From: a phage | Sequence record: PQ724392.1 | Length of the DNA: 64,000 bases | Strand: one strand, 5' to 3' | In this document: positions 1 to 64,000 of the stretch, in pieces | How positions within the stretch are numbered: position 1 is the stretch's first letter | How the letters are laid out: the number at the start of each line of letters is the position of its first letter | The notes under the pieces: model-generated | Databases searched by the model: none | Told to the model about the DNA's origin: nothing | The model's input: the letters and a program-made list of their open reading frames with translations, nothing else | Program-made: the position numbers and the translations under genes

Positions 1-479
1 GCCGTCCTGATATCTCGTTGGTTCCAGAATACAACCGGCTCCAGGCCATAGGTATTCAATTCACGCTCGGGAATACCCTCATTGCGCTGTAGGTCACGGA
101 TAAGGTCAACAAACAACGGGAAGTCAAAAGACATTCCACGACACCACATAAGGCTTTCATATTTGTTAATTCCATTACCATTCAGATAGTCAATCGCCTG
201 TTGGATACCAGTCAAAGTATCAACATCTTGCGCAGAAGGAGCCAAGTTAACACGGGCTTCTGCTGATTGCTTTTTCCACCAACCCATGGTTGTTGTATCG
301 AACAGACGCTTACCTTTTTGGTATTCAAGGCTAAACTTGATACGTTTGCCGCGATTAACCAGGGTTTCGAATGATTCCACAATAGCAGGGTCAGATTCGA
401 ATGTAATCAGAGCCAGGTCAATAACGGCTCCCTTCGAGCCGTTTCCTAGAGTTTCAAAGTCAATAATAGCATCAATCAT
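1..479 (-). CDS. dexA: exonuclease A (DexA), N-terminal part; gene runs off the window start
   Basis: Minus-strand frame starting at ATG 479-477 and open to position 1; N-terminus MIDAIIDFETLGNGSKGAVIDLALI with DnaQ-type DFET motif, matches remembered T4 DexA; lies next to dda as in T4. Confidence 0.75.
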   Translation of the reverse strand, partial: MIDAIIDFETLGNGSKGAVIDLALITFESDPAIVESFETLVNRGKRIKFSLEYQKGKRLFDTTTMGWWKKQSAEARVNLAPSAQDVDTLTGIQQAIDYLNGNGINKYESLMWCRGMSFDFPLFVDLIRDLQRNEGIPERELNTYGLEPVVFWNQRDIRT

Positions 480-556
480 CGCACATCTCTTTTAATTTTT
501 GAATTTCACCAGCAACCATCGCACATCTCTTTTAATTTCTGAATTTCACCAGCAAC
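477..556. repeat. 40-bp tandem duplication, 2 copies, 1 mismatch
   Basis: Copy 1 477-516 and copy 2 517-556 (catcgcacatctcttttaattt[t/c]tgaatttcaccagcaac) read directly; spans dexA start codon and 3' end of upstream ORF. Confidence 0.9.
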
Positions 557-787
557 ATAGTCGGAGATAAAAATCCCTGGCTCTTCATTGTTAAAATATT
601 CAATCGCGGCCATACGTTTCCGAATAAGATTCAGTTCCAGTAAAACATAATTACCCTGCACGACGATAGTCGGATTATCTTCGAAAAATTCAACCGCGTC
701 CTGAATACCATAGATAAGATTATCTAAATCTTCTTTATGTACTTTATACATAATATGCGTCGTACCTCGCTCGTGTGATTCCAACAT
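506..787 (-). CDS. hypothetical protein
   Basis: ORF track; start probably internal Met near 751 because 787 would overlap dda; C-terminal codons lie inside the tandem duplication. Confidence 0.4.
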   Translation of the reverse strand: MLESHERGTTHIMYKVHKEDLDNLIYGIQDAVEFFEDNPTIVVQGNYVLLELNLIRKRMAAIEYFNNEEPGIFISDYVAGEIQKLKEMCDGCW

Positions 788-2072
788 AAGCCAACTGGCT
801 CGCTAATGAAGCTTCGGCCATATGGATGCATGGAGTATAGATGAATGCTTTGTCCACTGAAACGCCTTGGGCCTTGTGGATTGTACTGACCGGAAGAGCA
901 CGAACTTTCAAGAAGGTCCTGCGCGCTTTCCAGAAGTCTTTCCACTCTGGACGTTTACCAGCGGCTTTCATCTGTTTGTATGTGTCAGCAACTTTCGCCA
1001 GATATGCCTGGAATTTTGGTTGCTGGTCTTCTGGTAAAACTTTAATGCGGTCAACCTGATATTCTTCATCTTCATCAATTGACTCAACTTCCAGGTCCCA
1101 GTAATTAATCACTAACTGGTGCGATTCGCCTTTACAACGGAGAATGGTGGAAGTGTATTTACAATCCTTGATACGAACCAACTGACCATTATTAAAAATG
1201 GTTTCGCTGAATTTCTTACCTTCAAATTCCAGCTCTTTCATGTGCGGCTCTTGCATAACCAGGACTTCATACGGTAAAAATGCTTTATCCGTTTCATATA
1301 GCTTGCGACGAATAATATTGTTCAGTTTTTCAACTGATTTATTCGTGTATGCATACATCCTGTTTTCCATCAACATATCAGCATCTTTTACAATACTGAA
1401 ATAGTTTACCATGAAATCCTTTAAAGCAGTTTGTGAGGTGAAACCTTGCACACCATGACCTTCATACATACAGTCACGGAACCAACCCCCATTACGAATT
1501 TCTGTCGCCACTTCAATGATAGGAGCATTACTTCGCATAACCTCAGTCAGATGAATCTGTTTGAACTTAGGATGCGTAAAGAATGGACTTATCTTTTGTT
1601 GTGTACTTCCTGGGTCAACCGGCTGCAGCTGGTGCATATCACCAATCCCAAGAATAGTACACCATTCAGGAACAGAGTTAAGAATAATCTTAAACAGAGA
1701 CCCGTCATACATACTTGCTTCATCGCAAACCAGAACATTACATTTTGACATGTCAGGCATTTCGCGCTGTTCAAAAACGTTTTGGTCTTCATATGTGGTC
1801 GGGTTAATCTTCAAGATACTATGGATTGTATTCGCTGTTTGACCAGACAATTTAGATAAAACTTTTTTCGCCTGGTGAGTTGGTGCAGCGAGCACAATTC
1901 CCATAACTCCATTACGCACTAAGTGGTCAATGACAAATTTTGTCAGAGTGGTCTTACCTGTGCCAGCTGGACCATTCAGAGTGATACATTCCCCTGAACG
2001 CCGCTGAATAGCTTCAGTGATATAATCAAAAGCTTCTTTTTGTCCTGTGTTCAAGTCTTCAAATTTAATCAT
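744..2072 (-). CDS. dda: Dda DNA helicase (SF1)
   Basis: 442 aa; Walker A GPAGTGKTT; near full-length match to remembered T4 Dda including C-terminal YV; ATG confirmed at 2072. Confidence 0.9.
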   Translation of the reverse strand: MIKFEDLNTGQKEAFDYITEAIQRRSGECITLNGPAGTGKTTLTKFVIDHLVRNGVMGIVLAAPTHQAKKVLSKLSGQTANTIHSILKINPTTYEDQNVFEQREMPDMSKCNVLVCDEASMYDGSLFKIILNSVPEWCTILGIGDMHQLQPVDPGSTQQKISPFFTHPKFKQIHLTEVMRSNAPIIEVATEIRNGGWFRDCMYEGHGVQGFTSQTALKDFMVNYFSIVKDADMLMENRMYAYTNKSVEKLNNIIRRKLYETDKAFLPYEVLVMQEPHMKELEFEGKKFSETIFNNGQLVRIKDCKYTSTILRCKGESHQLVINYWDLEVESIDEDEEYQVDRIKVLPEDQQPKFQAYLAKVADTYKQMKAAGKRPEWKDFWKARRTFLKVRALPVSTIHKAQGVSVDKAFIYTPCIHMAEASLASQLAYVGITRARYDAYYV

Positions 2073-2368
2073 GCCAATTTTACTCGCTTAACATATAAAG
2101 TATCTAAAATTAATTTCAATTCTCGTGCGTGTTCTTCAGTAGGAAAAACAGTTTTTGTTTCACGCTTATCAAACCACCACTTCCTGGGAATATACCGTGT
2201 TTCAATACGTCCCATGCGTAAATAGCGGTTTGTAGTATATGAATAGTTGGCAAGTTCATAATCTGCACCCGCTTTTGTGGCGTATAAGGTAACCTTTCCA
2301 TCATACTCCAATGGGTGTTCAAAACCATCTTTATCTTTATGGACCAGCACATATGCGTAGTACATCAC
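2069..2368 (-). CDS. hypothetical protein
   Basis: 99-aa ORF whose stop overlaps dda start; no motif recognised. Confidence 0.4.
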   Translation of the reverse strand: MMYYAYVLVHKDKDGFEHPLEYDGKVTLYATKAGADYELANYSYTTNRYLRMGRIETRYIPRKWWFDKRETKTVFPTEEHARELKLILDTLYVKRVKLA

Positions 2369-2369
2369 A

Positions 2370-3113
2370 TTAACCTCTAATCAGTTTAAAAATTGACGCG
2401 TTCAAAGGCAGACCACGTTTCAGTTTAAGGCGGTCAATGAATGACAACTTATCTAAACGCTCCAGACCTTGAATAATTTTATCATACATATCGTAACGCG
2501 TTTCAGCGTCAGATGATTTCATTTTCAGACGCCAGTCAGGACCACCCATAACCATTTTCAGCCCACGTTGACTAGTTCCGATGGAAGCCATTTGTCCATG
2601 GATACGAGCCTTGACTGCAATCACAGAAGGGGTAGTATCTTTAGCGCCACTTTTATAAAGCTCTTTTAAATGTTTTTGACGCTTCTTGATTCCACGTTCA
2701 GTATCTTTAATATTTTTAACAATTTTGCGAATTTTATAATAGTCAGCAGGAGTTACTTTAAAACTATTGGGCATCTTAGAACCGCCATTAATACGCACCG
2801 CCAAACGAGTCTGTGCACGTTTAAGTTCATCAAGAGATAAATCAGCACGTAAACCGTTGTACTTAGTTTTGACAGGGATAACATTGCCTTCAATATAACC
2901 TATATCATTGTTAAAGCGTTCAAAGGAAACTTTATCTTGAGTTGAATTTTCATCAAAACGTTCACCAGAATACGCACAGAATTCCTGTTTCAAAAGATTG
3001 GCGATATACTTACTAGACAGATTGAAATCCTTGTTACGACGTTTTGCAGACGTTTTGGTATGCTCGCGACGTTTGTAAACTTTTAATTCAAACTCTTCTT
3101 TTGACATATTCAT
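2370..3113 (-). CDS. HNH-family homing endonuclease-like protein
   Basis: 247 aa; CAYSGERF ... FERFNNDIGYIEGNV resembles HNH nuclease core; basic DNA-binding-like C-terminus; inserted between mod-like genes and dda. Confidence 0.5.
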   Translation of the reverse strand: MNMSKEEFELKVYKRREHTKTSAKRRNKDFNLSSKYIANLLKQEFCAYSGERFDENSTQDKVSFERFNNDIGYIEGNVIPVKTKYNGLRADLSLDELKRAQTRLAVRINGGSKMPNSFKVTPADYYKIRKIVKNIKDTERGIKKRQKHLKELYKSGAKDTTPSVIAVKARIHGQMASIGTSQRGLKMVMGGPDWRLKMKSSDAETRYDMYDKIIQGLERLDKLSFIDRLKLKRGLPLNASIFKLIRG

Positions 3114-3248
3114 GATATTTTTCTCATCTTACGGACGATTGAATAACTCAGTACGGAATCATTATATACTATTCATCTTTTATGTACACTACTTTTTCAC
3201 CTTTAACGCTTTTATTTTTACTGTGTATAATGGTTCTAAGGTCTTTGG

Positions 3249-3863
3249 TTAGTTCAAAACAGTTAAATGCCAAACAGTATACAGGTTATTCAATGGGTGT
3301 GTTTCAATCAAGTCTACGCGGAGCGTAGTCCCAGCGGGAAACATAAACTCATCTTCATCATTAACCAGGTGCAAGTTTGACTTCCTGGTTGCTTCTGGAT
3401 ATGCACCATTGAACTCTTCAGGAGGAGCACCGCAAATCATTTTGAAGATTGCTTCCTGATAGTTATACGCATATGGTGCATTGTTTATACAGAAAATGTT
3501 CCTTGTGCCATAGAAACTGTATGATGCAAAATTTCTTGCAACCTGCCAGTCCCTGGAAAAACTCATTACACGATTGAATTCAATTGTTGCGCCAACATAT
3601 CTTAAATCTTCCAGGTATTCCATGGTTTTCTTTGATATACCACGGAACAATGCTGCCGGCGGCGCAGTATTCAGATTGTTGCGGATAATCCTGGACAAGT
3701 CTTCTTGAATCAGGTCGGGTTTATTTTCCATACACTGCCAGAGTACTGATTGCTCATTATCTGTATAAAGAGCATCAATCTCCGCTTGACATTGGTTACG
3801 AAAAGACTCACTAGAAGCGGCAGTGTCAATAATTCCATTCAAAACGTCATCAGTGTACAGCAT
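3249..3863 (-). CDS. ADP-ribosyltransferase, ModA/ModB-like
   Basis: R-S-E pattern (LFRGIS, SFS, EDEF); paralog of next gene; start moved to ATG 3863 because the promoter/leader repeat lies inside the longer ORF-track frame. Confidence 0.6.
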   Translation of the reverse strand: MLYTDDVLNGIIDTAASSESFRNQCQAEIDALYTDNEQSVLWQCMENKPDLIQEDLSRIIRNNLNTAPPAALFRGISKKTMEYLEDLRYVGATIEFNRVMSFSRDWQVARNFASYSFYGTRNIFCINNAPYAYNYQEAIFKMICGAPPEEFNGAYPEATRKSNLHLVNDEDEFMFPAGTTLRVDLIETHPLNNLYTVWHLTVLN

Positions 3864-3925
3864 TTTATTATCCTCATCAGTAGTTGATAGGAACATCTTA
3901 ACGTGTCTTATTGCTCTTGTACACA
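3864..3925 (-). promoter_or_regulatory. early promoter cassette (-35 GTGTAC, N18, -10 TAAGAT, conserved leader)
   Basis: Gene-sense reads GTGTAC-N18-TAAGAT then leader CCTATCAACTACTGATGAGGA before ATG; member of repeated cassette family. Confidence 0.45.
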
Positions 3926-4468
3926 GTCAAGAACATAATAATCACCAACAAATCCAGCATCAACTACCACGAATTTCTGGTCAACTGGAACAAACCATTC
4001 AAGCTCAGAATCAATCATGTCCATGTATTCTTCGCGCCTTAATGTAGCTGCCCGGACGGAACCAGAAGCTGTATTGAAGAATTCCAGTGGAACGTCAAGC
4101 GCGATTTTGCGCATCGCATCATGGTAACAAAAAGCTTTGGTCTGATTCAATCTGACGATAGTCCTTGTCACATATTCCATTGCAGCAAAATCCCTGGCAA
4201 TACCATAGTCTTCTGTAAAGGAGGTTACCCGTCCAAATTCAAAAGGTTGCATTGATTCTTTTGCTTCATCTAACAAATCAATCTCTTGCTGGGTTACTCC
4301 GCGCCACAAGACTGTATCGGGTATAGACAACCTTGACTTGATGATTGAGTTGACATTTGAATGCAAGGTCTTATCAACCTTTGATGTGCGGCATTCAAAT
4401 AATGAAGCTATCTCCATTTCACTAAATTTTAACTGGTTGGGTTCGGTATCAGATTTGATGATGTTCAT
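3908..4468 (-). CDS. ADP-ribosyltransferase, ModA/ModB-like
   Basis: 186 aa; R-S-E pattern (LWRGVT, SFT, ELEW); paralogous to 3249..3863. Confidence 0.6.
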   Translation of the reverse strand: MNIIKSDTEPNQLKFSEMEIASLFECRTSKVDKTLHSNVNSIIKSRLSIPDTVLWRGVTQQEIDLLDEAKESMQPFEFGRVTSFTEDYGIARDFAAMEYVTRTIVRLNQTKAFCYHDAMRKIALDVPLEFFNTASGSVRAATLRREEYMDMIDSELEWFVPVDQKFVVVDAGFVGDYYVLDCVQEQ

Positions 4469-4524
4469 AATGGTCTCTCTGTTGTAAGAAAGACCATTAT
4501 GTCATTAGGAGGGGAGTAAGTAAA

Positions 4525-4794
4525 CTACTTAAACACTCCAAGTGGAACGCCAAAGACTGCAATGTCTACGGCCATACCAATCGGAGATTGGTATGATGGA
4601 GATTGATATGATGAGTAAGAACTTTTCGATTTTATCGGGGTTTCGACTTTAATTGTCTCGGATTCAGTCTTAAGCCTTTGTAAACGATTAATTTTTTGTT
4701 GCTCGATTTCCTTATGAGCATGTTTACGGTCGATATCCAGCGCCGATGTGGGAATATTTGTTAACCAGTTCATTGTTTCACCCATGGTGCCCAT
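4525..4794 (-). CDS. hypothetical protein with Ser/Tyr-rich tail
   Basis: 89-aa ORF; KSSYSSYQSPSYQSP low-complexity segment. Confidence 0.3.
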   Translation of the reverse strand: MGTMGETMNWLTNIPTSALDIDRKHAHKEIEQQKINRLQRLKTESETIKVETPIKSKSSYSSYQSPSYQSPIGMAVDIAVFGVPLGVFK

Positions 4795-4948
4795 GGAGGT
4801 GGGTCGTCGTAATATGAGGCCAGGTCGCGTAGAACTTCCATTGGGAGGCTAAAACCGTGCTTCTGTATAATCGCATCAAGTTCGTCAACTAGGTCCACAC
4901 GGGCTTCCGTAGGAGCTTTAGGCTCTTCAAAAAGTTCAAATAAATCCA

Positions 4949-5431
4949 TTAGTAACCACCGATAGGGCCGTAACCATACATACGAGCTCGGACTTTAGTA
5001 TCGTGCATAGCTTCTTCTGTTAAAGTAAAGCGCAGACCAATATCAAAGTGTTTCCAAATCTGACGTTCGACTTCAGCAAGGTCGTCGGTAGTGGAAATCA
5101 GATATGTGCGACCTTGAAGACGTTCAGTGGCCATTTTATCTCTATCTTTATAGAAAATGGTATCTTCGCCATAAAGGTCTGGGTGACGATAGCCTTTGAT
5201 GTGCAGAGCTTCGGAAACAGTAAACGGACACCCTTCGGCAACATTAACGTTTTTTCTATGAAATACCTTCAGCATAACGTTTTCTGGCATCGTCAAGTTC
5301 ATTAATTTTGTTTCCAATGCAGTGACCGAATCCATGCCATTGTAAACCATGATAAGACATGCGGTAGCATCGTAAGGTCGTGTTTGACCTGCCGAATCAC
5401 GGACATAGAATTCTAATTCGTATACTTTCAT
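4949..5431 (-). CDS. hypothetical protein
   Basis: 160-aa ORF co-oriented with neighbours; no motif recognised. Confidence 0.4.
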
Positions 5432-5573
5432 AATGTTTTCCTCTTACCGACTAATGGACCATCAGGAACTTTATTTTCCTTGATGTACTTTTCGTTTTCT
5501 TCCATCATTTTACTGCCAATTTTCAAAAGCAAATCCAGTGCTTCTTTTGCTCGGCGTTCAGCATCTTCTTGTG

Positions 5574-5768
5574 TCATGATTTATCTCCGTAGATATCACG
5601 CATCAGTTTAAGCGCTGCTCGTTCAGTCTTCTTTTCCTGCATGGCTTTAAGCCCGTTAACGGCCCATTCTTCGGCTTCACGTTGCATTTCTTCCTCGGCC
5701 CTGGCTACCCAGGAATCATCAATCCCTGGAGTAACCAACCAATCTTTAAGCCAACTTGTAATTCTCAT
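5574..5768 (-). CDS. hypothetical protein
   Basis: 64-aa ORF; N-terminus (SWLKDWL) resembles that of next ORF. Confidence 0.3.
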
Positions 5769-6122
5769 TTAATCACACGAGCTGGAAGACGAATCACAGC
5801 TTCCCGAATCATAGGAGGAATAAGACGAATCACCGGTCCACGAACTAACTGCGGCGGCGGTGACCACAATCGAAGTAGTATCGATACTGCTTCGCGCTTG
5901 GGCTTGGGCTTGGGCTCTTTGTTCTTGCAGTCGAGTTAAACGTTTTTGTAGGTCTTCTTCTGACATTGTAGAATATAGGTCTTTTGATTTCGATTTGACC
6001 ACTTCTTCCATCATGCCGTCACCCATGTAAACATATTCTCTTAGCTTAACATCCGGCAGGCTAACCGGAACCACACCTTCACCAGGTTTAGTCTTGAATA
6101 AATTCTTGAGCCAACTAATCAT
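5769..6122 (-). CDS. hypothetical protein with Ser-rich C-terminal tail
   Basis: 117-aa ORF ending DSSYSSYDSGSCDSSSSSCD. Confidence 0.35.
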   Translation of the reverse strand: MISWLKNLFKTKPGEGVVPVSLPDVKLREYVYMGDGMMEEVVKSKSKDLYSTMSEEDLQKRLTRLQEQRAQAQAQARSSIDTTSIVVTAAAVSSWTGDSSYSSYDSGSCDSSSSSCD

Positions 6123-6316
6123 AGGAAACCTCGTTTAAATTCAACTTGACCATCATCATAACGGATTTCAATATTGAATTCTAAAGAGTCATCGTCATGC
6201 ATCATGAATGAATGTACGATAACTTCATCAAACACACCCAGACCATACTTAAAATGGACATCATGAGCAATAATTTCATCTAAAGCTTTGTTTGGTTTAA
6301 TCCAACGGTTTAACAT
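6119..6316 (-). CDS. hypothetical protein
   Basis: 65-aa ORF, stop overlaps next start. Confidence 0.35.
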   Translation of the reverse strand: MLNRWIKPNKALDEIIAHDVHFKYGLGVFDEVIVHSFMMHDDDSLEFNIEIRYDDGQVEFKRGFL

Positions 6317-6392
6317 AGTATTCTCCTCTGTAATTGAAATAATTATACCGCTTCTATTAAAAGCAAAAAGGGAACCCGAAGGTTCCCTATAA

Positions 6393-6626
6393 TTAAACTA
6401 CTGGGGTAGGCGTAAACATCGCCGCGTTCTTAGTTCGCCAATCAGCTGCACTAGACGCTACGGTGACATAAGCGGCCTTTTCGGAAGGAAAAGTCTGATA
6501 GTGTGCATTCGCAATACGATGCTCATTTGAATAGATTTCAAACGGAACAGATACTTCAACACCTTTAACTTCTTTACCTTCACCAGCTGGATGCGTAAAG
6601 GTTTTGATATTAACGAAACCACCCAT
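6393..6626 (-). CDS. soc: small outer capsid protein Soc
   Basis: 77 aa; VNIKTF ... AHYQTFPSEKAAY matches remembered T4 Soc; TATAAATA late promoter upstream. Confidence 0.8.
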   Translation of the reverse strand: MGGFVNIKTFTHPAGEGKEVKGVEVSVPFEIYSNEHRIANAHYQTFPSEKAAYVTVASSAADWRTKNAAMFTPTPVV

Positions 6627-6657
6627 AATTAACTCCTTTGTTGTTTAATTACGGGTG

Positions 6658-6665
6658 TATTTATA
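6658..6665 (-). promoter_or_regulatory. late promoter -10 element TATAAATA
   Basis: Exact TATAAATA on gene-sense strand about 30 nt upstream of soc ATG. Confidence 0.5.
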
Positions 6666-6667
6666 AC

Positions 6668-7186
6668 TTAATAACCCCGGTCCTGACGAGCAAAGTTCTC
6701 AGCGTTTTTCAGGTAATACAATTTAAAGATTTCTTCTGCAGTCAGTCCAAGGCCATGGAACATGTTCAGAACAAAGTGCAGGATATCAATCATCTCAAAT
6801 TTAATTTCGAGCTGGTCTTCGGGAGACAACTCATCAATACGACGATTACGGAATTCAGCATGTTGGACTTTCCATGGTTTCCATACACTAGATGCAGCTT
6901 TCTCGCCATTAGACATACCACCGAGAGAAGTCAGAAGTTCACGGAATTCGTCGTCGACATAATCTTTCTGGTTACGAAGCCATGCAACAACATCACCTGC
7001 AGTAGTCAATTCATCTGGATGTGAGTTATATTCTGGTTTTTCAGTAGCCAGACGAACTTGCAATGATTTCTGCATATCAAGCATAATCTGCAGCGGGTCA
7101 GTACCTTTTGTAATCGCATTGTCATAAGCTTCTTCAGCTTTATCAACACCAGCAATCAGTTGGGAACACTCGTTAAAATGAGCCAT
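6668..7186 (-). CDS. 56: dCTP pyrophosphatase gp56 (MazG-like)
   Basis: Start set at ATG 7186 (MAHFNEC...); matches remembered T4 gp56 through the C-terminal KNAENFARQDRGY. Confidence 0.75.
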   Translation of the reverse strand: MAHFNECSQLIAGVDKAEEAYDNAITKGTDPLQIMLDMQKSLQVRLATEKPEYNSHPDELTTAGDVVAWLRNQKDYVDDEFRELLTSLGGMSNGEKAASSVWKPWKVQHAEFRNRRIDELSPEDQLEIKFEMIDILHFVLNMFHGLGLTAEEIFKLYYLKNAENFARQDRGY

Positions 7187-7251
7187 TATATTTTTCCTTA
7201 TCAATTCATGTTATTTTGTATGTTAATTATATCATATTGGGTTGAAGCATA

Positions 7252-7469
7252 AATACACGGAAGGAGGATATATGCTCAAACTATCTAGTCTAATTCAAGC
7301 CATCAAAGGCAGTCGTAAGCGAACGATTCTGGTCCTTTCGATACTCTGTTTAGTTCTACTCTGGAACTTCGTTGTTGCCCCTGTTGCATTGACACATGGT
7401 GTTATATTACCAGTCATTGCACTCGAATCGGTTGTAGATGTTTCACTGGCATTAATCGGCCTTATATAG
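7252..7469 (+). CDS. small hydrophobic protein, plus-strand
   Basis: ATG 7252 preceded by AAGGAGGA; hydrophobic 72-aa product; followed by hairpin with T-tract; CATAAATA upstream. Confidence 0.45.
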
Positions 7470-7529
7470 GTGGAACTATGTGAACATTATTCTATCAGAT
7501 TTGGAAATTAACCAGTAAGAAAGACAAGA

Positions 7530-7563
7530 AACATCATGGGCTAAAAAGTCCATGATGTTTTTC
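7530..7563. terminator. bidirectional stem-loop terminator
   Basis: 10-bp stem aacatcatgg/ccatgatgtt with T-rich flanks on both strands, between convergent plus ORF and gene 61. Confidence 0.5.
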
Positions 7564-7587
7564 TGTGGAACTTACCGGAATCCCTTC

Positions 7588-8616
7588 CTAAACTTTTGCG
7601 TACTTCGAAAGTCGCATTCTCGCCATCAACCCTTGAGCAACGTTATCGGCCATATATGATTCGATTTGTTCAGGGGTTGCGCCCTCCGATTTAACCATCT
7701 CATTTATGTCTTTCGTATGCCATGGTGCATTGTCCCAGAACATAACGGCTTCACCCGCTTCAACGAGCTTCTTCATACGTTTAATCGTATCCGGATGTCT
7801 TGGCTCGTTGTCCATTACCCATACTCGGGTTTCAGCATAAGGAACGGCTTCCAATGCTAATGTTCCACCAGTTATCGCAATGCTGTTAGGGATAAACAAA
7901 CTATCAATCGGACCTTCCATTACCCACACGCGCTTGCGCTCATCAATCTTGTCTACGCCATAGACTTTGGAAGCTTCTGGGTGAGCTTTGATTGTGATAT
8001 ATTTTTGTGGTGCATCTTTGCGAAGAGCTCGTCCTTGGAAAGATTCGATTTCTTTTTTGCCGTTGAAGATAGGAATAACCAAGCGTGGTTCATTCGTTTC
8101 ATTCTTATACGTCCCAGGATTAACGGAGTTAACTAATGCAGGCCATTTGTTTGTAAACCATAACCGGTTCCAAACATTGCTCGGAATACACCGACTTTTT
8201 ACATACTTAACTATCGGATGCGCTTCTGGTAAAGTATCGATTCTTTCGCAAAAAGCAAGCTCTTCAATAACCGGAGTTTTTTCTTGTTCTTTCGGAGCTT
8301 CTGCAACTTCATTACGTTGTCGACCGAAGGCGTTTTCCTTGTACTTCTCAACCATATATTCCCGGTGCAAATCCGGCTCAAACTCTTTTATGTATTTGCT
8401 TATATGCGTGGAGTAGTCACAGTTAAAACATTTCACGTAAACCGCACCATCAGATGGATTGGTATACGCCCAGAATCGAGCCTTGTGTGAATCTTTCTGG
8501 GAGTCACCACAAACCTTACAACGACAGTTTGCCTTAAATGTGCTCCCGGTGACTTCTCTGTAACGTGGTTGATACGATAAAGCTTTGACTGCAAATTCTC
8601 TATCAATATATGACAT
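7588..8616 (-). CDS. 61: DNA primase gp61
   Basis: 342 aa (T4 gp61 size); zinc-ribbon CRCKVCGD...CFNCDY; position between 56 and 41. Confidence 0.85.
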   Translation of the reverse strand: MSYIDREFAVKALSYQPRYREVTGSTFKANCRCKVCGDSQKDSHKARFWAYTNPSDGAVYVKCFNCDYSTHISKYIKEFEPDLHREYMVEKYKENAFGRQRNEVAEAPKEQEKTPVIEELAFCERIDTLPEAHPIVKYVKSRCIPSNVWNRLWFTNKWPALVNSVNPGTYKNETNEPRLVIPIFNGKKEIESFQGRALRKDAPQKYITIKAHPEASKVYGVDKIDERKRVWVMEGPIDSLFIPNSIAITGGTLALEAVPYAETRVWVMDNEPRHPDTIKRMKKLVEAGEAVMFWDNAPWHTKDINEMVKSEGATPEQIESYMADNVAQGLMARMRLSKYAKV

Positions 8617-8646
8617 AGTTTCCTCATTTCAATGGCCTCGGAGGAC

Positions 8647-8814
8647 CATTATACTGTAGGTTTATCGTCTTTATTCTTACGCTTTTTTGATGGGATTTGT
8701 TCAGGGCCTTTATTGACAACTGCCCCGGAAGTGGTACCTGTTGCGATATTAGTTGGGTTTCCACCTGCATCACCGGCAACCATATCTTCATTGATAAAAT
8801 CTTTGAATGTTTTC
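8647..8814 (-). CDS. small Gly-rich protein with CTS-like N-terminus
   Basis: 55-aa frame translated by hand: MKTFKDFINEDMVAGDAGGNP...; below ORF-track size cut-off. Confidence 0.3.
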
Positions 8815-8835
8815 ATAACACCCCCTTTCCGCTAT

Positions 8836-9027
8836 TTATACAATGAAGATAGCTTTATTGCCATTTGCATCAGTCACTTCATAGGTGTCTTCATGATACA
8901 ACGGAATAATCCAGGTAACACCATCATCAGCGATAACATGGATTGCTTCTTGGTCTTGCGACACGATTTCATATTCTTCAAAAATCTGGAAGACCGAAAT
9001 CTTAGAGCCCGTACACATTGCAGTCAT
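8836..9027 (-). CDS. hypothetical protein
   Basis: 63-aa ORF co-oriented. Confidence 0.35.
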   Translation of the reverse strand: MTAMCTGSKISVFQIFEEYEIVSQDQEAIHVIADDGVTWIIPLYHEDTYEVTDANGNKAIFIV

Positions 9028-9028
9028 A

Positions 9029-9388
9029 TTAACCTCGCTTCATGAAGGCATTAAAAATCTGGTCATCAATATCAGTAGGCAGTTCTTGAGCTTTAACCCA
9101 AGCCCCTTCCAGAATGTCATTTGCTTCAGTAGATATCATGACCCCAATTTCAGGGTTTCCGGTTATCCATGCTGCACAATCGCGTACATTCTTTTTATCA
9201 AATGGATAGCCACGAGTATCTTCATAAGGTCCACTCATTACCATAAATGAGCGAGCCTTTATAATAACATCATCTTTAACGATAATATAACCAATCGCCT
9301 GATTAAACCGAGGCTCACGAAATTCATAACGGGCATTACCATTATTATTGCTCACCAGTTCAAAATTCAGAAAATTATAATAACTCAT
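9029..9388 (-). CDS. hypothetical protein
   Basis: 119-aa ORF; C-terminus DDQIFNAFMKRG shared with next ORF. Confidence 0.4.
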   Translation of the reverse strand: MSYYNFLNFELVSNNNGNARYEFREPRFNQAIGYIIVKDDVIIKARSFMVMSGPYEDTRGYPFDKKNVRDCAAWITGNPEIGVMISTEANDILEGAWVKAQELPTDIDDQIFNAFMKRG

Positions 9389-9389
9389 A

Positions 9390-9830
9390 TTAATCTCGCT
9401 TCATGAAGGCATTAAAAATTTGGTCGTCAACTGAATATACAGGGGTTTCCAGAAGTTTCAAAAGACTGTTTTTAATGTACTTACCCGGGATACCCATATT
9501 AACAATACTGTCATTCAATTCATTATCAGGGTTGATGTCTTTAAATTCAAACCCATCAAATTCAACCTTGTCAGGAATACCATCAGCGAAAAAATAAACC
9601 AATTGGTGCATTGTATTGCGCGAAAATAATTTAGACTTGACCGCAATAAGTTCTTGCCAATGGTTTAATTCTTTGTTAAGAAGTTTATGAGCAAACGTAA
9701 TTCTATTATCACTATCAACAAGAAAATAACCCAGGTATTGAATGGGGTCGTCGCTCCAAAACATCCTGTATGCTTGTGCATTTTGATTTTTACAACGAAG
9801 TTTTTTGATAACTAAATTTCTGTTAATCAT
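9390..9830 (-). CDS. hypothetical protein
   Basis: Start moved to internal Met (MINRNL...) to avoid overlap with sp-like gene; C-terminus DDQIFNAFMKRD. Confidence 0.4.
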   Translation of the reverse strand: MINRNLVIKKLRCKNQNAQAYRMFWSDDPIQYLGYFLVDSDNRITFAHKLLNKELNHWQELIAVKSKLFSRNTMHQLVYFFADGIPDKVEFDGFEFKDINPDNELNDSIVNMGIPGKYIKNSLLKLLETPVYSVDDQIFNAFMKRD

Positions 9831-9831
9831 T

Positions 9832-10125
9832 TTATTCACCTGTAACCCATTGAACAATTTTGCTATTGTCAAATGAAGCATCGCAATACAGAACATAGTT
9901 ATACTGCATAACGCCACCAGAAGTCAATTGGTCAGATACTTCTTTAACCATATCAGGGCGGTCACGTTTAGTTATGTTCATGATATCAGCATAAATCTGG
10001 TGTTCAACATCAGTCTGGTCAGCAGTCATAGACCACTCACAAAGGTCTTTATCAAGTCCAGCGGTGACAGGTGCTGTGCCACAAGATGCTACGGCAAAAA
10101 TTGCTGCGATAATTAACTTTTTCAT
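9832..10125 (-). CDS. sp: Spackle-like secreted protein
   Basis: 97 aa (T4 Sp size) with N-terminal signal peptide and VASC lipobox-like motif; position between 61 and 41. Confidence 0.45.
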   Translation of the reverse strand: MKKLIIAAIFAVASCGTAPVTAGLDKDLCEWSMTADQTDVEHQIYADIMNITKRDRPDMVKEVSDQLTSGGVMQYNYVLYCDASFDNSKIVQWVTGE

Positions 10126-10184
10126 AATGTTCTCCTCAGTAGTTGATAAGGATAATATACTGCATTATTCCCTTATTGTACACT
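10126..10184 (-). promoter_or_regulatory. early promoter cassette (-35 GTGTAC, -10 TATATT, conserved leader)
   Basis: GTGTAC-N18-TATATT then ATCCTTATCAACTACTGAGGAGAA before ATG. Confidence 0.45.
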
Positions 10185-10525
10185 TATTTTTCACCTTCAA
10201 CTGAAAAACCGGTCAAGTTGTAATATTCAGCACGTGCAATATGAAGAGCTGCTTCAATATCAGTAAGGCAGATTTCTTCATTTAACAGTTGCGCTTCAAC
10301 GGTCAAAATCAGATTACGCAATGCGGTACCCTTACGCATGTCTACTTTATGAATTAGCTTGTCATCAACAAAAGCTTCAACCAGCGCATTATAGTTATCA
10401 GCAGTCTTCTGGACATACCAGTGAATACCTGCGGGGTGGAACATGCTAGAACGTTCAAAAGATGGTACACCAACAGCACTCACTTTGATTGTTACTTTTA
10501 CGCGGTCTTCTGGATTAAAATCCAT
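10184..10525 (-). CDS. Dmd-like domain protein with C-terminal extension
   Basis: 113 aa; shares NALVEAFVDD block with adjacent Dmd-like ORF. Confidence 0.4.
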   Translation of the reverse strand: MDFNPEDRVKVTIKVSAVGVPSFERSSMFHPAGIHWYVQKTADNYNALVEAFVDDKLIHKVDMRKGTALRNLILTVEAQLLNEEICLTDIEAALHIARAEYYNLTGFSVEGEK

Positions 10526-10738
10526 TTAGATTTCCTCAGATAAGTGGATGCGATAATCATATTCAAAAACTTTATTGTCATTAACAAAGGCTTTCACCAG
10601 CGCATTATTCACTTCCGCATACTGCACTGTAACCCATTCAATCATATTTTGGTCACTAACATCCAACATGGTTTCTTTGGTAAACATATTACCATTTTCA
10701 AACCAACCAATAAATACTACGTTCTCTAATTTATACAT
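10526..10738 (-). CDS. dmd: Dmd-like antitoxin (discriminator of mRNA degradation)
   Basis: 70 aa; VVFIGWFENGNMFTKE ... YAEVNNALVKAFVND resembles remembered T4 Dmd; position next to gene 41. Confidence 0.5.
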   Translation of the reverse strand: MYKLENVVFIGWFENGNMFTKETMLDVSDQNMIEWVTVQYAEVNNALVKAFVNDNKVFEYDYRIHLSEEI

Positions 10739-11056
10739 TTAGATTTCCTCGCAGAAGGCCCAGGCAGCGTGATAAACTGTTGCGCCTTTAGTATCATTTA
10801 AACAAACCACGTCAACCGGTGCAATCACACGATAAAGACGGGGTTCTCCTCCATATGAGCGAGCTGCTCTTCCTGCATAGATACGCGCCAAACCAATATC
10901 TTCAGTAAAAAACACACGCCCTAAATTTTTCTTACGTCCAACTTCTGACAGAACACCAGTTGCATCAGGAGGACAAAGCATATTTTGGATTCCAGCATTA
11001 GAGCTTGACCCATGATAATAAACTTTGTATTCTGCCTTGCAATCAATGGTTTTCAT
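10739..11056 (-). CDS. hypothetical protein (HGS motif)
   Basis: 105-aa ORF with YYHGSSS motif; function unknown. Confidence 0.4.
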   Translation of the reverse strand: MKTIDCKAEYKVYYHGSSSNAGIQNMLCPPDATGVLSEVGRKKNLGRVFFTEDIGLARIYAGRAARSYGGEPRLYRVIAPVDVVCLNDTKGATVYHAAWAFCEEI

Positions 11057-11095
11057 TTTATTCTCCAGTAGTTGATAGGGTCATTATAACATAAG
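11057..11095 (-). promoter_or_regulatory. early promoter (-10 TATAAT, conserved leader)
   Basis: CTTACA-N17-TATAAT then GACCCTATCAACTACTGGAGAATAAA before ATG. Confidence 0.45.
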
Positions 11096-11120
11096 AAAAA
11101 GGGGCTGTAAGCCCCTTTTA
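11096..11120 (-). terminator. stem-loop terminator after gene 41
   Basis: GGGGCTTACAGCCCC hairpin followed by TTTTT on gene-sense strand. Confidence 0.5.
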
Positions 11121-11127
11121 AAATATT

Positions 11128-12567
11128 TTAAAATTTCATTTGAGCAGCAAGGTCGTCCAGGTCGCTCCTGTTGACCCTGGTTTGTCGATTCATTTCAGCC
11201 TGGCGATTCATCTCACCGGTGGCTTCTTTAACCGTAGGACCTTGTTTAGGAGCTGAATCATCATCAACCTCATACCAGCGCTGATTACCTTTCTTAACAC
11301 CCATCTTGAATTTATTATAGTAGTTCTTATCACCATAACGAGACTTAAGCTGTTTGATTAACTGCAGCCCCATTTGAGCGAATTCTTCGGTCTCAACAAC
11401 ACCCAACATAAAGTCAGCTGTATGAGCAATACCAAAGGATTCTGCGATATCAGCCATATCAATCTCAGCTGCAACGTTCGCGCCCCTGGTTGTCTGCGCT
11501 GCAGTCCACAGGACCACATTTTTCTCGACTGCCAGACCACGAAGTTCTTCTGCAACCATCTTAATCAGACCGTAACTATTTTCGGTAAACGTTTTCAGTC
11601 TTGAGCTCGCACAGATTGCCAGGTAGTCAACAATAATCACATCCGGCACAAACCCTTGCTTCAGCTTGTACTCGTTCAGTAATGCACGGAAGGTGTCCGC
11701 ATGAGCACCGCCAGTTGGATATTGTTTTATTTTCAGAGTCCCAAGAGTCCCGGAAGCACGCCATTTTTCCATCTTAGCTTTATATTCTGCCCATGATATA
11801 TGACCTTCATCAATATCATCCAGAGACACATCCAGCAAGTTGGCATCAATACGTTTGGCACATACTTCTTCGGCCATTTCCATGCTTATATAAAGCACGT
11901 TATGACCAGTCTGAAGATAGTCAGCGGCTAACGAACAAAGTCCTAGAGATTTCCCGACGTTGGTCCCAGCCAGTAAAACGTTTTCTGTACCATACTCAAC
12001 TCCACCCTTCGTGATTTTATTCAGGATGTTAATGCGGAACGGAACCTTTTTCGATTTGTTCAGATAAGTCTGGAATCGAGCTTCGTAATCGTTTAACCAG
12101 TCATGGCCCAGTGCAGAGTCAAAACAGATGGACAATGCATCACGCATGATGTCAGGGATAGCACCGATATCCGGGATTCGTTTATCACGTTTATCTTTCG
12201 GAAGTTCGGCATTACTCTGGATTTCGATAATCCTGGATGTGGCATTGAACATCGCAGACTTCTGTACATACTTCTCGGTTTCTCTGACCAACCATTCCTG
12301 GTCTTCTGGAGTATCGGCCAGGACTCCTAAGAGTTTCTTTGTGCCTTCGTATTCAACTTCAGAAAGGTCAGAACTGTCGAGCGCGATATCAAGTGCAGTC
12401 TTAGTTGGCACCGCCTGATATTCTTTTACGTGTTCGTTAATCGTATTAAAAAGGGTCTTCGCTGGACCCTTTTCAAAATATGTGCTATTCAGATATGGCC
12501 AGACTTTAACAAAATATTCCTTGTTAAAGAGTAGCTGGGATAAAATAGTTTCTACCACTTCCACCAC
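11128..12567 (-). CDS. 41: replicative DNA helicase gp41 (DnaB-like)
   Basis: 479 aa; Walker A GTNVGKS; T4 synteny between 61 and uvsX. Confidence 0.9.
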   Translation of the reverse strand: MVEVVETILSQLLFNKEYFVKVWPYLNSTYFEKGPAKTLFNTINEHVKEYQAVPTKTALDIALDSSDLSEVEYEGTKKLLGVLADTPEDQEWLVRETEKYVQKSAMFNATSRIIEIQSNAELPKDKRDKRIPDIGAIPDIMRDALSICFDSALGHDWLNDYEARFQTYLNKSKKVPFRINILNKITKGGVEYGTENVLLAGTNVGKSLGLCSLAADYLQTGHNVLYISMEMAEEVCAKRIDANLLDVSLDDIDEGHISWAEYKAKMEKWRASGTLGTLKIKQYPTGGAHADTFRALLNEYKLKQGFVPDVIIVDYLAICASSRLKTFTENSYGLIKMVAEELRGLAVEKNVVLWTAAQTTRGANVAAEIDMADIAESFGIAHTADFMLGVVETEEFAQMGLQLIKQLKSRYGDKNYYNKFKMGVKKGNQRWYEVDDDSAPKQGPTVKEATGEMNRQAEMNRQTRVNRSDLDDLAAQMKF

Positions 12568-12896
12568 CTCTTTTTCATTTTAATCTTATCAATTTCATCT
12601 TGTATTTGCATTGTAACACACTTTTCTACATGCACTGCAAGCTCCGCTTTGCGGTCTTCAGAAGGGGTGCCGAAATCAACTGAAACTTTTCCCGATGGTT
12701 CAATTTTAATTCCGGTTACGTACACAATGTGATTGGACCCATCAGGGAGTGATAACAGAATTTCCTGCCGTACAGTTCCCATGGATTGCCGGATAATCTC
12801 CAAACTTTTTTCGTAGTAAGGTACAGAAGGAGCCTTAGCTCCCTCCGCATCTTTCTCGAAATTATCTAAATCAGATAAATCGATATCATTCATCAA
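12552..12896 (-). CDS. 40: gp40-like protein
   Basis: 114-aa ORF between uvsX and 41, the position of T4 gene 40. Confidence 0.45.
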   Translation of the reverse strand: MMNDIDLSDLDNFEKDAEGAKAPSVPYYEKSLEIIRQSMGTVRQEILLSLPDGSNHIVYVTGIKIEPSGKVSVDFGTPSEDRKAELAVHVEKCVTMQIQDEIDKIKMKKRWWKW

Positions 12897-14064
12897 GGTC
12901 TTCCATCATATCTAAATCGTTTTCGATATCTGCCGCAGATGGTTTTGCCTTACCTTCAGGGGCAGAGTATTTTTCAACCTTGGAGGCAATAAGCGCATCA
13001 ACTTCGGCGTCAACAACAGCATTGCTATCGATTGCACCCAGCTGGTAATGGCGTTTGATTGCATCACGGAAAGGTTCGTGCTTAAACAATGGGCCCCAGA
13101 ATTCGGTGCAGTTAGTATCTTTTGCACGCCATGATTTTTCTTCGCGGACCATTTCACCGGTCTCAACATCAAGATATTCACGGTTATACCAACCAACTTT
13201 CGGTTTCACCACAAATCCGATTTCCATTGCCATATCAAGCAGGCCAGAATACGGGTCAATACCCCCATCGAATTTTACATCAATGAAGAATTTACTTTTC
13301 TCTTTGACCATACGAGATTTTTCGGCGTTCAGAACAAATTGGAAACCTTCAAGTTCTTTACCAGTTTCTTTAATCTGGCGTTTGCCGATAATGAATACGG
13401 TGTCCGCAGAATACATAACACCTGTACCACCGGTCATAACGGTTTTGCTATACATCTCAATCGTCTCGATTGTATGGTTAACCGCGACACAAGGAATATC
13501 CTTGATACTAAAATATGGGGTAACAATACGGAACAGAGATTTCAGGGATTTAGCACGAGTCATATCGCCAACGACTTTTTCGTTCATCGCATCTTCTGTT
13601 TCTTTTTTCGACGCCATGTTACCGATTGAGTCAATAAAGATAATGACTTTTTCACCGCGCTCAATTGCTTCAAGCTGGTTAACCATATCAACTTTCAATT
13701 GTTCAACCGACTGGATTGGTGTGTGGATAACACGCTCCGGGTCTACTTTCATTGCACGCAGATAGGCTTCTGTGATACCAAATTCTGAATCATAGAACAA
13801 ACAGATTGCTTCGGGGTATTTGTTCATATATGCAGAGACCATCGTTAAACCCATATTGGATTTAAAGTGTTTTGACGGACCAGCAAAAATAGTCAAACCT
13901 GACTGCATACCACCATCTAGTGCACCGCTGATTGCAATGTTCAGCATCGGGATTTTTGTACGAACTACATCTTTATCATTAAAAAACTTGGACTTAGTAA
14001 GAGTCGCAGTCATTTTGGATGTAGAAGCTTTAATCAAACGGGATTTCAAATCTGCAATAGACAT
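12886..14064 (-). CDS. uvsX: UvsX recombinase (RecA-like)
   Basis: 392 aa; Walker A GPSKHFKS; T4 synteny. Confidence 0.9.
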   Translation of the reverse strand: MSIADLKSRLIKASTSKMTATLTKSKFFNDKDVVRTKIPMLNIAISGALDGGMQSGLTIFAGPSKHFKSNMGLTMVSAYMNKYPEAICLFYDSEFGITEAYLRAMKVDPERVIHTPIQSVEQLKVDMVNQLEAIERGEKVIIFIDSIGNMASKKETEDAMNEKVVGDMTRAKSLKSLFRIVTPYFSIKDIPCVAVNHTIETIEMYSKTVMTGGTGVMYSADTVFIIGKRQIKETGKELEGFQFVLNAEKSRMVKEKSKFFIDVKFDGGIDPYSGLLDMAMEIGFVVKPKVGWYNREYLDVETGEMVREEKSWRAKDTNCTEFWGPLFKHEPFRDAIKRHYQLGAIDSNAVVDAEVDALIASKVEKYSAPEGKAKPSAADIENDLDMMEDLDE

Positions 14065-14143
14065 TCATTTTTTCCATAGGCACCATTATATTTTTCTCAC
14101 AGGTTTAAGATAGGATAATTATATCACTGTATTTTTAGAGCAA

Positions 14144-14272
14144 TTAACGATTGAATCCACGATTAATTGCACGTTCAACAATCTTCCGGGTCTGACGTTT
14201 GTCCCACCAGTACATAAAACCAATACCAAATGCAGACAACAACCACAGACTAATCAATAGCATACCAATCAT
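14144..14272 (-). CDS. small single-TM peptide
   Basis: 42-aa frame translated by hand (MIGMLLISLWLLSAFGIGFMYWW...); below ORF-track cut-off. Confidence 0.3.
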   Translation of the reverse strand: MIGMLLISLWLLSAFGIGFMYWWDKRQTRKIVERAINRGFNR

Positions 14273-14298
14273 AATATTTTTCTCGCAGTTCAGAGTAA

Positions 14299-14406
14299 TT
14301 TAGTAAACGTTTCCACGTTTCCAGTTTTCTTCAGCCAAATGCTTATTACGCTTTTCTAATAGCAGCAAACCAATTACTGTTCCAACAATCAGAAGTAATA
14401 ATAGCA
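14299..14406 (-). CDS. small single-TM peptide
   Basis: 35-aa frame (MLLLLLIVGTVIGLLLLEKRNKH...) starting right after the lipoprotein stop. Confidence 0.3.
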
Positions 14407-14910
14407 TCAGTTAATACCTTGGCGTGCTTTCTCTTTAGCTACACATTTATTAATATAGCTCAGACGGTTTTGAGCAGAACGCTGATACATATCGCGATAC
14501 TCATTGGCTTTTGGAGAACCCGTCTCCGCTGCCTGATAAGCTTCTGCACGCATGATGTTTATCTGCATATTGATATATGACATGCAGACCTGTGAAATCT
14601 GGTTAACAGTATCCAGGTCATTTTGGCGCTTGGTTTCTGCTTCCAGTTTAGCAATGATTTCGTCATGCTTCGCAGCTTGTTCGCGTTTGTACTCAATTTC
14701 ACGTTGAGCATATTTCGCGCAGTTATTTCCACATTGATTGTTGTCGCGTTTGTAGATAAGTCCAGTACCACCTTTGAAATCAAAGGAACCATTATGCACC
14801 TGACGGTCTGCAGCAATTCGCGCTTTACCAATCTCATTGGCATTAACAACATCACCCTGGTAAGCACAACCAGATAGCAGCATAACAGCTGCGATAGCTA
14901 ACTTTTTCAT
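14407..14910 (-). CDS. putative lipoprotein
   Basis: Start at MKKLAIAAVMLLSGCAY (signal peptide plus LSGC lipobox); sits where T4 has beta-gt/42. Confidence 0.5.
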   Translation of the reverse strand: MKKLAIAAVMLLSGCAYQGDVVNANEIGKARIAADRQVHNGSFDFKGGTGLIYKRDNNQCGNNCAKYAQREIEYKREQAAKHDEIIAKLEAETKRQNDLDTVNQISQVCMSYINMQINIMRAEAYQAAETGSPKANEYRDMYQRSAQNRLSYINKCVAKEKARQGIN

Positions 14911-15060
14911 TGTATTTTCCTCAATTAAAACATTCATAACGGGCTTGGAGTCCCAAAAATATCCAACCCAAAATTAAAGTTGGAATCATATGCGGAGTCA
15001 TTATTGCCCAATAGATTGACATACTAAAAAATGCAATCAGTACAATAATTGTAATTATCT

Positions 15061-15303
15061 TCATTTGGTTTCCTTGATGATAATTAACTGTGCGTTTGAT
15101 TTACGTTCAGCAACGAGTGCCCAAATAAACGCAATAAACCACCCAACCATTGTCCAACCTAACAGAAGGTTAACAAAGAAGATTCCGCAATTACTTTTGG
15201 TTCCACGCAGTAGCGCGATAATCCACGGTAGAAAATAGGTCAGTGCAGCCAGGAAGAAAGAACCAGCACCAAGAACAACAGTACCTGCAATTAATGTTTC
15301 CAT
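15061..15303 (-). CDS. imm: Imm-like small membrane protein
   Basis: 80 aa, two hydrophobic helices, immediately downstream-adjacent to gene 43 as T4 imm. Confidence 0.5.
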   Translation of the reverse strand: METLIAGTVVLGAGSFFLAALTYFLPWIIALLRGTKSNCGIFFVNLLLGWTMVGWFIAFIWALVAERKSNAQLIIIKETK

Positions 15304-15375
15304 TTTAATATCCTTAAGTTAATCATCAGTAATTGATGGAGTAATCATACGGCAATCCTTTGCCGTTGTAAACAC

Positions 15376-18090
15376 TTAAAAGTCAAACATATCAAAAAGA
15401 GATGCTTTTTTCTCGTAATCAACCTTAGCTGCTTCAGAGAACCCTGTCAATGGCTTAACAAAAGTCTTCTGGAACAGCGTGTTGTAGTCCATCCACTGCA
15501 AGACTTGGTCACGAATTTCAATCGGGAGTTCAATCCCTGATGGCCATGCAATCACGGTTTCGCCAAACGGGTTACCAACTTTAAGAGGAAGCACATACAC
15601 CTTTTCCCCTTCCATGATTTGTGGAACAGTCTTCAGCCCTTTAGTTGCACGCATATATGCAAGCACACCTTTGATATGAGCCGGGCACTTAAATCCAGGG
15701 AAACCGCCCTCATTATATTTCTGGATGTTGTTAACCGATGATACACCCGCGATGGTCATGTAGTTAAGCTCATTAAATTCCTTATTGAATTCCTTGAAGT
15801 ATGTCTGCAGAGATTCTTCACCTTCTTGCAGCATACGGCGGATACATTCTTTCAGAGCTTTCTGACATGCTTTTGGTGTACTCGACTTTTGAGTTTCCAG
15901 GCCCATGATTTTCAGTTTCGGAACAGCATATCGTGTGCCTTCCATATCGTACACGTTCAGAGCATAACGCTTCTTCGCCGTCCAGAATCCACCAACACCT
16001 TTAGAACCAAGTGGAGGACATGCAATCGCTTCACGGTCCATAAACATAAGGTGCTGTTTGTTGTTCATGTATTCAGCCAGCTCACGGAAAGCTTTATCGA
16101 TTGCTGGTTCCAGACGGTCTTTCGCGAACTTGTCCATGAAGTCAACCAGGTGGTTTGTATCGCGGAATTTAGATTCACCACCAACCTTTTTAATCAGGTT
16201 ATCGCACTGGATATAAATGGAGTCAGTATCACCATAGAATACATATGTTTCACCACTTGTACCGCAAACACTATCAAAATATTCGTTAACTTTACGCTCA
16301 ATCCACTGCAATGCAAGTTGTCCGAAAGATGTAATCGCGGTTGCATTTCGCAGGTCAAAGTAACGGAACCAGATATTACCCAGAGCGCCATAACAACTGT
16401 TGATAAGCAGTTTACGGTTAATCTGTGCGGTCATGCCTGCAACTTCTTCCATTTGTGCTTTGTACAACATACCATTCAGAACTGTTTGATTCAGACCATG
16501 CAAGGTTGTTTTCATATTGTCATCAAAGTCATAACGATAATCAACTTCAGGCTCGGTTGTACCAGTTCCTGGATTACGCAGGGCTTCCTTAATCAGTTCA
16601 CCATTACGTTGAGCCGCAAGCATATAACCTTTATGCTCTTTACGCTGATTAAACACCTTGGTGACTTCTGTCGGAATAATACCCGCAACATCTTTAAAAT
16701 ACATCATACCGTTTGGAGCACAACTAAATGTATCAGATGGACGGTCAGCAGTTCCTGCAATGTATTCATACATCGGCGCTGGTGTAAATGACCCGGCAAT
16801 CGTTTCTGGACTAATGTTAATCTGTCGGATGATGCTCGGATACAGAGATGTTAAATCACAGCTCATAACATATTTGTATGCGTTCGGAATCGGTTCCTTA
16901 ACAAATGCACCCGGGAACGATTGACGAACATGCGATTTGGTTTCCGGAATGACTTTATTTTGAGTCTTCAGGCTGTTAAAGATAATCGCATCCCAAGTTT
17001 TGATTGGGCTGAATACAGACTGAATCTGCATTTTTGCGTAATAACCCATTGACTGGCTAAGGTTAATAAACTGACGCTTACGGTCAATCTGTACAACACG
17101 ATAAACATCGATGATGTTATAAGAAATATACCGTTGGTGATTTGATTCGCGCAGTTTAGAAATCGGGCCATCATACGGGAGTTTACCAACACCCAGCTCA
17201 GATTCCGCAACATAATCCAACGAATAAGATGGCTGGTTTGTGAAGCTGAACTTTTTATACAGGTCCAGATAATCCAGAACAGAGATACCCAGAATCTGAA
17301 TGATTTCTTGTTCTTCACCGAATCCGTTGTTAATGACCTTAACTTTTGTACGACGATGTGGACTCAGACGTTTTGCCGTAGCTTCACCAAACACATTTTT
17401 AAGGCGGTTGTAGATATATGGAATATCAAACTTCTCGATGTTCCAACCAGTTAACATAACCGGAGTTTTCTCGTTCCAGAATACCAAATACTGCTGGAGC
17501 ATTTCTTCTTCTGAATCGAAAGCCATATAAACAATTTTTTCCAGGATTTCTTCAGGGACTTCATCGCCGCCATCTTCTTGCAGCTTAGCAGCAATATCAA
17601 TAGACCATTGCTCCACAGTGGCGTATGGTGAGCTCAAAAGGTCAAAGACATAGAATTTATCGTCTACCGAATCATAGTGCGTCAGGGCATCAATAGGGTG
17701 ACGTGCTTCAGACGGCTCAGGGAACCCATCAGGAGATGTCACCTCGATATCGAAGTTAGCCACACGGATTTTACTTGAATCGTATTTGATTTCGTGCGGG
17801 TAACGGTCGGACAAGTATGCGAGTTTAAAGTCATCCATACCCATAGCTTCGAGACCCATTTCATTCATTCGCTTCATCCACTGGGATGCATCACGCATGG
17901 AATCGAATTCTTTTTTCACACAACCTTTATTATAGATGTCTGTATACTTTGCGGCCTGGTCTTCGCGGGCGTGCATAAACAAGCATGGAGCATAAGGGAT
18001 TTCACGAACACGTTCATGACCGTTCTTGTCAATGTATCGTTCGAGCAGATTGTCACCGATTTGTTCGATAGTTAAATAAAATTCTTGCAT
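15376..18090 (-). CDS. 43: DNA polymerase gp43 (family B)
   Basis: 904 aa; YGDTDS polymerase motif; exonuclease FDIE motif; T4 synteny. Confidence 0.95.
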   Translation of the reverse strand: MQEFYLTIEQIGDNLLERYIDKNGHERVREIPYAPCLFMHAREDQAAKYTDIYNKGCVKKEFDSMRDASQWMKRMNEMGLEAMGMDDFKLAYLSDRYPHEIKYDSSKIRVANFDIEVTSPDGFPEPSEARHPIDALTHYDSVDDKFYVFDLLSSPYATVEQWSIDIAAKLQEDGGDEVPEEILEKIVYMAFDSEEEMLQQYLVFWNEKTPVMLTGWNIEKFDIPYIYNRLKNVFGEATAKRLSPHRRTKVKVINNGFGEEQEIIQILGISVLDYLDLYKKFSFTNQPSYSLDYVAESELGVGKLPYDGPISKLRESNHQRYISYNIIDVYRVVQIDRKRQFINLSQSMGYYAKMQIQSVFSPIKTWDAIIFNSLKTQNKVIPETKSHVRQSFPGAFVKEPIPNAYKYVMSCDLTSLYPSIIRQINISPETIAGSFTPAPMYEYIAGTADRPSDTFSCAPNGMMYFKDVAGIIPTEVTKVFNQRKEHKGYMLAAQRNGELIKEALRNPGTGTTEPEVDYRYDFDDNMKTTLHGLNQTVLNGMLYKAQMEEVAGMTAQINRKLLINSCYGALGNIWFRYFDLRNATAITSFGQLALQWIERKVNEYFDSVCGTSGETYVFYGDTDSIYIQCDNLIKKVGGESKFRDTNHLVDFMDKFAKDRLEPAIDKAFRELAEYMNNKQHLMFMDREAIACPPLGSKGVGGFWTAKKRYALNVYDMEGTRYAVPKLKIMGLETQKSSTPKACQKALKECIRRMLQEGEESLQTYFKEFNKEFNELNYMTIAGVSSVNNIQKYNEGGFPGFKCPAHIKGVLAYMRATKGLKTVPQIMEGEKVYVLPLKVGNPFGETVIAWPSGIELPIEIRDQVLQWMDYNTLFQKTFVKPLTGFSEAAKVDYEKKASLFDMFDF

Positions 18091-18151
18091 TTGGTTTCCT
18101 TTATAGTCGAGTGATTGACTTTTGTTTTATGACTTGACGCTATTATACTAC

Positions 18152-18173
18152 AAAAGGGACCGAAGTCCCTTTG
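18152..18173 (-). terminator. stem-loop (GGGAC-CGAA-GTCCC) between regA and 43
   Basis: Hairpin read directly; followed on gene-sense by TATAAT and the gene 43 leader. Confidence 0.4.
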
Positions 18174-18180
18174 CTTTAAA

Positions 18181-18549
18181 TTAATTACCAATTGTATATT
18201 TGGCCACGAGCTTCCAGTCGTCTTTTTGTTTAAAGGAGATAACACGGAAGTTGTTTGTTACTGCGAACAATTCATTATGCTCTTCTTCTTTGATAGTAAT
18301 TAAGCCCCAGTCTTCGAGCAGTTGAGCGATGGAATCACGGCGCTGATAGTCTTCACCATCAATATCCACCTGGCGGCCATCCATGCGCAGCATTTCTTTG
18401 AAGTGAACAATATAGTAACGGCCTTGCTTTTGGAGGATGTGGCAGCTCTGGTACAGTACACGGTCTTTATTATTTGCGATGCCCATACGGGTCAGAGTTT
18501 CTTTAACTTTCAGGAAGTCTTCAGGTTGCTTTAATGTAATTTCAATCAT
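18181..18549 (-). CDS. regA: translational repressor RegA
   Basis: 122 aa (T4 RegA size); position directly downstream of 62. Confidence 0.8.
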   Translation of the reverse strand: MIEITLKQPEDFLKVKETLTRMGIANNKDRVLYQSCHILQKQGRYYIVHFKEMLRMDGRQVDIDGEDYQRRDSIAQLLEDWGLITIKEEEHNELFAVTNNFRVISFKQKDDWKLVAKYTIGN

Positions 18550-18550
18550 T

Positions 18551-19129
18551 TTACCATTCCAATATTTGTTTTTTAATTTCTTTTTGTTCTTTCACATTAC
18601 TGGTAACGGTCTTTAAGAATTCATCCGTTACCAGACCTTTTGTCTTTTTCAAAACATCTTTAAGACTACCTTTGACTTTCAATGTTTCCATATACATCAA
18701 AGCATCATCTGCATTAATTGTATAATATTTCATTAAAAGCTTTAACACAAGCTGGACGTTGACCGTATCTGGCTCAGCCTTCGCCCATTTACCATAACGC
18801 TTGCCTTGCGGAACCGCATGCAGCAAATAATTATAATGCTGTTGGTCTGTTAACCCGGAACCAATTAAGTTCATCACGTTCACCTGCATAATGCAATCGA
18901 CATGTTGGCTCAATGCGTTTTCCAACCAGAATTTATTGTAGTTTTCCGATTGAATCAGGTTCCGTGGTTTTTTACTAACGGTTATGTCATTAAGAATCGC
19001 GAACAATTCATTTTCTGCTTTCTCTTTGTATGAATCGGACAATTCCTGAATTTTGTTAAAGTCGCGTGATTTCCACACAACCTCATGTTCGTTTAATTGA
19101 ACGTCATCATCAAAGAGACTTACAGCCAT
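18551..19129 (-). CDS. 62: clamp loader small subunit gp62
   Basis: 192 aa; overlaps end of 44 as in T4. Confidence 0.75.
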   Translation of the reverse strand: MAVSLFDDDVQLNEHEVVWKSRDFNKIQELSDSYKEKAENELFAILNDITVSKKPRNLIQSENYNKFWLENALSQHVDCIMQVNVMNLIGSGLTDQQHYNYLLHAVPQGKRYGKWAKAEPDTVNVQLVLKLLMKYYTINADDALMYMETLKVKGSLKDVLKKTKGLVTDEFLKTVTSNVKEQKEIKKQILEW

Positions 19130-20079
19130 TTCATTTCCCCAGCCAGTTGAGCAAACAGATAAGTCAAGTGAACTTCGGTATTGGCTGCAATGCCATGGTA
19201 CTGATTATTCTCACCCACAATCTCATACATACGGATGATGCTTGCACCAGTCAGTTTGCCATACATTTCATCAGCCAGCTTTGCAATGAAGCTTGAATAA
19301 TCATTTGCATGCTTAGGAGCCAGCCCACGGAGAACTTTAAAGTTACGGTCCTTAAGGGCATCAATCACATCATCAATTGGTGTGCGATTGTTTGTCACGA
19401 TGCTCAGAATACCGGAATCAATAACACCCTTTGCAGAGTAACGGTCAAGCTCATTAATTGTCTTACGCAGGTCCGGGAAGTTATGCTTAACCAGAGCAGC
19501 AACAACTTTCAGGTCTTCGATTTCAACGCCTTCGTTTTTACATATCGCGACTGCACGATGAATCATTTCTTTCATCATAGTGGTCTGGTCAGCTGGAGTT
19601 GCTTCACCAAACTTAATTACGCGACAACGAGACTGCAGCGGAGTGATGATGCCATCGATATTGTTCGCGGTCATAATGATTGAACAGTTGCTCGAATAAG
19701 CTTCCATAAAGCTACGAAGGTGTCGTTGTGATTCAGCCAGACCCGCGCGGTCGAACTCATCGATAACAATTACCTTGCGGCGACCTTCGATTGATTTAGA
19801 TGATGCAAAGCGAGTCAATTCATTACGCACAAAGTCAATTCGGCAATCGGAGCCGTTAACAAACAGCATATCAGAATTCGTATCTGCGCACATAGCTTTT
19901 GCAACTGTTGTCTTACCAGTACCAGGGGAACTACTGACCAGAATCAAGTTAGGAATTAAACCTTTTTTAACAATCGCCTCTAATGTTTCTTTATCATGAG
20001 CCGGGAGAATACACTCTGATAATGTACCTGGGCGGTATTTTTGTTCCCACATGAATTCTTTGTCATTAACCGTTAACAT
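19120..20079 (-). CDS. 44: clamp loader ATPase gp44
   Basis: 319 aa; Walker A SPGTGKTT; Walker B VIVIDEFD. Confidence 0.9.
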   Translation of the reverse strand: MLTVNDKEFMWEQKYRPGTLSECILPAHDKETLEAIVKKGLIPNLILVSSSPGTGKTTVAKAMCADTNSDMLFVNGSDCRIDFVRNELTRFASSKSIEGRRKVIVIDEFDRAGLAESQRHLRSFMEAYSSNCSIIMTANNIDGIITPLQSRCRVIKFGEATPADQTTMMKEMIHRAVAICKNEGVEIEDLKVVAALVKHNFPDLRKTINELDRYSAKGVIDSGILSIVTNNRTPIDDVIDALKDRNFKVLRGLAPKHANDYSSFIAKLADEMYGKLTGASIIRMYEIVGENNQYHGIAANTEVHLTYLFAQLAGEMKWL

Positions 20080-20116
20080 ATATTTTCCTCATATTAGTTT
20101 CTACTTTGTACTCCAT

Positions 20117-20130
20117 GGGGCCGAAGCCCC
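20117..20130. terminator. stem-loop GGGGC-CGAA-GCCCC between 45 and 44
   Basis: Hairpin read directly in 56-nt intergenic gap. Confidence 0.4.
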
Positions 20131-20135
20131 ATTTA

Positions 20136-20831
20136 TTAATCTTGGAATTCGTGGCTAGAGCCTTGTTCCATTGCAATCACATAGCTTGCTTGTGTGCCTT
20201 CAAACTTCGTAGCAAATTTATCATCTTTCGCCCAAAGCATAACACGGTAATCAGCCGGAATCATTTTCATGTTCAGTTTGTTAATGATAAATTTAAACGC
20301 TGCATCGCCTTCGTAATCACCACACACTAGGGAATACAATGGACGCGCTAACTCTTTATCTTCGAGCTGATTATAACCATGGATAACAATCTTACCGTCT
20401 TTGTTGGTGATTGCAAAAGTATCCAGAGACAAACCACCAGCCACACGCAGAAGCTGTTGCAGGTCACTACCTTTCAGGTCGAAAATAACCTTAGCTACCG
20501 GGAAAGGAATCTTCTTAGCAGGGAACACGATAGTGCTCGGGTCTGCTGCAGGCCAGTGAATCGTTGAACGTTGGTCTTTGATAATGATGTTTGATGCGTC
20601 TTCAGCCAGAGATACTTCAGCTTGGTCAGTTACCAGGCCCAGGATACTTAAGAAGCCGTTCAGGTCATAAATTGCAGCTTCAAAGTCAATTGTATCATTG
20701 ATTTCGGCTTCGCCATATGACGCTCCAGTTACGGAACGAGTCAGGATGGTATTACCTGGCTTAAGCATAATGCCAGAGTAAATGGAAGTGAAGTTTTTCA
20801 GAACTGCGATAGTGTCTTTAGAGAATTTCAT
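20136..20831 (-). CDS. 45: sliding clamp gp45
   Basis: 231 aa; extended match to remembered T4 gp45 (MKFSKDT ... LLLWAK). Confidence 0.9.
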   Translation of the reverse strand: MKFSKDTIAVLKNFTSIYSGIMLKPGNTILTRSVTGASYGEAEINDTIDFEAAIYDLNGFLSILGLVTDQAEVSLAEDASNIIIKDQRSTIHWPAADPSTIVFPAKKIPFPVAKVIFDLKGSDLQQLLRVAGGLSLDTFAITNKDGKIVIHGYNQLEDKELARPLYSLVCGDYEGDAAFKFIINKLNMKMIPADYRVMLWAKDDKFATKFEGTQASYVIAMEQGSSHEFQD

Positions 20832-20858
20832 TTAATTACCTTTTATTCAAATCAAAAA

Positions 20859-21290
20859 TTAAGCAACAACTGCCATTTGTTTGCGGATAGCTTCCGGAAG
20901 AGATTCAATATACTCTGGAAGTTGTGCAGCAATAATAGAACCAGCTTGCACCAGATGGTCATCAGAGTTAACGCAATAATCATCTTCAAGACGTTCGGAA
21001 CCGTCACGGTCGATAACCAGTTTAGCACCAGCAGCCAGTGAATCGTTATAGTGATTACGCATCAGTTCAATCCACTTATCAGATACATCAGTATCAATCA
21101 CACCATACAGCATGAATTTAATTTCTTGCGGCAGAGACTGCAGACGGGTAGCAGATGCTTCATCACAGGCCAGAACCCAGGATTTACGAACACGGTTTTG
21201 GTTATGCGGGTTAGCGTCGGTGCGGATGGTTTTAACTTGGATATCTTTAGCAGTTACGTTGTTCATAATATTCTCTCTATTCATTATCAA
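20859..21290 (-). CDS. rpbA: RpbA-like RNA polymerase-binding protein
   Basis: ORF at the T4 rpbA position between 46 and 45; start uncertain. Confidence 0.4.
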   Translation of the reverse strand: MIMNRENIMNNVTAKDIQVKTIRTDANPHNQNRVRKSWVLACDEASATRLQSLPQEIKFMLYGVIDTDVSDKWIELMRNHYNDSLAAGAKLVIDRDGSERLEDDYCVNSDDHLVQAGSIIAAQLPEYIESLPEAIRKQMAVVA

Positions 21291-21542
21291 TTAATCAAAG
21301 TATTCATATGCGAACCAGGCATTGTGTCTGTTCGCGATTATTTTAACATATTCTTCACCGAAAGCGTTTTGCAAGTCACGTTCAGTGACAAGGTGTTCAT
21401 CTTTCGAAAAGGTATTAACTAACACATACCGTTTAATTTCAGGGACAGCCAGTAAATGCTGCCCGGTTAAGAAGTCAGCCATAATAGCCTCTATTATAAC
21501 ATCCTTGTTTAAAGCATTATTCCATAACAGTGAATCGACCAA
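21291..21542 (-). CDS. hypothetical protein
   Basis: 83-aa ORF between 46 and rpbA. Confidence 0.4.
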   Translation of the reverse strand: MVDSLLWNNALNKDVIIEAIMADFLTGQHLLAVPEIKRYVLVNTFSKDEHLVTERDLQNAFGEEYVKIIANRHNAWFAYEYFD

Positions 21543-23199
21543 CTTTTTTCATCTGGAGATGTTGCCCGTATGCTTCCGGGTCATGGTCTCGGTGACTGAT
21601 AATAAAGATGTTGGTGTCTTCCAATTTGTTCAGGATGGTAGCAATTGCTTTAACACCCTCTACATCAGTGGCCGAGTCAAAAACTTCATCCAGAATCAAT
21701 GTGTTAATATTAACACCAGATACTTTCGCAGCAATATCGCGCCATGTAAACAGCAATGCAATATCTATACGAGCTTTTTCACCCTGGCTAAATGATGCAT
21801 AACTAAAGTCTTCACGTCCACGAGATTTAATCGTTTCGTTGAACTCTTCATCTAACGTAAAGCTATAATCAGCTTCCATAACTTTAAGATAAGCGTTTAT
21901 CTGCTTATTAAAGATAGGAATATATTTCTTAATAATCGCGCCCTTGATACCAGAATCTTTCAACATATCCGTTAGGATACCACGTTGATATTTTTCCATC
22001 ACAAGGTCAGATTTCTGTTTGACTATTTTATCAAGCTGGTCTTGAAGCATTTTAATGTCTGCTGCATGGTCAATGAATTCTGACTTGGCCTGCTCGATTA
22101 ATGCTTTAACCCTTTTAGCTTTTTCGACAGTCTGGACTAAGGTTTGTTTCTTAGTTTGAATGTCTTGTGCTATTGTACGCTGGTTTTGTCTTGCCTTGGT
22201 ATACGCATCAAATTGCTCCTGAACAGCATTCTGGCGAGCTTTATGCTTATCAGCCGATGCATTACATTCTTCAATCTTTGACTCAATCCTGGCGACAATA
22301 GGGTCTCCTGGATGCAACTGACTAGCACAGGTCTGACAACAACCACCTTTCTCGTACAGACCAACAACCTTTCGATAATCGTCAATCTTCGATTTAATCA
22401 GGAATGATTCCTGCTTTAACTTTGTGAGTTCGTGCTCAGGGTCTTCTCCCAAGATTATCTCGGTCAGTCTTGTCGTTGCTTCTTCGATAGTTGCCTTGAT
22501 TCCACGTGCTTCTGTGGCAAGTTCATCATACATCGTTTGCAGTCGCAACAGATTATCGCCTGACAATTTTCTTTGACGGTCTTCGTTGTCCTGATAGATT
22601 TTAATCTGTTGAACGATACCGTCATGCTGTACATCCATCACCTGGATTTGGCTATTGACTTCGCGGATAAGAGATTTGTTCAGCTTATCCATATCGGCCA
22701 GTACAGAAACCTCTAACAGGTCTTCGACGAGTTTTCTTCTTGCAGGAGTGGATAGGCCCATAAAAGGGGTATATCCAGCTGTGCCGAGTACGACAATTTG
22801 TTTGAAACTGGCGTATGACATTCCGATAAGCTGTTCAAATTCCGCTTGGAAGTCTTTACTGCTGGCAGATTCATCAAGACGTTTACCGCCACAAGAGATT
22901 TCAAAAACATTGGGTTTTTGCCCGCGTTTGATATAGTATTCTTTTCCATCATATTCCATCCACAATTCAACGAGCATATCTTTTTTGTTGCTCGAGTTAA
23001 TCAACTGGCCTTTCTTTACATCACGGAAAGGCTTACCGAACATAGCAAAGGTAACCGCTTCAAGGAACGTAGATTTACCCGCGCCATTCTTGCCGGTGAC
23101 CAGAGTTTTCTGGACTTTATCCAGTTCAACAGTAATCGGTTTAGCACCAACCGACATAATATTTTTATAGATAACTTTCTTAAGCTTAAACGTTTTCAT
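21517..23199 (-). CDS. 46: recombination nuclease subunit gp46 (Rad50/SbcC-like)
   Basis: 560 aa; Walker A GKNGAGKST; coiled-coil middle with CxxC zinc hook; C-terminal LDEVFD. Confidence 0.9.
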   Translation of the reverse strand: MKTFKLKKVIYKNIMSVGAKPITVELDKVQKTLVTGKNGAGKSTFLEAVTFAMFGKPFRDVKKGQLINSSNKKDMLVELWMEYDGKEYYIKRGQKPNVFEISCGGKRLDESASSKDFQAEFEQLIGMSYASFKQIVVLGTAGYTPFMGLSTPARRKLVEDLLEVSVLADMDKLNKSLIREVNSQIQVMDVQHDGIVQQIKIYQDNEDRQRKLSGDNLLRLQTMYDELATEARGIKATIEEATTRLTEIILGEDPEHELTKLKQESFLIKSKIDDYRKVVGLYEKGGCCQTCASQLHPGDPIVARIESKIEECNASADKHKARQNAVQEQFDAYTKARQNQRTIAQDIQTKKQTLVQTVEKAKRVKALIEQAKSEFIDHAADIKMLQDQLDKIVKQKSDLVMEKYQRGILTDMLKDSGIKGAIIKKYIPIFNKQINAYLKVMEADYSFTLDEEFNETIKSRGREDFSYASFSQGEKARIDIALLFTWRDIAAKVSGVNINTLILDEVFDSATDVEGVKAIATILNKLEDTNIFIISHRDHDPEAYGQHLQMKKVGRFTVME

Positions 23200-23420
23200 G
23201 TATTGTTCTCACGAATTGTTTGTTCAGCATATTCTAGCATTTCTTCGGAAGAAGCAAACACGTCGTCAAGTTCCATGGCCCATGAAACACCTTCAGAATA
23301 TTCAGAAGTGACATACATAGTTCCGGTATACCAAGAACCATCCACGTCCCATTCTACATTACCGAACCGGCCATCGCCAATATGAAAATCATGTTTATAC
23401 ATTTTCATCATTATAAGCAT
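23196..23420 (-). CDS. hypothetical protein
   Basis: 74-aa ORF, stop overlaps 46 start. Confidence 0.4.
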   Translation of the reverse strand: MLIMMKMYKHDFHIGDGRFGNVEWDVDGSWYTGTMYVTSEYSEGVSWAMELDDVFASSEEMLEYAEQTIRENNT

Positions 23421-23658
23421 CCTTGATGCATGATTCAGCCATATGAATTAATGTTTCTGGAGTATCATCTACCATTACATTAAAGCTAAATTCCACAGCC
23501 CAATCGGTGACTACATAGACTTTGATAAGTTGACCGGTTTCCCGGTCAGTGATAGCTTCAAACCAATACTTAATAGTATTCGGTTGATTATCGTCGTCAA
23601 CAACATCACATTCGCGGATATGCTCAAGTCCCGCTTCATTAAAATCATAAAGTCTCAT
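23395..23658 (-). CDS. hypothetical protein
   Basis: 87-aa ORF between 47 and 46. Confidence 0.4.
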   Translation of the reverse strand: MRLYDFNEAGLEHIRECDVVDDDNQPNTIKYWFEAITDRETGQLIKVYVVTDWAVEFSFNVMVDDTPETLIHMAESCIKDAYNDENV

Positions 23659-24674
23659 GGTTGTACCTCAAGATATAATTTGTTGGCCAATGCTTTAAGA
23701 GCTTTTGATTCTTTCTCATTGGTGTCAGGTAATGCATCAATATATTCTGCCATCATATCAGTTAAGCGTTTTATGTCTAACTCTTCTTCGGAGTCAGTCG
23801 TATCAACACTGTTATCAACCTTATTGACAACACGCAATTCATGTACACGCTTTTCTAATTCAGATTCGAACTTGGTCAGGTCTTTATCGACTTTTTCTAC
23901 AATAACACGGACTGATAGGTCTTTGAAGTCGTCGTAGTTAATAGTTTCGTTTGGATAGAAAATCTTCCGATGCCAGGTGGTTTCATTCGGAATAAATTTC
24001 ATCTCTTCGGTTTCTGTATCAAATTCCCAGAATCCGCGCGGGTCATTCTCATCACCTGCTGTTAATGTCCATGGTGTCCCGATGTACTTAACGTTTGCAG
24101 CTTCTGAAATGGTATGGAAGTGCCCAGACCAAACTTGCTTGTACTTCTTAAGGAAATCGGGCTCAAGCCCGTGGGATTTCAATCCTTTATAGAAATAAAA
24201 CCCGGTTAATTCCCAGTGACCAATGCAATATTCAGCACCAGAAGTTTTGATGTGTTGATGAATGTCAGTCGCGTTCTCGTCACACATCCATGGAATCATA
24301 TCAATCTGACAGCCGTCAAAATCAACAGTCGTTGGCTTGTCGTAGATTTTAACATGGTCATACTTATTCAGGAGTTCGGTGATAGCATTAGGATGAATCT
24401 TATTCTTCAGATTCATGTCATGGTTCCCGACTATCGTGTGCATAGTAATTCCTGCTTCACGAAGGAGTTCCATAATCTCGCGGCTGAATTCCATTGTCTT
24501 ATGCGTTACAGCCTTACGGACGTCAAAAATATCACCATATTGAATCCAGACTTTAATTCCATTTGCTTTGGAATATGCAATCGCCTGTAAAATACCATCC
24601 CGTTGAATGTTTTGAGCCCATGGGTCGTCAGCTTTGACACCCAAGTGCCAATCACCTAAATTTAAAATTTTCAT
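23655..24674 (-). CDS. 47: recombination nuclease gp47 (Mre11/SbcD-like)
   Basis: Start set at ATG 24674 (MKILNLGDWHLG); ORF-track start at 24701 is a TTG; phosphoesterase motifs GDWH, GNHD. Confidence 0.9.
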   Translation of the reverse strand: MKILNLGDWHLGVKADDPWAQNIQRDGILQAIAYSKANGIKVWIQYGDIFDVRKAVTHKTMEFSREIMELLREAGITMHTIVGNHDMNLKNKIHPNAITELLNKYDHVKIYDKPTTVDFDGCQIDMIPWMCDENATDIHQHIKTSGAEYCIGHWELTGFYFYKGLKSHGLEPDFLKKYKQVWSGHFHTISEAANVKYIGTPWTLTAGDENDPRGFWEFDTETEEMKFIPNETTWHRKIFYPNETINYDDFKDLSVRVIVEKVDKDLTKFESELEKRVHELRVVNKVDNSVDTTDSEEELDIKRLTDMMAEYIDALPDTNEKESKALKALANKLYLEVQP

Positions 24675-24814
24675 AAGCCAAGCGCCGTTATCGCAGTGCA
24701 AAATAAAATTATTGAAATGAACCCGTCAGGAGTAGAAAAGAATCCTATCCAACAAGCTCGTGTGAATGTGTAGAATGCCATGAATAACACAACATATCCT
24801 AAAAATAATTCCAT
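24671..24814 (-). CDS. small hydrophobic peptide
   Basis: 47-aa frame translated by hand; GAGGAG SD; TGA stop overlaps gp47 ATG. Confidence 0.35.
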   Translation of the reverse strand: MELFLGYVVLFMAFYTFTRACWIGFFSTPDGFISIILFCTAITALGL

Positions 24815-24831
24815 ATAATCTCCTCAGTTGG

Positions 24832-24862
24832 TTCATTTTATCATCCCGAATATAAAGCAAAA
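24832..24862 (-). promoter_or_regulatory. MotA-type middle promoter candidate
   Basis: Gene-sense tttTGCTTTA-N12-TAAAAT, immediately after a hairpin+T-tract terminator. Confidence 0.4.
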
Positions 24863-24883
24863 AAGGAAGCACTAGGCTTCCTT
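24863..24883 (-). terminator. stem-loop terminator
   Basis: AAGGAAGC-acta-GCTTCCTT hairpin followed by TTTTTT on gene-sense strand. Confidence 0.5.
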
Positions 24884-25200
24884 TCCAATTAATACACCAT
24901 ACAGAGGTTCATGAGAAGACCTGAACTTGATAGGCTTATATTTAATAGTACCTTCATTTTCTGCTTTAATACGAGCGGCTTCAAATTGAAGTATCATCTC
25001 ATTTTTGTCAGATTTAATCTTATCAAAATCCGTCGAATTCGTCATTCATATGACCTCTTAAAAATCAGGATGTTCGTCTTGAAATATATTACCCAATCGT
25101 TTTAATTCGTCGGAAGTAAGAATATCTACATCATCAATAGTCATAATACACCTCTTAAACTTTTTCGTATTCGTCATTCATTAACCGGCAGTCCATGTTA

Positions 25201-25401
25201 TCATCGTTGCCACCACTTCTTAAGTTGATGTGAATCCACCCAAACCTTGGCTACAGGCTCAATCCGAAAAATTTCATCGGAATACTGCCCAACCATTTTA
25301 TATTCGGTTTCAGTCTGCTTGATACAGATATTACCATATGAGCGAAGTCTGAAAGCGGCTCCAATAAGAAGCCGTTTAAAAGGTTTATTTACTAATGCCA
25401 T
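25201..25401 (-). CDS. hypothetical protein
   Basis: 66-aa ORF co-oriented. Confidence 0.3.
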   Translation of the reverse strand: MALVNKPFKRLLIGAAFRLRSYGNICIKQTETEYKMVGQYSDEIFRIEPVAKVWVDSHQLKKWWQR

Positions 25402-25696
25402 TTACGATTTCCCAAATTTGTTTGCGAGTAGTTTCCCACATCAACTTAATCAGGTCTTCCGTAACTGGTTGGCGGTAAATTCCACGCAGTTTAACTAAAG
25501 CATATTTGTATGCTTCAAAATTGTTTTCCAGCACTGCCCCTTGAGCATGCTTATTCAGTCGTGCAATTTCACGAGCATTCTTTTTCAGAATCTTTGCTGC
25601 TTGACTCTGTGCTTCGAGCGCGTTCGCTTCTTCGAGACGTTCCTGTGCTTCTTCAATCTGCTTATCGGTCAGTTGAGAAATATCTGGAGCTTGCAT
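25385..25696 (-). CDS. hypothetical protein
   Basis: 103-aa ORF co-oriented. Confidence 0.4.
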   Translation of the reverse strand: MQAPDISQLTDKQIEEAQERLEEANALEAQSQAAKILKKNAREIARLNKHAQGAVLENNFEAYKYALVKLRGIYRQPVTEDLIKLMWETTRKQIWEIVNGISK

Positions 25697-25697
25697 A

Positions 25698-25949
25698 TTA
25701 ATCCTTGGGAGTTAACTCAATTGTAAAATATAGATTAGCATTATCCACATGATAACGGTAATCAACGTTATTATCCGGCGAAGTAAATTCCAGATTCCGG
25801 ACGTTTAAAGGGTCGATATCAATTGGAAGACCTTTTATGTCTCGCAGATAAAGTTTAATGAAATATGGGAGCGCAGTAAAGTCTTCCTCGATTTTATCTA
25901 AAAAATCGGTAATATCAAATTGATGTTCCATATAAAAAATCCAAATCAC
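25698..25949 (-). CDS. hypothetical protein
   Basis: 83-aa ORF co-oriented. Confidence 0.35.
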
Positions 25950-26472
25950 CTTCTTTATCTTTGGCGCTCTTATCAGACCCTGGCGCTTTAACTAAAGAGG
26001 ATTCGTACTGTGTCATTTTGTCATAGATGTCCTGGATAAATGTTTCATCAGCCAGAGCCACCATATCGTCGTCACGTGAATCATACACGTTATGAACGAA
26101 GTAGCTATATTTCTTTGCCATTTCTTTACGTTCTTTTTTGATACGCTGAACGAAAGCATTGAAGCAAGCCATTGTTATGTAAGCATGTGGATTATCGTAT
26201 TTTGTTTCGTCGAAGTTATGAAGACCTTTTATTGCGGCCTCAATTCCGTCTGCAATCATTTCTTGCTTCCAGGATTGGGTATATCCGGAGAAGTTGAAAC
26301 GTTTGCTAAGACCTTCGGCTATAAGCATAATTGCCAGACCAATAACATCGTTCTGGCGAATAATTTTATTCGGGTCGGTGTTCGCATTCAGCTTCTGTTT
26401 CCACTCCGAAATAGCTTTCAGAAGCTCTTTATTATTTACATAGTTATTCTTGGTTAATTTAATTTCGTTCAT
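25915..26472 (-). CDS. 55: late transcription sigma factor gp55
   Basis: 185 aa, the size of T4 gp55; position between 47 and nrd genes. Confidence 0.8.
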
Positions 26473-26522
26473 ATCGCCTCGCTTAGTATATGAATATTAT
26501 ATCATCCTTAATACAAAGCATT
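26473..26522 (-). promoter_or_regulatory. MotA-type middle promoter candidate for gene 55
   Basis: Gene-sense aaTGCTTTG-N12-TATAAT upstream of gp55 ATG. Confidence 0.4.
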
Positions 26523-26787
26523 AGCGAAGTAAACAGTAAGCCTGAAAGACCTTCTCCATAATTGCCTTAAATTCATGAATGTCAATATAAGGAATAACCT
26601 CGGCATCGCTAATGAATTCCATCAGGCGGTCATGTTCGTTGCGGTATTGCCCTTCATTCAGCATACCGATATGGGACTCCCAAGAGCCATACCCTTCTGC
26701 GTGCGGGAAGAATGTTATTTTCATAAATTCATCCACCCAAAACGTTCCCAGGTCCTGGACGGATATCATTGTATGATTGATGTGCAT
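26521..26787 (-). CDS. hypothetical protein
   Basis: 88-aa ORF co-oriented. Confidence 0.35.
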   Translation of the reverse strand: MHINHTMISVQDLGTFWVDEFMKITFFPHAEGYGSWESHIGMLNEGQYRNEHDRLMEFISDAEVIPYIDIHEFKAIMEKVFQAYCLLR

Positions 26788-27053
26788 CAGTACACCATCT
26801 GAGCAGCTTCTAAAACATCGTCAAGCTTATCAAACTGGTCAACATAATCAATCCCACCTACTTCATCTTTAGCATACAACCAATACTGATGGAATTCATA
26901 TTCAATAATAAAGTGGTCACCTTCAATCTGGAGAACACCAACATCATTAAATTGAACTGCATAACCCGCCAGACGTACATCATTCAGGAGTTCTTCTTTC
27001 ATAGTAATCATTTCCAGGTTTTTCTCATAATGAGAGAGTTTAATTTTAATCAT
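26787..27053 (-). CDS. hypothetical protein
   Basis: 88-aa ORF co-oriented. Confidence 0.35.
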   Translation of the reverse strand: MIKIKLSHYEKNLEMITMKEELLNDVRLAGYAVQFNDVGVLQIEGDHFIIEYEFHQYWLYAKDEVGGIDYVDQFDKLDDVLEAAQMVY

Positions 27054-27294
27054 TTAAGTAGTCCAGGAATTCGTCTAATGTCATGCCTTCCGCCCAAGCT
27101 ATTTTAGGGTCAGGCATTTTCATATAAGTGGTCTTAGAGCTTATAGGAAGTATCCTGAAATCATAATGACTTCCACGTAGCCTCTTAGCCTCTTTTATAA
27201 TAGTTTCACTATTAACCATCATAGATGTACGTTGGAAACCAGATAAAGCTTTAAGGACGATTATGGCTGATACACCTTCTGGTAAATTATTCAT
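27046..27294 (-). CDS. hypothetical protein
   Basis: 82-aa ORF co-oriented. Confidence 0.35.
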   Translation of the reverse strand: MNNLPEGVSAIIVLKALSGFQRTSMMVNSETIIKEAKRLRGSHYDFRILPISSKTTYMKMPDPKIAWAEGMTLDEFLDYLND

Positions 27295-27617
27295 TTCGCA
27301 CCCTTAACAATTTTTAGGTCAACAAAACCTTTCTTGCGCTGGGAATTCATGCGCTTGATGGCTTTATCAGAAACTTCTTTGTTTTCGCGCAGAAGCGGCA
27401 GACCAAACGCTACTACATCAAATTCGTGCAGGATATACTGGACAAGGCTTTCACGAATACGCGCTTTACCCATTGTCTGACCTTCTGCAATAATCAGTTT
27501 CTGTACATCGCCTTCCCACTGGTCCAGAATCTCAGGGGTAACAAAACCAGATTTCATCAGAGTGTTAACTTTAGCAAATGCGAAATTAGCGATGATGTTA
27601 GTGATAGATGCAGTCAT
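27291..27617 (-). CDS. hypothetical protein
   Basis: 108-aa ORF co-oriented. Confidence 0.4.
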   Translation of the reverse strand: MTASITNIIANFAFAKVNTLMKSGFVTPEILDQWEGDVQKLIIAEGQTMGKARIRESLVQYILHEFDVVAFGLPLLRENKEVSDKAIKRMNSQRKKGFVDLKIVKGAK

Positions 27618-27689
27618 GATATATTCCTCAGTCTCATTAAATTAAAATTTTATTATCCTGGGGCCATTATACCATGACCCCGTTGATTT

Positions 27690-27887
27690 TTATTGCGCTT
27701 TAGCCGCTTTCCAGCCTTCATACATCATTGCGGCTGATATCAATATTGCTCCTGAGCAACTTGAATATTTGTGATTCCAAAACCAGTTCAGAAAAACTTC
27801 GTCATCGATACCTTGAGCTATCATATTTTCAAAAAACTGGCGACGAGCTTCAGCAATTCGCTGTGATAATTTAGATTCAGGGTTCAT
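27690..27887 (-). CDS. hypothetical protein
   Basis: 65-aa ORF co-oriented. Confidence 0.35.
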   Translation of the reverse strand: MNPESKLSQRIAEARRQFFENMIAQGIDDEVFLNWFWNHKYSSCSGAILISAAMMYEGWKAAKAQ

Positions 27888-28019
27888 TTAAATTTTCCAG
27901 TTACCGTTTTCATCAATAAATTCAATCCAGTCATTTACTGACCACTTAGTTGTATCGCCTTTGGGGGCAGAATTTAAAGTGTATAACCCCTGCTTAAAAA
28001 GCATTCGTTTGATATTCAT
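27888..28019 (-). CDS. hypothetical protein
   Basis: Start moved to internal Met to avoid overlap with next ORF. Confidence 0.3.
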   Translation of the reverse strand: MNIKRMLFKQGLYTLNSAPKGDTTKWSVNDWIEFIDENGNWKI

Positions 28020-28026
28020 ATTTTCC

Positions 28027-28320
28027 TCAACTGTAGCGATAACATTCGTTTGATTTACGTTTTGCAACACGATGAGAAGTATTGTAATCCAAATCATCCT
28101 CAACGTATACATCTTTTTTCAACTGACGAACTTCTTTACGCAGTTGACGATTCATCTCATTCTTGACTTCTGAATCAACGCCACAAAAACGTTTCCATTT
28201 GTCCGAACGGAAGATATTTTTATTCAAAGTTTCTTCTGATACACCGTCAGGTGCTTTACGTCTAGCTATGCAATTAAAATCTTTAGAAGACAATTCTTTA
28301 CGACGGATAGTTTTACCCAT
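28027..28320 (-). CDS. hypothetical basic protein
   Basis: 97-aa ORF, Lys/Arg-rich. Confidence 0.35.
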   Translation of the reverse strand: MGKTIRRKELSSKDFNCIARRKAPDGVSEETLNKNIFRSDKWKRFCGVDSEVKNEMNRQLRKEVRQLKKDVYVEDDLDYNTSHRVAKRKSNECYRYS

Positions 28321-28322
28321 AG

Positions 28323-28577
28323 TTACCTCAACAGTTTGTATCCAATAAGATTTTTAATGTACTGGATATCTTTGACATCCAAATCCAACTTAAGGTCTTT
28401 CAGACGGTCGCACAGGGTCAAAAAGGTTACATGCTTCCAATTCTTCACTGGGCAGCAATAAGTCTTAGGACCATTTGCAATTTCAATATTCTTATCAGTG
28501 ACGGTGAGAAAAATTAGGCGCTCATCATCCAGATTAAGGGTAATGATATTTTTCATTGAGTGTAATTTCAGGCTCAT
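28323..28577 (-). CDS. hypothetical protein
   Basis: 84-aa ORF co-oriented. Confidence 0.35.
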   Translation of the reverse strand: MSLKLHSMKNIITLNLDDERLIFLTVTDKNIEIANGPKTYCCPVKNWKHVTFLTLCDRLKDLKLDLDVKDIQYIKNLIGYKLLR

Positions 28578-28750
28578 AATTTAATTTCCTTAGCTATCGA
28601 ACAAAACACTCCACGGTCACAAATCATTTTAATACCAAGGTCAATTATGGTATACCACACATCCAGGCTAGATATTTCAGTTACTAAAACAGCTTTGCCG
28701 TTGATTGAATAATACTGGTTGACTTTAATTTCTTTATCTTCAATAACCAT
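28574..28750 (-). CDS. hypothetical protein
   Basis: 58-aa frame translated by hand (MVIEDKEIKVNQYYSINGK...); stop overlaps next start; preceded by promoter cassette. Confidence 0.35.
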   Translation of the reverse strand: MVIEDKEIKVNQYYSINGKAVLVTEISSLDVWYTIIDLGIKMICDRGVFCSIAKEIKL

Positions 28751-28820
28751 TTTGTTTTCCTCATCAGTAGTTGATGGGATAATGATACACCGTTCAAAGG
28801 GGCTTGTACACCCCTTTTTT
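28751..28820 (-). promoter_or_regulatory. stem-loop + early promoter cassette (PeSL-like)
   Basis: GGGGTGTACAAGCCCC hairpin containing -35 GTGTAC, N18, TATCAT, leader TATCCCATCAACTACTGATGAGGAA. Confidence 0.5.
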
Positions 28821-29136
28821 AATCTTCAATTAAGTCCTGGTCGTACCCCAGGGATATCAGTTTTGTTTTAAAGGCAGGAATATTGGTCATTTTTTCATCA
28901 TTGACAAAAATCACCGGGTAACGAATGTTAAGAGTAGGATATCCAGCACGCTTAGCCAAAGACACGATTAAAGGCCTGTCATAAGCGATTTCAGAGCCTT
29001 GTTTGTTAAGGACTGAATAGAATGTATAAGGAAGGTTTAAGGAGCCCAGAAGCCCCCTGACGTGCATACAACCAGGGCATCGACCGACTTCTTCGGGGAT
29101 ACCATAGATTTCAATCTTAGTCGAGTTTTGGTCCAC
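28819..29136 (-). CDS. nrdH: NrdH-like glutaredoxin
   Basis: 105 aa with CPGC redox motif; adjacent to nrdG/nrdD. Confidence 0.6.
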   Translation of the reverse strand: MDQNSTKIEIYGIPEEVGRCPGCMHVRGLLGSLNLPYTFYSVLNKQGSEIAYDRPLIVSLAKRAGYPTLNIRYPVIFVNDEKMTNIPAFKTKLISLGYDQDLIED

Positions 29137-29416
29137 AGGAAATCACTCCTTGGTAGTTCCAGGTTTTAATAACTTCTTCATCGCTGGCGGTTGCATACGG
29201 GACATAAATCTGAATAAGGAAACCTGTGTCATCGAAAGAGAAATAAACCGTCGGTTTGATTCCATGAATCTCAGATAGAGCATAGATATCTTTAAGGTCT
29301 TCTTCTTTATCAGCAAAGAATTTCGGGTCCAGGTCACAGTCGTGGAAGTACCATTCATCACCGAACTTGTCCCACGCGGTCCAATTAGTAGCTACATATT
29401 CTTCAAAACGTTTCAT
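29117..29416 (-). CDS. hypothetical protein
   Basis: 99-aa ORF co-oriented. Confidence 0.4.
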   Translation of the reverse strand: MKRFEEYVATNWTAWDKFGDEWYFHDCDLDPKFFADKEEDLKDIYALSEIHGIKPTVYFSFDDTGFLIQIYVPYATASDEEVIKTWNYQGVISCGPKLD

Positions 29417-29652
29417 TCTTTCACCTTCATCATTTTAGCAATAACACTATGCACAGCCTGGATTCGTTTGTCGAACTCAGACCCTTCGAGGCCCTTTTCA
29501 GTACTCAGGGCACCAATCATCACAAACAGCAATCCAAATGGGATAACCAGGATTAAAAGGCACACAATAAACAGAACAAATGTAATATTGGCCAGGATAT
29601 CAGAAACAGCATTACGAAATTTATTCATATTTACCCTTAATTGATTAACCAA
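29413..29652 (-). CDS. small membrane protein
   Basis: 79-aa ORF with one long hydrophobic helix. Confidence 0.4.
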   Translation of the reverse strand: MVNQLRVNMNKFRNAVSDILANITFVLFIVCLLILVIPFGLLFVMIGALSTEKGLEGSEFDKRIQAVHSVIAKMMKVKE

Positions 29653-29742
29653 GCATTGATAAGCACTAAACTATACTGCGAATAAAATTCTGGACCAAAA
29701 TGAAAAATCATATCATTTATAGTATCCATAATATAATTAAAT

Positions 29743-30213
29743 TTAATCATGTTTCCACACCCCATCGGTATTTGACCAAAGTCGCTGATTATCTGACCCT
29801 CGCCACAGTTTTTTGGTCGGAAGATTTTTCTCATACTTCCCATCAATAATAACATCAACATATTTAAGCATTTCTAGTTGTTTAATATCTTCAAACTTAT
29901 ATCCTGTCCACATCCAAATGCTTTTATTTGGATAAAGATTTTTAACAGTTTGAACCACAGATTGAATAACATCTCGGTTATCAGGATAGAGAGGGTCTCC
30001 TCCAGTTATAGTTAATCCTTCTATATAATCATTATTCAAACATTCAATTAATTGTTCTAGTGTTTTACCAGTGAATGGAACACCATTTCTAGCATTCCAT
30101 GTTGATTTATTATAACACCCTTCGCATTTATGCAAACAACCTGTGACGAAAAGAACGACCCTGCATCCAGGGCCATTAATAAAATCACAAGGATAAATTC
30201 TATCATAATTCAT
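29743..30213 (-). CDS. nrdG: anaerobic ribonucleotide reductase activating protein NrdG (radical SAM)
   Basis: 156 aa; CxxxCxxC radical-SAM motif (CLHKCEGC); stop overlaps nrdD. Confidence 0.9.
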   Translation of the reverse strand: MNYDRIYPCDFINGPGCRVVLFVTGCLHKCEGCYNKSTWNARNGVPFTGKTLEQLIECLNNDYIEGLTITGGDPLYPDNRDVIQSVVQTVKNLYPNKSIWMWTGYKFEDIKQLEMLKYVDVIIDGKYEKNLPTKKLWRGSDNQRLWSNTDGVWKHD

Positions 30214-32027
30214 TGGTGTTTAACCCTATGCATGATTTCTTTATTTTTGCCGAGATTAAATCCGCGTTCGTTCGGATTTCCCAAATAACCACAAGTTCTT
30301 CTTATTGTGTTCATCTTTTTAGGGTCAGTTTCTCCACAAATAGAACAAACAAATCCGTTTTCAGTAGGAGTCATTTCATGGGTACTTCCACACGTAAAAC
30401 ATTTATCTACTGGCATGTTAACACCAAAATAATCTAAATGTTGCGCAGCATAATCCCATACAGCCTCAAGACCTTTTAAGTTATTTTTCATATCAGGAAG
30501 TTCAACATAAGAAATGTGACCACCTGTCGCAATGAAATGATATGGAGCTTCGCGGGAAATCTTTTCAAACGGGGTGATATTTTCTTCTACTGAAACATGG
30601 AAACTATTAGTGTACCAGCCTTTATCAGTAACATCCTTTACACTTCCATATTTTTCAGTATCAAGTTTACAGAAGCGATAACAAAGGTTTTCAGCAGGTG
30701 TAGAATACAAACTAAAAGCAAAACCGGTTCTTTCAGTCCACTGCTTAAGACGAGCATTCATTTTAGTTAAAATTTCTTGCCCAATATCACGACCGGCAAG
30801 AATATTCAATTCGTGAATACCAATGTATCCCAAAGACACTGAACTTCTACCGTTTTTAAATAACTCAATTATATCATCATCAGGTTTAAGACGAACCCCG
30901 AATGCACCTTCTTGGTAAAGAATAGGAGCAACAGTCGCTTTAACTCCTTTTAAGGAATTAATTCTACACATCAAAGCTTCAAAACACAAATCCATTCGCT
31001 CATTGAACAATTCGATAAATTTCTGTTCATTGAACTGTGTTCCAATATAAGAATCTAACGCAATGCGAGGAAGATTCAGTGTTACAACACCAAGATTATT
31101 ACGTCCATCAAGAATTTCATTACCAGTCGAATCTTTCCATACGCCCAAGAAACTACGGCAACCCATTGGAGAAACAGGAATAGATGAACCAGTGATAGCT
31201 TTATTATTCTTAGCTGAAATAATATCAGGATACATCCTTTTGCTTGCACACTCTAGAGCAAGCTGCTTAATATCATAGTTCGGGTCGTCTTTATAAAGAT
31301 TAACACCTTCTTCAACGAACATAACAAGTTTAGGGAAAATAGGAGTTATCCCATCGCGACCAAGACCTTTGATACGATTTTTCAGAATTGCTTTCTGAAT
31401 CATTCGTTCAGTCCAGTCAGTTCCCGTACCAAATGTAATGGTTACAAAAGGCGTTTGTCCGTTTGAACTAAAGAGAGTATTTACTTCATATTCATAAGCT
31501 TGGAATGCATCGTATACGTCTTTTTCTGTTTTAGATTGGGCATAATTCAATGCATCAGTGATTTGCCATTTTTCTGCATCTTCAATATGTTTTGCGTATG
31601 TACGTTTAACATAAGGAGAAAATACTTTGTCTACATTAGCAAAAGTCGTTCCGCCATATTGGTGAGAAGCAACCTGTGCAGTAATTTGTGCCATAATTGC
31701 AGTAGCAACACCGATTGATTTAGGAGTTTCAATCTGTGCATTACCAAGCTTAAATCCGTTCTCAAGCATTCCTTTTAAATCTACTAAACAGCAATTAGTA
31801 AATGGAAGAGCAGGGGAATAATCAATATCATGGAAATGAATAATTCCACTTTCATGGGCTTTCATAATAAAAGACGCGACCATATTTTTGGCAATATGTT
31901 TAGATACAATACCAGCCATAAGGTCCCGTTGAGTTGGAAAAACACGAGAATCTTTATTAGCATTCTCGTTTAAAAGGTCTTTATTAGTTTTATGAATCAA
32001 TCCTTCAATTTCGTTTTCAATTGTCAT
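30210..32027 (-). CDS. nrdD: anaerobic ribonucleoside-triphosphate reductase NrdD
   Basis: 605 aa, the size of T4 NrdD; C-terminal glycyl-radical region RTCGYLG and Cys cluster; contiguous, no intron. Confidence 0.95.
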   Translation of the reverse strand: MTIENEIEGLIHKTNKDLLNENANKDSRVFPTQRDLMAGIVSKHIAKNMVASFIMKAHESGIIHFHDIDYSPALPFTNCCLVDLKGMLENGFKLGNAQIETPKSIGVATAIMAQITAQVASHQYGGTTFANVDKVFSPYVKRTYAKHIEDAEKWQITDALNYAQSKTEKDVYDAFQAYEYEVNTLFSSNGQTPFVTITFGTGTDWTERMIQKAILKNRIKGLGRDGITPIFPKLVMFVEEGVNLYKDDPNYDIKQLALECASKRMYPDIISAKNNKAITGSSIPVSPMGCRSFLGVWKDSTGNEILDGRNNLGVVTLNLPRIALDSYIGTQFNEQKFIELFNERMDLCFEALMCRINSLKGVKATVAPILYQEGAFGVRLKPDDDIIELFKNGRSSVSLGYIGIHELNILAGRDIGQEILTKMNARLKQWTERTGFAFSLYSTPAENLCYRFCKLDTEKYGSVKDVTDKGWYTNSFHVSVEENITPFEKISREAPYHFIATGGHISYVELPDMKNNLKGLEAVWDYAAQHLDYFGVNMPVDKCFTCGSTHEMTPTENGFVCSICGETDPKKMNTIRRTCGYLGNPNERGFNLGKNKEIMHRVKHQ

Positions 32028-32497
32028 TTTAAACTCTTTCTAAGCTGCTTCTTAAATGAAGTCATTAATTGTGTTTTGGTGTCAGATTCATTATAAGTCA
32101 TACCATTCAAAAGCATTTCCCGAATCATTTCTTCTTTCCCCAGACGACCGAACTCTTTGGCTTTGTCTGTTACAAAATTGGGGTGAATATTGTTTTCGGT
32201 ATAATCAGATTTCAGATAGACAAGCAAACTCTCTAACCATTCCAGGTAGTCAACATCGCGACTTTTCAGACCCGAACGGCTGAACTTATGCTTCATTTGT
32301 CCTTCTGTCCCATTGCACAGATTGCATAGTAACCCGCGAACCTTACCAGCTTTTGGCCCGTTCAATTCGTGGTCATGGTCAAGATGGTTGGCCTGAACAT
32401 CGGAGTCCAAATCACGGTGGCAAATTGGACACTTACCAGCTTGTGCATCATAAAGTTTTTGTTTTTCTTCTTTGTATAATTTGCCAGTCAACAACAT
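32024..32497 (-). CDS. 49: endonuclease VII gp49 (Holliday junction resolvase)
   Basis: 157 aa; CPICHRDLD ... HLDHDHE ... CNLCN zinc/His motifs typical of Endo VII. Confidence 0.85.
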   Translation of the reverse strand: MLLTGKLYKEEKQKLYDAQAGKCPICHRDLDSDVQANHLDHDHELNGPKAGKVRGLLCNLCNGTEGQMKHKFSRSGLKSRDVDYLEWLESLLVYLKSDYTENNIHPNFVTDKAKEFGRLGKEEMIREMLLNGMTYNESDTKTQLMTSFKKQLRKSLK

Positions 32498-32532
32498 AAT
32501 AAACCCTTACCATTATTAGATAAGGGTATTTA

Positions 32533-32709
32533 TTAAATCTTATAAAACGCGCGGTGTAACCGTTTAAATTGACGAATCATCTTTTTAGTAGGACGAGTAT
32601 ACAATCCTACACAGGTAGCCATAAACTGGTCAGTTGGACTTCCTTTAATAAGAAGTTTCCAGACCTTGACACCATTTAACTTTTCGGTATAGACTAATGC
32701 AGTTTTCAT
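32533..32709 (-). CDS. small basic protein
   Basis: 58-aa frame translated by hand (MKTALVYTEKLNGVKVWKLL...); TAATG overlap with upstream ORF. Confidence 0.35.
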   Translation of the reverse strand: MKTALVYTEKLNGVKVWKLLIKGSPTDQFMATCVGLYTRPTKKMIRQFKRLHRAFYKI

Positions 32710-32981
32710 TAAACAATCCTAAAACAAGGATAATGACATTCAACGTTACCATTATCAATTATCATATACTCAGTGATACAGGTCCATGACCCTTCAATTT
32801 CTATGGTATCAAAAAGGTATTCATCTGTTTCAACAACGTCCCAAACATTACATTCAACATCAGGGTCAAAACGTTGTCTTAACGCCTGGATAACATCGCC
32901 ATTTTTAAATCCTGCGTCTTGAAGCTCTTTCATAAATCCTGATTGAGCAGCCGCATGAATATTAACAATTTCTAAAAACAT
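32709..32981 (-). CDS. hypothetical protein
   Basis: 90-aa ORF co-oriented. Confidence 0.35.
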   Translation of the reverse strand: MFLEIVNIHAAAQSGFMKELQDAGFKNGDVIQALRQRFDPDVECNVWDVVETDEYLFDTIEIEGSWTCITEYMIIDNGNVECHYPCFRIV

Positions 32982-33271
32982 TAAAAGGCCTCATCAGAAA
33001 AGCGGAGTTGAGCTTCAAGCCAATGGATATAATCCGCCGCGGCAAAAATTAAAGCAGATTCTTCATCAGGTAACTTACGGGAATCCGACAGTTCATAAAG
33101 TGATTTTTCAATCAGGCGGCCTTTATGACGGCCAATTTCAATTTTGGTACTCATATCCAAACTCCATATCGATTAAATCATTGTTTGAAGGTTCATTATA
33201 ATCTATTTCGGAATCGTTGTAAACAGGTTCCTCTGGCTCGACGGTTTCCCATCGAGCGGTGTACCATGGTT

Positions 33272-33592
33272 TTATAGCGTAATCCATTCTCTGATAGTTT
33301 GGGTTACGACACGTTCTTGGAGCTTGACCAGTTCAACAGTCGGGACCATATGGTCCCAGTCGGTATGATAAGAGCCGGTACGAGTTTCGTTTACAGCCAC
33401 ATGTACATTATGTTTTTTGCTGAAATAAATTGCCTGGCGATATTGGTATTTGCCAGATTGTGTCCATTCGCCTAATTCAACCGGAACCAGGTAGTCCGAA
33501 AATTCAAACTCGTATGATTCAGTAAACGCATCATGGTCTTCAATGATTTCGCTTAAAACAGCATCAACATCTAATTCATTTTCAATAGTCAT
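33272..33592 (-). CDS. hypothetical protein
   Basis: 106-aa ORF co-oriented. Confidence 0.35.
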   Translation of the reverse strand: MTIENELDVDAVLSEIIEDHDAFTESYEFEFSDYLVPVELGEWTQSGKYQYRQAIYFSKKHNVHVAVNETRTGSYHTDWDHMVPTVELVKLQERVVTQTIREWITL

Positions 33593-33897
33593 TGGTCACT
33601 CCAATAGCTTGATACTTCAAAATCAGGCTCGCCGTCGTCCCAGTACCAGGGACCCACCGGATGCCAATCGCCATGCTTATCTTCTTCATATTCTATAGAT
33701 TCAAGCCCAACGTATTGCCATTGGACTTCATAAGCAGTACCGCCGATTACAACAGTGTTCTCACCATACGGGTTAGCCACAGCAAAGTCAATACCTTCTT
33801 CCTTTGCCAGGGCGACCATGTATTCGTATAGTTTATATTCCAGGTCGTCTTCGTTGCCATCGCCCAGATAAATTGTTTGTCCGTCTAATTCACTCAT
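33589..33897 (-). CDS. hypothetical acidic protein
   Basis: 102-aa ORF, stop overlaps next start. Confidence 0.35.
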   Translation of the reverse strand: MSELDGQTIYLGDGNEDDLEYKLYEYMVALAKEEGIDFAVANPYGENTVVIGGTAYEVQWQYVGLESIEYEEDKHGDWHPVGPWYWDDGEPDFEVSSYWSDQ

Positions 33898-34230
33898 AAT
33901 TCCACCATAAATTCAAATAACTGGTCGCGTACACAAGTATCAGTCCAACCCCATTCGTTGGCTTCTTCTTTTAACCAATCCGGGAGATTTGCCAATACGG
34001 TTTCTTTACTAGGCGCAGGAGTATCAAACTCTCTTGCGCAGGTTTTATAGGCCATATCAAATTCGGTCATTTAAAGTTCCAGAATGAAGCACCAACCAGA
34101 AATAAAGGCCAACAAATCATAGACGTCAGCCACCAGCAAAAGTCACCTGCACCGAAATCATCTAATTTAGCTAGGGTCTTAGCATAACCAATACCGATGA
34201 TAAGATACAAAATACCCAACAATAATTCAA

Positions 34231-34494
34231 TCATTTAAAATATTCTCGCAGTTCAGTGAATCCGCCAATATGACTTCCGTCAGGAGCAAATACTTGCGGC
34301 ATGGTCAAACCAATTTGAGATTCGCGACCAAGTGCAGCCAGGAGTTGGGCAATCTTCTCATCATCAAACACACCTTTTTCTGGCATAACGTTGATGAACT
34401 CGTAAGGTTGTTTTTTAACATCCAAAAAACGTTTTGCATTATCGCAGAATACACAGCGATGAATAGATGAATCATAACCATATACTTTAAACAT
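34231..34494 (-). CDS. nrdC: thioredoxin/glutaredoxin NrdC
   Basis: 87 aa; CVFC redox motif; size and position as T4 NrdC. Confidence 0.8.
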   Translation of the reverse strand: MFKVYGYDSSIHRCVFCDNAKRFLDVKKQPYEFINVMPEKGVFDDEKIAQLLAALGRESQIGLTMPQVFAPDGSHIGGFTELREYFK

Positions 34495-34495
34495 A

Positions 34496-34738
34496 TTATT
34501 CCTTAATTCCTAATACTTGTTTGAAGGTCTCAGTATAATCGGGGTATTGACCGGTTTGTTCTTTATGTTTGACCATAATACCATAAACTTCTGAACGCAT
34601 ATTATTATATGAACGAGTTAAAGCAGATTTCAATACTGAATAACTATCCGGAAGTTTACCGTGTTCTTTATAATAGGCCAGAGTTAATTCACGGACCGCC
34701 TTATCAGCAGTCTCAAGATATTCTTTACGCTTTGCCAT
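34496..34738 (-). CDS. hypothetical protein
   Basis: 80-aa ORF co-oriented. Confidence 0.4.
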
Positions 34739-35036
34739 TATCTACAATCTCATTATAAGCTGTATAGGCCGCTATTGCAATACACTCTTCTAACGGTAAA
34801 TTTGTATTTGGTTGGTTTATTAAAGCCGAATTAGCCCGGATTTTAAAAACAGTAATGGCATAATCAATTGAAGATTGAATATTACGATGGATGGAATCTA
34901 TACTAACTGTTGCACCGCAATCTTCAACGTATTGGAGACATATTCGGGTCGTTAATTCCTGAAGTTCTTTAAACAAGCCTTTCATCTCATCAGTCTCAAT
35001 GATATTTTGACTTTTAAATGGGTTTAAATTATTCAT
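34725..35036 (-). CDS. hypothetical protein
   Basis: Start moved to internal Met (MNNLNPF...) to resolve overlap. Confidence 0.35.
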
Positions 35037-35316
35037 TTTCTTCTCGCTCAAATTTGTGTTTGCAATGTCTGCATTTATAACGAAGATTACTAGTCTGCCA
35101 ATGGACCAACTGGACCTGCTCAGTTCCACATTCTGGACAGTTTGGAACACGCTTAGAGGCGCGTTCACGGCGACGAACCATAGCCATTACCATATCCCAG
35201 TCAGTAACCTGGTTATAATCATCAGTCCAGTTTAAAAGACCTTTATTAACCCCCGCTGCGGGGGTCCATTCTGGAAATGCAGTTTCTGCAATATCTTCAG
35301 CTAAACGTTGTTTCAT
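35029..35316 (-). CDS. zinc-ribbon protein
   Basis: 95 aa with CPEC ... CRHC pairs. Confidence 0.4.
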   Translation of the reverse strand: MKQRLAEDIAETAFPEWTPAAGVNKGLLNWTDDYNQVTDWDMVMAMVRRRERASKRVPNCPECGTEQVQLVHWQTSNLRYKCRHCKHKFEREENE

Positions 35317-36302
35317 TTCAGCAGCTCCAGAGCTTGTTCCAGTTTATCCAGACGATTAGTTGATTCTTCCCAAAGTCGCTTGGCTTTGGTATAGTCTTCA
35401 GTTGCCTTTTTATTAACAGCAAGAGCTTTATTATACGCCATTTCCAGAGCAACAATTTCAGGCGCTTTTTGTTCCACTGGCTCATTATTCAGATTATCAA
35501 TCAGGTCTTCAAGGGTGGTTTCTTGCGGAGCATTCATAATTTCCTCACTTTTCTTTTTATAAATTTCTGCATCAGTTGGTTGTTTTGCGCATTTAACTTC
35601 ACGCAATGTCACCACAATTTTCCAACCTTTCCAACCATGAGCACTGGTGATAGGGTCTACTTTAATTTTTTCAACAGTGCGCATATAATTAAGGGCACAT
35701 TGCAGCTGTGAAGTAAGCGTGCTCGCGGCATCAAGATACTTTTTGACATTTTCTGGAGTAGCCACTGGCGTAAAGAATCCATACTTAACTGTAATAATTA
35801 CCTGGTTTTCACCAGACTCTTTAACCTTTATCATGTGCTCAGCCAAATGGGAGATAGTGCGATAATCGCTACCCATCAATTTTGTCGCTGATTTGATGAT
35901 AGACATTTTGTTATCTCTGAATTCACGAGCCCAGCAATTTGCGAATTCAGAAACAGTATAGCCTTGTTTATCAAGGTAGTATTTTTCAACATCACCAAAC
36001 CAATGATATCCAATTGTACCTTTACCATGTCTGGATTCAACGCCAAACTTATTAAGAAGGTCTTTATTAACTAGGTATGCCAGGACTCGGGAACCTTTAA
36101 AAGTTTTCTTGATATCATCTTTACCGGCACGGCTCGCAATAGTCGCAATGTCTTTCTTGAAGCGCCCGGATGCAACAATCGTCGAGTCAATCTGATTTAA
36201 CCAGTAATTGATAATTAAAAGGATAGCCGATTCACCTATTAATGGTTTTACTTTTGCATCGATAGTGGTGTTAAAGGCCTGGATATATTCGTTACGTGTC
36301 AT
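35313..36302 (-). CDS. hypothetical protein with C-terminal coiled coil
   Basis: 329-aa ORF; C-terminal heptad-like tail (RLDKLEQALELLK). Confidence 0.45.
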   Translation of the reverse strand: MTRNEYIQAFNTTIDAKVKPLIGESAILLIINYWLNQIDSTIVASGRFKKDIATIASRAGKDDIKKTFKGSRVLAYLVNKDLLNKFGVESRHGKGTIGYHWFGDVEKYYLDKQGYTVSEFANCWAREFRDNKMSIIKSATKLMGSDYRTISHLAEHMIKVKESGENQVIITVKYGFFTPVATPENVKKYLDAASTLTSQLQCALNYMRTVEKIKVDPITSAHGWKGWKIVVTLREVKCAKQPTDAEIYKKKSEEIMNAPQETTLEDLIDNLNNEPVEQKAPEIVALEMAYNKALAVNKKATEDYTKAKRLWEESTNRLDKLEQALELLK

Positions 36303-36360
36303 AGTGTTCTCCTCATAAAGTAGGAATTCATTATACTCCCTCCATCCTTGGAAGTAAACA

Positions 36361-37272
36361 TTATTTTAATGCTAAAATCGCCGCCTGCAATTTATTGCGT
36401 TGTGTTTCCATATTCTTGATGCGATTCAGAACATCCTGAATACCCTTTTTCTCATCTTCAATCAGACCGTTTAAGCGGTTGACTGATTCCTGGATAGCAT
36501 CAGCATGATAGCTCTCAATAGGCTTCATTGGTGGGTTAAAGATTTCAAGAGAGCTGTTTGGCTGGATTTTCCATTGATACATATTTTTAACTTCCAGTGG
36601 TGAAATTTTAGCCTGGTCGTAAGATTTAAACTGACCTGTAACTGCTGGGTTATATGCTGCAGTAGGGGTTTCCATTTCTGGTTCCTTTTTCTCTTGATAA
36701 GGAGCATAAGACAAAAGATATTCTTTAGTTAATTTAATATCAATGACTATAGTTTTAAGGAATTTTTCTGTTTGATGGATATAATTTGTATCTTCTTCAA
36801 ACGTGTATGCTTCAACGGCATGACGCATATAAAACAGAGCAATACCCATAACCTCTTTAAAGGTATCACAAAGAGCAACATCACCCTTAGTAGTTGGCTT
36901 GAACTTAATCTGCACGCCATCGTTCTTGATATTAATAATCAAGTTATCGGAGTTAAAATTATAGTTCTTGATGTTAACCGGAGCCTTGCGAATACGAAGC
37001 CCCGCAGCCAGGATTTCCTTAATGCTCTTACGAACTGTGGCACCAAACAAAAACGCAGGGCGGCGGCAGTAATCATTCAGAGAGTTAATTCTTACAATAC
37101 GTTGCCCATACCCCTGGGTGGCAGAACCTGATTTGATTTTACCAAAGTTAACCAGAGAATTCATCGCGATAAGACGGGTTGCACGACCTTCACGCTGTTC
37201 AAATCGAGAATATTCTTTACGTGTTTTAATTTTCATATCATAATCCAAATAATTTTTCATAGAGTTTAGCAA
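36361..37272 (-). CDS. hypothetical protein with C-terminal coiled coil
   Basis: 303-aa ORF; C-terminal tail (IKNMETQRNKLQAAILALK). Confidence 0.45.
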   Translation of the reverse strand: MLNSMKNYLDYDMKIKTRKEYSRFEQREGRATRLIAMNSLVNFGKIKSGSATQGYGQRIVRINSLNDYCRRPAFLFGATVRKSIKEILAAGLRIRKAPVNIKNYNFNSDNLIINIKNDGVQIKFKPTTKGDVALCDTFKEVMGIALFYMRHAVEAYTFEEDTNYIHQTEKFLKTIVIDIKLTKEYLLSYAPYQEKKEPEMETPTAAYNPAVTGQFKSYDQAKISPLEVKNMYQWKIQPNSSLEIFNPPMKPIESYHADAIQESVNRLNGLIEDEKKGIQDVLNRIKNMETQRNKLQAAILALK

Positions 37273-37474
37273 AAGGCCAGGTCACACACATTATAACAGC
37301 GACTACCCAGAATATAGGCCAGCAAAATGTTGTGAACGCCGCATCATACTCGTCCCCACTTTCGTAGGGACTATCAAACTTGTGGAGCAACAGGGTAGTA
37401 ATAAAACCTATCACAAGATAACCAAAAATAATGCTGATAATCAAAATAGTCATATTAATCCTTAAGCAATTCAA
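37238..37474 (-). CDS. small membrane protein
   Basis: 78 aa, two hydrophobic helices. Confidence 0.4.
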   Translation of the reverse strand: MNCLRINMTILIISIIFGYLVIGFITTLLLHKFDSPYESGDEYDAAFTTFCWPIFWVVAVIMCVTWPFAKLYEKLFGL

Positions 37475-38300
37475 TAACGTTCATCAGTTTCTGACGTTCG
37501 GCTTTCGCCGCGTTATTCAGTCCCGACAGACGGAAAATTTCATCATCTTGCTGCTGGATGGTGATGTTAAGCTCTTCAATCTGTTTAGTGAAAAGCTCAA
37601 TTTGCTCTGAATATTTTTCATTGCTTCGCACTGGAACAGGTTCCATTTTAGGAGCTTGTTCTGAAGGGCTGACTTCAAATTGGTCTTTAATTTGGCATAA
37701 TTTAATACGCTGGACGCCTCCAGTTTTAACATCATAAAAGGTAAGAATACCGTGACATTCCAGTACAGACAATGCCAAACGAAGATGGAATTTCCAATTA
37801 TCATATTGACATCCACTAAAAGAAGAAATACTGTATTCACCTTCTTTTTGACCTTTAATAACATTAAATAGTTTATAATCTAAAGAATTATTGGTTTTAA
37901 AGGTCATTTGTTTATCTTGACCGCTTGCTAAACGAGCGCCTAATGCCAATAAACGGCGCTGGTTTTTCCAAAGGTCTTTAACCACTTCATCAAACGTCAT
38001 GGTGTTAATCGCACGACCATAAAGGTCATAACCTTTATTATAATTTTTAAGTAAAATTTTGGCATTAGCACGAGACAACATACCTGAACGATGAAGAGAT
38101 TTCATGACTCGGTCTTCTAATGTAAGAAGACCAGTGGTCTTTTCAAAGATTTTAGTGAATTCAGCGGAATTAGTACAAACATTGAACTTATTCCACATCA
38201 TATATAGAACATTTAAAACCACATCTTTGGTGCTTGGTATACGACCAAATTTAACAACTTTTTTAACTTCAGAACGAATTTCATTAATTGCTTGCGACAT
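37455..38300 (-). CDS. hypothetical protein with C-terminal coiled coil
   Basis: 281-aa ORF; C-terminal tail (KAERQKLMNVIELLKD). Confidence 0.45.
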   Translation of the reverse strand: MSQAINEIRSEVKKVVKFGRIPSTKDVVLNVLYMMWNKFNVCTNSAEFTKIFEKTTGLLTLEDRVMKSLHRSGMLSRANAKILLKNYNKGYDLYGRAINTMTFDEVVKDLWKNQRRLLALGARLASGQDKQMTFKTNNSLDYKLFNVIKGQKEGEYSISSFSGCQYDNWKFHLRLALSVLECHGILTFYDVKTGGVQRIKLCQIKDQFEVSPSEQAPKMEPVPVRSNEKYSEQIELFTKQIEELNITIQQQDDEIFRLSGLNNAAKAERQKLMNVIELLKD

Positions 38301-38363
38301 AATAATTTCCTCAATAGATTAATCAAAGGTCAGAACCATTATACCATCCTTGGTATAAAGCGT

Positions 38364-38888
38364 TTATGCGAGAACCGTCTTTAAACGCTCTTCAAACTTC
38401 TGAAGGAGTACCTGGCGCTCTGCTCTTTGTTTGGTATAGGTTTCAATACGCTCTGAAGTGAGATTGTATTGTTCATTAACTGATTCCCTCATGAATTCAG
38501 GAATCTCTTTACATGCTTTGATTTCATTGAACTTATCAAGCACCGCTTGTTGTTCAGCAATCAGACCATCATAATATTGGATATCTGATTTGATGTTTTG
38601 TACATCAGATTCAGTAGGCATATTTTTCTTTGCTCTTGTCGCCTGATACTCAGCATTAGTCTCTCTTGACCAGAACAAAGAGCGGTTTTTATTGGTGTTT
38701 TTATACACATCAACAATACCAACTGAATCAACAGTCACAATCCAGTTCCAGGCGTTTTTATAAGTTTGACCGCCTGATACTGTAATCTCACCCGCACAAG
38801 CAACATCATTAAAGAACTTGCTTTGTGCTTCTGATTTAAAATTACCATTATTGTAATTAATCAGATTAAAGATTGATTTCGCTTCCAT
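38364..38888 (-). CDS. hypothetical protein with C-terminal coiled coil
   Basis: 174-aa ORF; preceded by promoter cassette. Confidence 0.45.
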   Translation of the reverse strand: MEAKSIFNLINYNNGNFKSEAQSKFFNDVACAGEITVSGGQTYKNAWNWIVTVDSVGIVDVYKNTNKNRSLFWSRETNAEYQATRAKKNMPTESDVQNIKSDIQYYDGLIAEQQAVLDKFNEIKACKEIPEFMRESVNEQYNLTSERIETYTKQRAERQVLLQKFEERLKTVLA

Positions 38889-38954
38889 TTTATTCTCCAG
38901 TATTTGGTAACTCAGTATGGGAACATTATACGTCTATCCCCATACCATGTACAC
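38889..38954 (-). promoter_or_regulatory. early promoter cassette (-35 GTGTAC, -10 TATAAT, long conserved leader)
   Basis: GTGTAC-N18-TATAAT then GTTCCCATACTGAGTTACCAAATACTGGAGAATAAA before ATG. Confidence 0.5.
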
Positions 38955-38956
38955 AT

Positions 38957-39259
38957 TTAATTAAAAGTTCTTTCAGTATTTTCACCGCTGAACCAGACGC
39001 TCTTAACGGCTTGCTGGGCGCGGTAGAGCTGCTCCGCCATATAAACACCAAGGGCCTCAGCTTTACGCGTTCTGTGAGCTTCTGCGGCGACCATTTGCAG
39101 CTTATCCATCATGATAAGAGCTTTACATTTCTCCTTCAGAGCATATCGCTTCTTCTCTTCTGGAGTTTTGACCATTCCTCTTAACTTGTGCATTTTCAAC
39201 TTAAAATGGTCAGCAGATTTCAGACATGCATCAATCATGTCAATTTCATACTTTTTCAT
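38957..39259 (-). CDS. hypothetical protein
   Basis: 100-aa ORF co-oriented. Confidence 0.4.
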   Translation of the reverse strand: MKKYEIDMIDACLKSADHFKLKMHKLRGMVKTPEEKKRYALKEKCKALIMMDKLQMVAAEAHRTRKAEALGVYMAEQLYRAQQAVKSVWFSGENTERTFN

Positions 39260-39265
39260 AATTCC

Positions 39266-39472
39266 TCACTTGCGACGACGTTTTGGTAATGGTTTAGGGA
39301 AGAACATTGCTTTACCTGCAGGGGTTAAAGTCACACGCAAAGCATTACCAATACCAAGGGATGCTTTAACCAGACCTTTGGCTTTTAACTCACCAAATGC
39401 TTGACGTTGTTCAGGGTCACGAGTGTTAACCATCAGACCTTTTTCACCAGCAGCTTTGATTAATTCTAACAT
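39266..39472 (-). CDS. hypothetical small basic protein
   Basis: 68-aa ORF ending KRRRK; preceded by promoter cassette. Confidence 0.4.
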   Translation of the reverse strand: MLELIKAAGEKGLMVNTRDPEQRQAFGELKAKGLVKASLGIGNALRVTLTPAGKAMFFPKPLPKRRRK

Positions 39473-39543
39473 TTTATTCTCCGTTTGTTTATTTGGTAAC
39501 TCAGTATGGAATCATTATGCCTCATGACCATCTGGTTGTACAC
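39473..39543 (-). promoter_or_regulatory. early promoter cassette (-35 GTGTAC, -10 CATAAT, long conserved leader)
   Basis: GTGTAC-N18-CATAAT then GATTCCATACTGAGTTACCAAATAAACAAACGGAGAATAAA before ATG. Confidence 0.5.
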
Positions 39544-39589
39544 ATATACTAAATAAAAATACTTAATAAAACCATAAAGGAGAAAGTTT

Positions 39590-40336
39590 ATGATTTTATC
39601 CGGAAGAACTGTTGATGAACTCAATGAAAAAGTCCAGGCTGCCTTGGCTAATAATTGGTATTTGTTTGGTTCTACTATGGTGTTGCCGAATACTCCTACG
39701 GATAGCAAAGAGCGTTTTTTCCAAACTATGTCCAGCTCGGAAACTCAGATACCGGGCCCGCCTGGTCCAAAAGGAGACCCGGGTGTACCAGGACCAAAAG
39801 GAGACCCAGGCGGGGATGGAAAGTCTTCTTATCAGATATGGCTTGACTTGGGAAATACAGGAACTGTTGATGATTTTTTAACTGATACAGCAGGAAAGAG
39901 GGAAAAATCCGAGGTGTTTTGGAGTGGTATAAACGTTCTATTAACTAATGGTGTGACTTCAAACATAATTAGTATTTTAAAGGGGATTCCGCCGACTGCA
40001 GGGACTCTATCTCCGTTTTTTAGAACCACTGATGATAAGTTGTGGCCATATAACCAAGACAGAAGCCTAATGTTTAAACTCAACCTTATTGGTAATTTTA
40101 CAGGAGCCTCGCAAGCTCGAAGTATAACATTAAATTTCGTTGGAACCAACGGAAACACTTATATACAGAATCGTCCGGAAAATGCTACAGATATTTTGTC
40201 TTTTACAACGTTCTTTAGCATTGATAAAGATGGGGCAATGGCAACCAATGGTACAGCTATAACTGTTATGCCAAATGGCGGCAACTTTACAATAACCTCT
40301 GCATTGTTAGTAGCCGAACAAACAGTGACTTCATAA
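39590..40336 (+). CDS. collagen-like repeat protein with C-terminal globular domain, plus-strand
   Basis: ATG 39590 preceded by AAGGAGAAAG; eight G-X-Y triplets (GPPGPKGDPGVPGPKGDPGGDGKS); followed by hairpin + T-tract; only sizeable gene antisense to its neighbours. Confidence 0.6.
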   Translation: MILSGRTVDELNEKVQAALANNWYLFGSTMVLPNTPTDSKERFFQTMSSSETQIPGPPGPKGDPGVPGPKGDPGGDGKSSYQIWLDLGNTGTVDDFLTDTAGKREKSEVFWSGINVLLTNGVTSNIISILKGIPPTAGTLSPFFRTTDDKLWPYNQDRSLMFKLNLIGNFTGASQARSITLNFVGTNGNTYIQNRPENATDILSFTTFFSIDKDGAMATNGTAITVMPNGGNFTITSALLVAEQTVTS

Positions 40337-40345
40337 ACAAAAAAA

Positions 40346-40365
40346 GGGCCAGATGGCCCTTAGAT
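40346..40365 (+). terminator. stem-loop terminator of the collagen-like gene
   Basis: GGGCC-agat-GGCCC followed by TTAGATT, 10 nt after stop codon. Confidence 0.5.
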
Positions 40366-40602
40366 TGCACTCCAAAAATTATGGAATCTTATAGTATTGA
40401 TAGCCCAGTTAACAAACCTGCGAGTTTGCTTGGGAGTTGGTTTGCATGTGTACTTGATATTGACCCGACGACCAGTTTCCCGACAGACTGCTTCGAGATA
40501 CCAGCGTCGACCTTTATTAGGTCTTCCGTATGATAAGAAGACCTTCATTTCTTCATTAACGATAATAGGAATTGTGGTTGTCAAGATATACCTCTTCAAC
40601 AA
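40360..40602 (-). CDS. small basic protein (start uncertain)
   Basis: 80-aa ORF overlapping the nucleotidyltransferase 3' end; internal Met would remove the overlap. Confidence 0.3.
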   Translation of the reverse strand: MLKRYILTTTIPIIVNEEMKVFLSYGRPNKGRRWYLEAVCRETGRRVNIKYTCKPTPKQTRRFVNWAINTIRFHNFWSAI

Positions 40603-41566
40603 ACTTGTCCCAGAACTTCATGTCCACCTTCGCAGGCATACCGTTCTTAGCAGCCTGGATGGCCAGGACTTCAACTTCATCAACAGTATTTTCCAACAGG
40701 CCTTGAACTACTTTGAAAGGCATATCACCAGCTTTTATTGCTTTAATAATAGAAGCGTTTTTGAGCGGATAAACCAGGTCACCAGTTTGATAGATTTCCT
40801 TCAGCTGATATCCAGCTCGATAAGCATGGCTCAGAGCTTTCCAGTCAATACCTTCATTCGCTTCAGCCTTACGAGCACGTTCACCATATTCGGCATCAAG
40901 TTTATTCAGAGATTGCTTGAGCTCGATTAATGACAAAGTAGTTTGGTATTTACGACCGAGAATAGTATAGAACGTTTGAGGACCTGTTTTCTCATGGTTA
41001 TGAAATATCCATTCACAGAACTCGTTTTCAGGGAGTCTGTGTTTGATATCTTCTACCTTAGTACGTCGTTGCTTAGTAGAACCATCTTCTTGATAATCGA
41101 CCCATTGTTCAGGAATCTGGTTAACAATTTCCAATACACCACGCAGTGCAGCCAATCGAGAACCTTTAACACCATATTTGGAAGCTTGCTTACGGACGTA
41201 CCCCAAATAGGCTTTCATGTTAGTTGTATAGAACCGTGAACGGTTGTCCTGAATAAACTTCCATACATCTGGTAAATCGGATTTGACTACCAGGTCAGCC
41301 GGGGTGTGAATCATATCCAGAGCAACGGTTTCGCCATCGGCCGCCAGTTTAAAGAAATATTTCAGACTATAAAGTTCATGGTCAACATCATCTTTTGTAT
41401 TTTTGGTAGCCGTGTTATTCGTGTTCAGGTTTGTATGATTCATCGCGGTTCCGAGCAGGATATCTCGCGGATGTGGAACAAAGATTTCTTTAAAATCGAC
41501 ATCAGATTCTGGGGTACTTGTTCCATAAAGATGGCTACCGAAGTAGCCTTTCATAACTGTTCTCAT
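40556..41566 (-). CDS. Pol-beta superfamily nucleotidyltransferase-like protein
   Basis: 336 aa; N-terminal GSHLYGTSTPESDVDF fits GS-x9-SD-x-D NTase signature, followed by DDVDH; ATG overlaps stop of upstream membrane ORF. Confidence 0.5.
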   Translation of the reverse strand: MRTVMKGYFGSHLYGTSTPESDVDFKEIFVPHPRDILLGTAMNHTNLNTNNTATKNTKDDVDHELYSLKYFFKLAADGETVALDMIHTPADLVVKSDLPDVWKFIQDNRSRFYTTNMKAYLGYVRKQASKYGVKGSRLAALRGVLEIVNQIPEQWVDYQEDGSTKQRRTKVEDIKHRLPENEFCEWIFHNHEKTGPQTFYTILGRKYQTTLSLIELKQSLNKLDAEYGERARKAEANEGIDWKALSHAYRAGYQLKEIYQTGDLVYPLKNASIIKAIKAGDMPFKVVQGLLENTVDEVEVLAIQAAKNGMPAKVDMKFWDKFVEEVYLDNHNSYYR

Positions 41567-42015
41567 TTCTTCGCCTCAAAATGGATTACTGGGCACATCT
41601 TAGATTTACGAGCTTTGATATATTGAATGAAAACATTTTCTTTAATTTCCTTTCCTTCACGTTTAGCTTTAATGCGTTCCCATTCTTTTTCTTCTTTACG
41701 TAAATCGTACCAGGCCCATAAATTCATTAGACCATACATTAGACCAAATGCTACCGTCAGAATAAGAGCCAGTGTAGCTAGTCCTAAAATAAACCCTAAA
41801 CCTAAACCGACCGGGGTGCTTAATACAAAGAAATGCTCTAATACACCTGCGCCCGCGACAGTTAATCCAAAAACCATACTACCGATAAAAACGGCACAAA
41901 CAAAACAAGCCCAAACCATTTTCCAGAAATAAGCACACAAAGAGTGTGGACGAGAATGACGGTCATAAAAACGGTCGTGGAAACGAGCGTGCCATGAGTT
42001 TGTATTGATAATCAT
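41563..42015 (-). CDS. multi-pass membrane protein, translationally coupled to NTase
   Basis: 150 aa; 3-4 hydrophobic helices; Lys/Glu-rich C-terminal tail; ATGA overlap with downstream gene. Confidence 0.45.
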   Translation of the reverse strand: MIINTNSWHARFHDRFYDRHSRPHSLCAYFWKMVWACFVCAVFIGSMVFGLTVAGAGVLEHFFVLSTPVGLGLGFILGLATLALILTVAFGLMYGLMNLWAWYDLRKEEKEWERIKAKREGKEIKENVFIQYIKARKSKMCPVIHFEAKK

Positions 42016-42026
42016 AATAATTTTCC

Positions 42027-42587
42027 TTAAGAGTTCATAGTTGGGATAACAGAGTTCAGATAAGAGACTAAAACTTTTAGCTCGTCCTTAGTAAATACCA
42101 CTTCACTTTCGCCGTCATGTCTTTGGACAATAGATAACAGGTCACGGCCGTTATGTTGATGCACAGTTAATTCAGTATTATAATCTAGTTCTTCTTCATC
42201 GCCTTCAAACGTTTCACTAGAGCGAATCAGTGCATCTTGTCCCGGAACTTTCCATTCAACTTCCGGTTTACATTCTTCCTGGAAGAGTTTGAAAATACAA
42301 TCAAAGAATTTATCAGAATCGCTAATGCTCAGGCATTCTATACCATTTTCCAGATTAAACCCATTTTCATTTTTATAGATATAAGCGTATAGCTCATCGT
42401 TAATATCGACAGGAGCACTGTTACGTCCATTGAGATAGTCAGCTCTATCCAAAACCATTAAATCATAAAGTGGTTTAATATCTTGGATAGTCAGTACGAT
42501 TTTATCGTCTTCTTGACAAAGCTCAATTGCGTTATTAACCACTTCAGCAGTCAGTTCGCCAAACAATTCAGTTGTTTCAATAATCAT
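42027..42587 (-). CDS. strongly acidic hypothetical protein
   Basis: 186-aa ORF with large excess of Asp/Glu over Lys/Arg. Confidence 0.45.
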   Translation of the reverse strand: MIIETTELFGELTAEVVNNAIELCQEDDKIVLTIQDIKPLYDLMVLDRADYLNGRNSAPVDINDELYAYIYKNENGFNLENGIECLSISDSDKFFDCIFKLFQEECKPEVEWKVPGQDALIRSSETFEGDEEELDYNTELTVHQHNGRDLLSIVQRHDGESEVVFTKDELKVLVSYLNSVIPTMNS

Positions 42588-42597
42588 TTTCTGTTCC

Positions 42598-42882
42598 TCA
42601 ACGGTTATGTTTTAAAATACTATAAAGCGCTTCTACTTGGCTTGCATCCAGGTAAATAACATCATCATCTTGCTCAATGGAAATCCCACCGGTATTACCT
42701 TTAACAAAATTACATTCGCATACTTCAACTGGGCGGTATACGTCACCAACTGGATGCTCAGGCTCCAGAACAATCACACCATTTTCAGAATTACCGCTTG
42801 GGTCATATAACATTACATTTTCCTCACTAACCACGAAAAGAATAAACCGATTAAAATAGGACCTATAATCATTGTTGACCAA
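42598..42882 (-). CDS. hypothetical protein
   Basis: 94-aa ORF co-oriented. Confidence 0.35.
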   Translation of the reverse strand: MVNNDYRSYFNRFILFVVSEENVMLYDPSGNSENGVIVLEPEHPVGDVYRPVEVCECNFVKGNTGGISIEQDDDVIYLDASQVEALYSILKHNR

Positions 42883-42904
42883 GCCCAGGGTTCTAAGTAA
42901 TAAA

Positions 42905-43162
42905 TCATCTCATGCTCCTGTGCCAACAATTTCTTGGTTCACGTTTAAAAATTTCATCATGCATTGATTGACAACCAACACAATATATCACACCTTTAAT
43001 CGCTTGTCTCCGCGCTTCAGGAATTTTTTCGTCGCAGTCAAAACAGAATTCAGCAGACTCCCTTTCAACTGCAACTTGTGCTCGTGCGTGAACGATAGCG
43101 GCTTGGACAACCGCTTCCATCTCTAACTGTTCAGCACCATCTTTTGTAAATCCAACAGCCAT
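42905..43162 (-). CDS. zinc-ribbon protein
   Basis: 85 aa with CFDC ... CVGC pairs. Confidence 0.4.
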   Translation of the reverse strand: MAVGFTKDGAEQLEMEAVVQAAIVHARAQVAVERESAEFCFDCDEKIPEARRQAIKGVIYCVGCQSMHDEIFKREPRNCWHRSMR

Positions 43163-43344
43163 TATGCTTTCAACTCATTCAGATACTCAACCATGGCTGC
43201 TTTAGAGTTAGCCAAATCTCGTTTACACTGCTCTATTCCGGAATATGAATAGCCTTCACAATGTTCGACTGCAATATCATAAGAATCGCGTTCAATAGCA
43301 GTAGCAAGTTTAAGGATTTTTTCAATCTGTTCAGTAGTTAACAT
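43162..43344 (-). CDS. hypothetical protein
   Basis: 60-aa ORF co-oriented. Confidence 0.35.
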   Translation of the reverse strand: MLTTEQIEKILKLATAIERDSYDIAVEHCEGYSYSGIEQCKRDLANSKAAMVEYLNELKA

Positions 43345-43348
43345 AATA

Positions 43349-43585
43349 TCACCAGTATTTTTTGATGGTAGAAATTAATTCTTGAGCTTGAGTGGTCTTC
43401 AGCTTACACCCACAACCCTTTAAGGTATCTTTAAGGAGCCATGGCTCCTTGAGCTCGTCCTTTTCCAGTCGGATTCTATATCCGCGGTAATCAGCAAATA
43501 TGCTTCCGTCATCAAATATCTTAATTTCAAGAATATGATTATTGGTTTCATATTCTAATGAAACCATGGTATTTGTAAGTTTCAT
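43349..43585 (-). CDS. hypothetical protein
   Basis: Start moved to internal Met (MKLTNTMVSL...) adjoining upstream stop. Confidence 0.35.
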   Translation of the reverse strand: MKLTNTMVSLEYETNNHILEIKIFDDGSIFADYRGYRIRLEKDELKEPWLLKDTLKGCGCKLKTTQAQELISTIKKYW

Positions 43586-43791
43586 TATTCCACCACATAT
43601 GATAATGAGAAAATTGCCGATGAAAGATGAGTAGCATCTTCTTCGCACAGTTCAAATGGAGCTTTCTGTAAGAGTTCAACCACTTCTTCATCAGTGGCAC
43701 TGTCCATAAAGATTGCATAATCATTAAGATAGATAACAACCTCATCACCAGTATTAACTGCATCAATCTTGATATTTTTAATTCTCATCAT
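43585..43791 (-). CDS. hypothetical protein
   Basis: 68-aa ORF directly downstream of promoter cassette. Confidence 0.4.
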   Translation of the reverse strand: MMRIKNIKIDAVNTGDEVVIYLNDYAIFMDSATDEEVVELLQKAPFELCEEDATHLSSAIFSLSYVVE

Positions 43792-43850
43792 GTTCTCCTC
43801 AGTAGTTGATGGGATAATAGTACACCCTTTTTATGAGGATGTAAACCCCC
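43792..43850 (-). promoter_or_regulatory. early promoter cassette (-35 GTTTAC, -10 TACTAT, conserved leader)
   Basis: GTTTAC-N18-TACTAT then TATCCCATCAACTACTGAGGAGAAC before ATG. Confidence 0.5.
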
Positions 43851-43889
43851 TAAATGAAAAAAGGTCCACCCGAAGGCAGACCTTTTGAA

Positions 43890-44273
43890 TTACTCTAGTG
43901 TTAACAGATACTTAGTCTGAAAGAAAACTCCAACGATATCGTCCAGAGTCGATTGAATAGCCTTAGGTACAACTTTATAGACTCTTTCCGAGCTTTTAAT
44001 CATTTCATCTAAAAACAAAATTGTATCTTTCGGCAAGTCCGAGGCGGACGGTAATGCAGCTTTGTATTGTTTCCCGCTGTAACCTAACCATTGCTCACTG
44101 AACTGGTCGAGTGGACCTTGGATTTCTGTGAAGTAGAAATCATAAGCTTTATGGCGGGCGTAACTTTTGGTTTCAAGATGGGCAGATTTAAAATAAGCCA
44201 AAGAGACTAACAACCACCCAATATATGAATCCACCTCAGACCCACGACCCGTTACGAAATCATCAAATTTCAT
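43890..44273 (-). CDS. hypothetical protein (rI.-1 position)
   Basis: 127-aa ORF immediately downstream of rI. Confidence 0.4.
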   Translation of the reverse strand: MKFDDFVTGRGSEVDSYIGWLLVSLAYFKSAHLETKSYARHKAYDFYFTEIQGPLDQFSEQWLGYSGKQYKAALPSASDLPKDTILFLDEMIKSSERVYKVVPKAIQSTLDDIVGVFFQTKYLLTLE

Positions 44274-44604
44274 CTTCCAATTTTACCTTCATTAATTTAG
44301 CGTATTCGACTGCAGCAGCACGGCCATCAATTTGACATGTGATTTCATTTACACATTGGCTCTTATTGTTCCATTCAGTTTTAATAAAAGCCCAAAATTG
44401 TTCGGACTGCTCGACGCTTGGTTCTTTGAATTGCGAATAGATTTGCATCGCACTATCTGCATACTGGGTAAATTTACCATCTGTCGCAGAGGACATATTT
44501 GGGCCTAAACAGCCCATTAGTAATAGACTTAGAGAAAGTCCTCGAATAAGGTCCATAAAGGACTCCTTATTGTTGGTCATGATTACGCTTTGCAGCCTTA
44601 ACAT
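44263..44604 (-). CDS. rI: lysis inhibition regulator RI
   Basis: Signal-anchor then SVEQSEQFWAFIKTEW ... EYAKLMKVKLEDE, matching remembered T4 RI C-terminal half; start likely internal Met. Confidence 0.7.
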   Translation of the reverse strand: MLRLQSVIMTNNKESFMDLIRGLSLSLLLMGCLGPNMSSATDGKFTQYADSAMQIYSQFKEPSVEQSEQFWAFIKTEWNNKSQCVNEITCQIDGRAAAVEYAKLMKVKLEDEI

Positions 44605-44630
44605 AGCGGAATACTAGTTAGTAACTGTAT

Positions 44631-44906
44631 TTATAATCTTTTAAATTTGAAACAATACATTGCAAATAAATCAGAAAAATGTCTATCAACCCATATTCTT
44701 TGCACTGGACTAGTCACAGTCAGCATATAATGTGATTTTTGTAAATTTATTCCATTTTTATTCGGGCATTCTTTATTAACAGAATGGTACGTGCTTGCTA
44801 CTATTTCAATTTCCCTTTCATATCTCTCGCTATCTGTTTGTGTGGGAATAAATGCAATTCCAGCAATAACAAAAATAGAGATATACGTCCAAACCTTGTA
44901 TACCAT
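44631..44906 (-). CDS. small membrane protein
   Basis: 91 aa with N-terminal hydrophobic helix; between tk and rI. Confidence 0.4.
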   Translation of the reverse strand: MVYKVWTYISIFVIAGIAFIPTQTDSERYEREIEIVASTYHSVNKECPNKNGINLQKSHYMLTVTSPVQRIWVDRHFSDLFAMYCFKFKRL

Positions 44907-44913
44907 GCGAACC

Positions 44914-45486
44914 TCAGCTTGTTAATTCGAGCCAATGTTTTCTGCATAAAGATACGTACGATTCATTCCCACCGACTAACACTTGCTCGCCGTCCTTTAC
45001 AGCAGCACCGTCGATTACTCTCGCGGTCATGGTTGCTTTCCGGCCGCAATGACAGACGCCCTTTAATTCAACCAGTTTATCCGAAATAGCCAGAAGTCTG
45101 GCTGAACCGGGAAATAATTGACCCCGAAAATCTGTTCTTAACCCGTAACACATAACGGGGATATTGTAATTATCAACCACTTGAGCTAACTGGTCAATTT
45201 GCTCTGGTAACAAAAATTGAGCTTCATCGACCAGGACGCAATGGATATCCTTTTGAGACTCGGCCCATTTATAGAATTCAAACAGGTTCATGTCGGCCGT
45301 TACCAGGTTTGCTTCCTGGCTAATACCAATACGTGATTTAATTTCAGATTCCGAGTCCCGATTATCAATAACAGGTTTTAGCAAAAGCACACTCATTCCA
45401 CGCTCTTTATAGGAATAAGCTGCAGTCAGCAATGAAGCTGTTTTGCCTGCATTCATTGCTGCGTAATGATAAATTAAACTCGCCAT
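44914..45486 (-). CDS. tk: thymidine kinase
   Basis: 190 aa; MASLIYHYAAMNAGKTASLL P-loop; extended match to remembered T4 Tk. Confidence 0.9.
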   Translation of the reverse strand: MASLIYHYAAMNAGKTASLLTAAYSYKERGMSVLLLKPVIDNRDSESEIKSRIGISQEANLVTADMNLFEFYKWAESQKDIHCVLVDEAQFLLPEQIDQLAQVVDNYNIPVMCYGLRTDFRGQLFPGSARLLAISDKLVELKGVCHCGRKATMTARVIDGAAVKDGEQVLVGGNESYVSLCRKHWLELTS

Positions 45487-45495
45487 ATCACCTTC

Positions 45496-45681
45496 TTAAA
45501 GCGTATTCACATAAGCTATTAATTCGTTTTCTTTCGCATCAAATCGATTAGCAAATTCTTCCTGATGTTCGGCATCTATCGGACCATATTCATCGTAAAA
45601 AGCGTTTGCTTCTGTATGCTCATCCAAAAGCTCATGGATAAGCTCAAACAATCTACTTTTCTGACTAATACTTAAACTCAT
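45496..45681 (-). CDS. hypothetical protein
   Basis: 61-aa ORF co-oriented. Confidence 0.35.
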   Translation of the reverse strand: MSLSISQKSRLFELIHELLDEHTEANAFYDEYGPIDAEHQEEFANRFDAKENELIAYVNTL

Positions 45682-45884
45682 TTCGGTTCACCATATCGCA
45701 CAAATTTAGGATGTTCGCAATAACCAGAATGAAAACCTTCACCCTTATGATTAGAACATCCTTTATTAGAACAGTACCACCAGTAATCAAATTCACATTC
45801 CATTTCGTCGTTGCATAAAGCTGCGATTACTGGCCATTCGCATTTTTCACATTTGGCCGTTTTAAGAATTCGGGCTTGGCTCAT
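45678..45884 (-). CDS. Cys-rich small protein
   Basis: 68 aa with multiple CxxC pairs. Confidence 0.4.
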   Translation of the reverse strand: MSQARILKTAKCEKCEWPVIAALCNDEMECEFDYWWYCSNKGCSNHKGEGFHSGYCEHPKFVRYGEPK

Positions 45885-46078
45885 AATTCAATTCCGTCCA
45901 TAGCCAAAATTCTTTTTCGTTGGGCCTTGAGAGCTTCATTAGCCCGGTCATAATCTTCTTGACTACCGCTAGGCTGTAAAGCCGCTACTTTTTTGGCCAA
46001 GTGAATAAGCTTATCCAAGTTTTCAACAATACGTTCTTGTTCTTCATTCAGGCTCATAACCATTGCACCTTTAAGCAA
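45881..46078 (-). CDS. hypothetical protein
   Basis: 65-aa ORF co-oriented. Confidence 0.35.
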   Translation of the reverse strand: MLKGAMVMSLNEEQERIVENLDKLIHLAKKVAALQPSGSQEDYDRANEALKAQRKRILAMDGIEL

Positions 46079-46266
46079 TATTCTTCTACATGCTGTTTAC
46101 GTTTATTTTTATCTATAAAAGTATATTCAACAAATGTTCCAATATAGTCTTTATCTACATCATGTGGACTATTAATTGGGCATTTAGTACGGCAAATGCG
46201 TTCCCATTGACGAATAATTTCCACCTTGTTTTTAGGGTCAAACGGATGCGGGTAATGTGCTTTCAT
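46054..46266 (-). CDS. hypothetical protein
   Basis: 70-aa ORF co-oriented. Confidence 0.35.
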   Translation of the reverse strand: MKAHYPHPFDPKNKVEIIRQWERICRTKCPINSPHDVDKDYIGTFVEYTFIDKNKRKQHVEEYCLKVQWL

Positions 46267-46717
46267 AATCCACCACTATTAAATCAATATCAGGAGTAAA
46301 CATGTCGATTAATTTAGAAACCTTTTCCCAATCTCCACCTGCAATACCACAACCAATGCGAGGAATGTAAATTACCGGTTTAAACAAAAGGGTTTCTGCT
46401 TGTAGATTTAATTCTATCATACAATTTACTAAAGCACCATAATCAAGATTAGGGCCCGGTTCATATTGGGTGTACAAATTATAACACATACCAAACCCAG
46501 TAGGTTTATGTTTAAAAACAATAGACATATCGCCTAATTTATCACGAGAACCATATTCAGTGGTGGTTTTATCTATTTCTAAAACTTTTGGATAGGCCTT
46601 CGCCAACTGTCCAGCTACACCAGAACCCATTGTGTGAAAGCAGTTGCAACCATGAGCAATAATATTGCCTTGAAGAAAGAGGGCGACGATATCGCCCTTA
46701 ATATACTGGGTAATCAT
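46238..46717 (-). CDS. macro-domain protein (ADP-ribose binding/processing fold)
   Basis: 159 aa; HGCNCFHTMGSGVAGQ and PRIGCGIAGG match the two glycine-rich macro-domain loops; ATGA overlap with upstream gene. Confidence 0.6.
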   Translation of the reverse strand: MITQYIKGDIVALFLQGNIIAHGCNCFHTMGSGVAGQLAKAYPKVLEIDKTTTEYGSRDKLGDMSIVFKHKPTGFGMCYNLYTQYEPGPNLDYGALVNCMIELNLQAETLLFKPVIYIPRIGCGIAGGDWEKVSKLIDMFTPDIDLIVVDYESTLPASV

Positions 46718-47073
46718 TTAGAGTTCAATCCTCTATTATATGAATCCACTAACCTGTCAACCATACTGGTGCAGGCCGCCTTATATTTTGCACTTGAAAG
46801 AATGCAATCCATTTCAAATAATTTCTTTTCATATTTGTTGGATAATACATTCTTTTTCAAAAGTGTATGTTCAACATCATTTTGGCCATCTTTATATGCC
46901 GCGGTGAGCTTGGCACTGAACTGGATTATACAATCCACATTGCTTGCTGCGCAATAATCTTTGGCCGTCCTCGTTGCATATTCTATGATGCTGTTGTTGT
47001 CGTCGCTCTGTACTGAAGCTATTCCTCCCGTGCTGAATACTAACCCTATGGCTAAAGTGATAACTCTTACCAT
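46714..47073 (-). CDS. secreted/periplasmic protein
   Basis: 119 aa with N-terminal signal peptide. Confidence 0.4.
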   Translation of the reverse strand: MVRVITLAIGLVFSTGGIASVQSDDNNSIIEYATRTAKDYCAASNVDCIIQFSAKLTAAYKDGQNDVEHTLLKKNVLSNKYEKKLFEMDCILSSAKYKAACTSMVDRLVDSYNRGLNSK

Positions 47074-47075
47074 TT

Positions 47076-47618
47076 TTAATCCACCGTTTTTAATAGGCCT
47101 CGTGATTTTAAGTAGTTAGCTTTTTCTAGGACCTGTGAAGCATACGTATTACCAGCTTTCACATTCCATCCTGCGTTATATGATGATAGTGTTTTCCTTA
47201 TATCCCCCTTATGAATATTCAACCAGTATGAAAGCTCAATGTAAGCCCAGCGTGCACTGTTCTCTCTCTTGCTTATCATCTTGATTATTTCTTTATCTGT
47301 CATTGTCCACCCAACCTGTTTCACGCGTTCGCGCACGGTTGGAAGATAATTTTGGAATATACCATATGCATGATGCTTATCTTTATTTAATCCAGTATTA
47401 ATCCCAGCAGAACTCTCCTGCCAGGTTAAACCAGCCATGATATATCCCAAACCATTATGTTGGTGCGGATTTTCTTTGTACTTACCATTTTTCTGGAACT
47501 GTTCTCCAAACGCATAAGCATATTGGAGGTTTTCCATTTGTTCATTACTGAAAGTAGGCTCTACGCTATGGGCAGACATACTAACTGTCAATAGTAAGGT
47601 GGCGATTACTTTTTTCAT
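47076..47618 (-). CDS. secreted lytic transglycosylase-like protein
   Basis: 180 aa; signal peptide; TWQESSAG ... AYGIFQ resembles SLT catalytic Glu-Ser and GLMQ-like motifs. Confidence 0.4.
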   Translation of the reverse strand: MKKVIATLLLTVSMSAHSVEPTFSNEQMENLQYAYAFGEQFQKNGKYKENPHQHNGLGYIMAGLTWQESSAGINTGLNKDKHHAYGIFQNYLPTVRERVKQVGWTMTDKEIIKMISKRENSARWAYIELSYWLNIHKGDIRKTLSSYNAGWNVKAGNTYASQVLEKANYLKSRGLLKTVD

Positions 47619-47628
47619 GAATTCCCCA

Positions 47629-48087
47629 TTAGATATAAATCACTTTTGTGCTAATTTTTCCTTCCAGACGATTAGAGTTAACAAACGCCATACGACAACA
47701 CATGGTCGGAGACTTCCCAGGAATAGCGGGGTTAACTGTCATTCCTAACCACAGGTTCTTGTCTGTAATTTCCAGACGAAGTGGACGGTAGTTCACATTC
47801 GGGTCAATTTGTGCTTCAACTTCCGGGAGTGGTTTCATCTCCAAGAATTCAACGATTTCTTTTACATGTGGTGTGATTTTTCCAAACAAGTCAAAAACAT
47901 ATTGTTCATCAATTTCACGTTGGATTGCACGGTCCAACAGATGTGGACTGTACTTAATGAAGAATGCCTCAAGGCCTGCTTCTTTACAAGCCTTGTTGAT
48001 AGCATTATTAATTTTGAGGAACTCCGTTTCAAAAATGCGACGAAGTTTATTGCGGCGAATGTAAACACTTGAATCGATAGTAGTCAT
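47629..48087 (-). CDS. regB: endoribonuclease RegB
   Basis: Start set at ATG 48087 (MTTIDSSVYIRRNKLRRIFETEF...), 152 aa; matches remembered T4 RegB; promoter cassette lies inside the longer ORF-track frame. Confidence 0.7.
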   Translation of the reverse strand: MTTIDSSVYIRRNKLRRIFETEFLKINNAINKACKEAGLEAFFIKYSPHLLDRAIQREIDEQYVFDLFGKITPHVKEIVEFLEMKPLPEVEAQIDPNVNYRPLRLEITDKNLWLGMTVNPAIPGKSPTMCCRMAFVNSNRLEGKISTKVIYI

Positions 48088-48143
48088 AATTATCTCCTTT
48101 TGTTTGATGGGATAATCATAACTCATTTCAATCTGCTTGTACA

Positions 48144-48144
<1 letters not shown>
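48088..48144 (-). promoter_or_regulatory. early promoter cassette (-35 GTGTAC, -10 TATGAT)
   Basis: GTGTAC-N18-TATGAT then TATCCCATCAAACAAAAGGAGATAATT before regB ATG. Confidence 0.5.
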
Positions 48145-48723
<579 letters not shown>

Positions 48724-48727
<4 letters not shown>

Positions 48728-48942
48728 TTCACTTCCTCATCAGATGCATTATCATATTCTACCAAACGAAGGCCATCATATCCGCCACGAACAGAGATAT
48801 ATGTACTCGGATAAACAATTTCTTTACCATTCCATTGGCCACCGTCCCAACATTCCATAAAGCCTTGTTCGCCCTGTTCGTGGAACCAGTCAACAAACAT
48901 CTTCAGAGCTTCTTCAGAACCTTCAATAGTCAATTTAGACAT
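48724..48942 (-). CDS. hypothetical protein
   Basis: 72-aa ORF co-oriented. Confidence 0.35.
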
Positions 48943-49231
48943 ATTTTTTCCAGTCAGAAATCATATGAATCTCTTGGTCATACGTCAAGAGACTACGAGT
49001 TATAATGCCCTTACAAGGCCCTGAGATGAACTCGAGGGTGAAGTAAGGAACCTGTTTCATTAATCGGATACTAGGAGCGTGGCATCTAAAACGAGAGCCC
49101 TTAAAGGGCCCTGACATGAATACATATTCTAATGGATAGAAATAAGCATATTCAAAATTTGTAGTAAGGTCCTCTCTTCGGACCTTACGTGAGAAATAGC
49201 AGAACTCAAAAAGTTCTTCATCAGTCATCAT
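48935..49231 (-). CDS. hypothetical protein
   Basis: 98-aa ORF co-oriented. Confidence 0.35.
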   Translation of the reverse strand: MMTDEELFEFCYFSRKVRREDLTTNFEYAYFYPLEYVFMSGPFKGSRFRCHAPSIRLMKQVPYFTLEFISGPCKGIITRSLLTYDQEIHMISDWKKYV

Positions 49232-49755
49232 TGCATTCCTATCACAAAGAACAGTGGCAGAGGTTTAGAACCTTGGCACATAAATTTATTCATCATTGTC
49301 TGATAAGCTTCATAGAACTTATCCATCGCTGGTAGGCGAATAGGCTCTTCAATAATAATCAATAATCGGGTAACAGACAGTCCACGATATTTGTGAAAAT
49401 GATCTTCATCTAAAAATGAACGAACAGTATCATATACAACAAAACCAGGTCGTTCAACATTAAGATGTGGCTGTGCTTTAGAAACCCGCTTTATTATATC
49501 ACAGATTTCTCGTGAGCGATGCGAAGAACTCGACATAACAATTACATCATTACCCTTAGAAACCCAATCCGCAGCGAACTGCGCAATGGCACTTGTTTTA
49601 CCTGTTTGTCTTCCGCCGTCAAGTCTAAGAGTACCAAACTCTTGCATTCTTGAAGCGGGTTCATACCAGGTGTATTGGTCTGAATCTAAGCGTTCAATGG
49701 CGCGTTCAGCGAAGGCGTGCATTAAGGTTAGATAAATTGGAGTTAAAAATTTCAT
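49228..49755 (-). CDS. small P-loop NTPase
   Basis: 175 aa; Walker A GGRQTGKTS and Walker B-like LLIIIEEP. Confidence 0.45.
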   Translation of the reverse strand: MKFLTPIYLTLMHAFAERAIERLDSDQYTWYEPASRMQEFGTLRLDGGRQTGKTSAIAQFAADWVSKGNDVIVMSSSSHRSREICDIIKRVSKAQPHLNVERPGFVVYDTVRSFLDEDHFHKYRGLSVTRLLIIIEEPIRLPAMDKFYEAYQTMMNKFMCQGSKPLPLFFVIGMQ

Positions 49756-49915
49756 AGTTGCCTCTTAGTTGTGGGGCCGTTCCTTGGCACATAATTCATC
49801 CGTGTATCCGTATGTAAACCCCTTACCGCACTTGGGCTCGACCTTATTACAGGTAGGGAAAGGTCCATCACTCAGAGGACGCGACGTTCATGAGGAGAGG
49901 GCCGGCTTGCCTTTA

Positions 49916-50215
49916 TTAGAAAGAACCAGAGCCTTTAATTGTGTTCTGGCGACCTTTATTTTCTAATTCAGAATGGTCGATTTCATATGCTTGTGCTACG
50001 CCAAAGGCCTTTTTAACTTTAGCTAAAGAGCCTTTAGATGTGACAATATTAAAAGTATTGCCTTTAGTAAAATCAACCAAATCCACTTGTACACCCTGTT
50101 TACCGAGGCTTGCTACAATAGCATCAACATATTGTTGGTCTAAATTGCCCTGGACTCCGATTTGAAATGCTTTGGGAGCTTTGGCTTCAGTAATAAATTC
50201 TTGATACGTTTTCAT
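49916..50215 (-). CDS. internal-protein-like gene with capsid targeting sequence
   Basis: Internal start MKTYQEFITEAK matches T4 IP CTS pattern (MKTYQEFIAE); ORF-track frame extends 13 codons upstream. Confidence 0.5.
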   Translation of the reverse strand: MKTYQEFITEAKAPKAFQIGVQGNLDQQYVDAIVASLGKQGVQVDLVDFTKGNTFNIVTSKGSLAKVKKAFGVAQAYEIDHSELENKGRQNTIKGSGSF

Positions 50216-50263
50216 TTTATATTCCATTGTTTGGTTGATAAAATCATTATACAACCTTTTTAG

Positions 50264-50680
50264 TTAAGCGTACACAGCTTTCCCATAGTATTTGTACCAA
50301 GCAGGCTTTTGAGAAATTTTCTCATTCAGTCTAGCTTGACTGATTTCAATTGACCAGATTGATGGTTGATAATCATTCTTCCATTCATCAGGAATATCAG
50401 TTAAATCTTGGGTAGAAATATCTTTTATGTTAAACCCTCGCTTTAAACATTCCGCAATAAGTTCTTGATGCCGGTTTTTAAGGAACAAAAGCTTATCATA
50501 AAAGAAGGTGACATGACCAGTCCCTAAAAGGAAAGATGATGGGATTTTAAAGTCAGAAACCTTTTTACCATTTTGTACATGCTTACGAACAGCACCAAAC
50601 ACGCGAGGAAGTTCACGATATTCAGCCATAAGATGTTGGTCAGCGAGTTCAGATACCAGGGTTAAATTAATGCGAGTCAT
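50264..50680 (-). CDS. denV: endonuclease V (pyrimidine dimer DNA glycosylase)
   Basis: 138 aa; [35 protein letters not shown] ... [11 protein letters not shown] matches remembered T4 DenV nearly throughout. Confidence 0.9.
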
Positions 50681-50735
50681 GTTTGTTCTCCGTAGTTGAT
50701 AGGGTCATTATAACCCTATCATTTGGAGATGTACA
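50681..50735 (-). promoter_or_regulatory. early promoter (-35 ATGTAC, -10 TATAAT)
   Basis: TGTACA-N17-TATAAT then GACCCTATCAACTACGGAGAACAAAC before denV ATG. Confidence 0.45.
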
Positions 50736-51005
50736 TCATTTCTTAGAGTATTGACCCATAAGTTTAGCGATATCACCCAATTTCTGATTAAACAAATAAT
50801 CCACTTCTTTGCCAGATTTATCTACAATTTGCCACTGACCATTTCCTTTGTTGCCAAAGGTCCAATCACCAACTTTAAATGAAGTTCCATTAACTTTTTT
50901 AATAGAAGTAAACTCAAAGCCTTCTTTCTTAGCTAAAAATGCCATGCGGCTTTCATCTGATTCATTTAATACAGATTCAGCCAAAAATTCTTGATACGTT
51001 TTCAT
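50736..51005 (-). CDS. internal-protein-like gene with capsid targeting sequence
   Basis: 89 aa starting MKTYQEFLAESV. Confidence 0.5.
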   Translation of the reverse strand: MKTYQEFLAESVLNESDESRMAFLAKKEGFEFTSIKKVNGTSFKVGDWTFGNKGNGQWQIVDKSGKEVDYLFNQKLGDIAKLMGQYSKK

Positions 51006-51013
51006 ATTTTACC

Positions 51014-51505
51014 TTATTTGTATGCGTCAAAAGTTCCGGTACGGAACGTTTCTATAACTCGTTTGGCTCGGTTCGGAGTCTGGACTTTATACCATCTTGA
51101 GTCCGCCAGTTCCTTGGCAGCCGCTTCCCATGATTTAGCCTTCAGCAATCGCATACCCTTAGGAAAACCAGCAACACCAGCAACACCCATCTGGAATACC
51201 ATATTAATGAGTGCACAACGACGAACTTCATCCAGTACATCATAAACAGGTTTTAAGACAGGATGTCTCAAGATTCCGGCTTTAGCCTTTTCGACCGAAC
51301 GGTTAAACAGTGTTTCGGCTTCGTGCTGGGTTATACGACCATTACAGACACGACCCATGAGCTTATCGAGCTCGGCGCGAGCAACATCTTTAGATGGGTT
51401 CTTAGTTATCAGTTGTCCGATGCCAATGGTCCAATAGCCTTCAGTATCTTTATACAAATCCAACTTACAACCTTCATCTATACGTAACATTTCGAATATA
51501 TTCAT
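51014..51505 (-). CDS. e: lysozyme (endolysin, T4 e)
   Basis: 163 aa; [12 protein letters not shown] ... TPNRAKRVI ... FRTGT.DAYK matches T4 lysozyme including catalytic Glu11/Asp20. Confidence 0.95.
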
Positions 51506-51531
51506 AATACCCCCTTATATAGGGGTATTTA

Positions 51532-51990
51532 TTATCCGAAAATTTGAGTCATTACCTTGTACATCGATTTGCCCATCACATACTGCCATTGACTCGGTTT
51601 AATCAGAGCAAATGCATCGAACTCTGGAACCGAACTACCATCCGGGAAGGTATGATAGGCAGAGCATTTACTATGTCTGAACTGCTCATGCTCGACCGGA
51701 ACCGTGTACAAAAACAGGTGAAGATTTTTGTTATCTGAATAACGGAATTCACCCAGGTCCTTTAAGAATGCCGGGTCGTATTGGGTAAACCCAGTTTCTT
51801 CTTCGGTTTCACGGATAGCCGCTTCAATCGGGGATTCACCAGCTTCAACATGACCCTTGGGGGTGTCCCATTTGTGTGCAGGCATACCTGGTTTACGAGA
51901 ACCAGTCACACGACCCATGAATAACTCTTTATCTTCGGTCATGAAAATAATGCCAGCAGATAATTCTTTCACCTTGTTTTTCTTACTCAT
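51532..51990 (-). CDS. nudE: Nudix hydrolase NudE
   Basis: Nudix box GHVEAGESPIEAAIRETEEETG; adjacent to e as in T4; start uncertain. Confidence 0.75.
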   Translation of the reverse strand: MSKKNKVKELSAGIIFMTEDKELFMGRVTGSRKPGMPAHKWDTPKGHVEAGESPIEAAIRETEEETGFTQYDPAFLKDLGEFRYSDNKNLHLFLYTVPVEHEQFRHSKCSAYHTFPDGSSVPEFDAFALIKPSQWQYVMGKSMYKVMTQIFG

Positions 51991-52219
51991 CGTCACGTTT
52001 CCATGATTGGTTAAAAATATCACTCATTAAAAATTCAAGTCTATTTTCCAATGAAGGGCTTTCACTACTAGAAACTTGAACCATGTAGTCAGAAATAGGT
52101 CGGAACATATCCAAGTCAGTTTCTAAATCATCTTTGATTTTCTCTTCTGGTGTTCCAGTGTCATAGGAATACAGATAAGAATCACATGACTCGGATTTAA
52201 TATAAATTGCAATACTCAT
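51983..52219 (-). CDS. hypothetical protein
   Basis: 78-aa ORF co-oriented. Confidence 0.35.
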   Translation of the reverse strand: MSIAIYIKSESCDSYLYSYDTGTPEEKIKDDLETDLDMFRPISDYMVQVSSSESPSLENRLEFLMSDIFNQSWKRDDE

Positions 52220-52803
52220 TTACGGCATTCCTCAATAAAGGAGTTCAATGTATTTTTCTTAGTGATATCGTCATATACCTTTTTAACTTTAGAAATACGA
52301 AAAGGTACTTCAATAACCATAGTCCATAAAAATGATGCAATAAGCCCAGCGAGAGCAGTAGAAAAGCACGCACCCATTACAGCTACAGGTGCTTCATTTT
52401 TGCCTGTCAAGAAAAACCACAGGAATGGTAAAAATAAGATTCCAGCCCAGGCATAAAACCTGGAACAAATTAACTTATCAAATTCATCACTCCAGGTACG
52501 AAATCCATATTTCTTGCTATAAGAAATTAATGGGTCGGGTGTCTGTTCTTTGAGCGGTTCTGGTTGATGCCCATTAATGATGTATCCCATTTTATATTCC
52601 TTAATTAAAAGCTCTTTCACATGACGATTGCATCGCGACCAATCAACATTTTCCACCTTGATTCCTTCATCACCATCATCAAGGTTCGCCCAATATTTTT
52701 TGGTAATCATAAATTCATCTCTTGATACAATTATACCTGCATTTTCTGCCCGGCGGATGAAGTTTACATCAACACCCATGCACCCGGGCTCATAAAGGGC
52801 CAT
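52216..52803 (-). CDS. membrane protein, FIxEC C-terminal family
   Basis: 195 aa; two hydrophobic helices; ends FIEECRK. Confidence 0.4.
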   Translation of the reverse strand: MALYEPGCMGVDVNFIRRAENAGIIVSRDEFMITKKYWANLDDGDEGIKVENVDWSRCNRHVKELLIKEYKMGYIINGHQPEPLKEQTPDPLISYSKKYGFRTWSDEFDKLICSRFYAWAGILFLPFLWFFLTGKNEAPVAVMGACFSTALAGLIASFLWTMVIEVPFRISKVKKVYDDITKKNTLNSFIEECRK

Positions 52804-53489
52804 TACCAGCCCTCCATAGGGAATTCCAGATATACTTGAGCATTAACGCGGATTTCATTTGTAATCTTTTTAACACGGTCAGTATTACGAGACACACGAC
52901 CAAACCAGCGCCACCCGTTACTTACTGCGCGAGAACCTGTATGCCATGTCTGCCAATCAAACTGGAGCAATGTGCGGTCAGGAGCATCCCACTTGGTTAA
53001 TTCATTGGACTCAATTTTTTCCAGAACTTCTTTATGCCACTGACGATAGATAAGTTCGCCTTCAGGAATCTGACTAAATTGCGCAGTTCCGGTTGCAAAA
53101 TAAGTAGGACACACATCAGCGTTAACAAGACCAAGAATATGTTCAGAATGGTAACGAGGATTATCATAATCAGGTTGCCCTGCAGTAATAAAGTGTTGAC
53201 CAACCGGAATATCCGGGCGTGGTACATCGTCATGGTGATAACCTGGGATAGCAGGATACCAACCAGGCATCAGCATATGAACCCGAGAATCAAATACAAC
53301 CTGGTCGGTGTTCCAATCATCCGGCAAACTCATGATAAAGCTACGAGTAATAGGACCGCCATTGTCAAAAGCGAAAGCCAATGAGCTGTTGAAGAACATA
53401 GTTTCGTTTTTGATTTTATCATTAGAAATTTTACCAGCGAAACTGCCTACTGCATGAGCTTGAGAATTAAAAGTTTTTGGACCGTTCAT
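52803..53489 (-). CDS. hypothetical protein
   Basis: 228-aa ORF; His-rich patches (YHHDD, YHSEH); function unknown. Confidence 0.4.
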   Translation of the reverse strand: MNGPKTFNSQAHAVGSFAGKISNDKIKNETMFFNSSLAFAFDNGGPITRSFIMSLPDDWNTDQVVFDSRVHMLMPGWYPAIPGYHHDDVPRPDIPVGQHFITAGQPDYDNPRYHSEHILGLVNADVCPTYFATGTAQFSQIPEGELIYRQWHKEVLEKIESNELTKWDAPDRTLLQFDWQTWHTGSRAVSNGWRWFGRVSRNTDRVKKITNEIRVNAQVYLEFPMEGW

Positions 53490-53548
53490 AATATTTTCCT
53501 CATTGATTGTGGGACCATTGTGTCATAGTCCCACTTAGATGTACATAC

Positions 53549-54508
53549 TTATTTTGTGAAAGGACGAATTAAATGCTGGTTAGCTTTGAAACGTTTAACA
53601 TAGTCTTCGTGACCCAGGGTGTTGTACATATTAACCACTTCCTGGTAATGTTCCCAGGCATACTCGCGGAACCATCCAGAAGTAATGGAGGTGCAGACTT
53701 TTTCCAGCGCAATATGGAAGCTCACGGATGGAGAGATATTGAACTCATTGGGAACCTGCGAACGCTCCAGAGCGAGTACACATGCTTCTTCATAAACCCC
53801 TGCCAGTTTAATAATCTCAGGGAGTGCTTCAAATTTTTCACGCGAGGTCATAACTTCTGAATCATCCTTCATATAGAACTTATATGCAGGCTTATCAGCA
53901 AGCGCCACGGCCTCGTGGATGGAGTCATGGTCAAGGGTATAGATTGTATCATTAAAGAAAGTTTTCTTGCCCACGTCTAGTTTAGGGTGGCTATACGACA
54001 ATGTTTCTGCCTGGCGCTGCAGCATGATTTTCTGCAGTTCATCATTAAGAACAACACCCTTATTGCGAAGGTAATTAATATGACTCATGGTCTTCAGGAA
54101 GAATGGATTGTTCTTCAGGTAACGATGAGACAGTTTAATTGCCAGACAAATATCAGGAGTCGCCCAATAGAAACCTGTAAGACGGTCTTTCTTAATATGA
54201 TTTTCAGCGTATTTCAAGAGACGATAACTTGAGGTGAAATCTTCATCTTGAAGCTCACCAGTAATTTCTCGTACGTTAGTCAGGGCACGGACAATATAAG
54301 CTTCAAAATAGGTTTCTTTTCCATTGTACATACATTTAAAAGCTTGGACATCAGGGTTATCCACAGGAACATGAGCACCGAACATACGTGCTTTAAAGTG
54401 GTTCCAGGAGCCCTGGTCAGCGATAAAGTCCCAATCAGAGTTTTCAATTTTCTGACTTTCAATCAGACCAGCGTTATGTAATGCACGAGAACCAATAACT
54501 AACATCAT
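53549..54508 (-). CDS. hypothetical protein
   Basis: 319-aa ORF co-oriented; no motif recognised. Confidence 0.45.
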   Translation of the reverse strand: MMLVIGSRALHNAGLIESQKIENSDWDFIADQGSWNHFKARMFGAHVPVDNPDVQAFKCMYNGKETYFEAYIVRALTNVREITGELQDEDFTSSYRLLKYAENHIKKDRLTGFYWATPDICLAIKLSHRYLKNNPFFLKTMSHINYLRNKGVVLNDELQKIMLQRQAETLSYSHPKLDVGKKTFFNDTIYTLDHDSIHEAVALADKPAYKFYMKDDSEVMTSREKFEALPEIIKLAGVYEEACVLALERSQVPNEFNISPSVSFHIALEKVCTSITSGWFREYAWEHYQEVVNMYNTLGHEDYVKRFKANQHLIRPFTK

Positions 54509-54699
54509 AATATTTTCCTCATTAGTAAAGACGAGTTACTTCATATTTTCCAAGTGCCGATTTTTTCGCTTCAATTCGTGAGGCAGCAAGATTGGCGGCC
54601 TCTAGTGAAGAAAATTGAACCACTTGAGAAGTATTCTGTCTTACTCCACCTTGCGGGTGAGTGACAAAAACAATAAAAACATTATACATAATATTTTCC

Positions 54700-54900
54700 T
54701 CAAATAATACCGTATGCGTAAATATCTCTTTTAATGCAGGAAACTACTTCTTCCAGAGAATCACAAACACGTTCTGTGACGCCTGCGTAATCACCACTGA
54801 TGGTTACTTTAATGCCATCAGAAACTTCCTGGAGATTAACCTCCAGTTGGTTGACTTTGGCTTCGTTCAGAACTTTGATTAATTCGTTTGCGATAGACAT
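54700..54900 (-). CDS. hypothetical protein
   Basis: 66-aa ORF directly downstream of promoter cassette. Confidence 0.4.
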   Translation of the reverse strand: MSIANELIKVLNEAKVNQLEVNLQEVSDGIKVTISGDYAGVTERVCDSLEEVVSCIKRDIYAYGII

Positions 54901-54958
54901 TTTTATTCTCCTGTTCTGATAACGTGATTGTCATCAGTTGATAGGAGTATAGTAACAC
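54901..54958 (-). promoter_or_regulatory. early promoter (-35 GTATAC, -10 TACTAT)
   Basis: GTATAC-N18-TACTAT then ACTCCTATCAACTGATGACAA leader. Confidence 0.45.
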
Positions 54959-54964
54959 AGTTTT

Positions 54965-55309
54965 TTAGACTTGTATACTGCTTCTACAATATTCTAAAAA
55001 TAATTTATCGTTGTCTACCTTATCCCAACGACGCCAAGATGGATTCCAGACCAGAGCGTTGTCACCGCAATCATTGAGCTTAAAGTGGTCGTAGTACATA
55101 GCTATATGTCTGGTTTCGTCACCAGAGAACCCCAGTATATGCTCACCGTGGGTATGATACATATGATGATGCATTGAGAGGTCGCATTTGTAAAACATCT
55201 CACGTTTACCACGAACGAACAAGAAGGCTTGCCCATTCATATAGAATTCTTTATCTGTTTTCAAAAGATATTTGAATACCGAATCTTTATGCATAATTCC
55301 TCCTACCAC
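54965..55309 (-). CDS. His-rich hypothetical protein
   Basis: 114 aa with MHHHMYHTHGEH cluster. Confidence 0.4.
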   Translation of the reverse strand: MVGGIMHKDSVFKYLLKTDKEFYMNGQAFLFVRGKREMFYKCDLSMHHHMYHTHGEHILGFSGDETRHIAMYYDHFKLNDCGDNALVWNPSWRRWDKVDNDKLFLEYCRSSIQV

Positions 55310-55324
55310 ATCCTTGTGATTAAA

Positions 55325-55552
55325 TTATTTTCCTAACGAAATACGAGTAGGTTTTTTACCGAAATATTCTTCATAGGAACCATCTAAACGACCCGCTTTA
55401 GACCGACAATACGAATCATACTTTTTGTAATAAGTCAACTCGTTATTATAACGTGGATGTCTATCAGCCATAATAATACTTAATGGCCAACCTTTGGCAT
55501 AATCACGAAGACCATTTATTTTACGAATATATCTTTTCTTTAATTTTAGCAT
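55325..55552 (-). CDS. hypothetical basic protein
   Basis: 75-aa ORF co-oriented. Confidence 0.35.
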   Translation of the reverse strand: MLKLKKRYIRKINGLRDYAKGWPLSIIMADRHPRYNNELTYYKKYDSYCRSKAGRLDGSYEEYFGKKPTRISLGK

Positions 55553-55770
55553 GAGCTCGGGTGCCAGATTTTACCGTCAGGTTGAGCAACGAAGGTACGA
55601 CCAGCTTCTTCACCATAACAAGAGCTGTTCAGCCAGTCTTCAAGACGAACCTCACCATCATATTCGTCAAGCTCAATACCGAAATCTTGAGCGTTAGCCA
55701 TATCTTTTACTTTCTTATACAATGCAGCCAGTTCAAGTGCTGCTTTTTCTAATTCATTAATATCAGACAT
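55546..55770 (-). CDS. small protein, WxSSSxxC-tail family member
   Basis: 74 aa ending KIWHPSSC. Confidence 0.4.
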   Translation of the reverse strand: MSDINELEKAALELAALYKKVKDMANAQDFGIELDEYDGEVRLEDWLNSSCYGEEAGRTFVAQPDGKIWHPSSC

Positions 55771-55779
55771 TTTTATTCC

Positions 55780-55992
55780 TTAGCATTCGTAAGAGGATGA
55801 TACCCAAGAGGTACCACTAATAGTAATACAACCGTTATAAAGCGTGATATGTCGTTCTAAGTCACGAACACCATCAATGTAGATATCAGCTTCTTCGCGT
55901 TCTTCTTTACAAATCTGGATAACGTTTTCAATAGCTGCCGCGGCAGTACGGATTGCACAATCTAATTCACGAGACATATAATTCCTTAACAT
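55780..55992 (-). CDS. small protein, WxSSSxxC-tail family member
   Basis: 70 aa ending TSWVSSSYEC. Confidence 0.45.
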   Translation of the reverse strand: MLRNYMSRELDCAIRTAAAAIENVIQICKEEREEADIYIDGVRDLERHITLYNGCITISGTSWVSSSYEC

Positions 55993-56267
55993 TCAGAAGA
56001 GGAGGACACCCAACCGCCATTTTCCAGGTCAGTTGTATAGTCATGAGTGTTAACAATAGCCCATTCAGGATGGCCATGTTCTTCCCAATGGGCAAGGTCA
56101 GCTTTCAAGGCACCAGGAGAATAATAGTCACCGCCCATACCGCGAGCAGGGTATATATTAAAATGAGTCTCATATTTGTTTGCAATTTCCTCGGCACGAC
56201 GAATAGCTTTATGGATATCATTTACTGCGTTAGCCAGTTCTTTATTTTTACGGTAATCATTCATCAT
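55986..56267 (-). CDS. small protein, WxSSSxxC-tail family member
   Basis: 93 aa ending GGWVSSSSEC. Confidence 0.45.
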   Translation of the reverse strand: MMNDYRKNKELANAVNDIHKAIRRAEEIANKYETHFNIYPARGMGGDYYSPGALKADLAHWEEHGHPEWAIVNTHDYTTDLENGGWVSSSSEC

Positions 56268-56276
56268 AGCGTTTCC

Positions 56277-56567
56277 TTAGCACATTGCCGAAGAGGAGAC
56301 CCAAGCACCAACTGTAACGACACCGTTTTCAACTTCGCCGCCGTTGTTTTCAATTTCATCTTTAAACCACTGGGAGCACTCATAACCGACAGGATAATAT
56401 GTACGGCCTGAACCATAATCACCGGTACCGAATTGGATACCATATTCATCTGCGATTTCTTCACAGTGTTTTTCAATTTCAGAGGTCTTATTTAGAAGAG
56501 AATAGATAGCTTTTTCTGCAGATTTCTCATCATAATACTTGGGGATAGCAATTTCAATTTTATTCAT
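56277..56567 (-). CDS. small protein, WxSSSxxC-tail family member
   Basis: 96 aa ending GAWVSSSAMC. Confidence 0.45.
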   Translation of the reverse strand: MNKIEIAIPKYYDEKSAEKAIYSLLNKTSEIEKHCEEIADEYGIQFGTGDYGSGRTYYPVGYECSQWFKDEIENNGGEVENGVVTVGAWVSSSAMC

Positions 56568-56917
56568 GATTTACATTCCTTAATAAAGGTTTCAAGGTCA
56601 TTACGTTTTGTTTTGTCTAGGAACTTATTATACTCAGCCATTGCTGAAGCATATCTCTTCCGACTAGGAGCATTCACGGCGTTTGTGTGACAAATATCAT
56701 ACACAACCGGGATAAAATAAGCCACAACAGCCGGAGCGATTATCATAAAGAAACCCATCTCAATGGGCATGACTCCCTCGATTGCAGCCATAACCGTGGT
56801 CATTACCAGACCAACCAAACCACCGAGCATACCGGTGACAATTCCCAATAATAAATTGCCGCCAATATCATATTCAGCCAATTGATAAACATGTGATGCA
56901 AGACTAGGCCGTTCCAT
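56564..56917 (-). CDS. membrane protein, FIxEC C-terminal family
   Basis: Start moved to internal Met; hydrophobic helices; ends FIKECKS. Confidence 0.4.
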   Translation of the reverse strand: MERPSLASHVYQLAEYDIGGNLLLGIVTGMLGGLVGLVMTTVMAAIEGVMPIEMGFFMIIAPAVVAYFIPVVYDICHTNAVNAPSRKRYASAMAEYNKFLDKTKRNDLETFIKECKS

Positions 56918-57299
56918 TACGAACCTCCTTAATAAATTCTTCGGCACATTTAATTTTGTGCTCTTCTTGTAGGGAAACACATTTTTGTTCCCACTCTTTA
57001 ACTCGCCCACGATATCCTTTATTCATATGATTTTGATGCCACACATTTATCAATATCATACTCAGGACCGTAATAAAAGGAGCTGCGATTATTAGCGCCC
57101 AGGCAACTCCAACACTGATGATATCCATATCCCCACAAAGCACCATCATTATAACCCCAACGATGCACATGGACAAAGCTCCAAATGGAGGCATAAGGTC
57201 TTTATCAATCTTGTCTGCGTATACAAATTTTTCTGGTTTACTTGGCAGATATAGCGTTCGCATTTTGAACCCCTTTAGCATATTCACGACATTCAGCAA
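56904..57299 (-). CDS. membrane protein, FIxEC-like C-terminal family
   Basis: 131 aa; two hydrophobic helices; ends EEFIKEVRNGTA. Confidence 0.4.
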   Translation of the reverse strand: MLNVVNMLKGFKMRTLYLPSKPEKFVYADKIDKDLMPPFGALSMCIVGVIMMVLCGDMDIISVGVAWALIIAAPFITVLSMILINVWHQNHMNKGYRGRVKEWEQKCVSLQEEHKIKCAEEFIKEVRNGTA

Positions 57300-57810
57300 T
57301 AAAACGATTAAGCTTACGTTTCCGTTTACGACCCTCTAATGTATACTCAGCCGCCAAATCAAGAAGCTCATCTTTATCATAATTTTTAATATCAGTATAA
57401 GTTGGGCGGCGGTCAACCATTCCAAAGTGGTCACCATTTTCCAACATCAAATAACACACCAAATGGTCATCATCGTCCGCATTAATAAGCTGCTTATAAT
57501 CACTTGGTTCATTTAACGCATACACAGAATAACTCAGCCCAGCGAATTCCACTCGTTGAATACCCAGATTTACGTCAATAATTTCCAAGGCATCTGCAAA
57601 AGAAAGGTCTTCAGCTAAAGCAAAAATAAAAGGCAATTTGGTAGTATCGCCGCGACTTGTTGTTCTTCTTAAGAAATCATTGGAATAGCCCAAGTCGCGT
57701 CGGATTCTATAAAGAACTGTGTTAGTTTCAGTGGCAAGACCACTACCGCCAAACCATTCCACATTTGATAAAAGATTATCATATAAAGTCATAATTTTCT
57801 CCTCTCCCAA
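57238..57810 (-). CDS. hypothetical protein, FIxEC C-terminal family
   Basis: 190 aa; C-terminus NRFIAECREYAKGV. Confidence 0.4.
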   Translation of the reverse strand: MGEEKIMTLYDNLLSNVEWFGGSGLATETNTVLYRIRRDLGYSNDFLRRTTSRGDTTKLPFIFALAEDLSFADALEIIDVNLGIQRVEFAGLSYSVYALNEPSDYKQLINADDDDHLVCYLMLENGDHFGMVDRRPTYTDIKNYDKDELLDLAAEYTLEGRKRKRKLNRFIAECREYAKGVQNANAISAK

Positions 57811-57834
57811 TTAGGGGGCTTTGCCCCCTTTATC

Positions 57835-58428
57835 TTACTTAAGTGAATTGATGTATTCTTCAATGTCAGCGGACGTGGTATCCACACCAACCTGTGGACC
57901 TTTGAAAGTTTCAACACGCATCAAGGTGTCTTCAATATCAATCTTAGTCAATGCAGCGATTTCAACAACATCATCTGCAGTCGCAATACCCAGGGCAGAT
58001 ACCTTACGGGTTTCGCGGATGTATTCCAGTTTAACAGCTAGTTCCTGACGAGAATCATCCAGCTCTTTAACTTTCAATTTAATTTCATTACGCATTTCAA
58101 CATAATCGTCTGCCTTCTTACGAAGTTGTTTAGCAGTGCGACGATACAGGAGACCCAGTTTAGCATGGACCTGGACATCCGCGCCATCAGCAATCAGTTT
58201 GCGGATTTCACGCTCTTTTGAGGCGGCGAGTTGGTCTTTTTCATTCGCTAACTCGCGGATGCGTTTTTCTTCATTAACAGACTTAACGTGGGCGGTCTGG
58301 AGCTCAGTAATCTTGTCAATCAGGGTAGACGCCGCTTGAGTATATTGGTCTTCAATAGACAGGTTTTTTGCCATTGCAGTACCCAGTTTGGAGCGGATGA
58401 ATTCAACAAGTTTCTTTAAAGTATTCAT
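57835..58428 (-). CDS. PspA/IM30-like coiled-coil protein (tentative)
   Basis: 197 aa, predicted all-helical with long heptad-like charged repeats; resemblance to PspA is by eye only. Confidence 0.35.
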
Positions 58429-58500
58429 GGTATTTCCTTCAGTTGGTTAATGTTTTATTATCCAGGGAACATACTATCATGTTCCCATTAAAGCACTAAT

Positions 58501-58806
58501 TTAGATTTTGTTTTCCTGCACACCATAATAAAGTTCATCAGACACAATATCCAGGATGCGGCGAACATATTCATCATGGTATTGGCAGTCAAAATCAAAT
58601 GCAACAGTAGTTTCCGCTTCACGAGTGAATTTAACTTGCACATTCAGGTGATTAACAACGTTAGTTAATTTATCAGTAAAGAACTCTTTTGCTACCGCCT
58701 GTTGGACTTGCACTTTAAACTTGGTGTTACGAATCATATTTTCAGCAGATGCGAAATTACCAGTTTTATCAAAGTCAACAAGCGCCAGGTTGATGATGAA
58801 TTTCAT
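58501..58806 (-). CDS. hypothetical protein
   Basis: 101-aa ORF downstream of promoter cassette. Confidence 0.4.
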   Translation of the reverse strand: MKFIINLALVDFDKTGNFASAENMIRNTKFKVQVQQAVAKEFFTDKLTNVVNHLNVQVKFTREAETTVAFDFDCQYHDEYVRRILDIVSDELYYGVQENKI

Positions 58807-58885
58807 TTTATTCTCCAGTGTTTTATTTGGTAACTCAGTATGGAATCATTATGCCTTAAAGCAGGGGGCTTGTATACCCCCTTTT
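58807..58885 (-). promoter_or_regulatory. stem-loop + early promoter cassette (PeSL-like)
   Basis: GGGGGTATACAAGCCCCC hairpin containing -35 GTATAC, N18, CATAAT, leader GATTCCATACTGAGTTACCAAATAAAACACTGGAGAATAAA. Confidence 0.5.
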
Positions 58886-58889
58886 TGAA

Positions 58890-59333
58890 TTAAATTTCAA
58901 ATTCTTTGCGGAAGTTGGAAGCATAAGACTGAACTGATGCTTTGTTGAATCCAAACTCACGCACAATCATATCAATAACAGCTCTGCGAGCAGCACCATT
59001 AGACATATTAACAGTTTTGAACATATCATAGCATAAATCTTTGTTGCTCATACCGGAGCGTTTAGGTGCCTTACGTTCAGCTTTTGGTTCAGCTTTAGGA
59101 GTAGGTTTAACTTCTGGTTTAACCTGTCCATCATTCAGACCTTTAAAAATTTTACCTGCCAGAGTTGCCAGTTTAGCAGCTTCGCCACGAGTGATACCAA
59201 ATACTGCCGGGTTAAATGAAATACCTTCAGCTGCCAGACGTTTGAAGAACATACGTGCTGCGGATTGTGCTTCAGCTTCAGAAGAGTTGTTTAATGCCAG
59301 CTTAACGTACTTAACCAGTTTTGAAGTTTTCAT
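58890..59333 (-). CDS. hypothetical protein, paralog of 59415..59840
   Basis: 147 aa; shared C-terminal block GAARRA.ID..V ... VQSYASNFRK. Confidence 0.45.
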   Translation of the reverse strand: MKTSKLVKYVKLALNNSSEAEAQSAARMFFKRLAAEGISFNPAVFGITRGEAAKLATLAGKIFKGLNDGQVKPEVKPTPKAEPKAERKAPKRSGMSNKDLCYDMFKTVNMSNGAARRAVIDMIVREFGFNKASVQSYASNFRKEFEI

Positions 59334-59403
59334 TTTATTCTCCAGTGTTTATTTGGTAACTCAGTATGGGATAATTATACACTATCCCACCTGGAAGTAA
59401 AAC
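59334..59403 (-). promoter_or_regulatory. early promoter cassette (-35 GTTTTAC, -10 TATAAT, long conserved leader)
   Basis: GTTTTAC-N17-TATAAT then TATCCCATACTGAGTTACCAAATAAACACTGGAGAATAAA. Confidence 0.5.
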
Positions 59404-59414
59404 ACTTTTCTCAA

Positions 59415-59840
59415 TTATTTTTGAGCTTTGCGGAAGTTGGAAGCATATGACTGAACAACAGTCTTTTTGATATCATGGGTGTTAACCAGAACATCAATCA
59501 GGGCGCGTCGAGCTGCACCATCTGCCATATCAATTTCTGCAAATGCCTGGAAGCAAATGTCACGAGCATTACCAGATTTAGACTGGATTTTTTCTTCTTT
59601 AACTTCTTCAATTGGGAATTCAATCATTTCAGCTTGGATTAATTCAATGATAGATTCTTTTGACTGTTTGGTGTTTACCTTCAGTTCAGAATTAAGGGAC
59701 TTAGCGATGGCAACAATCTGGGTTGAAGTCAGATGAATAAGTGCATCTTCACGAATGCAGATTTCACATACTTCGTCGGCAACCATTTTGTTAGTGATGC
59801 GGGTAACAGAGAATGCAGAAGTCAGGGTCAGGAAGTTCAT
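59415..59840 (-). CDS. hypothetical protein, paralog of 58890..59333
   Basis: Start set at ATG 59840 (MNFLTLTS...) because promoter cassette lies inside the longer ORF-track frame. Confidence 0.45.
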   Translation of the reverse strand: MNFLTLTSAFSVTRITNKMVADEVCEICIREDALIHLTSTQIVAIAKSLNSELKVNTKQSKESIIELIQAEMIEFPIEEVKEEKIQSKSGNARDICFQAFAEIDMADGAARRALIDVLVNTHDIKKTVVQSYASNFRKAQK

Positions 59841-59925
59841 TTTATTTCTCCAAAGTTTTGTTTGATTCAGTGTGTAACTCAGTATGGAATCATTATGCAT
59901 CCAGTCAATTCGGATGTACACTACT
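59841..59925 (-). promoter_or_regulatory. early promoter cassette (-35 GTGTAC, -10 CATAAT, long conserved leader)
   Basis: GTGTAC-N18-CATAAT then GATTCCATACTGAGTTACACACTGAATCAAACAAAACTTTGGAGAAATAAA. Confidence 0.5.
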
Positions 59926-59981
59926 TTTTGAAGAAAATTTCAAATTTATTCGGGGTATAAAAAAGCCCGCAATGCGGGCTG

Positions 59982-60536
59982 TTAGTTCTTATAAAAGCGG
60001 AACGGATTTATATGAAAGGCGAGCATAGCCTTAGGGATTGGTCGGGACAGAAGACTCTTGAGCTTCCAGCCACAATAAACGCGCAGATAAAAGGTGATTC
60101 CACCGACCTTAAGATAAGGAACAGAAGCAAAAACACCCCAGGCATTATCCGTCCACATCCAGAGCCAGCCATGGTGAGCTTTGTCTGGGGAGCCGGATTC
60201 AACATCAGGATTACCTTTATAATGGAATTCTGAATTGCAATCACGACCAAGCTTGTGGTAAGCAAAATTGTATGCTTTATTTCGCCAGAGCCAGGCTACT
60301 CGTTGGAAGTAAACACCTAACGGCCATTTTCGGATTTTTGACCAACGTTCGACATGACCCCGGTCGCCATCAATCGGATTGTCATATGTCATCATCCAAT
60401 CAAATCCGAACGGAAGTTTACCAGTCTTTTTATTATGGAATGGAACTACAAATGGAGCCAGGATAACGGCCAGAATCATGGAGATAAAATCCAGCGGAAC
60501 TAACAGAATCCAACTCAAATATTTTAACAGTTTCAT
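59982..60536 (-). CDS. membrane protein
   Basis: Likely start MKLLKYLSWILLVPLD; N-terminal hydrophobic helices; TATAAATC late-like element upstream. Confidence 0.4.
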   Translation of the reverse strand: MKLLKYLSWILLVPLDFISMILAVILAPFVVPFHNKKTGKLPFGFDWMMTYDNPIDGDRGHVERWSKIRKWPLGVYFQRVAWLWRNKAYNFAYHKLGRDCNSEFHYKGNPDVESGSPDKAHHGWLWMWTDNAWGVFASVPYLKVGGITFYLRVYCGWKLKSLLSRPIPKAMLAFHINPFRFYKN

Positions 60537-60560
60537 ACGTTTCTCTTTAGTTGATTTATA

Positions 60561-60588
60561 AAAAAGCCCCAACCTTTCGGAAGGGGCT
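60561..60588 (-). terminator. stem-loop terminator
   Basis: AGCCCC-loop-GGGGCT followed by TTTTTT on gene-sense strand. Confidence 0.5.
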
Positions 60589-60625
60589 ATACCTTGTCGG
60601 GGTTCCACCTGCAAGGCAAGTGTTC

Positions 60626-61009
60626 TTATCCGCGAGCGAATGCCATTGCAGCGCGTTCGTTGGCACGGTCGGTGATGTTCAAGAATTTATCACGAGCGAT
60701 TTCGATTGGAGCGCCAACCCAGTCAGCAGCTCCATTACCCGGAGACTGTTTAGGGCGAACCATATAAGTTGAAACTTTGGAACCGGCTAGTTTGGCACCT
60801 GGCGCCGCGGCATTTTTAACGTCTTTAGCTTTGATGCCAAACCCAGTTACGATACCCCAAGAAACGCCATTAACTGGTTTCTTGAACATAACACGGTCAC
60901 CAATTGAAACACCGGCTTTTTCTGGAGCCACTAAAGAAAATTTACCAGCTTCAGTCAGTACAGATTCGGTGATGGTATTGCGATTTAAAAATTCTGCATA
61001 TGTAAGCAT
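60626..61009 (-). CDS. hypothetical protein with CTS-like N-terminus
   Basis: 127 aa starting MLTYAEFLNR; exact TATAAATA upstream. Confidence 0.45.
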   Translation of the reverse strand: MLTYAEFLNRNTITESVLTEAGKFSLVAPEKAGVSIGDRVMFKKPVNGVSWGIVTGFGIKAKDVKNAAAPGAKLAGSKVSTYMVRPKQSPGNGAADWVGAPIEIARDKFLNITDRANERAAMAFARG

Positions 61010-61030
61010 TTTGTTTTTCCATTATTAGGG

Positions 61031-61038
61031 TTGTTGTT
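61031..61038 (-). promoter_or_regulatory. late promoter -10 element TATAAATA
   Basis: Exact TATAAATA on gene-sense strand about 25 nt upstream of ATG 61009. Confidence 0.45.
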
Positions 61039-61049
61039 AATATTTATAT

Positions 61050-61240
61050 TCCATAGTACCGGATGCACCATCCGCTCGGATTTCTCATACTACCGGGCGC
61101 ACCGCCCGCTCTGGAAAAACTCCGTAAAAGGGTGCGCCGTTTCAGCTGTGGTAGTAAAGAACCAGAACACAGTAAAACTGTGGGAGGAACTATACTTCAG
61201 GGAACTTCAGTCCGACGACTTACCGGTAGCGACCCGGTTT
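61050..61240 (-). other. structured intergenic element with paired hairpin repeats
   Basis: Two ~24-nt direct repeats each folding into a short hairpin with CAC loop, plus downstream complement of the second; no ORF; adjacent to tRNAs. Strand not determined. Confidence 0.3.
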
Positions 61241-61241
61241 C

Positions 61242-61481
61242 TCATTCAATTGTAATAGCTAATTTGACTTTAACAACCTTATAATTGGAATCAAGGTCAT
61301 TGAATTCCATAAAATTTGTTGCTAATCTGCGAGTCGGGAAACTTAGATATTTATTATGCTCAGGTGGAGCAGTTAATGCAAACCATGGGACTTGTTTATC
61401 ATTTTCATCAAACTCATCAAAGCTATAAACCAGCTCGTTGTTGGTTATATCCATAACTGCATATGATTCACTAATAACCAT
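61242..61481 (-). CDS. hypothetical acidic protein
   Basis: Start moved to MVISESY; the ORF-track N-terminal extension is the reverse complement of tRNA-Arg. Confidence 0.4.
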   Translation of the reverse strand: MVISESYAVMDITNNELVYSFDEFDENDKQVPWFALTAPPEHNKYLSFPTRRLATNFMEFNDLDSNYKVVKVKLAITIE

Positions 61482-61486
61482 AATAT

Positions 61487-61563
61487 CCTCGGTAATTGGT
61501 CGGGGTGGTGGGATTCTAACCCACAACCTACGGTTTAGAAGACCGTTGCTCTATACAATTGAG
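61487..61563 (-). tRNA. tRNA-Arg (anticodon TCT), CCA encoded
   Basis: Folded by hand: acceptor CGGGGTG/CACCCCG, D-arm GCTC/GAGC, anticodon stem ACGGT/ACCGT with loop CTTCTAA, T-arm GTGGG/CCCAC, discriminator A + CCA. Confidence 0.8.
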
Positions 61564-61565
61564 CT

Positions 61566-61639
61566 ACACCCCGGGTGGCCCCATCCGGACTTGAACCGGA
61601 AACCTGCCAGTTATGAGCCGGATGCTCTAACCAATTGAG
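61566..61639 (-). tRNA. tRNA with anticodon CAT (Met or lysidine-type Ile)
   Basis: Folded by hand: acceptor GGCCCTG/TGGGGCC (two G-U), D-loop with GG, anticodon loop CTCATAA, T-arm TCCGG-TTCAAGT-CCGGA; 2-nt spacer to tRNA-Arg. Confidence 0.7.
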
Positions 61640-61654
61640 CTACAGGGCCTAAAA

Positions 61655-61930
61655 TTAAATTACAAATCCAGCGGGAGCATTATCATCTTTAACCATATGC
61701 TGAATTGTATGATAAGTCATTTCTTCTGGAGCAACCAGATAAGCCGCCGTATTAACCAACGGGATTAATTTGACTTTATTAAATGTTGGACAACCAATTG
61801 ACATAAAGGTTTCGCCTGTTGGATGCTGAATTTCGCCAAATTGGCACTCATACGAGATAGAGCAACGTTTGGTAGTGGTTGTCTTTGTTTTAGGGTCATA
61901 AAAAGCTAATTTTAATACTAACATAAACAC
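61655..61930 (-). CDS. hypothetical protein
   Basis: 91-aa ORF co-oriented. Confidence 0.35.
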   Translation of the reverse strand: MFMLVLKLAFYDPKTKTTTTKRCSISYECQFGEIQHPTGETFMSIGCPTFNKVKLIPLVNTAAYLVAPEEMTYHTIQHMVKDDNAPAGFVI

Positions 61931-62045
61931 CTCAAGTAAAATTAAGTAAAGTAAGTTTGATTAATAGCACATGCTATTATGAAAGGTTCTTTGAGGGAAG
62001 AACCTTTGGTAATAGAGGGTACTTATTAATAATAACACATTTTTA

Positions 62046-62528
62046 TTAAAGCATATCAAGCGCTTTAACAGATGGGATTCGGATTTCTTCTTCGATTATA
62101 TATAGCTTAACATAAGAAATTACACGCATGAAATCGCCATCATATTCGCAAGCCATACCAAGGAGCTCAGTAAGGGCTTCATTCAGGTAGTATTCTTCAT
62201 CATCGCCATTTAGCAATGCATCTAAATCTTCTACACCCAAAACCTTACTTAAAAATTCATGGGTTAACTGACCAGATTTTACGCCAGATTCAATGTGGGC
62301 AATAACCAAGTGTTTAACCACATCCCATTTTGAATTACCACATTTGTTGTGGTTGTTGCAATGCGAACCATGGAAAAGTTCCAGGATATATTTGTACTGT
62401 TGGATTTCTTGTTCTTCTACACCAAATACAGTCTGGGTTTTATAATTATCACCATCATTTTCCCAGGTTTCAATTTCAATCACATAACCTTTAGGGATGG
62501 TCTGACCAAATTTGATATTCATTCGCAT
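62046..62528 (-). CDS. hypothetical protein
   Basis: 160-aa ORF co-oriented. Confidence 0.4.
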   Translation of the reverse strand: MRMNIKFGQTIPKGYVIEIETWENDGDNYKTQTVFGVEEQEIQQYKYILELFHGSHCNNHNKCGNSKWDVVKHLVIAHIESGVKSGQLTHEFLSKVLGVEDLDALLNGDDEEYYLNEALTELLGMACEYDGDFMRVISYVKLYIIEEEIRIPSVKALDML

Positions 62529-62908
62529 GTGCCTTCATCAACAATAGTATGTGTATTGGCATTGACAATCTGCCACCAGTCAAAGCGATTGGAACCATAA
62601 CAAGGCTTATTCTCGTTTTCTTTAATGATAACACGCAGTTCATCTTCAGTCGCAGCCTTTGCGATTAAGTCAGCATAACCGCCACGAGGATAATAGCTAT
62701 CACCAGCAAAGAGCAAAAAGTTTGTTTTGATATTCTTGAATTCTTCAAGAGTAATAACTGTTCCACCCGGTTGAACAATATCTACATAACTATATCCTAA
62801 TTTCTGTGCTTCATTTACCGCTTCGAGCAGGGTGTCGTGTGCCCACCCAATTTGACAATCTGGTTTTTCAGATGGGTTTGCCTGATAATCCGCATACACT
62901 TTATACAT
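62519..62908 (-). CDS. hypothetical protein
   Basis: Likely start MYKVYADYQ. Confidence 0.4.
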   Translation of the reverse strand: MYKVYADYQANPSEKPDCQIGWAHDTLLEAVNEAQKLGYSYVDIVQPGGTVITLEEFKNIKTNFLLFAGDSYYPRGGYADLIAKAATEDELRVIIKENENKPCYGSNRFDWWQIVNANTHTIVDEGTCE

Positions 62909-62909
62909 T

Positions 62910-63095
62910 TTACTCACCTTTGGAGATTTTATCCATAACGAAAGAGATTGAACCAATTAAAAATGCAACTACTAAAGAGATTATATTCTCAGAAGTTGAA
63001 AGCATATTCAACATAAAGCCAGCAAACATGCTAAAACCAAAAGCGGTAACAGCAACAAGGGCAGTAACATTTCTAATTAATTCGCAACGTTTCAT
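62910..63095 (-). CDS. small membrane protein
   Basis: 61 aa, hydrophobic; directly downstream of promoter cassette. Confidence 0.4.
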   Translation of the reverse strand: MKRCELIRNVTALVAVTAFGFSMFAGFMLNMLSTSENIISLVVAFLIGSISFVMDKISKGE

Positions 63096-63154
63096 TTTAT
63101 TCTCCTCAGTAGTTGATGGGATAATTATAATGCAGTTATCCCATCGCGTATACT
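63096..63154 (-). promoter_or_regulatory. early promoter cassette (-35 GTATAC, -10 TATAAT, conserved leader)
   Basis: GTATAC-N18-TATAAT then TATCCCATCAACTACTGAGGAGAATAAA. Confidence 0.5.
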
Positions 63155-63397
63155 TTATTTTAAGTCTTCCAGACGTTTTTTCATCTTGGTGCCGTTCTTA
63201 GCAATCTCGCCTGCATCGGAACAAAGAGCAAGGAGAGCTTTAACTTTACCCTGGTCGCCTTTAAAAGATGATGCATCTACTGAATCAGCAAGTTCTTTGA
63301 TACGTGCAAACAGGCGCTCTGCTTCAGCAAGGGCTTGACCAAGTTTAACTTCCATACCATGAGAAGATTCTGTTATAAATGTTTGATAAGTTTTCAT
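63155..63397 (-). CDS. internal-protein-like gene with capsid targeting sequence
   Basis: 80 aa starting MKTYQTFITES. Confidence 0.5.
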   Translation of the reverse strand: MKTYQTFITESSHGMEVKLGQALAEAERLFARIKELADSVDASSFKGDQGKVKALLALCSDAGEIAKNGTKMKKRLEDLK

Positions 63398-63413
63398 GTT
63401 GTCTCCAAGCCAT

Positions 63414-63436
63414 AAAAAGGGGATAATTATCCCCTT
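63414..63436 (-). terminator. palindromic stem-loop terminator
   Basis: GGGGATAATTATCCCC followed by TTTTT on gene-sense strand. Confidence 0.5.
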
Positions 63437-63442
63437 GTATTA

Positions 63443-63742
63443 TTACATCTTACTACCACGGATTACACCATAAGCGGCGAAGTCGTCAGTGATATTTTTA
63501 GGGGTGTTCTTACCAGTTTCAATGAAGGCAATGCTTGATTTCTGACTAAAAGAGGTAATTTTGTTATAGTTAGAGTCAAGGAAGGTATAACCATTTTTAC
63601 GCAACTGGTCAAAGTCTTCAGCGTCGCCTTTACCTTTGAAGTCAACCCATTTGTAGGTGTTTTTCTTCTGAAGGCCAAGAGGCCAGGTTTTTGCTTCCGC
63701 CAGGTAATTGTTTTCTACCAAAAATTCATGAAAAGTTTGCAT
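63443..63742 (-). CDS. internal-protein-like gene with capsid targeting sequence
   Basis: 99 aa starting MQTFHEFLVEN. Confidence 0.45.
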   Translation of the reverse strand: MQTFHEFLVENNYLAEAKTWPLGLQKKNTYKWVDFKGKGDAEDFDQLRKNGYTFLDSNYNKITSFSQKSSIAFIETGKNTPKNITDDFAAYGVIRGSKM

Positions 63743-63750
63743 TTGAAATC

Positions 63751-63948
63751 CTATTTAAGATAAATTGCATATTTTTTATAACCAGCTGTCTCATGACGGA
63801 GACCCTTGTCATTGGCAAAACGCTCAATGTTATTAATTTGGTTCTGGTCAAGTTCTGAAATGTCAAACGCGAAAAAGTTGCGTTTGTTGCCAATTGTTAT
63901 ATGGTCAGTTAAGTCAATGCTATACAGGTGATTGATATTGTCAATCAT
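63751..63948 (-). CDS. hypothetical protein
   Basis: 65-aa ORF co-oriented. Confidence 0.3.
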   Translation of the reverse strand: MIDNINHLYSIDLTDHITIGNKRNFFAFDISELDQNQINNIERFANDKGLRHETAGYKKYAIYLK

Positions 63949-64000
63949 AGCTTTGACTGCTTTACTAATTTTTACTTCTTCATTCAGTTGTGACTCGTTG

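Follow-up and report, generated by a model that had tools for sequence, protein, structure and literature searches.

The 336-residue open reading frame on the minus strand at 41566..40556 of the window, the 64,000-nucleotide stretch of phage record PQ724392.1 that was analysed, is the ortholog of T4 nrdC.11 and belongs to a phage subfamily of the RlaP (PF10127) nucleotidyltransferases (NTases) within the Pol-beta superfamily. We consider it probable that the encoded protein is an accessory RNA-end repair enzyme that works beside Pnkp and the RNA ligases. The features of the locus are as follows.

42027..42587, minus strand: 186-residue acidic protein, MobD.1 homolog (y05I family), first of three genes.
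41563..42015, minus strand: 150-residue basic membrane protein, matching phrog_944 'membrane protein' (1.2e-55).
41574..41577, minus strand: GAGG Shine-Dalgarno sequence for the NTase gene, inside the 3' end of the membrane gene and 7 nt 5' of the ATG.
41563..41566, minus strand: ATGA overlap of the membrane-gene TGA and the NTase ATG, read from the sequence.
40556..41566, minus strand: 336-residue RlaP-family NTase, T4 NrdC.11 ortholog (PF10127, phrog_388).
41495..41539, minus strand: NTase codons 10-24, GSHLYGTSTPESDVD, the G-S helix-turn and the first two catalytic aspartates (D22, D24).
41378..41392, minus strand: NTase codons 59-63, DDVDH, probable third catalytic carboxylate (D60 or D62).
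40937..41128, minus strand: NTase codons 147-210, β-rich insert specific to the NrdC.11 subfamily, which breaks the RlaP-like domain order.
40559..40936, minus strand: NTase codons 211-336, C-terminal helical domain and terminal helix, with invariant K243, H247 and R250.
40360..40548, minus strand: 62-residue very basic protein (DUF7279), last gene of the minus-strand unit.
40344..40361, minus strand: hairpin and T-run, terminator-like, which ends the minus-strand unit and is common to the convergent plus-strand gene.

The 336-residue protein shares 81% identity with T4 NrdC.11 (NP_049709) over all 336 residues, and 99% with a protein of phage P896. The initial annotation, which did not recognise the gene as one of T4, is amended in this respect; its assignment to the Pol-beta superfamily from the motif was correct. 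The Pfam RlaP model is passed with 44.4 bits against a cut-off of 23 (E 2e-11), and phrog_388 is matched at 1.9e-129. At E ≤ 0.1 the only Pfam families found were RlaP, DUF1409 and NTP_transf_2, the last with 14.1 bits and thus below its cut-off of 21. Eight of eight divergent full-length homologs tested also passed PF10127 (31.8-67.1 bits), and all 120 homologs among the matches listed carry a precomputed match to this family. NTase homologs were found in 1,514 phage records, representing about 1,500 phage genomes. The gene already has a name, an annotation and a family: nrdC.11 has counted since 2006 as a conserved nucleotidyltransferase of T4-like phages (PMC1524935), and a 2025 preprint places T4 NrdC.11 in cluster 5 of the PF10127 network and names it an RlaP (PMC12776372).

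The protein opens with MRTVMKGYFGSHLYGTSTPESDVDF, in which G10 and S11 are followed by nine residues and then by S21, D22, V23 and D24, the GS-x9-SD-x-D motif from which the NTase assignment was originally made. Judged by its conservation the motif is no chance match: among 89 members of the family, whose identity to the window protein ranges from 34 to 82%, G10, S11, G15, S21, D22 and D24 never vary, and D60 and D62 show conservation of 90% or more. D60 and D62 are moreover invariant in 26 aligned N-terminal domains, so that, as had been suggested, the third catalytic acid is probably contributed by DDVDH. All elements of the Pol-beta signature, namely the hG[GS] turn, the [DE]x[DE] pair and the third carboxylate, are present (26-89 homologs).

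An AF2 model computed from 89 diverse homologs (pLDDT 94.1, pTM 0.82) replaced an earlier one from 27 close homologs, which had a pLDDT of 74.7 and gave weak fold matches. The model contains the α/β NTase core fold and is ordered as an NTase domain, a helical domain and a terminal helix; DDVDH lies at the start of a strand that spans residues 61-67. Residues 147-210 form an insert with strands at 154-158, 164-168, 184-191, 195-202 and 205-208. When these residues are removed, the RlaP match covers profile positions 25-198 of 249 compared with 25-141 for the intact protein, and it then reaches the C-terminal helical domain. In the PfRlaP crystal structure an NTase domain at the N-terminus is followed by a helical domain and by a last helix that packs back on the NTase domain (PMC12776372). 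Judged by this published description, the order of elements in the AF2 model is that of PfRlaP, with the insert 147-210 in addition.

T4 classically counters the anticodon nuclease PrrC through RNA repair by Pnkp and Rnl1. Nucleases of the RloC type additionally take out the wobble nucleotide, so that simple religation is no fix (PMC12776372). Two Pseudomonas RlaPs add 1-2 NMP to RNA 3'-OH ends, prefer mimics of cleaved tRNA and rescue the aminoacylation of a tRNA that lacks one anticodon-loop nucleotide; the product has a 3'-OH end, which suits 5'-phosphate ligases such as those of T4 (PMC12776372). In jumbo phages the distribution of RlaP mirrors that of RNA ligase (PMC7824862). From the biochemistry of the bacterial RlaPs and the genome context described in the literature we infer an RNA substrate and a repair role for the window NTase. 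Its likeliest substrate would be a tRNA half that has been cut and trimmed by a host RloC-type anticodon nuclease. The phage polynucleotide kinase/phosphatase would heal the tRNA ends, the NTase would put back the lost nucleotide, and the phage 5'-phosphate RNA ligases would seal the break to yield a functional tRNA. Such a function would be accessory and non-essential; the segment nrdC.11-mobD.3 is deletable from T4 (PMC9825161). Of the defence, counter-defence or exclusion module postulated in the initial annotation, the two-gene module is highly improbable, and counter-defence survives as the putative repair of RNA cut by anticodon nucleases.

Phage RZ, a close relative, has genes for RNA ligase 1, RNA ligase 2 and a PseT ortholog that is 76% identical to that of T4. 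These three genes lie more than 55 kb from the NTase homolog, and no RNA ligase or Pnkp gene was found within 20 kb on either side of it. It counts against a repair role that the NTase gene does not adjoin rnlA, rnlB or pseT in T4-like genomes and that none of 39 divergent viral loci has an RNA ligase or Pnkp gene within 4.5 kb of the NTase homolog. The recurring neighbours in these 39 loci are NAD-salvage, antiholin, SPFH, methylase and helicase genes, and a gene of the CCA-adding type occurs within 4.5 kb in only three of them. In the unrelated Rheinheimera phage Barba19A, the NTase homolog is located two genes downstream of a CCA-adding enzyme; no tRNA genes were found beside it.

The remaining proteins of the locus were characterised in the same manner. 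The strongly acidic 186-residue protein (pI 4.15; 40 Asp and Glu versus 14 Lys and Arg) and the 150-residue membrane protein (pI 9.5) are both present as first described. The former matches Pfam T4_y05I_N (1.8e-36), T4_y05I_C (1e-19) and phrog_1502, and its counterparts in phages SP18 and VR7 are annotated mobD.1. The latter, encoded at 42015..41563, has hydrophobic stretches at approximately residues 25-60 and 61-101, with Kyte-Doolittle windows of at least 1.6 beginning at 25-48 and 61-83, and conserved motifs near the N-terminus (SWH and P.SLC.YFWK) and the C-terminus (K.CP.I.F). No Pfam, NCBIfam or PADLOC family exceeded its threshold with this protein, and a homolog search returned only close, unnamed phage relatives. 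T4 NrdC.7 was considered as a homolog and rejected, as no HMM match was obtained in T4 46-58 kb. The 62-residue protein (pI 11.3) matches Pfam DUF7279 (3e-09) and phrog_8921 (6.4e-34). The terminator scan showed that the terminator-like hairpin has a 7-bp stem with five GC pairs, AAGGGCCATCTGGCCCTT, followed by TTTTTGTTTA. The acidic MobD.1-like, the 150-residue membrane and the small basic genes are no more than neighbours transcribed together with the NTase gene in the compact early region nrdC-tk.

The NTase and the 150-residue membrane protein were originally seen as a coupled pair, and they might constitute a coupled two-gene module for signalling, exclusion or toxin-antitoxin function, in which the NTase would make or modify a nucleotide ligand, the membrane protein would respond to it, and translational coupling would fix their proportion. 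Hailong, which according to a review combines an NTase with a membrane effector, provides a precedent for such a module, and the ATGA overlap and the internal Shine-Dalgarno sequence agree with it. In 46 of 78 related viral loci, and in a T4-like phage of Acinetobacter as well, the membrane gene lies 5' of the NTase gene and in the same orientation; this too agrees with a module and indicates that the neighbourhood is old within Straboviridae. However, only 13 of the 78 loci have the two genes side by side; in 33, other DNA of 0.3-2.6 kb, mostly holding one to three genes, lies between them, and in the other 32 no membrane gene is present within 6 kb. Homologs of the membrane gene were found in 892 phage records versus the 1,514 for the NTase, roughly 150 kb separate the two genes in Aeromonas phage CC2, and the distant NTase homologs in Miami, Vibrio and Rheinheimera phages are without a membrane-gene neighbour. 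T4 keeps nrdC.11 with mobD in place of the membrane gene, of which an HMM search found no homolog in the 12-kb nrdC.11 region (T4 46-58 kb). The reported overlap of the two genes is real (bases 41566..41563) and unremarkable: a crude gene call puts a 4-nt ATGA overlap at 21 of the window's 119 same-strand gene junctions, and related phages keep an ATGA-type overlapping NTase start, and many related loci a GAGG or GGAG before it, whichever gene lies upstream. The overlap reflects genome compaction rather than a two-protein machine, and the membrane gene is an ordinary, often displaced neighbour with no obligate linkage to the NTase. Neither protein matches a defence-system model: with a limit of E ≤ 0.1, none of the four locus proteins matched PADLOC, and the 336-residue protein matched none of the SMODS/CD-NTase, OAS, MNT and CBASS models of Pfam, NCBIfam and PADLOC. 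The CD-NTase/OAS-like or toxin-antitoxin membership at first envisaged is not supported. Taken together, a two-gene module is highly improbable, and the placement of the NTase in a characterised family that has no conserved linkage to the membrane gene largely removes the ground for the original proposal.

It is also possible, though unlikely, that the NTase with its RlaP/HalB-like fold acts on something other than broken RNA. The solved structure nearest to the AF2 model in the PDB copies searched is Hailong HalB (PDB 9dbh, 9dbj), a resemblance at the level of the fold only (12% identity). HalB serves host defence and synthesises oligodeoxyadenylate, i.e., DNA oligomers (PDB entry titles and a review); it is not an RNA-end enzyme, and its resemblance counts against the repair reading. 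By this analogy the phage enzyme might produce short oligomers of DNA or nucleotides, which might act as a decoy and hold a host HalA-type effector in its repressed state; alternatively, its target for nucleotidylation might be a small molecule or a host protein, for instance a HEPN RNase toxin. The efficient use of dATP by bacterial RlaP (PMC12776372) favours this reading. The structure matches to the AF2 model also include the antibiotic and protein nucleotidyltransferases ANT, LinB, GlnE and DrrA, and the C-terminal bundle of the model resembles HEPN and KNTase substrate-binding domains. Against these points stands the RlaP match at E 2e-11, together with the finding that the single protein, two full-length family profiles and an N-terminal-domain profile gave no meaningful match to any PDB chain; HalB and PfRlaP are therefore not alignable with the window protein at the sequence level, and the PfRlaP structure was not among the matches in sequence or structure searches of the PDB copies. 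The NCBIfam MntA model scored 13.7 bits against a cut-off of 60. Tan et al. reportedly found in 2025 that HalB primes on its C-terminal tyrosine. A corresponding residue was sought and rejected: proteins of the window clade have the ending ...NSYYR, yet the tails of 150 cluster representatives show no conservation at the extreme C-terminus, and a conserved HalB-like priming tyrosine is not evident. In an extremely improbable variant, the NTase of the Gaprivervirus/Dhakavirus-like clade, maybe beside a role in RNA-end repair, would imitate a host immune pair of NTase and membrane protein or serve as its decoy, with a short nucleic-acid or nucleotide product acting through the translationally coupled 150-residue protein or on a host HalA-type channel.

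Returning to RNA-end repair as the preferred reading, restoration of the wobble nucleotide by NrdC.11 would complete a long-proposed phage counter-measure to RloC-type nucleases. The locus has value as a pointer to the NrdC.11-type RlaPs present in about 1,500 sequenced phages, and the closeness of the fold to Hailong HalB is worth remembering as the RlaP family is characterised further.

Among the known systems, the KNTase/ANT/LinB and MNT types share with the window protein an NTase domain joined to a helical bundle and the hG[GS]...DxD signature. The MNT-HEPN type VII systems differ in having a HEPN toxin as the partner, whereas the neighbours in the window are the membrane and DUF7279 proteins, with no HEPN gene. 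HalB resembles the window protein in the location of its catalytic aspartates at the extreme N-terminus, as the names of the mutant entries (D21A/D23A) correspond to D22/D24 here, a likeness that also favours a HalB-like activity; it differs in length (217 versus 336 residues). In both loci the NTase gene accompanies a gene for a membrane protein, as a partner in Hailong and as a neighbour in the window. Hailong is defined by the pairing with HalA, whereas most relatives, among them T4, lack the 150-residue neighbour or have it displaced. T4 NrdC.11 is the closest of these counterparts. It has the same length, motif and C-terminal tail, belongs to COG3541 / PF10127 and is encoded in the same nrdC-tk region, downstream of mobD.1 and between mobD.1 and the nrdC.x genes. 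The immediate neighbours differ: upstream, T4 has the homing endonuclease gene mobD where the window has the 150-residue membrane gene, and downstream, T4 has nrdC.10 where the window has the DUF7279 gene and a convergent tail-needle-knob gene.

The bacterial RlaPs (Pseudomonas; PfRlaP, PaRlaP) share with the phage enzyme the PF10127 family, the N-terminal NTase domain with three conserved acids, the predicted involvement with RNA repair enzymes and, as judged from the AF2 model and the published description, a C-terminal helical domain and a terminal helix. They fall into network cluster 1a, whereas T4 NrdC.11 falls into cluster 5 (PMC12776372). The biochemistry behind the repair reading was obtained with bacterial RlaPs of this other sequence cluster and comes from a preprint, which counts against it. 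The phage NTase further differs by the β insert of about 60 residues, which is absent from the Pfam model and could change the substrate choice of the NrdC.11 subfamily. Finally, the RlaP family owes its name to its occurrence near RNA ligase or other RNA repair genes, and the bacterial enzymes are encoded in RtcB-RtcA operons, whereas the window gene lies beside no RNA ligase; the phage ligases, which need a 3'-OH, fit the RlaP product better than RtcB does.

The region at 40360-42587 belongs to a T4-like phage (Tevenvirinae) and contains four minus-strand genes, all co-oriented, with a terminator at their 3' end.

Features of the four-gene unit
42587..42027, minus strand: 186-aa protein, pI 4.15, MobD.1/y05I family (Pfam T4_y05I_N + T4_y05I_C)
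42015..41563, minus strand: 150-aa membrane protein, two long hydrophobic stretches, pI 9.5, phrog_944 'membrane protein'
41566..40556, minus strand: 336-aa nucleotidyltransferase (NTase), Pfam RlaP PF10127, phrog_388
40548..40360, minus strand: 62-aa very basic protein, pI 11.3, DUF7279, phrog_8921
40361..40344, minus strand: terminator, hairpin + T-run, 3' of the unit

The NTase start codon, ATG, overlaps the 150-aa gene's stop codon, TGA, across the four bases 41566..41563, and a GAGG lies 7 nt 5' of the NTase start, within the membrane gene. The NTase N-terminus, MRTVMKGYFGSHLYGTSTPESDVDF, is an exact GS-x9-SD-x-D pattern, and DDVDH comprises residues 59-63. The ORFs, motif, DDVDH stretch, overlap and acidic neighbour described in the initial annotation are all present in every detail. 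The 150-aa protein matched no Pfam family above threshold; its own family exhibits conserved motifs outside the hydrophobic core (N-terminal SWH...P.SLC.YFWK and C-terminal IKARK.K.CP.I.F), with one conserved cysteine on each side.

The region shares 96% DNA identity with Escherichia phages pEC-M719-6WT.2 and ECML-359, and 85-90% with Gaprivervirus/Dhakavirus phages including RZ, SP18, VR7 and QL01. The nucleotidyltransferase assignment proved right, with 44.4 bits against Pfam RlaP (gathering score 23) and 1.9e-129 against phrog_388 'nucleotidyltransferase'. The gene had not been recognized as any T4 core gene; its product shares 81% identity with T4 NrdC.11 from end to end, and 99% with a protein deposited for phage P896. 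It is already known and annotated: conservation of nrdC.11 orthologs in T4-like phages, matching COG3541 nucleotidyltransferase, was noted in 2006 (PMC1524935), the RefSeq entries of RZ, SP18, VR7 and QL01 list a 'nucleotidyltransferase' paired with a 'membrane protein', and the annotated RZ coordinates contain the same 4-nt overlap. Homologs were detected by tblastn in 1,514 phage records (most of the length covered in 1,439), a word-indexed search returned 2,519, with PF10127 in 120/120 among the matches listed, and 3,096 representatives of 50%-identity clusters matched at E <= 1e-3 in an exhaustive search. Of the 150 cluster-representative matches listed, most align over nearly the full length, which indicates that the whole architecture is conserved, beyond the motif alone. 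Many GenBank/UniRef records of homologs are labeled 'thioredoxin' and one 'HNH homing endonuclease'; both labels are erroneous, and 'thioredoxin' probably spread from the gene name nrdC.11. In the T4-like phages ECD7 and SFHK24 the match is split in two and covers only 65% of the query at ~43% identity, suggesting rearranged or decayed copies.

The DUF7279 gene starts 7 nt past the NTase stop codon, and a homolog is found immediately 3' of the NTase in about one third of related loci. Beyond it, the hairpin terminator at 40344..40361 is shared with a convergent gene, 39590..40336 (+), the sole plus-strand gene within a long minus-strand early-gene run. This gene occupies the T4 nrdC.10 position; its 248-aa product combines a collagen-like G-X-Y run with an Sf6-type tail-needle-knob domain (PF16532 3.2e-32; phrog_1030). 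RZ, vB_YenM_P8 and EAWsc9 also carry the gene, and it lacks annotation in SP18. Upstream, in the same minus-strand unit as the NTase, 42905..43162 (-) encodes an 85-aa DksA/TraR-type C4 zinc-finger protein (Pfam zf-dskA_traR 6e-09; phrog_54).

The name RlaP for PF10127 comes from Burroughs and Aravind (cited in PMC12776372) and reflects the location of some members in operons of RNA ligases. In jumbo phages the distribution of RlaP parallels that of RNA ligases, and the family was predicted to replace nucleotides lost at RNA ends prior to ligation (PMC7824862). A December 2025 preprint, whose family network assigns T4 NrdC.11 to cluster 5, reports that two Pseudomonas RlaPs add 1 or 2 NMP at RNA 3'-OH ends, with no addition to DNA or protein, favor cleaved-tRNA mimics, and partly restore aminoacylation to a repaired tRNA missing one anticodon-loop nucleotide (PMC12776372). 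T4 can lose the nrdC.11-mobD.3 block (PMC9825161), and nrdC.11 is therefore accessory.

Gene context hints, weakly and anecdotally, at a tRNA-related role. RZ encodes RNA ligases 1 and 2 and an ortholog of PseT with 76% identity to the T4 protein, all >55 kb from the NTase. A CCA-adding-type gene lies ~4 kb from the NTase homolog in 3 of 39 divergent loci, and Rheinheimera phage Barba19A has a gene for a CCA-adding enzyme (PolyA_pol head and HD domains) followed by one for a 139-aa protein and then the NTase. Neighbors that recur in the divergent loci are a NadR-like/Nudix protein, NAMPT, PRPP synthetase, antiholin, SPFH, a cytosine methylase and a UvrD-type helicase. NAMPT and NadR-like cytidylyltransferase/Nudix genes occur <=4.5 kb from the homolog in 10-13 of the 39, and a PRPP-synthetase-like gene within the same distance in 4; in Barba19A, NAMPT, PRPP synthetase and a macro-domain gene are ~13 kb away. 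Functional inference relies mainly on family membership.

The initial annotation had further proposed that the NTase and the membrane protein might constitute a two-gene module of a signaling (CD-NTase/OAS-like) or toxin-antitoxin type, which now appears very improbable. Defense-system models match neither protein, and the evidence says that the membrane gene is not an obligate partner. With a family HMM for the membrane gene and a 6 kb range, it directly adjoins the NTase in 13 of 78 related viral contigs, lies upstream on the same strand at 0.3-2.6 kb (usually 1-3 genes between) in 33, and was not found within 6 kb in 32. In T4, the homing endonuclease mobD fills the slot between mobD.1 and nrdC.11 (PMC2988022; also seen in the T4 sequence), and neither tblastn nor the HMM found the membrane gene at 46-58 kb. 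Aeromonas phage CC2 carries the membrane homolog at 223.9 kb and the NTase within contig range 62-75 kb, and no such neighbor stands beside the distant NTase homologs of Klebsiella phage Miami, a Vibrio schizo-T4 phage and Barba19A. By tblastn the membrane gene is found in 892 phage records versus 1,514 for the NTase, the former count being limited by fast divergence. Nor is the start-stop overlap particular to this pair: in related loci the first codon of the NTase overlaps the stop codon of whatever gene lies upstream, usually again as ATGA, be it the membrane gene, a soluble 140-185 aa protein or a homing-endonuclease-sized ORF, and 4-nt overlaps occur at 21 of 119 same-strand junctions of the window. 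The synteny is old, as a T4-like phage of Acinetobacter carries a Zn-finger gene, the membrane gene, a small gene and the NTase in that order, an outcome expected from the general conservation of gene order in these genomes.

By analogy to characterized family members, the NTase is probably an accessory RlaP-type RNA 3'-end nucleotidyltransferase, functionally unrelated to its neighbors. Host anticodon nucleases would cut and trim tRNAs, and the enzyme would add nucleotides at the RNA 3' end, alongside phage Pnkp (PseT) and 5'-phosphate RNA ligases, such that these tRNAs are rescued. Action of this subfamily on another substrate (a DNA or nucleotide oligomer, a protein, or a small molecule) is unlikely, though less so than the module; it draws on an extra insert and on the nearest solved fold, that of HalB, the oligodeoxyadenylate-making NTase of the Hailong anti-phage system. 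Removal of residues 147-210 extended the Pfam RlaP alignment, which covered profile positions 25-141 with the insert in place, to positions 25-198 (of 249) and raised the score to 47.4 bits; this indicates that the C-terminal domain is RlaP-like and the insert a subfamily feature. Among 89 family members 34-82% identical to the NTase, G10, S11, G15, S21, D22, D24, Y131, K243, H247, R250, P267 and G280 are invariant, and D60, D62 and D84 show conservation of 90% or more; the conservation of D60 and D62 makes DDVDH a reasonable source of the third acidic residue, as initially suggested. A first structure model from close homologs only was mediocre (pLDDT 74.7), and a second, from the 89-sequence alignment, was confident (pLDDT 94.1, pTM 0.82). 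The latter comprises an NTase domain (~residues 1-135), a connecting helix, a beta-rich insert (~150-210), a helical domain (213-307) and a terminal helix (316-335), and its C-terminal domain matches many HEPN-like helical bundles. Sequence and profile searches of PDB chains matched none, the Pseudomonas PfRlaP being absent from the results. The PfRlaP crystal structure (PMC12776372) has the same domain order as the NTase model, the insert excepted.

Follow-up and report, generated by a model that had tools for sequence, protein, structure and literature searches.

A macrodomain protein encoded between tk.3 and vs in a Gaprivervirus phage: orthology to T4 Tk.4 and a likely role against the host DarTG2 system

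Introduction

Whose ADP-ribose, and in which linkage, would a small macrodomain protein carried by a T4-like phage act upon? This question is raised by a gene on the minus strand of the window, by which we mean the whole 64,000-nucleotide stretch of phage DNA analysed here (sequence record PQ724392.1). The gene, tk.4 (or adfM), is an ATG-initiated ORF at 46238..46717 for a stand-alone macrodomain protein of 159 aa. The first-pass annotation had taken as its lead idea a partnership with the ADP-ribosyltransferases of the phage itself, and had named two alternatives, namely the degradation of ADP-ribose-derived immune signals and the reversal of ADP-ribosylation by a host toxin.

Gene neighbourhood and orthology to T4 tk.4

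The window belongs to a T4-like phage of the genus Gaprivervirus; the 2.8 kb around tk.4 match Escherichia phage ECML-359 at 99.1% identity and Shigella phage SP18, of the same genus (Straboviridae, Tevenvirinae, Gaprivervirus), at ~95.6%. On its upstream side, tk.4 is adjoined by vs, the gene for the valyl-tRNA synthetase modifier (46714..47073, minus strand; PHROG 1256, E 2e-32), and on its downstream side by tk.3 (46054..46266, minus strand; PHROG 2008, E 3e-40), which overlaps the 3′ end of tk.4 by 29 nt; both neighbours are used here only as synteny markers. The SP18 annotation carries the identical 29-nt overlap, and the SP18 counterpart, annotated tk.4, is flanked by tk.3 and vs, followed on the upstream side by vs.1 and regB, while tk lies downstream. 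Together with the assignment of vs.1 to PHROG 600 and of RegB to PHROG 1323, these neighbours bear out the earlier placement of the gene in the tk-regB interval, and the order tk.3-tk.4-vs-vs.1-regB is common to the window, SP18, and T4. In T4, vs was the gene depleted most strongly in minimal medium (HIDEN-SEQ preprint, bioRxiv 10.1101/2025.11.20.689424).

The best database matches cover just 93-94% of the region, because a stretch of ~164 bp (45887..46050) is absent from them. This stretch has no SP18 counterpart, and a 65-aa ORF located in it (45881..46078, minus strand), which has the tk.2-side genes on one side and tk.3 on the other, is a small insertion/deletion ORF.

The stop codon of vs and the start codon of tk.4 share an ATGA overlap (46714..46717, minus strand), an arrangement that suggests co-transcription and translational coupling of tk.4 with its upstream neighbour; tk.4 probably shares a transcript with the vs-regB gene block. 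Between positions 44800 and 48800, both promoter-like sites (14 versus 13.3 expected from shuffled sequence) and terminator-like sites (3 versus 2.9) occur at chance level. A GC-rich palindrome with an 8-bp stem, AGGGCGATATCGTCGCCCT (46680..46698, minus strand), lies within tk.4 codons 7-13 and resembles a terminator, but such sites are found at chance frequency in the region. The GC content of tk.4, 37.5%, is near the 39.7% of the whole window, in which a six-frame search with the family profile found no second macrodomain.

The encoded protein aligns with T4 Tk.4 (NP_049723) over 155 aa without gaps, at 56% identity and 74% positives (E 1e-68). With similarity along the full length and the same slot between tk.3 and vs, 46238..46717 is the positional ortholog of T4 tk.4, which has been renamed adfM (anti-DarT factor, macrodomain). 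Every family-invariant residue, including H22, N25, Q84, G122, and G124, is common to the two proteins, whereas 44% of residues differ. The phosphate-binding loop reads GCGIAGGDW in the window protein, which is the family consensus, versus GAGIGKGNW in T4 Tk.4; the window protein is four residues longer at the C-terminus, and the phages belong to different genera (Gaprivervirus versus Tequatrovirus). The gene is already known, as tk.4 is annotated in hundreds of related phages and a function has now been assigned for T4. Near-identical GenBank copies are annotated as 'macro domain-containing protein' (UPEC07) or 'phosphatase' (phage 212, SP18, P8), while T4 tk.4 is described in its record with the words 'contains A1pp phosphatase motif'.

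Predicted fold and class

The macrodomain call made in the first-pass annotation, for which a profile search had been proposed as the check, is upheld by the Pfam Macro profile (PF01661), which matches residues 22-136 over profile positions 2-117 of 118 with 33 bits (E 6.2e-8), above its gathering threshold of 22 bits. The protein also matches PHROG 335, labelled 'phosphatase', with an E value of 1.1e-70. An AlphaFold2 model, built from 46 homologs with the T4 sequence left out of the alignment, reached a mean pLDDT of 93.6 and a pTM of 0.88; its strands alternate with helices, as the macro fold predicts, and it displays the three-layer α/β macro fold and the two glycine-rich ADP-ribose-binding loops by which the macrodomain superfamily is recognised. 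Both loops had been pointed out on first reading and are present in the translation. The first, HGCNCFHTMGSGVAGQ (residues 22-37; 46607..46654, minus strand), contains the residues H22, G23, N25, C26, G33, and A35, whereas the second, phosphate-binding loop, PRIGCGIAGG (residues 119-128; 46334..46363, minus strand), contains P119, G122, and G124, all of them invariant among 47 family members.

A Foldseek comparison of the model with the PDB likewise returned the macro fold, with TARG1 as the top match (E 5e-10, TM 0.72-0.82), followed by Poa1p, BT1257, and DarG macrodomains. Since these nearest structural neighbours all belong to the ALC1-like class, which is set apart from MacroD, viral, and PARG-type macrodomains, the tk.4 product is assigned, on the basis of its predicted structure, to the ALC1-like (TARG1/DarG/SCO6735/BT1257/Poa1p) class as a stand-alone macrodomain.

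Active site and relation to characterised macrodomains

Alignment of the 47 members of the Tk.4 family gave H22, G23, N25, C26, G33, A35, G62, N80, Y82, Q84, G88, P119, G122, G124, and W130 as invariant. Positions were matched to known structures by profile-to-PDB alignments and by a MAFFT alignment with PDB-derived sequences. In these alignments, Q84, which is encoded at 46466..46468 (minus strand) inside an NLYTQ motif, coincides with the catalytic Lys of TARG1 (K84) and DarG (K80) and with the essential Gln85 of SCO6735, and A126 falls where TARG1 has D125. The pair H22/N25 corresponds to SCO6735 H24/N27, with N25 also matching N23 of the PhiKZ protein called AdfM, and the pair G122/G124 corresponds to SCO6735 G126/G128.

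SCO6735 is a stand-alone Streptomyces macrodomain that frees DNA of thymidine-linked ADP-ribose and confers protection against DarT; the Val25 backbone positions its catalytic water, its activity is abolished by Q85A or Q85E, and the substitutions N27S and G128E strongly reduce it (PMC9411070). Hydrolysis of thymine- and uracil-linked ADP-ribose has been shown for TARG1, DarG, and SCO6735 (PMC9411070; PMC13036486) and seems to be widespread in the ALC1-like class.

The window protein is 25-29% identical to SCO6735 (Streptomyces coelicolor, PDB 5E3B) and BT1257 (PDB 2FG1/2AFC), which are products of bacterial chromosomal genes, whereas tk.4 is a phage gene. It possesses the catalytic Gln of this subclass and the equivalents of H24, N27, G126, and G128, all family-invariant, but strict membership was rejected, as the 'mobile loop' that follows the catalytic Gln is 5-6 residues shorter in the Tk.4 family than in SCO6735/BT1257 and the DNA-positioning lysines K34 and K89 of SCO6735 are not kept (S32 and G88 in the window protein). 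Other basic residues could substitute for these lysines. Judged by its sequences, the Tk.4 family is Gln-type like SCO6735 and short-looped like DarG and TARG1.

Assignment to DarG was rejected as well. The DarG macrodomains of T. aquaticus (5M31/5M3E) and M. tuberculosis (5M3I) are 19-22% identical to the window protein, and DarG combines a catalytic Lys80 with a C-terminal DarT-binding domain and is encoded beside darT. The window protein, in contrast, has Gln84 in place of Lys80, comprises just 159 aa with no such C-terminal domain, and is flanked by vs and tk.3 rather than by a toxin gene; it scores 28.5 bits with the DarG model NCBIfam NF048014 (model positions 3-141 of 338), under the cutoff of 250 bits. 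Human TARG1/OARD1 (PDB 4J5R/4J5S) has the PRIGCG motif in common with the window protein at an identity of ~24%, but this assignment was also set aside, as the K84/D125 catalytic dyad of TARG1 corresponds to Q84/A126.

Anti-DarTG2 function and competing substrates

Functional evidence comes from T4. In HIDEN-SEQ, described in a 2025 preprint, a T4 transposon library was grown on a DarTG2-expressing host, and only tk.4 came out as a significant hit; T4 from which the gene had been cleanly deleted was sensitised to DarTG2. The authors named the gene adfM and proposed from the genetics that T4 AdfM removes ADP-ribose from DNA (bioRxiv 10.1101/2025.11.20.689424). This phenotype fits an earlier prediction, as T4 without adfA and adfN is still DarTG2-resistant, which pointed to a further anti-DarTG2 factor (PMC11825919). 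The toxin of this system, DarT2, ADP-ribosylates thymidine in ssDNA, and the mark is taken off by its cognate antitoxin, the macrodomain DarG2 (PMC11825919).

We consider it likely that the tk.4 product removes host DarT2 ADP-ribose marks from phage DNA, acting as an orphan antitoxin. For the window protein, this reading has the macro fold, orthology to T4 tk.4, and a conserved active site in its favour, and among the alternatives of the first-pass annotation it is the reversal of host toxin ADP-ribosylation, mentioned last, that the T4 screen and deletion phenotype favour. The requirement for tk.4 against DarTG2 has been shown for T4 only, genetically and in one preprint; that the window protein and T4 Tk.4 themselves would hydrolyse thymidine-linked ADP-ribose is what we infer for the Tk.4 type from this genetics and from SCO6735. 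Several points count against the removal of DarT2 marks: the window protein shares just 56% of its residues with T4 Tk.4, from which it departs in the phosphate-binding loop, the K34/K89 equivalents and the long mobile loop are absent, and identity to any biochemically characterised thymidine-ADP-ribose hydrolase is just 19-29%. Furthermore, a comparative-genomics survey by Iyer et al. argued that small ADP-ribose derivatives, and not macromolecular adducts, are the targets of most phage macrodomains (PMC9503650).

In the proposed mechanism, DarT2 of the host DarTG2 system attaches ADP-ribose to thymidine in single-stranded phage DNA, and the Tk.4-type enzyme would bind this DNA-attached ADP-ribose in the cleft of its two glycine-rich loops, which would enclose the diphosphate and the distal ribose. 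By analogy with the proposal for SCO6735, Gln84, kept in place by Asn25, would then orient the distal ribose so that the bond between ribose and thymine is cleaved with the help of water. Upon removal of the ADP-ribose block, phage replication would proceed.

Neutralisation of DarT2 might instead be achieved mainly by binding and inhibition of the toxin. Inactive variants of SCO6735 (Q85A), DarG (K80A), and TARG1 (K84A) all inhibit DarT in vitro, SCO6735 most strongly (PMC9411070). For the tk.4 product we regard such a mode as highly improbable, because the strict invariance of N25, Q84, G122, and G124 across the family argues for selection on catalysis, and the domain with which DarG binds DarT is absent from the window protein.

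The removal of DarT2 marks could also be one instance of a broader eraser activity towards base-linked ADP-ribose, including uracil-linked ADP-ribose on RNA or the marks of toxins beyond DarT2, with DarTG2 as one target. TARG1, DarG, and SCO6735 all cleave uracil-linked ADP-ribose on RNA in addition to thymine-linked ADP-ribose on DNA (PMC13036486), and a stand-alone enzyme that attacks the adduct would be indifferent to the toxin from which it came, an argument also made for AdfN (PMC11825919). Our literature search, however, identified no bacterial anti-phage toxin that makes uracil-linked ADP-ribose, and the idea, to which we give a slim chance, extends the removal of DarT2 marks rather than being a true alternative to it.

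Small ADP-ribose derivatives constitute a further class of candidate substrates, comprising ADP-ribose-1''-phosphate, O-acetyl-ADP-ribose, and immune signals (Thoeris gcADPR, His-ADPR). They are brought into consideration by similarity to yeast Poa1p (PDB 6LFQ-6LFU), an ADP-ribose-1''-phosphate phosphatase, by the older 'A1pp phosphatase' annotation, and by the case that Iyer et al. make for phage macrodomains in general (PMC9503650). The 'phosphatase' label, however, is an annotation by homology, and Poa1p, which contains a large insertion, aligns in sequence only partially (residues 4-78 and 116-148). Among the probed Poa1p residues in this partial alignment, H23 is kept (H22), S30 is replaced by the similar T29, and F152 is not kept (Ala126 in the window protein), a mixed picture in which the missing F152 speaks against filing the protein as Poa1p. 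T4 RNA repair (Pnkp/Rnl1) is not known to yield ADP-ribose-1''-phosphate. As for Thoeris signals, the literature search found no macrodomain hydrolase acting on them, and a candidate link to their degradation was dismissed, as the macrodomain in question (bioRxiv 10.64898/2026.06.04.730250) belongs to the host ThsA effector and not to a phage enzyme. With tk.4 as the sole significant T4 hit on a host carrying DarTG2, a DNA-modifying defence, and with T4 sensitised by its deletion, we judge small derivatives to be unlikely as the main substrate.

The remaining possibility concerns ADP-ribosylation by the phage itself. Two ModA/ModB-like transferase genes are indeed encoded at 3249..4468 (3249..3896 and 3908..4468), as had been noted on first reading, and writer-eraser pairs are common among ADP-ribosylation systems, so that the tk.4 product might serve as an eraser or reader of Alt, ModA, or ModB modifications. 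This pairing found no support. The transferase genes lie 42 kb from tk.4 and do not form one operon with it, the T4 tk.4 phenotype depended on the host defence DarTG2, and tk.4 homologs are found in ~2,750 phage records across many lineages, a count made for the macrodomain gene only. Alt, ModA, and ModB modify arginine, and the resulting N-glycosidic linkage is reversed by ARH/DraG-type enzymes. Cleavage of arginine-linked ADP-ribose is not known from TARG1/DarG-class macrodomains, and we consider a role in erasing or reading the phage's own marks to be very unlikely.

Elsewhere in the window, between 61.1 and sp, tandem ORFs of 119 aa (9029..9388, minus strand) and 175 aa (9390..9917, minus strand) occupy the place taken in T4 by just one gene, 61.2, which encodes the anti-DarT factor AdfA. 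Both terminate in DDQIFNAFMKRG/D, resembling the C-terminus of T4 gp61.2, IDDQIFNAFMNRG, while their remaining parts show hardly any similarity to gp61.2 (tblastn E 0.001 and 0.008). The two ORFs may represent a duplicated or split, fast-evolving AdfA-like pair.

Distribution and evolution of the Tk.4 family

Homologs of tk.4 were detected by tblastn in 2,756 of 50,697 phage records, and the hosts of these phages include Escherichia, Klebsiella, Salmonella, Pseudomonas, Vibrio, Acinetobacter, Aeromonas, and others. The Tk.4-like macrodomain gene adjoins a nicotinamide phosphoribosyltransferase gene in Acinetobacter phage phiAbaA1 and a ribose-phosphate pyrophosphokinase gene in Vibrio phage KIT04, neighbours that hint at a connection, in some lineages, with NAD-salvage modules of phages. 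A chromosomal homolog of Pelagimonas phthalicica (40% identity) is stand-alone and is flanked by redoxin, DUF455, peptidase M23, and tryptophan-halogenase-like genes; no DarT-like toxin was found beside it, and this one bacterial locus gives no evidence for a toxin-antitoxin origin of the Tk.4 family.

A second phage protein bears the same name. PhiKZ gp104, also called AdfM (Cell Rep 2026), is likewise a stand-alone phage macrodomain that counters DarTG2; it removes DarT2 marks from DNA in vitro and is imported into the phage nucleus (PMC13309987). Translated from the construct in that paper (PMC13309987), gp104 is ~21% identical to the window protein, carries a catalytic Lys (FPTK), and matches M. 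tuberculosis DarG with an E value of 9e-25. Given the Gln of the Tk.4 type versus this DarG-like Lys, together with the low identity, the two 'AdfM' proteins are placed in different lineages of the same structural class, and they were probably acquired independently.

A bolder interpretation sees in the Tk.4 family a third lineage of base-ADP-ribose hydrolases with a distinct mechanism, which phages would have recruited separately from the PhiKZ protein, a Lys-type macrodomain derived from DarG. It is prompted by the combination of a Gln-type active site like that of SCO6735, a short loop like that of DarG and TARG1, and the lack of the SCO6735 DNA-binding lysines, and we find it doubtful. If it were true, the substrates might include more than DarT2 marks, such as RNA that bears uracil-linked ADP-ribose or the adducts of undiscovered toxins, and such a broader range would help explain retention of the gene in ~2,750 phage genomes across many host genera.

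Implications

The window adds little to prior knowledge of tk.4, but it confirms that this Gaprivervirus phage carries the conserved T-even anti-DarTG2 macrodomain. For specialists, it is useful to recognise that the name 'AdfM' now spans two lineages, the Gln type of T4/Tk.4 and the Lys type of PhiKZ gp104.

Follow-up and report, generated by a model that had tools for sequence, protein, structure and literature searches.

Internal protein leaders in a VR7-like T4-type phage: four annotated genes, a candidate new family and a gp23-junction-like gene 61.1

We examined a 64,000-nucleotide stretch of phage DNA (sequence record PQ724392.1, here referred to as the window), in which six ORFs on the minus strand open with N-termini that resemble the capsid targeting sequence (CTS) of the T4 internal proteins (IPs or Ips). 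By their sequence matches, four of the six genes belong to already annotated internal head or internal virion protein families, the gene at 60626-61009 is a plausible candidate for a new Ip family, and the sixth, gene 61.1, is a conserved mini-paralogue of the maturation junction and N-fist of gp23 and not a variable effector cassette. All six ORFs were found with the N-termini quoted in the first-pass annotation; five of its six pairs of coordinates were exact, while the sixth ORF lies at 8649..8816 and not at 8647..8814. Its reading of these genes as internal protein genes was borne out for four of them by PHROG names, annotations and loci, is plausible for 60626-61009, and fell short for 8649-8816, where it is incomplete. 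The ORFs, together with a further gene cut by the window edge, are as follows, slashes marking putative processing sites.

49916..50215, minus strand: Ip7-family gene downstream of denV, encoding the same protein as VR7 ip7; leader MKTYQEFITE/A
50736..51005, minus strand: internal protein gene between e (lysozyme) and denV; leader MKTYQEFLAE/S
63155..63397, minus strand: Ip5-like gene at the trna.4-57B (ipI) locus; leader MKTYQTFITE/S
63443..63742, minus strand: internal protein gene of the VR7 ORF154c / RB69 ORF125c type; leader MQTFHEFLVE/N
63751..64000, minus strand: ip9, the first 8 codons of which (MKTFNEFF in relatives) are removed by the window edge
60626..61009, minus strand: candidate internal protein gene, 127 aa; leader MLTYAEFLNRNTITE/SVLTE/A
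8649..8816, minus strand: gene 61.1, 55 aa, phrog_1823, function unknown; MKTFKDFINE/DMVAGDAGGNPTNIATGTTSGAVV...

The first ten residues of IPIII are sufficient for packaging into T4, including that of foreign proteins, with residues 4 and 7 acting in targeting and residues 8 and 10 in processing, so that Asp10 blocks processing and leaves targeting intact (PMC9026906). An IP propeptide has 10-19 residues and is removed by the prohead protease gp21, which cuts after L/I-x-E; each head contains about 360 copies of every IP (PMC9026906). Ips have been described as diverse defence proteins with only the CTS in common (PMC3012670). As cited in PMC12373910, Repoila et al. 1994 detected many T-even ip genes via the signal sequence, at least ten Ips being known, and the named Ip families of T-even, RB and JS98/VR7-type phages are known from the same work and from GenBank annotations. 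Silas et al. 2025 showed that T4 Ip1, Ip2 and Ip3 act as inhibitors of three distinct GmrSD type IV restriction enzymes, one each, while ten other ip genes gave no inhibition of the GmrSD variants tried (PMC12373910); IPI* inhibits the GmrSD of E. coli CT596. The injected anti-restriction role that had been proposed for the window genes is an idea already in print (PMC3012670, PMC12373910). Since ip genes had already been found by their leader and the targets of Ip1-3 had been published, the core observation and its interpretation are already known, leader-based ip finding being established practice. In annotated records, two of the six leader-tagged candidates are not labelled as internal proteins. 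The window thus supplies candidates to a leader-catalogue approach already used in the field and no new concept; what it adds is a gene that may found a new Ip family and a gp23-junction paralogue still to be explained.

Aligned from end to end, the stretch 49500-52000 showed 98% identity to the Escherichia phages TH55 and UPEC07, and 94-97% identity to VR7, SP18 and other members of the genus Gaprivervirus, which places the source of the window as a VR7-like T4-type phage of this genus (Tevenvirinae). The gene order is of T4 type (dda, primase 61, replication genes, denV, lysozyme e, two tRNAs and the ipI locus), with nearly all genes coded on the minus strand and with the right end of the window falling in the ipI locus, just short of 57B. 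Gene 42 and beta-gt are absent between uvsX and gene 43. Gapriverviruses have no dCMP hydroxymethylase (hmC synthase), but they have kept dCTPase, denB and alc, which implies a DNA modification of unidentified type (PMC8056088, PMC12115623). The genes of the gp21 protease and of the core proteins gp22, gp67 and gp68 lie outside the window, and VR7, a close relative, has all of them.

The pattern M[KQL]T[YF]x[ETD]F[ILV]x[ER] was detected at six ORF starts in the window, compared with a mean of 0.0 in 100 dinucleotide-preserving shuffles, and a looser leader pattern was likewise observed six times versus a mean of 0.15; a relaxed leader scan of every frame of the window gave no extra N-terminal copies. 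An aromatic residue 4 and Phe7, the targeting determinants described for T4 (PMC9026906), are present in all six ORFs, and the gp21 motif (L/I)-x-E occupies residues 8-10 in five of them and comes later in the 60626-61009 protein. The predicted mature parts are small and basic (4.6-12 kDa, pI 8.8-10). That the bodies behind the tag are unrelated, as had been claimed, agrees with an all-against-all BLASTP of the sequences without their leaders, in which the best match had E=0.3.

The assumption that T4 IPI, IPII and IPIII all share the start MKTYQEFIAE was correct for two of the three, since IPII and IPIII carry it in the T4 genome and IPI starts with MKTFKEFTSTTTPVSTITE. The propeptide of T4 IPI, MKTFKEFTSTTTPVSTITE/A, is 19 residues long and without Glu10, and has ITE at 17-19 (T4 genome; PMC9026906).

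The conserved 5′ ends might also serve at the DNA level, as signals for recombination or translation in cassette shuffling, with no protein tag involved. The first 21 nt are indeed identical in the genes flanking denV, and shuffling through conserved regulatory modules has been described for the hyperplastic regions of T4-like phages (PMC4122927); in the remaining leaders, however, synonymous sites differ while the amino acids are kept, and in T4 the first 10 residues alone package foreign proteins (PMC9026906). As the leaders are encoded by differing synonymous codons, conservation acts on the protein and not on the DNA, and we regard the purely DNA-level explanation as highly improbable. Promoter-stem-loop modules have been proposed as mediators of shuffling in these hyperplastic regions (PMC4122927), and the following elements were identified around the cassettes of the window, the first two of which resemble such modules (PeSL-like) in sequence.

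50681..50735, minus strand: stem-loop with TATAAT inside, then CATCAACTAC..GAG, between the ip gene and denV
63096-63154: similar TATAAT stem-loop module, after the Ip5-like gene
63417..63436, minus strand: hairpin AAGGGGATAATTATCCCCTT with a T run, separating two cassettes of the ipI locus

The exact late promoter TATAAATA occurs in only four copies on the coding strand of the window, and these are located 24-39 nt 5′ of the starts of soc, 61.1, an rI-like gene and 60626-61009. No exact copy was found directly upstream of the four canonical ip genes; late-promoter sites with one mismatch, at 1.1 per kb, are too common for interpretation.

Among the four canonical genes, the product of 49916-50215 matched phrog_2667 ('internal head protein') with E=8e-43, and its leader is invariant in Ip7 homologues down to 46% identity. 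The AF2 model of Ip7 (pLDDT 74) has a disordered leader and a compact beta-alpha-beta-beta-alpha-beta-alpha fold with a ferredoxin-like core, an arrangement which, as modelled, fits a detachable tag. The only significant match of this model in BFVD was the 'Ip7 protein' of phage MX01, and Foldseek against PDB gave only generic ferredoxin/ACT-like matches (E>=3e-3) and no resemblance to a known inhibitor; as the fold is a generic ferredoxin/ACT-like sandwich, no functional inference can be drawn from it. A literature search on Ip7, Ip10 and VR7 returned only unrelated papers, and one for virion proteomics of VR7-like phages found none.

The 50736-51005 gene starts 8 nt past the stop codon of e, and its product matched phrog_8765 ('internal virion protein', E=5e-37), which is also its RefSeq name. 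The gene was found in 43 records of T4-like Enterobacterales phages, and most of the listed records with annotation show it next to the lysozyme gene or overlapping with it. The 63155-63397 protein matched phrog_3499 ('internal head protein', E=2e-41); its counterpart CDS in ECML-359 is labelled ip5, and identical copies annotated as internal head protein are present in EAWsc9, P8 and UPEC07. The 63443-63742 gene corresponds to VR7 ORF154c, for which the RefSeq name is 'internal head protein', and an identical copy in EAWsc9 is mislabelled as a homing endonuclease. The full 63443-63742 protein also grouped with phrog_2667 (E=6e-21). Kinship of its body with Ip7, as this grouping would have it, was rejected, hhalign against the Ip7 family with the leader removed giving a probability of 0.6%. 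The translated ip9 frame equals the Ip9 of VR7, EAWsc9 and P8 from residue 9 on.

These four complete genes and the truncated ip9, which are members of the named T-even, RB and JS98/VR7-type families Ip5, Ip6, Ip7, Ip9 and Ip10, occupy the two classical Ip loci (vs.8-denV-e and trna.4-57B), corresponding to the T4 sites of ipII/ipIII and of ipI. Thus, the 50736-51005 gene shares the e-denV locus with T4 IPII/IPIII, and the site of the 63155-64000 cassettes equals the ipI locus (trna.4-57B) of T4 IPI. VR7 carries ip7, ORF127c and ip10 before denV, and ip6, 153c, 154c, ip9 and 156c at the ipI locus. The set of cassettes varies among genomes of 95-98% identity, with VR7, UPEC07, EAWsc9, P8 and the window all differing from each other, and such differences between near-identical phages are compatible with an arms race.

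The likeness to T4 IPII and IPIII lies in a near-identical 10-residue leader (aromatic 4, Phe7, I/L8, Glu10, then Ala/Ser) and in a small basic mature protein, whereas the bodies are unrelated, fall in other PHROGs and have no BLASTP similarity. The T4 ip1-3 genes belong to phrog_4363, 7857 and 5341 and the window genes to phrog_2667, 8765 and 3499, so that no homology, by this difference in PHROGs, connects the window Ip bodies with T4 Ip1, Ip2 or Ip3. Sequence searches of Pfam and NCBIfam, and one of PDB that covered four of the six proteins, yielded nothing above threshold other than the match of 61.1 to gp23. As the bodies fall outside the T4 Ip1-3 families, a GmrSD target for the window proteins is an analogy only; the window phage also differs from T4 in being without the hmC pathway, the source of the glucosylated product that GmrSD enzymes attack.

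By homology with T4, it is probable that the window Ip genes encode injected internal proteins of T4 type, which most likely have host nucleases as targets. On T4 homology, the leader (10 residues with aromatic 4 and Phe7) would bind the protein to the scaffolding core during prohead assembly, gp21 would cut after Glu10 of (I/L)-x-E, and the mature protein of 7-10 kDa would remain with the packaged DNA. It would then be injected together with this DNA and, most likely, would inactivate a host nuclease, as T4 Ip1-3 do with GmrSDs. Perhaps the tagged proteins are instead mainly structural or DNA-condensing, contributing to assembly and charge neutralisation and having no specific anti-defence target. 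Every mature part is basic, head assembly is slowed in T4 mutants of IPIII and low salt allows IPs to bind DNA (PMC9026906), and GmrSD inhibition was not seen with ten further ip genes (PMC12373910), all of which would suit such a role. On the other hand, T4 can do without its IPs on laboratory strains (PMC9026906), specific nuclease targets are now known for all three of them (PMC12373910), and a generic structural role would predict neither unrelated bodies nor cassette turnover in near-identical phages; we therefore consider this explanation improbable. Host immunity encounters the injected internal proteins before any other phage molecule and, in a phage whose DNA is by implication modified, the genes that carry the leader make a short list of candidate nuclease inhibitors.

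The 60626-61009 gene lies downstream of tRNA-Arg and tRNA-Met and outside both Ip loci. Its product has FLNR at residues 7-10, with Arg10 and no Glu10, followed by ITE at 13-15 and LTE at 18-20, and the predicted mature part has a pI of 10. No match was found for this protein in PHROG, Pfam, NCBIfam or PDB. The gene was identified in 16 phage records, all at an identity of at least 99%, where it is either 'hypothetical' or unannotated; those carriers that have a taxonomy on record belong to Gaprivervirus, plus one unclassified Yersinia phage, and VR7 is without the gene. An indexed search of 5.8 billion proteins returned one cluster only, and exhaustive phmmer (1.84 billion representatives) gave two remote homologues with 38-41% identity across the alignment, here referred to as P0024 and P0025. 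The first starts with MYTFKEFLVE/SELDLITE/AKK and its gene follows a tRNA at a distance of 186 nt, on a contig that also encodes T4-type Pfam families; the second starts with MKSFKEFMLSE/K and comes from a contig of only 1.8 kb. As three divergent bodies all keep a CTS-like leader, we argue that the leader is functional. The gene is flanked by two elements.

61041..61048, minus strand: exact T4 late promoter TATAAATA, 39 nt upstream of the 60626-61009 start
60560..60588, minus strand: terminator-like hairpin AGCCCC...GGGGCT with a T run, after 60626-61009, as read from the sequence

By this promoter and this putative terminator, 60626-61009 is a self-contained late transcription unit. Rfam detected the two tRNAs and nothing else upstream of the gene, the RNA fold of 61040-61250 was without significance (z-score -1.0), and the AF2 model of the protein from a single sequence was unusable (pLDDT 36). 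With T4 IPI the protein has in common Y/F4, F7 and the absence of Glu10, followed by ITE, whereas the two bodies are without homology and 60626-61009 sits at a third locus with its own late promoter and terminator. The protein would probably act like the other Ips, with a longer propeptide of IPI type cut at ITE15 or LTE20 and with late expression from its own promoter.

The leader-like start of 60626-61009 could also be a chance resemblance in an unpackaged late accessory protein of an ordinary kind, and the Arg in place of Glu at position 10, the location away from both Ip loci and the lack of any PHROG match, even of the leader-only kind that other Ips give, would point in that direction. 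Both remote homologues, however, open with M-x-[TS]-F-K-E-F and then have (I/L)-x-E, T4 IPI is likewise without Glu10 and is cut at ITE19, the protein is basic, and the exact late promoter has a 7/8 counterpart in the P0024 contig, also at -39. We thus find a chance resemblance unlikely, and it is rather likely, judging from the leaders and promoters compared here, that 60626-61009 represents a new Ip family.

Gene 61.1 was found in 1453 phage records and is among the conserved T4-superfamily ORFs lacking a function (PMC1524935); our literature search found no published function for it. When 61.1 was compared with PDB by phmmer, only residues 58-96 of T4 gp23 scored below E=1e-3 (E=8.9e-5), with mature gp23* chains following at E=0.011, and a profile of the 61.1 family (7 sequences) matched gp23 58-102 with E=7.7e-6, gp23 and gp23* being the only matches. 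In the profile alignment, E10 of 61.1 stands opposite the E65/A66 cleavage site of gp23 (FLTE65/A66), and the residues past Glu10 correspond to the first part of mature gp23*, the N-fist, which in gp23 contacts four subunits and is part of the Soc site (PMC9958956). The junction motif, (L/I/V)-x-E and then [DE]M.AGD, is kept in all seven 61.1 homologues despite indels, and a long form of 154-159 aa with the junction internal was detected in Aeromonas, Acinetobacter and Vibrio phages. Unlike gp23, 61.1 has no HK97-fold capsid body, being only 55 aa long and ending in a Lys-rich tail.

The pattern [YFW]xxF[ILV]xE has a single occurrence in seven VR7 head proteins, exactly at the gp23 junction, and it agrees with the residues that determine targeting and processing in the Ip leader. 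We hypothesise that the tag of the Ips is a mimic of this junction. Gene 61.1 would share the logic of the leader by being a copy of the cleavage junction of gp23, and its product is probably a gp21 substrate in the prohead and not a variable effector. Gene 61.1 lies outside both Ip loci and has a late promoter of its own, as follows.

8833..8840, minus strand: exact late promoter TATAAATA, 24 nt upstream of 61.1

Whether 61.1 is a free-standing paralogue of the gp23 junction and N-fist that serves head assembly or maturation, and not an injected effector, is in our view an evenly balanced question; in such a role it could be a gp21 substrate, a competitor or a filler of the N-fist site. This role would be in line with homology below E=1e-3 to gp23 58-102 alone and with the cleavage sites aligned, with a junction motif conserved in 7/7 homologues and found internally in the long forms, with the four-subunit contact and Soc site role of the gp23 N-fist (PMC9958956), with the exact late promoter that 61.1 has in common with soc, and with the conservation of 61.1, but not of Ip cassettes, over the T4 superfamily (PMC1524935). 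Against it, the late promoter is exact only in the lineage of the window (relatives have 7/8 at a similar position and T4 has no exact copy), the gene adjoins the primase gene within the early replication cluster, and a non-exhaustive search of the T4 capsid literature found no report of extra N-fist-like density.

Taken jointly, the sequences would allow a tentative and somewhat doubtful reading in which 60626-61009 founds a tRNA-proximal late family of IPI type, 61.1 is a copy of the gp23 junction that is cut by gp21, and the CTS mimics this junction; that gp61.1 would act in the head or be carried by it, as this reading includes, we hold to be possible and no likelier than the rest of it. 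If functional, the relation between 61.1 and gp23 would give a role to one of the few functionless conserved ORFs of the T4 superfamily and would explain the form of the targeting tag. The first seven residues of T4 gp61.1 and T4 IPI are alike (MKTFKEF), and the window copy of 61.1 reads MKTFKDF.

The coding strand of the window has four exact copies of the T4 late promoter, TATAAATA, and the opposite strand has none; a start codon was found 24-39 nt downstream of every copy. The genes that follow these copies are soc, gene 61.1, an rI-like gene and the candidate internal protein gene at 60626-61009. The features concerned are the following:

6658-6665, 8833-8840, 44628-44635 and 61041-61048, minus strand: exact late promoters
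8649-8816, minus strand: gene 61.1 (55 aa), a mini-paralogue of gp23, the major capsid protein
61051-61110, minus strand: GC-rich hairpin in two tandem imperfect copies (GCGGGCGGTGCGCCCGGTAGTATGAG and GCGGATGGTGCATCCGGTACTATGGA)
L016 1734-2602: 202 aa relative of the 60626-61009 protein, on a metagenomic T4-like contig

The part of gp23 that gene 61.1 resembles is the surroundings of the maturation cleavage site (the propeptide end and the N-fist). In distant T4-like phages, the 61.1 version is 154-159 aa long and the junction is internal.

The tandem hairpins immediately precede the 60626-61009 gene's late promoter; they had no Rfam match, and the predicted fold of the wider region around them was not significant. 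The L016 relative of the encoded protein carries a canonical leader (MYTFKEFLVE) and an additional N-terminal domain of ~90 aa, and its gene is preceded by GATAAATA at -39 and by a tRNA-Gly 186 nt upstream.

Two similar stem-loop modules and a truncated gene were identified beside the other internal protein (ip) genes:

50681-50735 and 63096-63154, minus strand: stem-loop modules
63751-64000, minus strand: ip9, cut by the window end

Each module has a TATAAT inside the stem-loop, followed by CATCAACTAC(G/T)GAG, with an ip cassette immediately upstream and denV or trna.4, respectively, downstream. In this both are similar to PeSLs, the shuffling elements known from T4-like phages. As relatives have one further leader-bearing gene (MNIKTYNEFLAES, VR7 ORF156c) between ip9 and 57B, the locus has more tagged genes than the window displays.

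Between uvsX and DNA polymerase 43 (~14400-15376, minus strand), both gene 42 (dCMP hydroxymethylase) and a beta-glucosyltransferase gene are absent; the interval instead holds a lipoprotein-like ORF (14407-14937), 42.1 and imm. Published comparisons suggested a non-canonical base in Gapriverviruses (PMC8056088, PMC12115623).

Public annotations of the region (49228-49755, minus strand; L001 and L003, records of relatives) are unreliable. In UPEC07, vs.8, a P-loop protein with no leader, is labelled 'IpIII internal head protein'; the 63443-63742 internal protein is called a 'homing endonuclease' in EAWsc9, and the 60626-61009 gene was left without annotation in ECML-359.

Follow-up and report, generated by a model that had tools for sequence, protein, structure and literature searches.

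A short C-terminal FIxxCR tail box recurs on unrelated early accessory proteins encoded downstream of e.6 in T4-like phages

Do phage proteins that end in nearly the same few residues belong to one family, or do they have only their ends in common? This question is raised by a 64-kb stretch of DNA (hereafter the window, the whole stretch that was analysed) from a Gaprivervirus, an SP18-like T4-type phage. Four of its minus-strand genes, all present as open reading frames, correspond to T4 e.2 (gene A), e.3 (gene B), e.4 (gene C), and the e.5 slot (gene D). A preliminary description had taken them for a dispersed family of paralogous membrane proteins with a common FIxEC(K/R) ending, which would have arisen by repeated duplication. 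Across T4-like phages, e.2–e.6 are conserved genes that lack an assigned function, even in T4, and literature searches with the T4 ORFs e.2–e.5 (rather than the motif) as their subject found no paper.

To begin with the motif itself, it was present at all four gene ends. A six-frame search of the window gave exactly four matches to FI.E[CV][KR], each at most 16 residues from the stop of gene A, B, C, or D, compared with a composition expectation of 0.006 C-terminal matches among 128 minus-strand ORFs and a maximum of one in 2000 within-protein shuffles. In the gene C tail, Val replaces Cys. A fifth copy, on a soluble protein, had been overlooked. The tail set was defined by a score of at least 10 bits on an 11-residue PSSM, with the box no more than about 30 aa from the stop, and all five window genes belonged to it; the tail of the fifth gene scored 12.5 bits, and non-members scored at most 2.1. 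The carriers are five neighbouring early genes, encoding three small membrane proteins and two soluble ones, and they are co-oriented in one block that begins immediately 3' of e.6 and heads towards nudE and e. The distance from the e.6 stop to the start of a window tail copy ranges from 43 to 5032 nt. The starts of genes C and D follow the annotation of the related phage SP18 (57263, MRTLY, and 57792, MTLYD, respectively); the limits proposed earlier, 57299 and 57810, were not borne out, and neither protein terminates at the residue given in the preliminary description.

Table 1. Tail-bearing genes of the window and their upstream neighbour. Positions are those of the window; C-terminal ends run up to the stop codon.
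Feature	Position	Strand	Length	Body	C-terminal end	Motif codons
Gene A, e.2 homolog	52216..52803	(-)	195 aa		tail NSFIEECRK, NTLNSFIEECRK	52222-52239
Fifth tail gene	54965..55309	(-)	109-114 aa	soluble	FLEYCR; ends DKLFLEYCRSSIQV, DNDKLFLEYCRSSIQV	54983-55000
Gene B, e.3 homolog	56564..56917	(-)	117 aa	two TM	tail ETFIKECKS, NDLETFIKECKS	56570-56587
Gene C, e.4 homolog	56904..57263	(-)	119 aa	two TM	tail EEFIKEVRNGTA, CAEEFIKEVRNGTA	56919-56936
Gene D, e.5 slot directly after e.6	57238..57792	(-)	184 aa	soluble	ends NRFIAECREYAKGVQNANAISAK, RKLNRFIAECREYAKGVQNANAISAK	57286-57303
e.6, conserved upstream neighbour of the tail-gene block	57835..58428	(-)		candidate PspA/Vipp1-like long-helix protein

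In T4, e.2–e.5 lie between e and segB, and the libraries keep them as separate families of hypothetical proteins (PHROGs 2203, 2330, 2604, and 2607/8788); genes A, B, and C fall clearly within e.2, e.3, and e.4, respectively. Gene A matched phrog_2203 (E=3.8e-65) with residues 32-195 against profile positions 1-166, which is a full-length family match, and its layout is an N-terminal soluble domain with 53% identity to T4 e.2, followed by TM segments at 116-134 and about 140-168 and by a basic tail. Gene B matched the family of T4 e.3, phrog_2330 (E=2.4e-45; E=2.9e-57 for T4 e.3), and gene C matched that of T4 e.4, phrog_2604 (E=3.6e-45; E=1.5e-70 for T4 e.4). Pfam PF26873 is a precomputed assignment on close relatives of gene C, and a local Pfam scan of gene C itself was without a match. 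Gene D matched phrog_8788 (E=9e-111) and reached only E=0.0021, over residues 81-116, with the T4 e.5 family, phrog_2607. It occupies the same gene slot as T4 e.5 and has a Y-S-x-x-x-x-N motif in common with it, and its HHalign match to the T4 e.5 family was 94% (163 columns) when the tail was included and 13% when it was left out. The fifth gene matched phrog_9796 (E=3.5e-75); its HHalign value against a soluble family ending in FIKYCRG was 90%, and 54% with the tails removed. A Kyte-Doolittle 19-residue scan located TM segments at 22-40 and 54-72 in gene B and at 26-44 and 54-72 in gene C and detected none in gene D or in the fifth gene. Three of the four genes originally noted thus do carry hydrophobic helices, two segments each in A, B, and C; D and the fifth gene are soluble, and the idea of one membrane-protein family had to be given up.

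To determine how far the likeness extends beyond the tails, the bodies were compared using HHalign. Genes B and C aligned colinearly at 95.4% probability over 104 columns; tail removal left 75% over 92 columns. Both have an H-x-N-x-x-N...R-x-R segment past TM2, and by these alignments they are real, full-length paralogs. Gene A against B or C, and gene D against A, B, or C, were alike across the last 11-17 columns only (17 for A against B), and zero similarity was left after tail removal. The paralogy proposed earlier therefore stood for B and C, whereas A, D, and the fifth gene have only the tail in common; for A against B/C and D against A/B/C, essentially no paralogy was found beyond the last residues. 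The bodies fall into two-TM small proteins (e.3/e.4, genes B and C), the e.2 C-terminal membrane module (gene A) together with other small TM proteins, and soluble proteins (D and the fifth gene). After the tail cut, similarity between classes was at most 8% probability, and a B+C profile searched against 1.84 billion proteins retrieved only 6 cluster representatives and thus failed to reach the other classes. In addition, the bodies of D, the fifth gene, and several families found in other phages are unrelated, and these proteins, of 72-326 aa, are soluble. These results make it unlikely that the carriers form a single ancient paralog family, duplicated repeatedly, whose bodies diverged past recognition and left the constrained tail alone alignable. 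Such an origin would nevertheless suit the B/C paralogy, the PHROG cross-matches (B to phrog_2203, E=0.0033; C to phrog_2330, E=0.0038; T4 e.3 to phrog_2604, E=0.007), the match of the membrane module of A to other small TM families (53-65 columns, 90-96% probability), the common layout of A, B, and C (TM hairpin, charged helix, box), and the variable copy number described below, which is expected of a duplicating family.

The tail was then followed through 60 loci of diverse T4-like phages (251,589 aa), where it takes the general form hydrophobic(-3)-[E/N](-2)-x-[F/W/Y](0)-[I/V](+1)-x-x-C(+4)-[R/K](+5). Of its occurrences, 175 lay no more than 26 aa before a stop, and 3 were internal. Among the scored C-terminal matches (n=221), 219 lay downstream of e.6 and 2 upstream; the tail box is thus restricted to C-termini and, bar these 3 internal and 2 upstream matches, confined to the block downstream of e.6. 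In 14 of the 15 loci listed, the first tail gene starts 0-56 nt past the end of e.6. In the exception, locus L009, the e.5-slot gene is truncated, and the first copy lies at 1227 nt from the e.6 stop. On the 11-residue PSSM, member families scored 12.5-24.7 bits, and the top non-member family scored 2.1; BLAST clustering gave about 20 separate motif-carrying clusters. The motif is kept in homologs, both in these 60 loci and in T4 e.3 (...EFVIDCRKIK), e.4 (...FVKESRCKSQS), and e.5 (...FVKECREYVKAITIPSK), and the copy number suggested for survey varies among related phages, from 1 to 7 per locus with no zero-copy locus. At the Cys position, the e.4 family accepts V, I, S, or M. T4 e.2 matched phrog_2203 (E=7.5e-42) over positions 1-103 only, with the second TM segment and the tail missing, indicating that T4 e.2 is truncated.

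The tail box was the most conserved portion of every family examined, exceeding the body in 14 of 14 families (e.g., mean identity 0.54 versus 0.22), and when 11 diverse e.5-slot proteins were aligned, M1, N94, F164, C168, and R169 were the only invariant residues. Across 148 unique DNA contexts, Phe was encoded by TTT (98) and TTC (37), Cys by TGT (80) and TGC (68), and Arg by AGA (46), CGT (37), AGG (21), CGA (12), CGC (12), and CGG (3). The use of all synonymous codons, together with the lack of a DNA repeat joining the tails, indicates selection on the peptide and not on an overlapping ribosome-binding site; the tail box is under protein-level selection. That the peptide is a by-product of codons that overlap the Shine-Dalgarno (SD)/initiation region of the next gene is scarcely credible, and this explanation is largely refuted. 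In A, B, and C, the x-E codons do read GAGGA, AAGGA, and AAGGAGG, 6-9 nt ahead of the downstream ATG, with T4 e.4 and e.5 behaving likewise, but the SD core falls within the motif in just 39 of the 148 unique instances, and the position that encodes the SD, +3 (E), varies most, being E, Y, G, S, D, Q, or M, whereas the invariant F, I/V, C, and R occur in every synonymous codon, six Arg codons included. The gene D motif (GCTGAA) is moreover without an SD, the AAGGGG SD for gene C sitting further on; the T4 e.3 SD falls in the R-K codons instead; and the distance from motif to stop varies from 0 to 25 aa.

The same data bear on whether the tail is a recombination junction, that is, 3' end micro-homology for cassette shuffling in a hyperplastic region, carried passively by the proteins. 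Roughly 12 genes (about 3.7 kb) lie between e.3 and e.2 in the window, RB69, SP18, and QL01 and are absent from T4, and the e.3 tail is the left edge of this insertion/deletion. Its right edge, however, is not a tail, the four window tails are not linked by any DNA repeat family, and codon diversity leaves nucleotide identity too low for homologous exchange. At the amino-acid level, the tail is also the slowest-evolving part within each family, and we regard a junction as highly improbable. A DNA repeat does exist at the 3' ends of the neighbouring WVSSSxxC genes, unlike at those of the tail genes.

The explanation that we prefer, tentatively and with slightly less than an even chance of being correct, is that the tail is a short C-terminal docking helix, a linear motif common to fast-evolving early accessory proteins. 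The box would cap a charged helix on these proteins, and the -3/0/+1/+4 spacing would set the conserved hydrophobics and the Cys on one helix face with the basic residue next to it, an arrangement for which a cytoplasmic docking helix seems most likely. In the membrane proteins, the K/R-rich tails come after the second TM segment, which by the positive-inside rule would place them on the cytoplasmic side, in agreement with the cytoplasmic tail of the preliminary description; the identical tail type is found on TM-less proteins too. The AF2 model of gene B is a helical hairpin in which TM2 runs on as one helix to the C-terminus, and its low confidence (pLDDT 59) lends the helical state of the tail weak support. 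The tail helices may bind one common partner or bundle together, and their contacts could anchor soluble members, D among them, to the inner-membrane proteins A, B, and C. Simple hydrophobic contact does not account for the near-invariant Cys. This residue, which is followed by Arg or Lys, the strictly C-terminal place of the box, and the 37 of 148 unique instances that end two residues past the Cys (C-R-x-stop) would also fit a C-terminal turnover or modification signal, by which a host or phage protease or a Cys-Arg-modifying enzyme times the removal or activation of early proteins. We consider such a signal improbable, given that as many as 25 residues can separate the box from the true C-terminus, unlike in degrons that read terminal residues or the carboxylate, and that its spacing resembles a helix face and not an extended recognition peptide; the box is also not known to resemble ssrA-type or MuA-type ClpX tags.

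Short terminal amphipathic docking peptides by which unrelated bodies reach one hub include the sliding-clamp-binding tails of T4 gp43, gp33, and gp55 and the ESCRT-III MIM helices. The FIxxCR tail differs from clamp-binding and MIM peptides in its pattern, its invariant Cys, and the presence of all carriers in one gene block. As the sole invariant feature of at least five unrelated bodies, the box offers a handle on a putative common partner and on the function of this block, and it shows that, in phage accessory genes that evolve fast, a short linear motif can persist after every other sequence likeness has gone.

A speculative partner for the docking tail is e.6, on account of its PspA/Vipp1-like looks and its adjacent gene, with the tail proteins acting like the small membrane partners of PspA; T4-like synteny is conserved in general, so adjacency is weak evidence of a functional link. 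The AF2 model of e.6 has helices at 2-21, 25-80, and 86-145. Vipp1 ranked first in a profile search against the PDB (E=0.0075, residues 1-141 against 1-143), and the top 8 Foldseek hits were all Vipp1/PspA, with weak E values (3.5e-3 to 5e-2). The window e.6 stayed below the Pfam PF04012 (PspA/IM30) threshold, without a match at E up to 0.01; across 12 e.6 orthologs, the best E was 1.9e-4, in 2 members. The assignment of e.6 as a PspA homolog has only moderate support. The e.6 C-terminus (EYINSLK) scored 1.2 bits on the tail PSSM, giving no evidence of tail mimicry.

Small TM partners that recruit or regulate PspA typically accompany its homologs (PMC11237479). PspB, PspC, LiaI-LiaF-TM, and PspM are alike in being small inner-membrane proteins with cytoplasmic segments, encoded beside a PspA/IM30-like gene, and the tail genes resemble them in encoding two-TM small proteins immediately 3' of the PspA/Vipp1-like e.6. 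The analogy is one of function and does not amount to membership: none of the PspB, PspC, or LiaI-LiaF-TM models was matched by A-D in a Pfam scan at E up to 1, and the tail set, unlike the Psp partners, has soluble carriers too. If e.6 is the partner, the block may be a phage-encoded membrane-stress or membrane-remodelling module. It is a doubtful further step to suppose that T4-like phages encode a PspA/Vipp1 (ESCRT-III-superfamily) scaffold, e.6, whose fast-diversifying, copy-variable membrane and soluble adaptors join it or each other via the FIxxCR tail. Were this so, e.6 and the adaptors would form a modular phage system that remodels, protects, or gates the host inner membrane during infection. 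A phage-encoded PspA/Vipp1-type module was not mentioned under phage or virus terms in the comparative PSP paper (PMC11237479) or in an ESCRT-III review.

Known phage membrane proteins were also considered. Genes A-D did not match holin or Imm models in Pfam. The sole hint of an exclusion or lysis-inhibition function came from the SieB model (PF14163), and its 11.5 bits for gene B (E=0.23; cut-off 26) amount to noise. An ortholog of A in phage EAWsc9 carries the label 'holin', which is unsupported: A is without a holin family in Pfam or PHROG, and PHROG says 'membrane protein'. The likeness to the T4 superinfection-exclusion and lysis-control proteins Imm, Sp, RI, and holin T and to lambdoid SieB is that these, too, are small membrane proteins of phages, early and encoded in accessory regions.

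The phage is T4-type, of the genus Gaprivervirus; its identity over positions 52000-58000 is 97% with Escherichia phage ECML-359 and 92% with Shigella phage SP18. Genes A, B, C, and D, a fifth gene, and e.6, the gene directly upstream of the others, all lie on the minus strand, in a block bounded by lysozyme e/nudE and e.6. A, B, and C belong to the catalogued, uncharacterised families e.2, e.3, and e.4, and D is a divergent e.5-slot protein. In the preliminary description, A-D were taken for one family of membrane proteins sharing a C-terminal motif. As described there, three genes have hydrophobic helices (two segments each in A, B, and C). The single family was not borne out: D has no hydrophobic segment and is not a membrane protein, and the fifth gene, overlooked previously, is soluble. 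None of A-D matched the PspB, PspC, LiaI, SieB, or holin models. Sequence searches of Pfam, NCBIfam, and the PDB with A-D and an e.5 profile gave nothing informative, and homologue searches with B and C gave close relatives only. A literature search on the e.x genes and phage-encoded PspA, rather than on the motif itself, found no paper on the T4 e.x genes.

Features of the tail-gene block and its surroundings in the window
Feature	Position	Strand	Description	Basis
Thymidine kinase match	44941-44958		YVSLCRK (...YVSLCRKHW...)	regular expression
A	52216-52803	-	e.2; phrog_2203, E=3.8e-65	gene order and PHROG family
319-aa protein	53549-54508	-	DUF7277 + DUF7275	
Fifth gene	54965-55309	-	soluble; ends ...DKLFLEYCRSSIQV; fifth tail copy in the window	
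WVSSSxxC tandem family	55546-56567	-	small soluble proteins	
WVSSSxxC-family ORF	55546-55770	-		
WVSSSxxC-family ORF	55780-55992	-		
WVSSSxxC-family ORF	55986-56267	-		
WVSSSxxC-family ORF	56277-56567	-		
B	56564-56917	-	e.3; phrog_2330	gene order and PHROG family
C	56904-57263	-	e.4; phrog_2604; ends ...FIKEVRNGTA	gene order and PHROG family
D	57238-57792	-	e.5 slot; phrog_8788; ends ...FIAECREYAKGVQNANAISAK	gene order and PHROG family
Stem-loop	57813-57829		G+C-rich; AGGGGGCTTTGCCCCCT; short intergenic gap, e.6 / e.5-slot gene	
e.6	57835-58428	-	directly upstream of the tail genes	
Tandem gene 1	58890-59333	-	adjacent to tandem gene 2	
Tandem gene 2	59415-59921	-	adjacent to tandem gene 1	
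210-aa membrane protein	59982-60614	-	DUF7338	

The pattern FI.E[CV][KR] had exactly 4 matches in six frames of the 64 kb, each at most 16 residues from the stop codons of A-D, against 0.006 C-terminal matches expected by chance from the composition of the 128 minus-strand ORFs; the maximum over 2000 within-protein shuffles was 1 C-terminal match. The observation is thus confirmed, once gene ends and start codons are put right. To this were added the e.6 neighbourhoods of 13 annotated phages (SP18, T4, RB69, QL01, HMGUkp2, Serratia X20, Citrobacter CfP1, two Klebsiella phages of different types, two Aeromonas phages, one Enterobacter phage, and one Providencia phage) and 46 IMG/VR contigs. In the same-strand ORFs (251,589 aa), the generalised motif [FWY]-[IVL]-x-x-C-[RK] had 175 occurrences no more than 26 aa from a stop codon and 3 internal ones. 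The position-specific consensus, computed from 148 unique DNA contexts with the aromatic residue as position 0, was L/I/F/V at -3 (127/148), E/N/D at -2, F (135), W (10), or Y (3) at 0, I (110), V (29), or L (9) at +1, C at +4, and R (131) or K (17) at +5.

An 11-residue PSSM of the tail gave 12.5-24.7 bits for the carrier families and at best 2.1 bits for the 53 other gene families, and sets the carriers apart from everything else. With a 10-bit threshold, there were 221 C-terminal matches, 219 downstream and 2 upstream of e.6. Copy number varied, from 1 to 7 tails per locus and never zero. In 14 of the 15 loci listed, the first copy begins 0-56 nt past the end of e.6. The remaining one is that of Enterobacter phage vB_EclM-UFV01 (L009), in which the e.5-slot gene (8657-9124) is truncated to 155 aa and lacks the tail; the gene of a close relative (L048, 7656-8321) encodes 221 aa and ends in ...FINYCRGQIAK..., and the short version probably reflects a frameshift or sequencing error. 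Two further candidate carriers were rejected. The window thymidine kinase fits the regular expression only, and is regarded as a chance match because it scores below 10 bits and lies ~7 kb outside the block; the T4 tk C-terminus fits the expression likewise. The e.6 C-terminus, EYINSLK, scored 1.2 bits as a sixth tail, rank 2 among the 53 non-member families.

The motif is kept in homologs. In T4, the tail is carried by e.3 (...EFVIDCRKIK), e.4 (...FVKESRCKSQS), and e.5 (...FVKECREYVKAITIPSK), each sequence running up to the stop codon. T4 e.2 (L003, NC_000866, 9653-9961) is truncated: its 102 aa stop inside the first TM region, without the second TM segment or the tail, and ~160 nt of non-coding DNA lie between it and nudE. 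In other Tequatrovirus-like contigs (L027-L029), e.2 has 162 aa and ends in ...FITECRKLK. The e.4 family has V, I, S, or M in place of the box Cys; in T4 and RB69 e.4, a Cys is found two residues past that position.

For window genes A, B, and C, the overlapping downstream gene takes its Shine-Dalgarno (SD) sequence from the x-E codons, and we therefore examined whether the motif is a by-product of ribosome binding sites. This reading was rejected on two counts, codon diversity and the presence of an SD core in only 39 of 148 instances. F was encoded by TTT/TTC in 98/37 and Cys by TGT/TGC in 80/68 of the 148 contexts, and the conserved residues drew on all synonymous codons, with six for Arg. 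The SD-coding position, +3, was the most variable of the box; in T4 e.3 the SD sits in the R-K codons instead, and in D it is absent from the motif. A DNA repeat or cassette junction was rejected as well, since no repeat joining the tails was found; in contrast, the adjoining WVSSSxxC genes do have 3' ends that make up a DNA direct repeat (D1). A fixed spacing from motif to downstream start also failed, as the distances calculated from gene coordinates range from 17 to 40 nt. Tail conservation exceeded body conservation in 14/14 families, and 11 diverse e.5-slot proteins have only five invariant residues, three of them in the box (F, C, and R). These results show that the box is selected at the peptide level.

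The shared tail had been taken to suggest repeated duplication of a membrane protein. BLAST clustering (alignments of at least 40 aa) placed the box on ~20 separate clusters, and profile-profile comparison was performed twice, with tails kept and with tails cut. The e.3 and e.4 families (B and C) scored 95.4% over 104 columns with the tail and 75% over 92 columns without it; B and C are colinear and share H-x-N-x-x-N...R-x-R past TM2. The membrane module of A matched two other small TM families at 90-96% (53-65 columns) and e.3 at 93.5% (17 columns), falling to 4.1% and 0.2%, and to 1.2%, without the tail. D and T4-type e.5, which share a Y-S-x-x-x-x-N motif, fell from 94% (163 columns) to 13%, and the fifth gene and a 95-aa soluble family from 90% to 54%. 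All remaining between-class pairs were at or below 8% once the tail was cut. An exhaustive search of 1.84 billion proteins with a B-plus-C profile retrieved six cluster representatives only, and the tail was present in 3/3 additional full-length sequences. Repeated duplication of a membrane protein therefore holds for B and C, which are related beyond the tail, and probably occurred within the small-TM classes, but it fails as an account of the entire set. The initial observation is confirmed and extended, and its paralogy reading is partly supported.

The C-terminal box sits on several unrelated kinds of protein body and is restricted to one gene block. The feature is of a known sort, a short linear motif common to unrelated proteins. 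In A, B, and C, the tail is rich in K/R and comes after the second TM segment, suggesting that it faces the cytoplasm, where it would share a compartment with the soluble carriers. In a low-confidence model of B (pLDDT 59), TM2 and the tail are drawn as a single continuous helix, and the -3/0/+1/+4 spacing would line one helix face with L/I, F, I/V, and C, followed by a basic residue. On these three grounds, the box is read as a putative docking helix, which might either bind a common partner or bundle the tails together; either mode would link soluble members such as D to membrane members. The mechanism with the best support is a cytoplasmic docking tail common to these proteins, although we hold it tentatively, at slightly less than an even chance. 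A membrane-targeting amphipathic helix of the MinD/FtsA type is unlikely, given the few hydrophobic residues and the often acidic +2 and +3. A T4 prohead-protease site (I-x-E, then cleavage) was dropped because Glu at +3 is not conserved; moreover, membrane proteins are not known to be cargo of the prohead. Shared terminal docking peptides, exemplified by the T4 clamp-binding tails, resemble the box by analogy only, and together with the small membrane partners of PspA offer the closest functional likeness. The box offers experiments a direct route into a conserved, uncharacterised block of T4 genes.

The neighbouring e.6 gene was found in 1111 phage records. A 12-sequence e.6 profile searched against the PDB placed cyanobacterial Vipp1 on top (E=0.0075), in register from 1 to ~141, and Pfam PspA_IM30 was matched by two e.6 orthologs (best E=1.9e-4), the window e.6 itself having no Pfam match. 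The AF2 model (pLDDT 73.5) showed a helix at the N-terminus, a long helical hairpin, and short helices at the C-terminus, and its best eight Foldseek matches were Vipp1/PspA structures. A PspA/Vipp1-like identity for e.6 is plausible rather than established. In bacteria, small membrane partners are typically encoded next to PspA (PMC11237479, where bacteriophage PspA homologs go unmentioned); by analogy, e.6 is a reasonable, though speculative, candidate for the partner of the tails. The stem-loop past e.6 has a similar T4 hairpin (GGGGCTTCGGCCCC) at the corresponding place just past the e.6 stop, and may be a terminator or an RNA-processing/stability element separating e.6 from the tail genes.

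The DUF7277/DUF7275 and DUF7338 proteins are conserved T4-like accessory genes flanking the block. The two tandem genes share a C-terminal domain (...DM..GAARRA.ID..V......K..VQSYASNFRK) and, from this sequence, are likely paralogs. Their orthologs in Escherichia phage EAWsc9 (PQ341120.1, L002) carry the labels 'H15 domain' and 'rho-N domain'; the labels given at EAWsc9 1484-7300 to orthologs of the small ORFs discussed here include 'holin', 'antitoxin', 'virB3', 'MotA-ExbB domain', 'ubiquitinyl hydrolase 1', 'malate synthase', and 'transposase'. None of the labels in this second set was backed by Pfam, PHROG, or NCBIfam scans of the window proteins, and they look like spurious automatic annotation.

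The second tandem family ends in W-[VL]-S-S-S-x-x-C or ...WHPSSC at the stop codon, and 3/4 of its ORFs belong to phrog_899. Such endings also occur in RB69, QL01, HMGUkp2, Serratia X20, and Enterobacter phages. Since this family lies inside the tail block, two families of Cys-containing C-terminal motifs are interleaved there.
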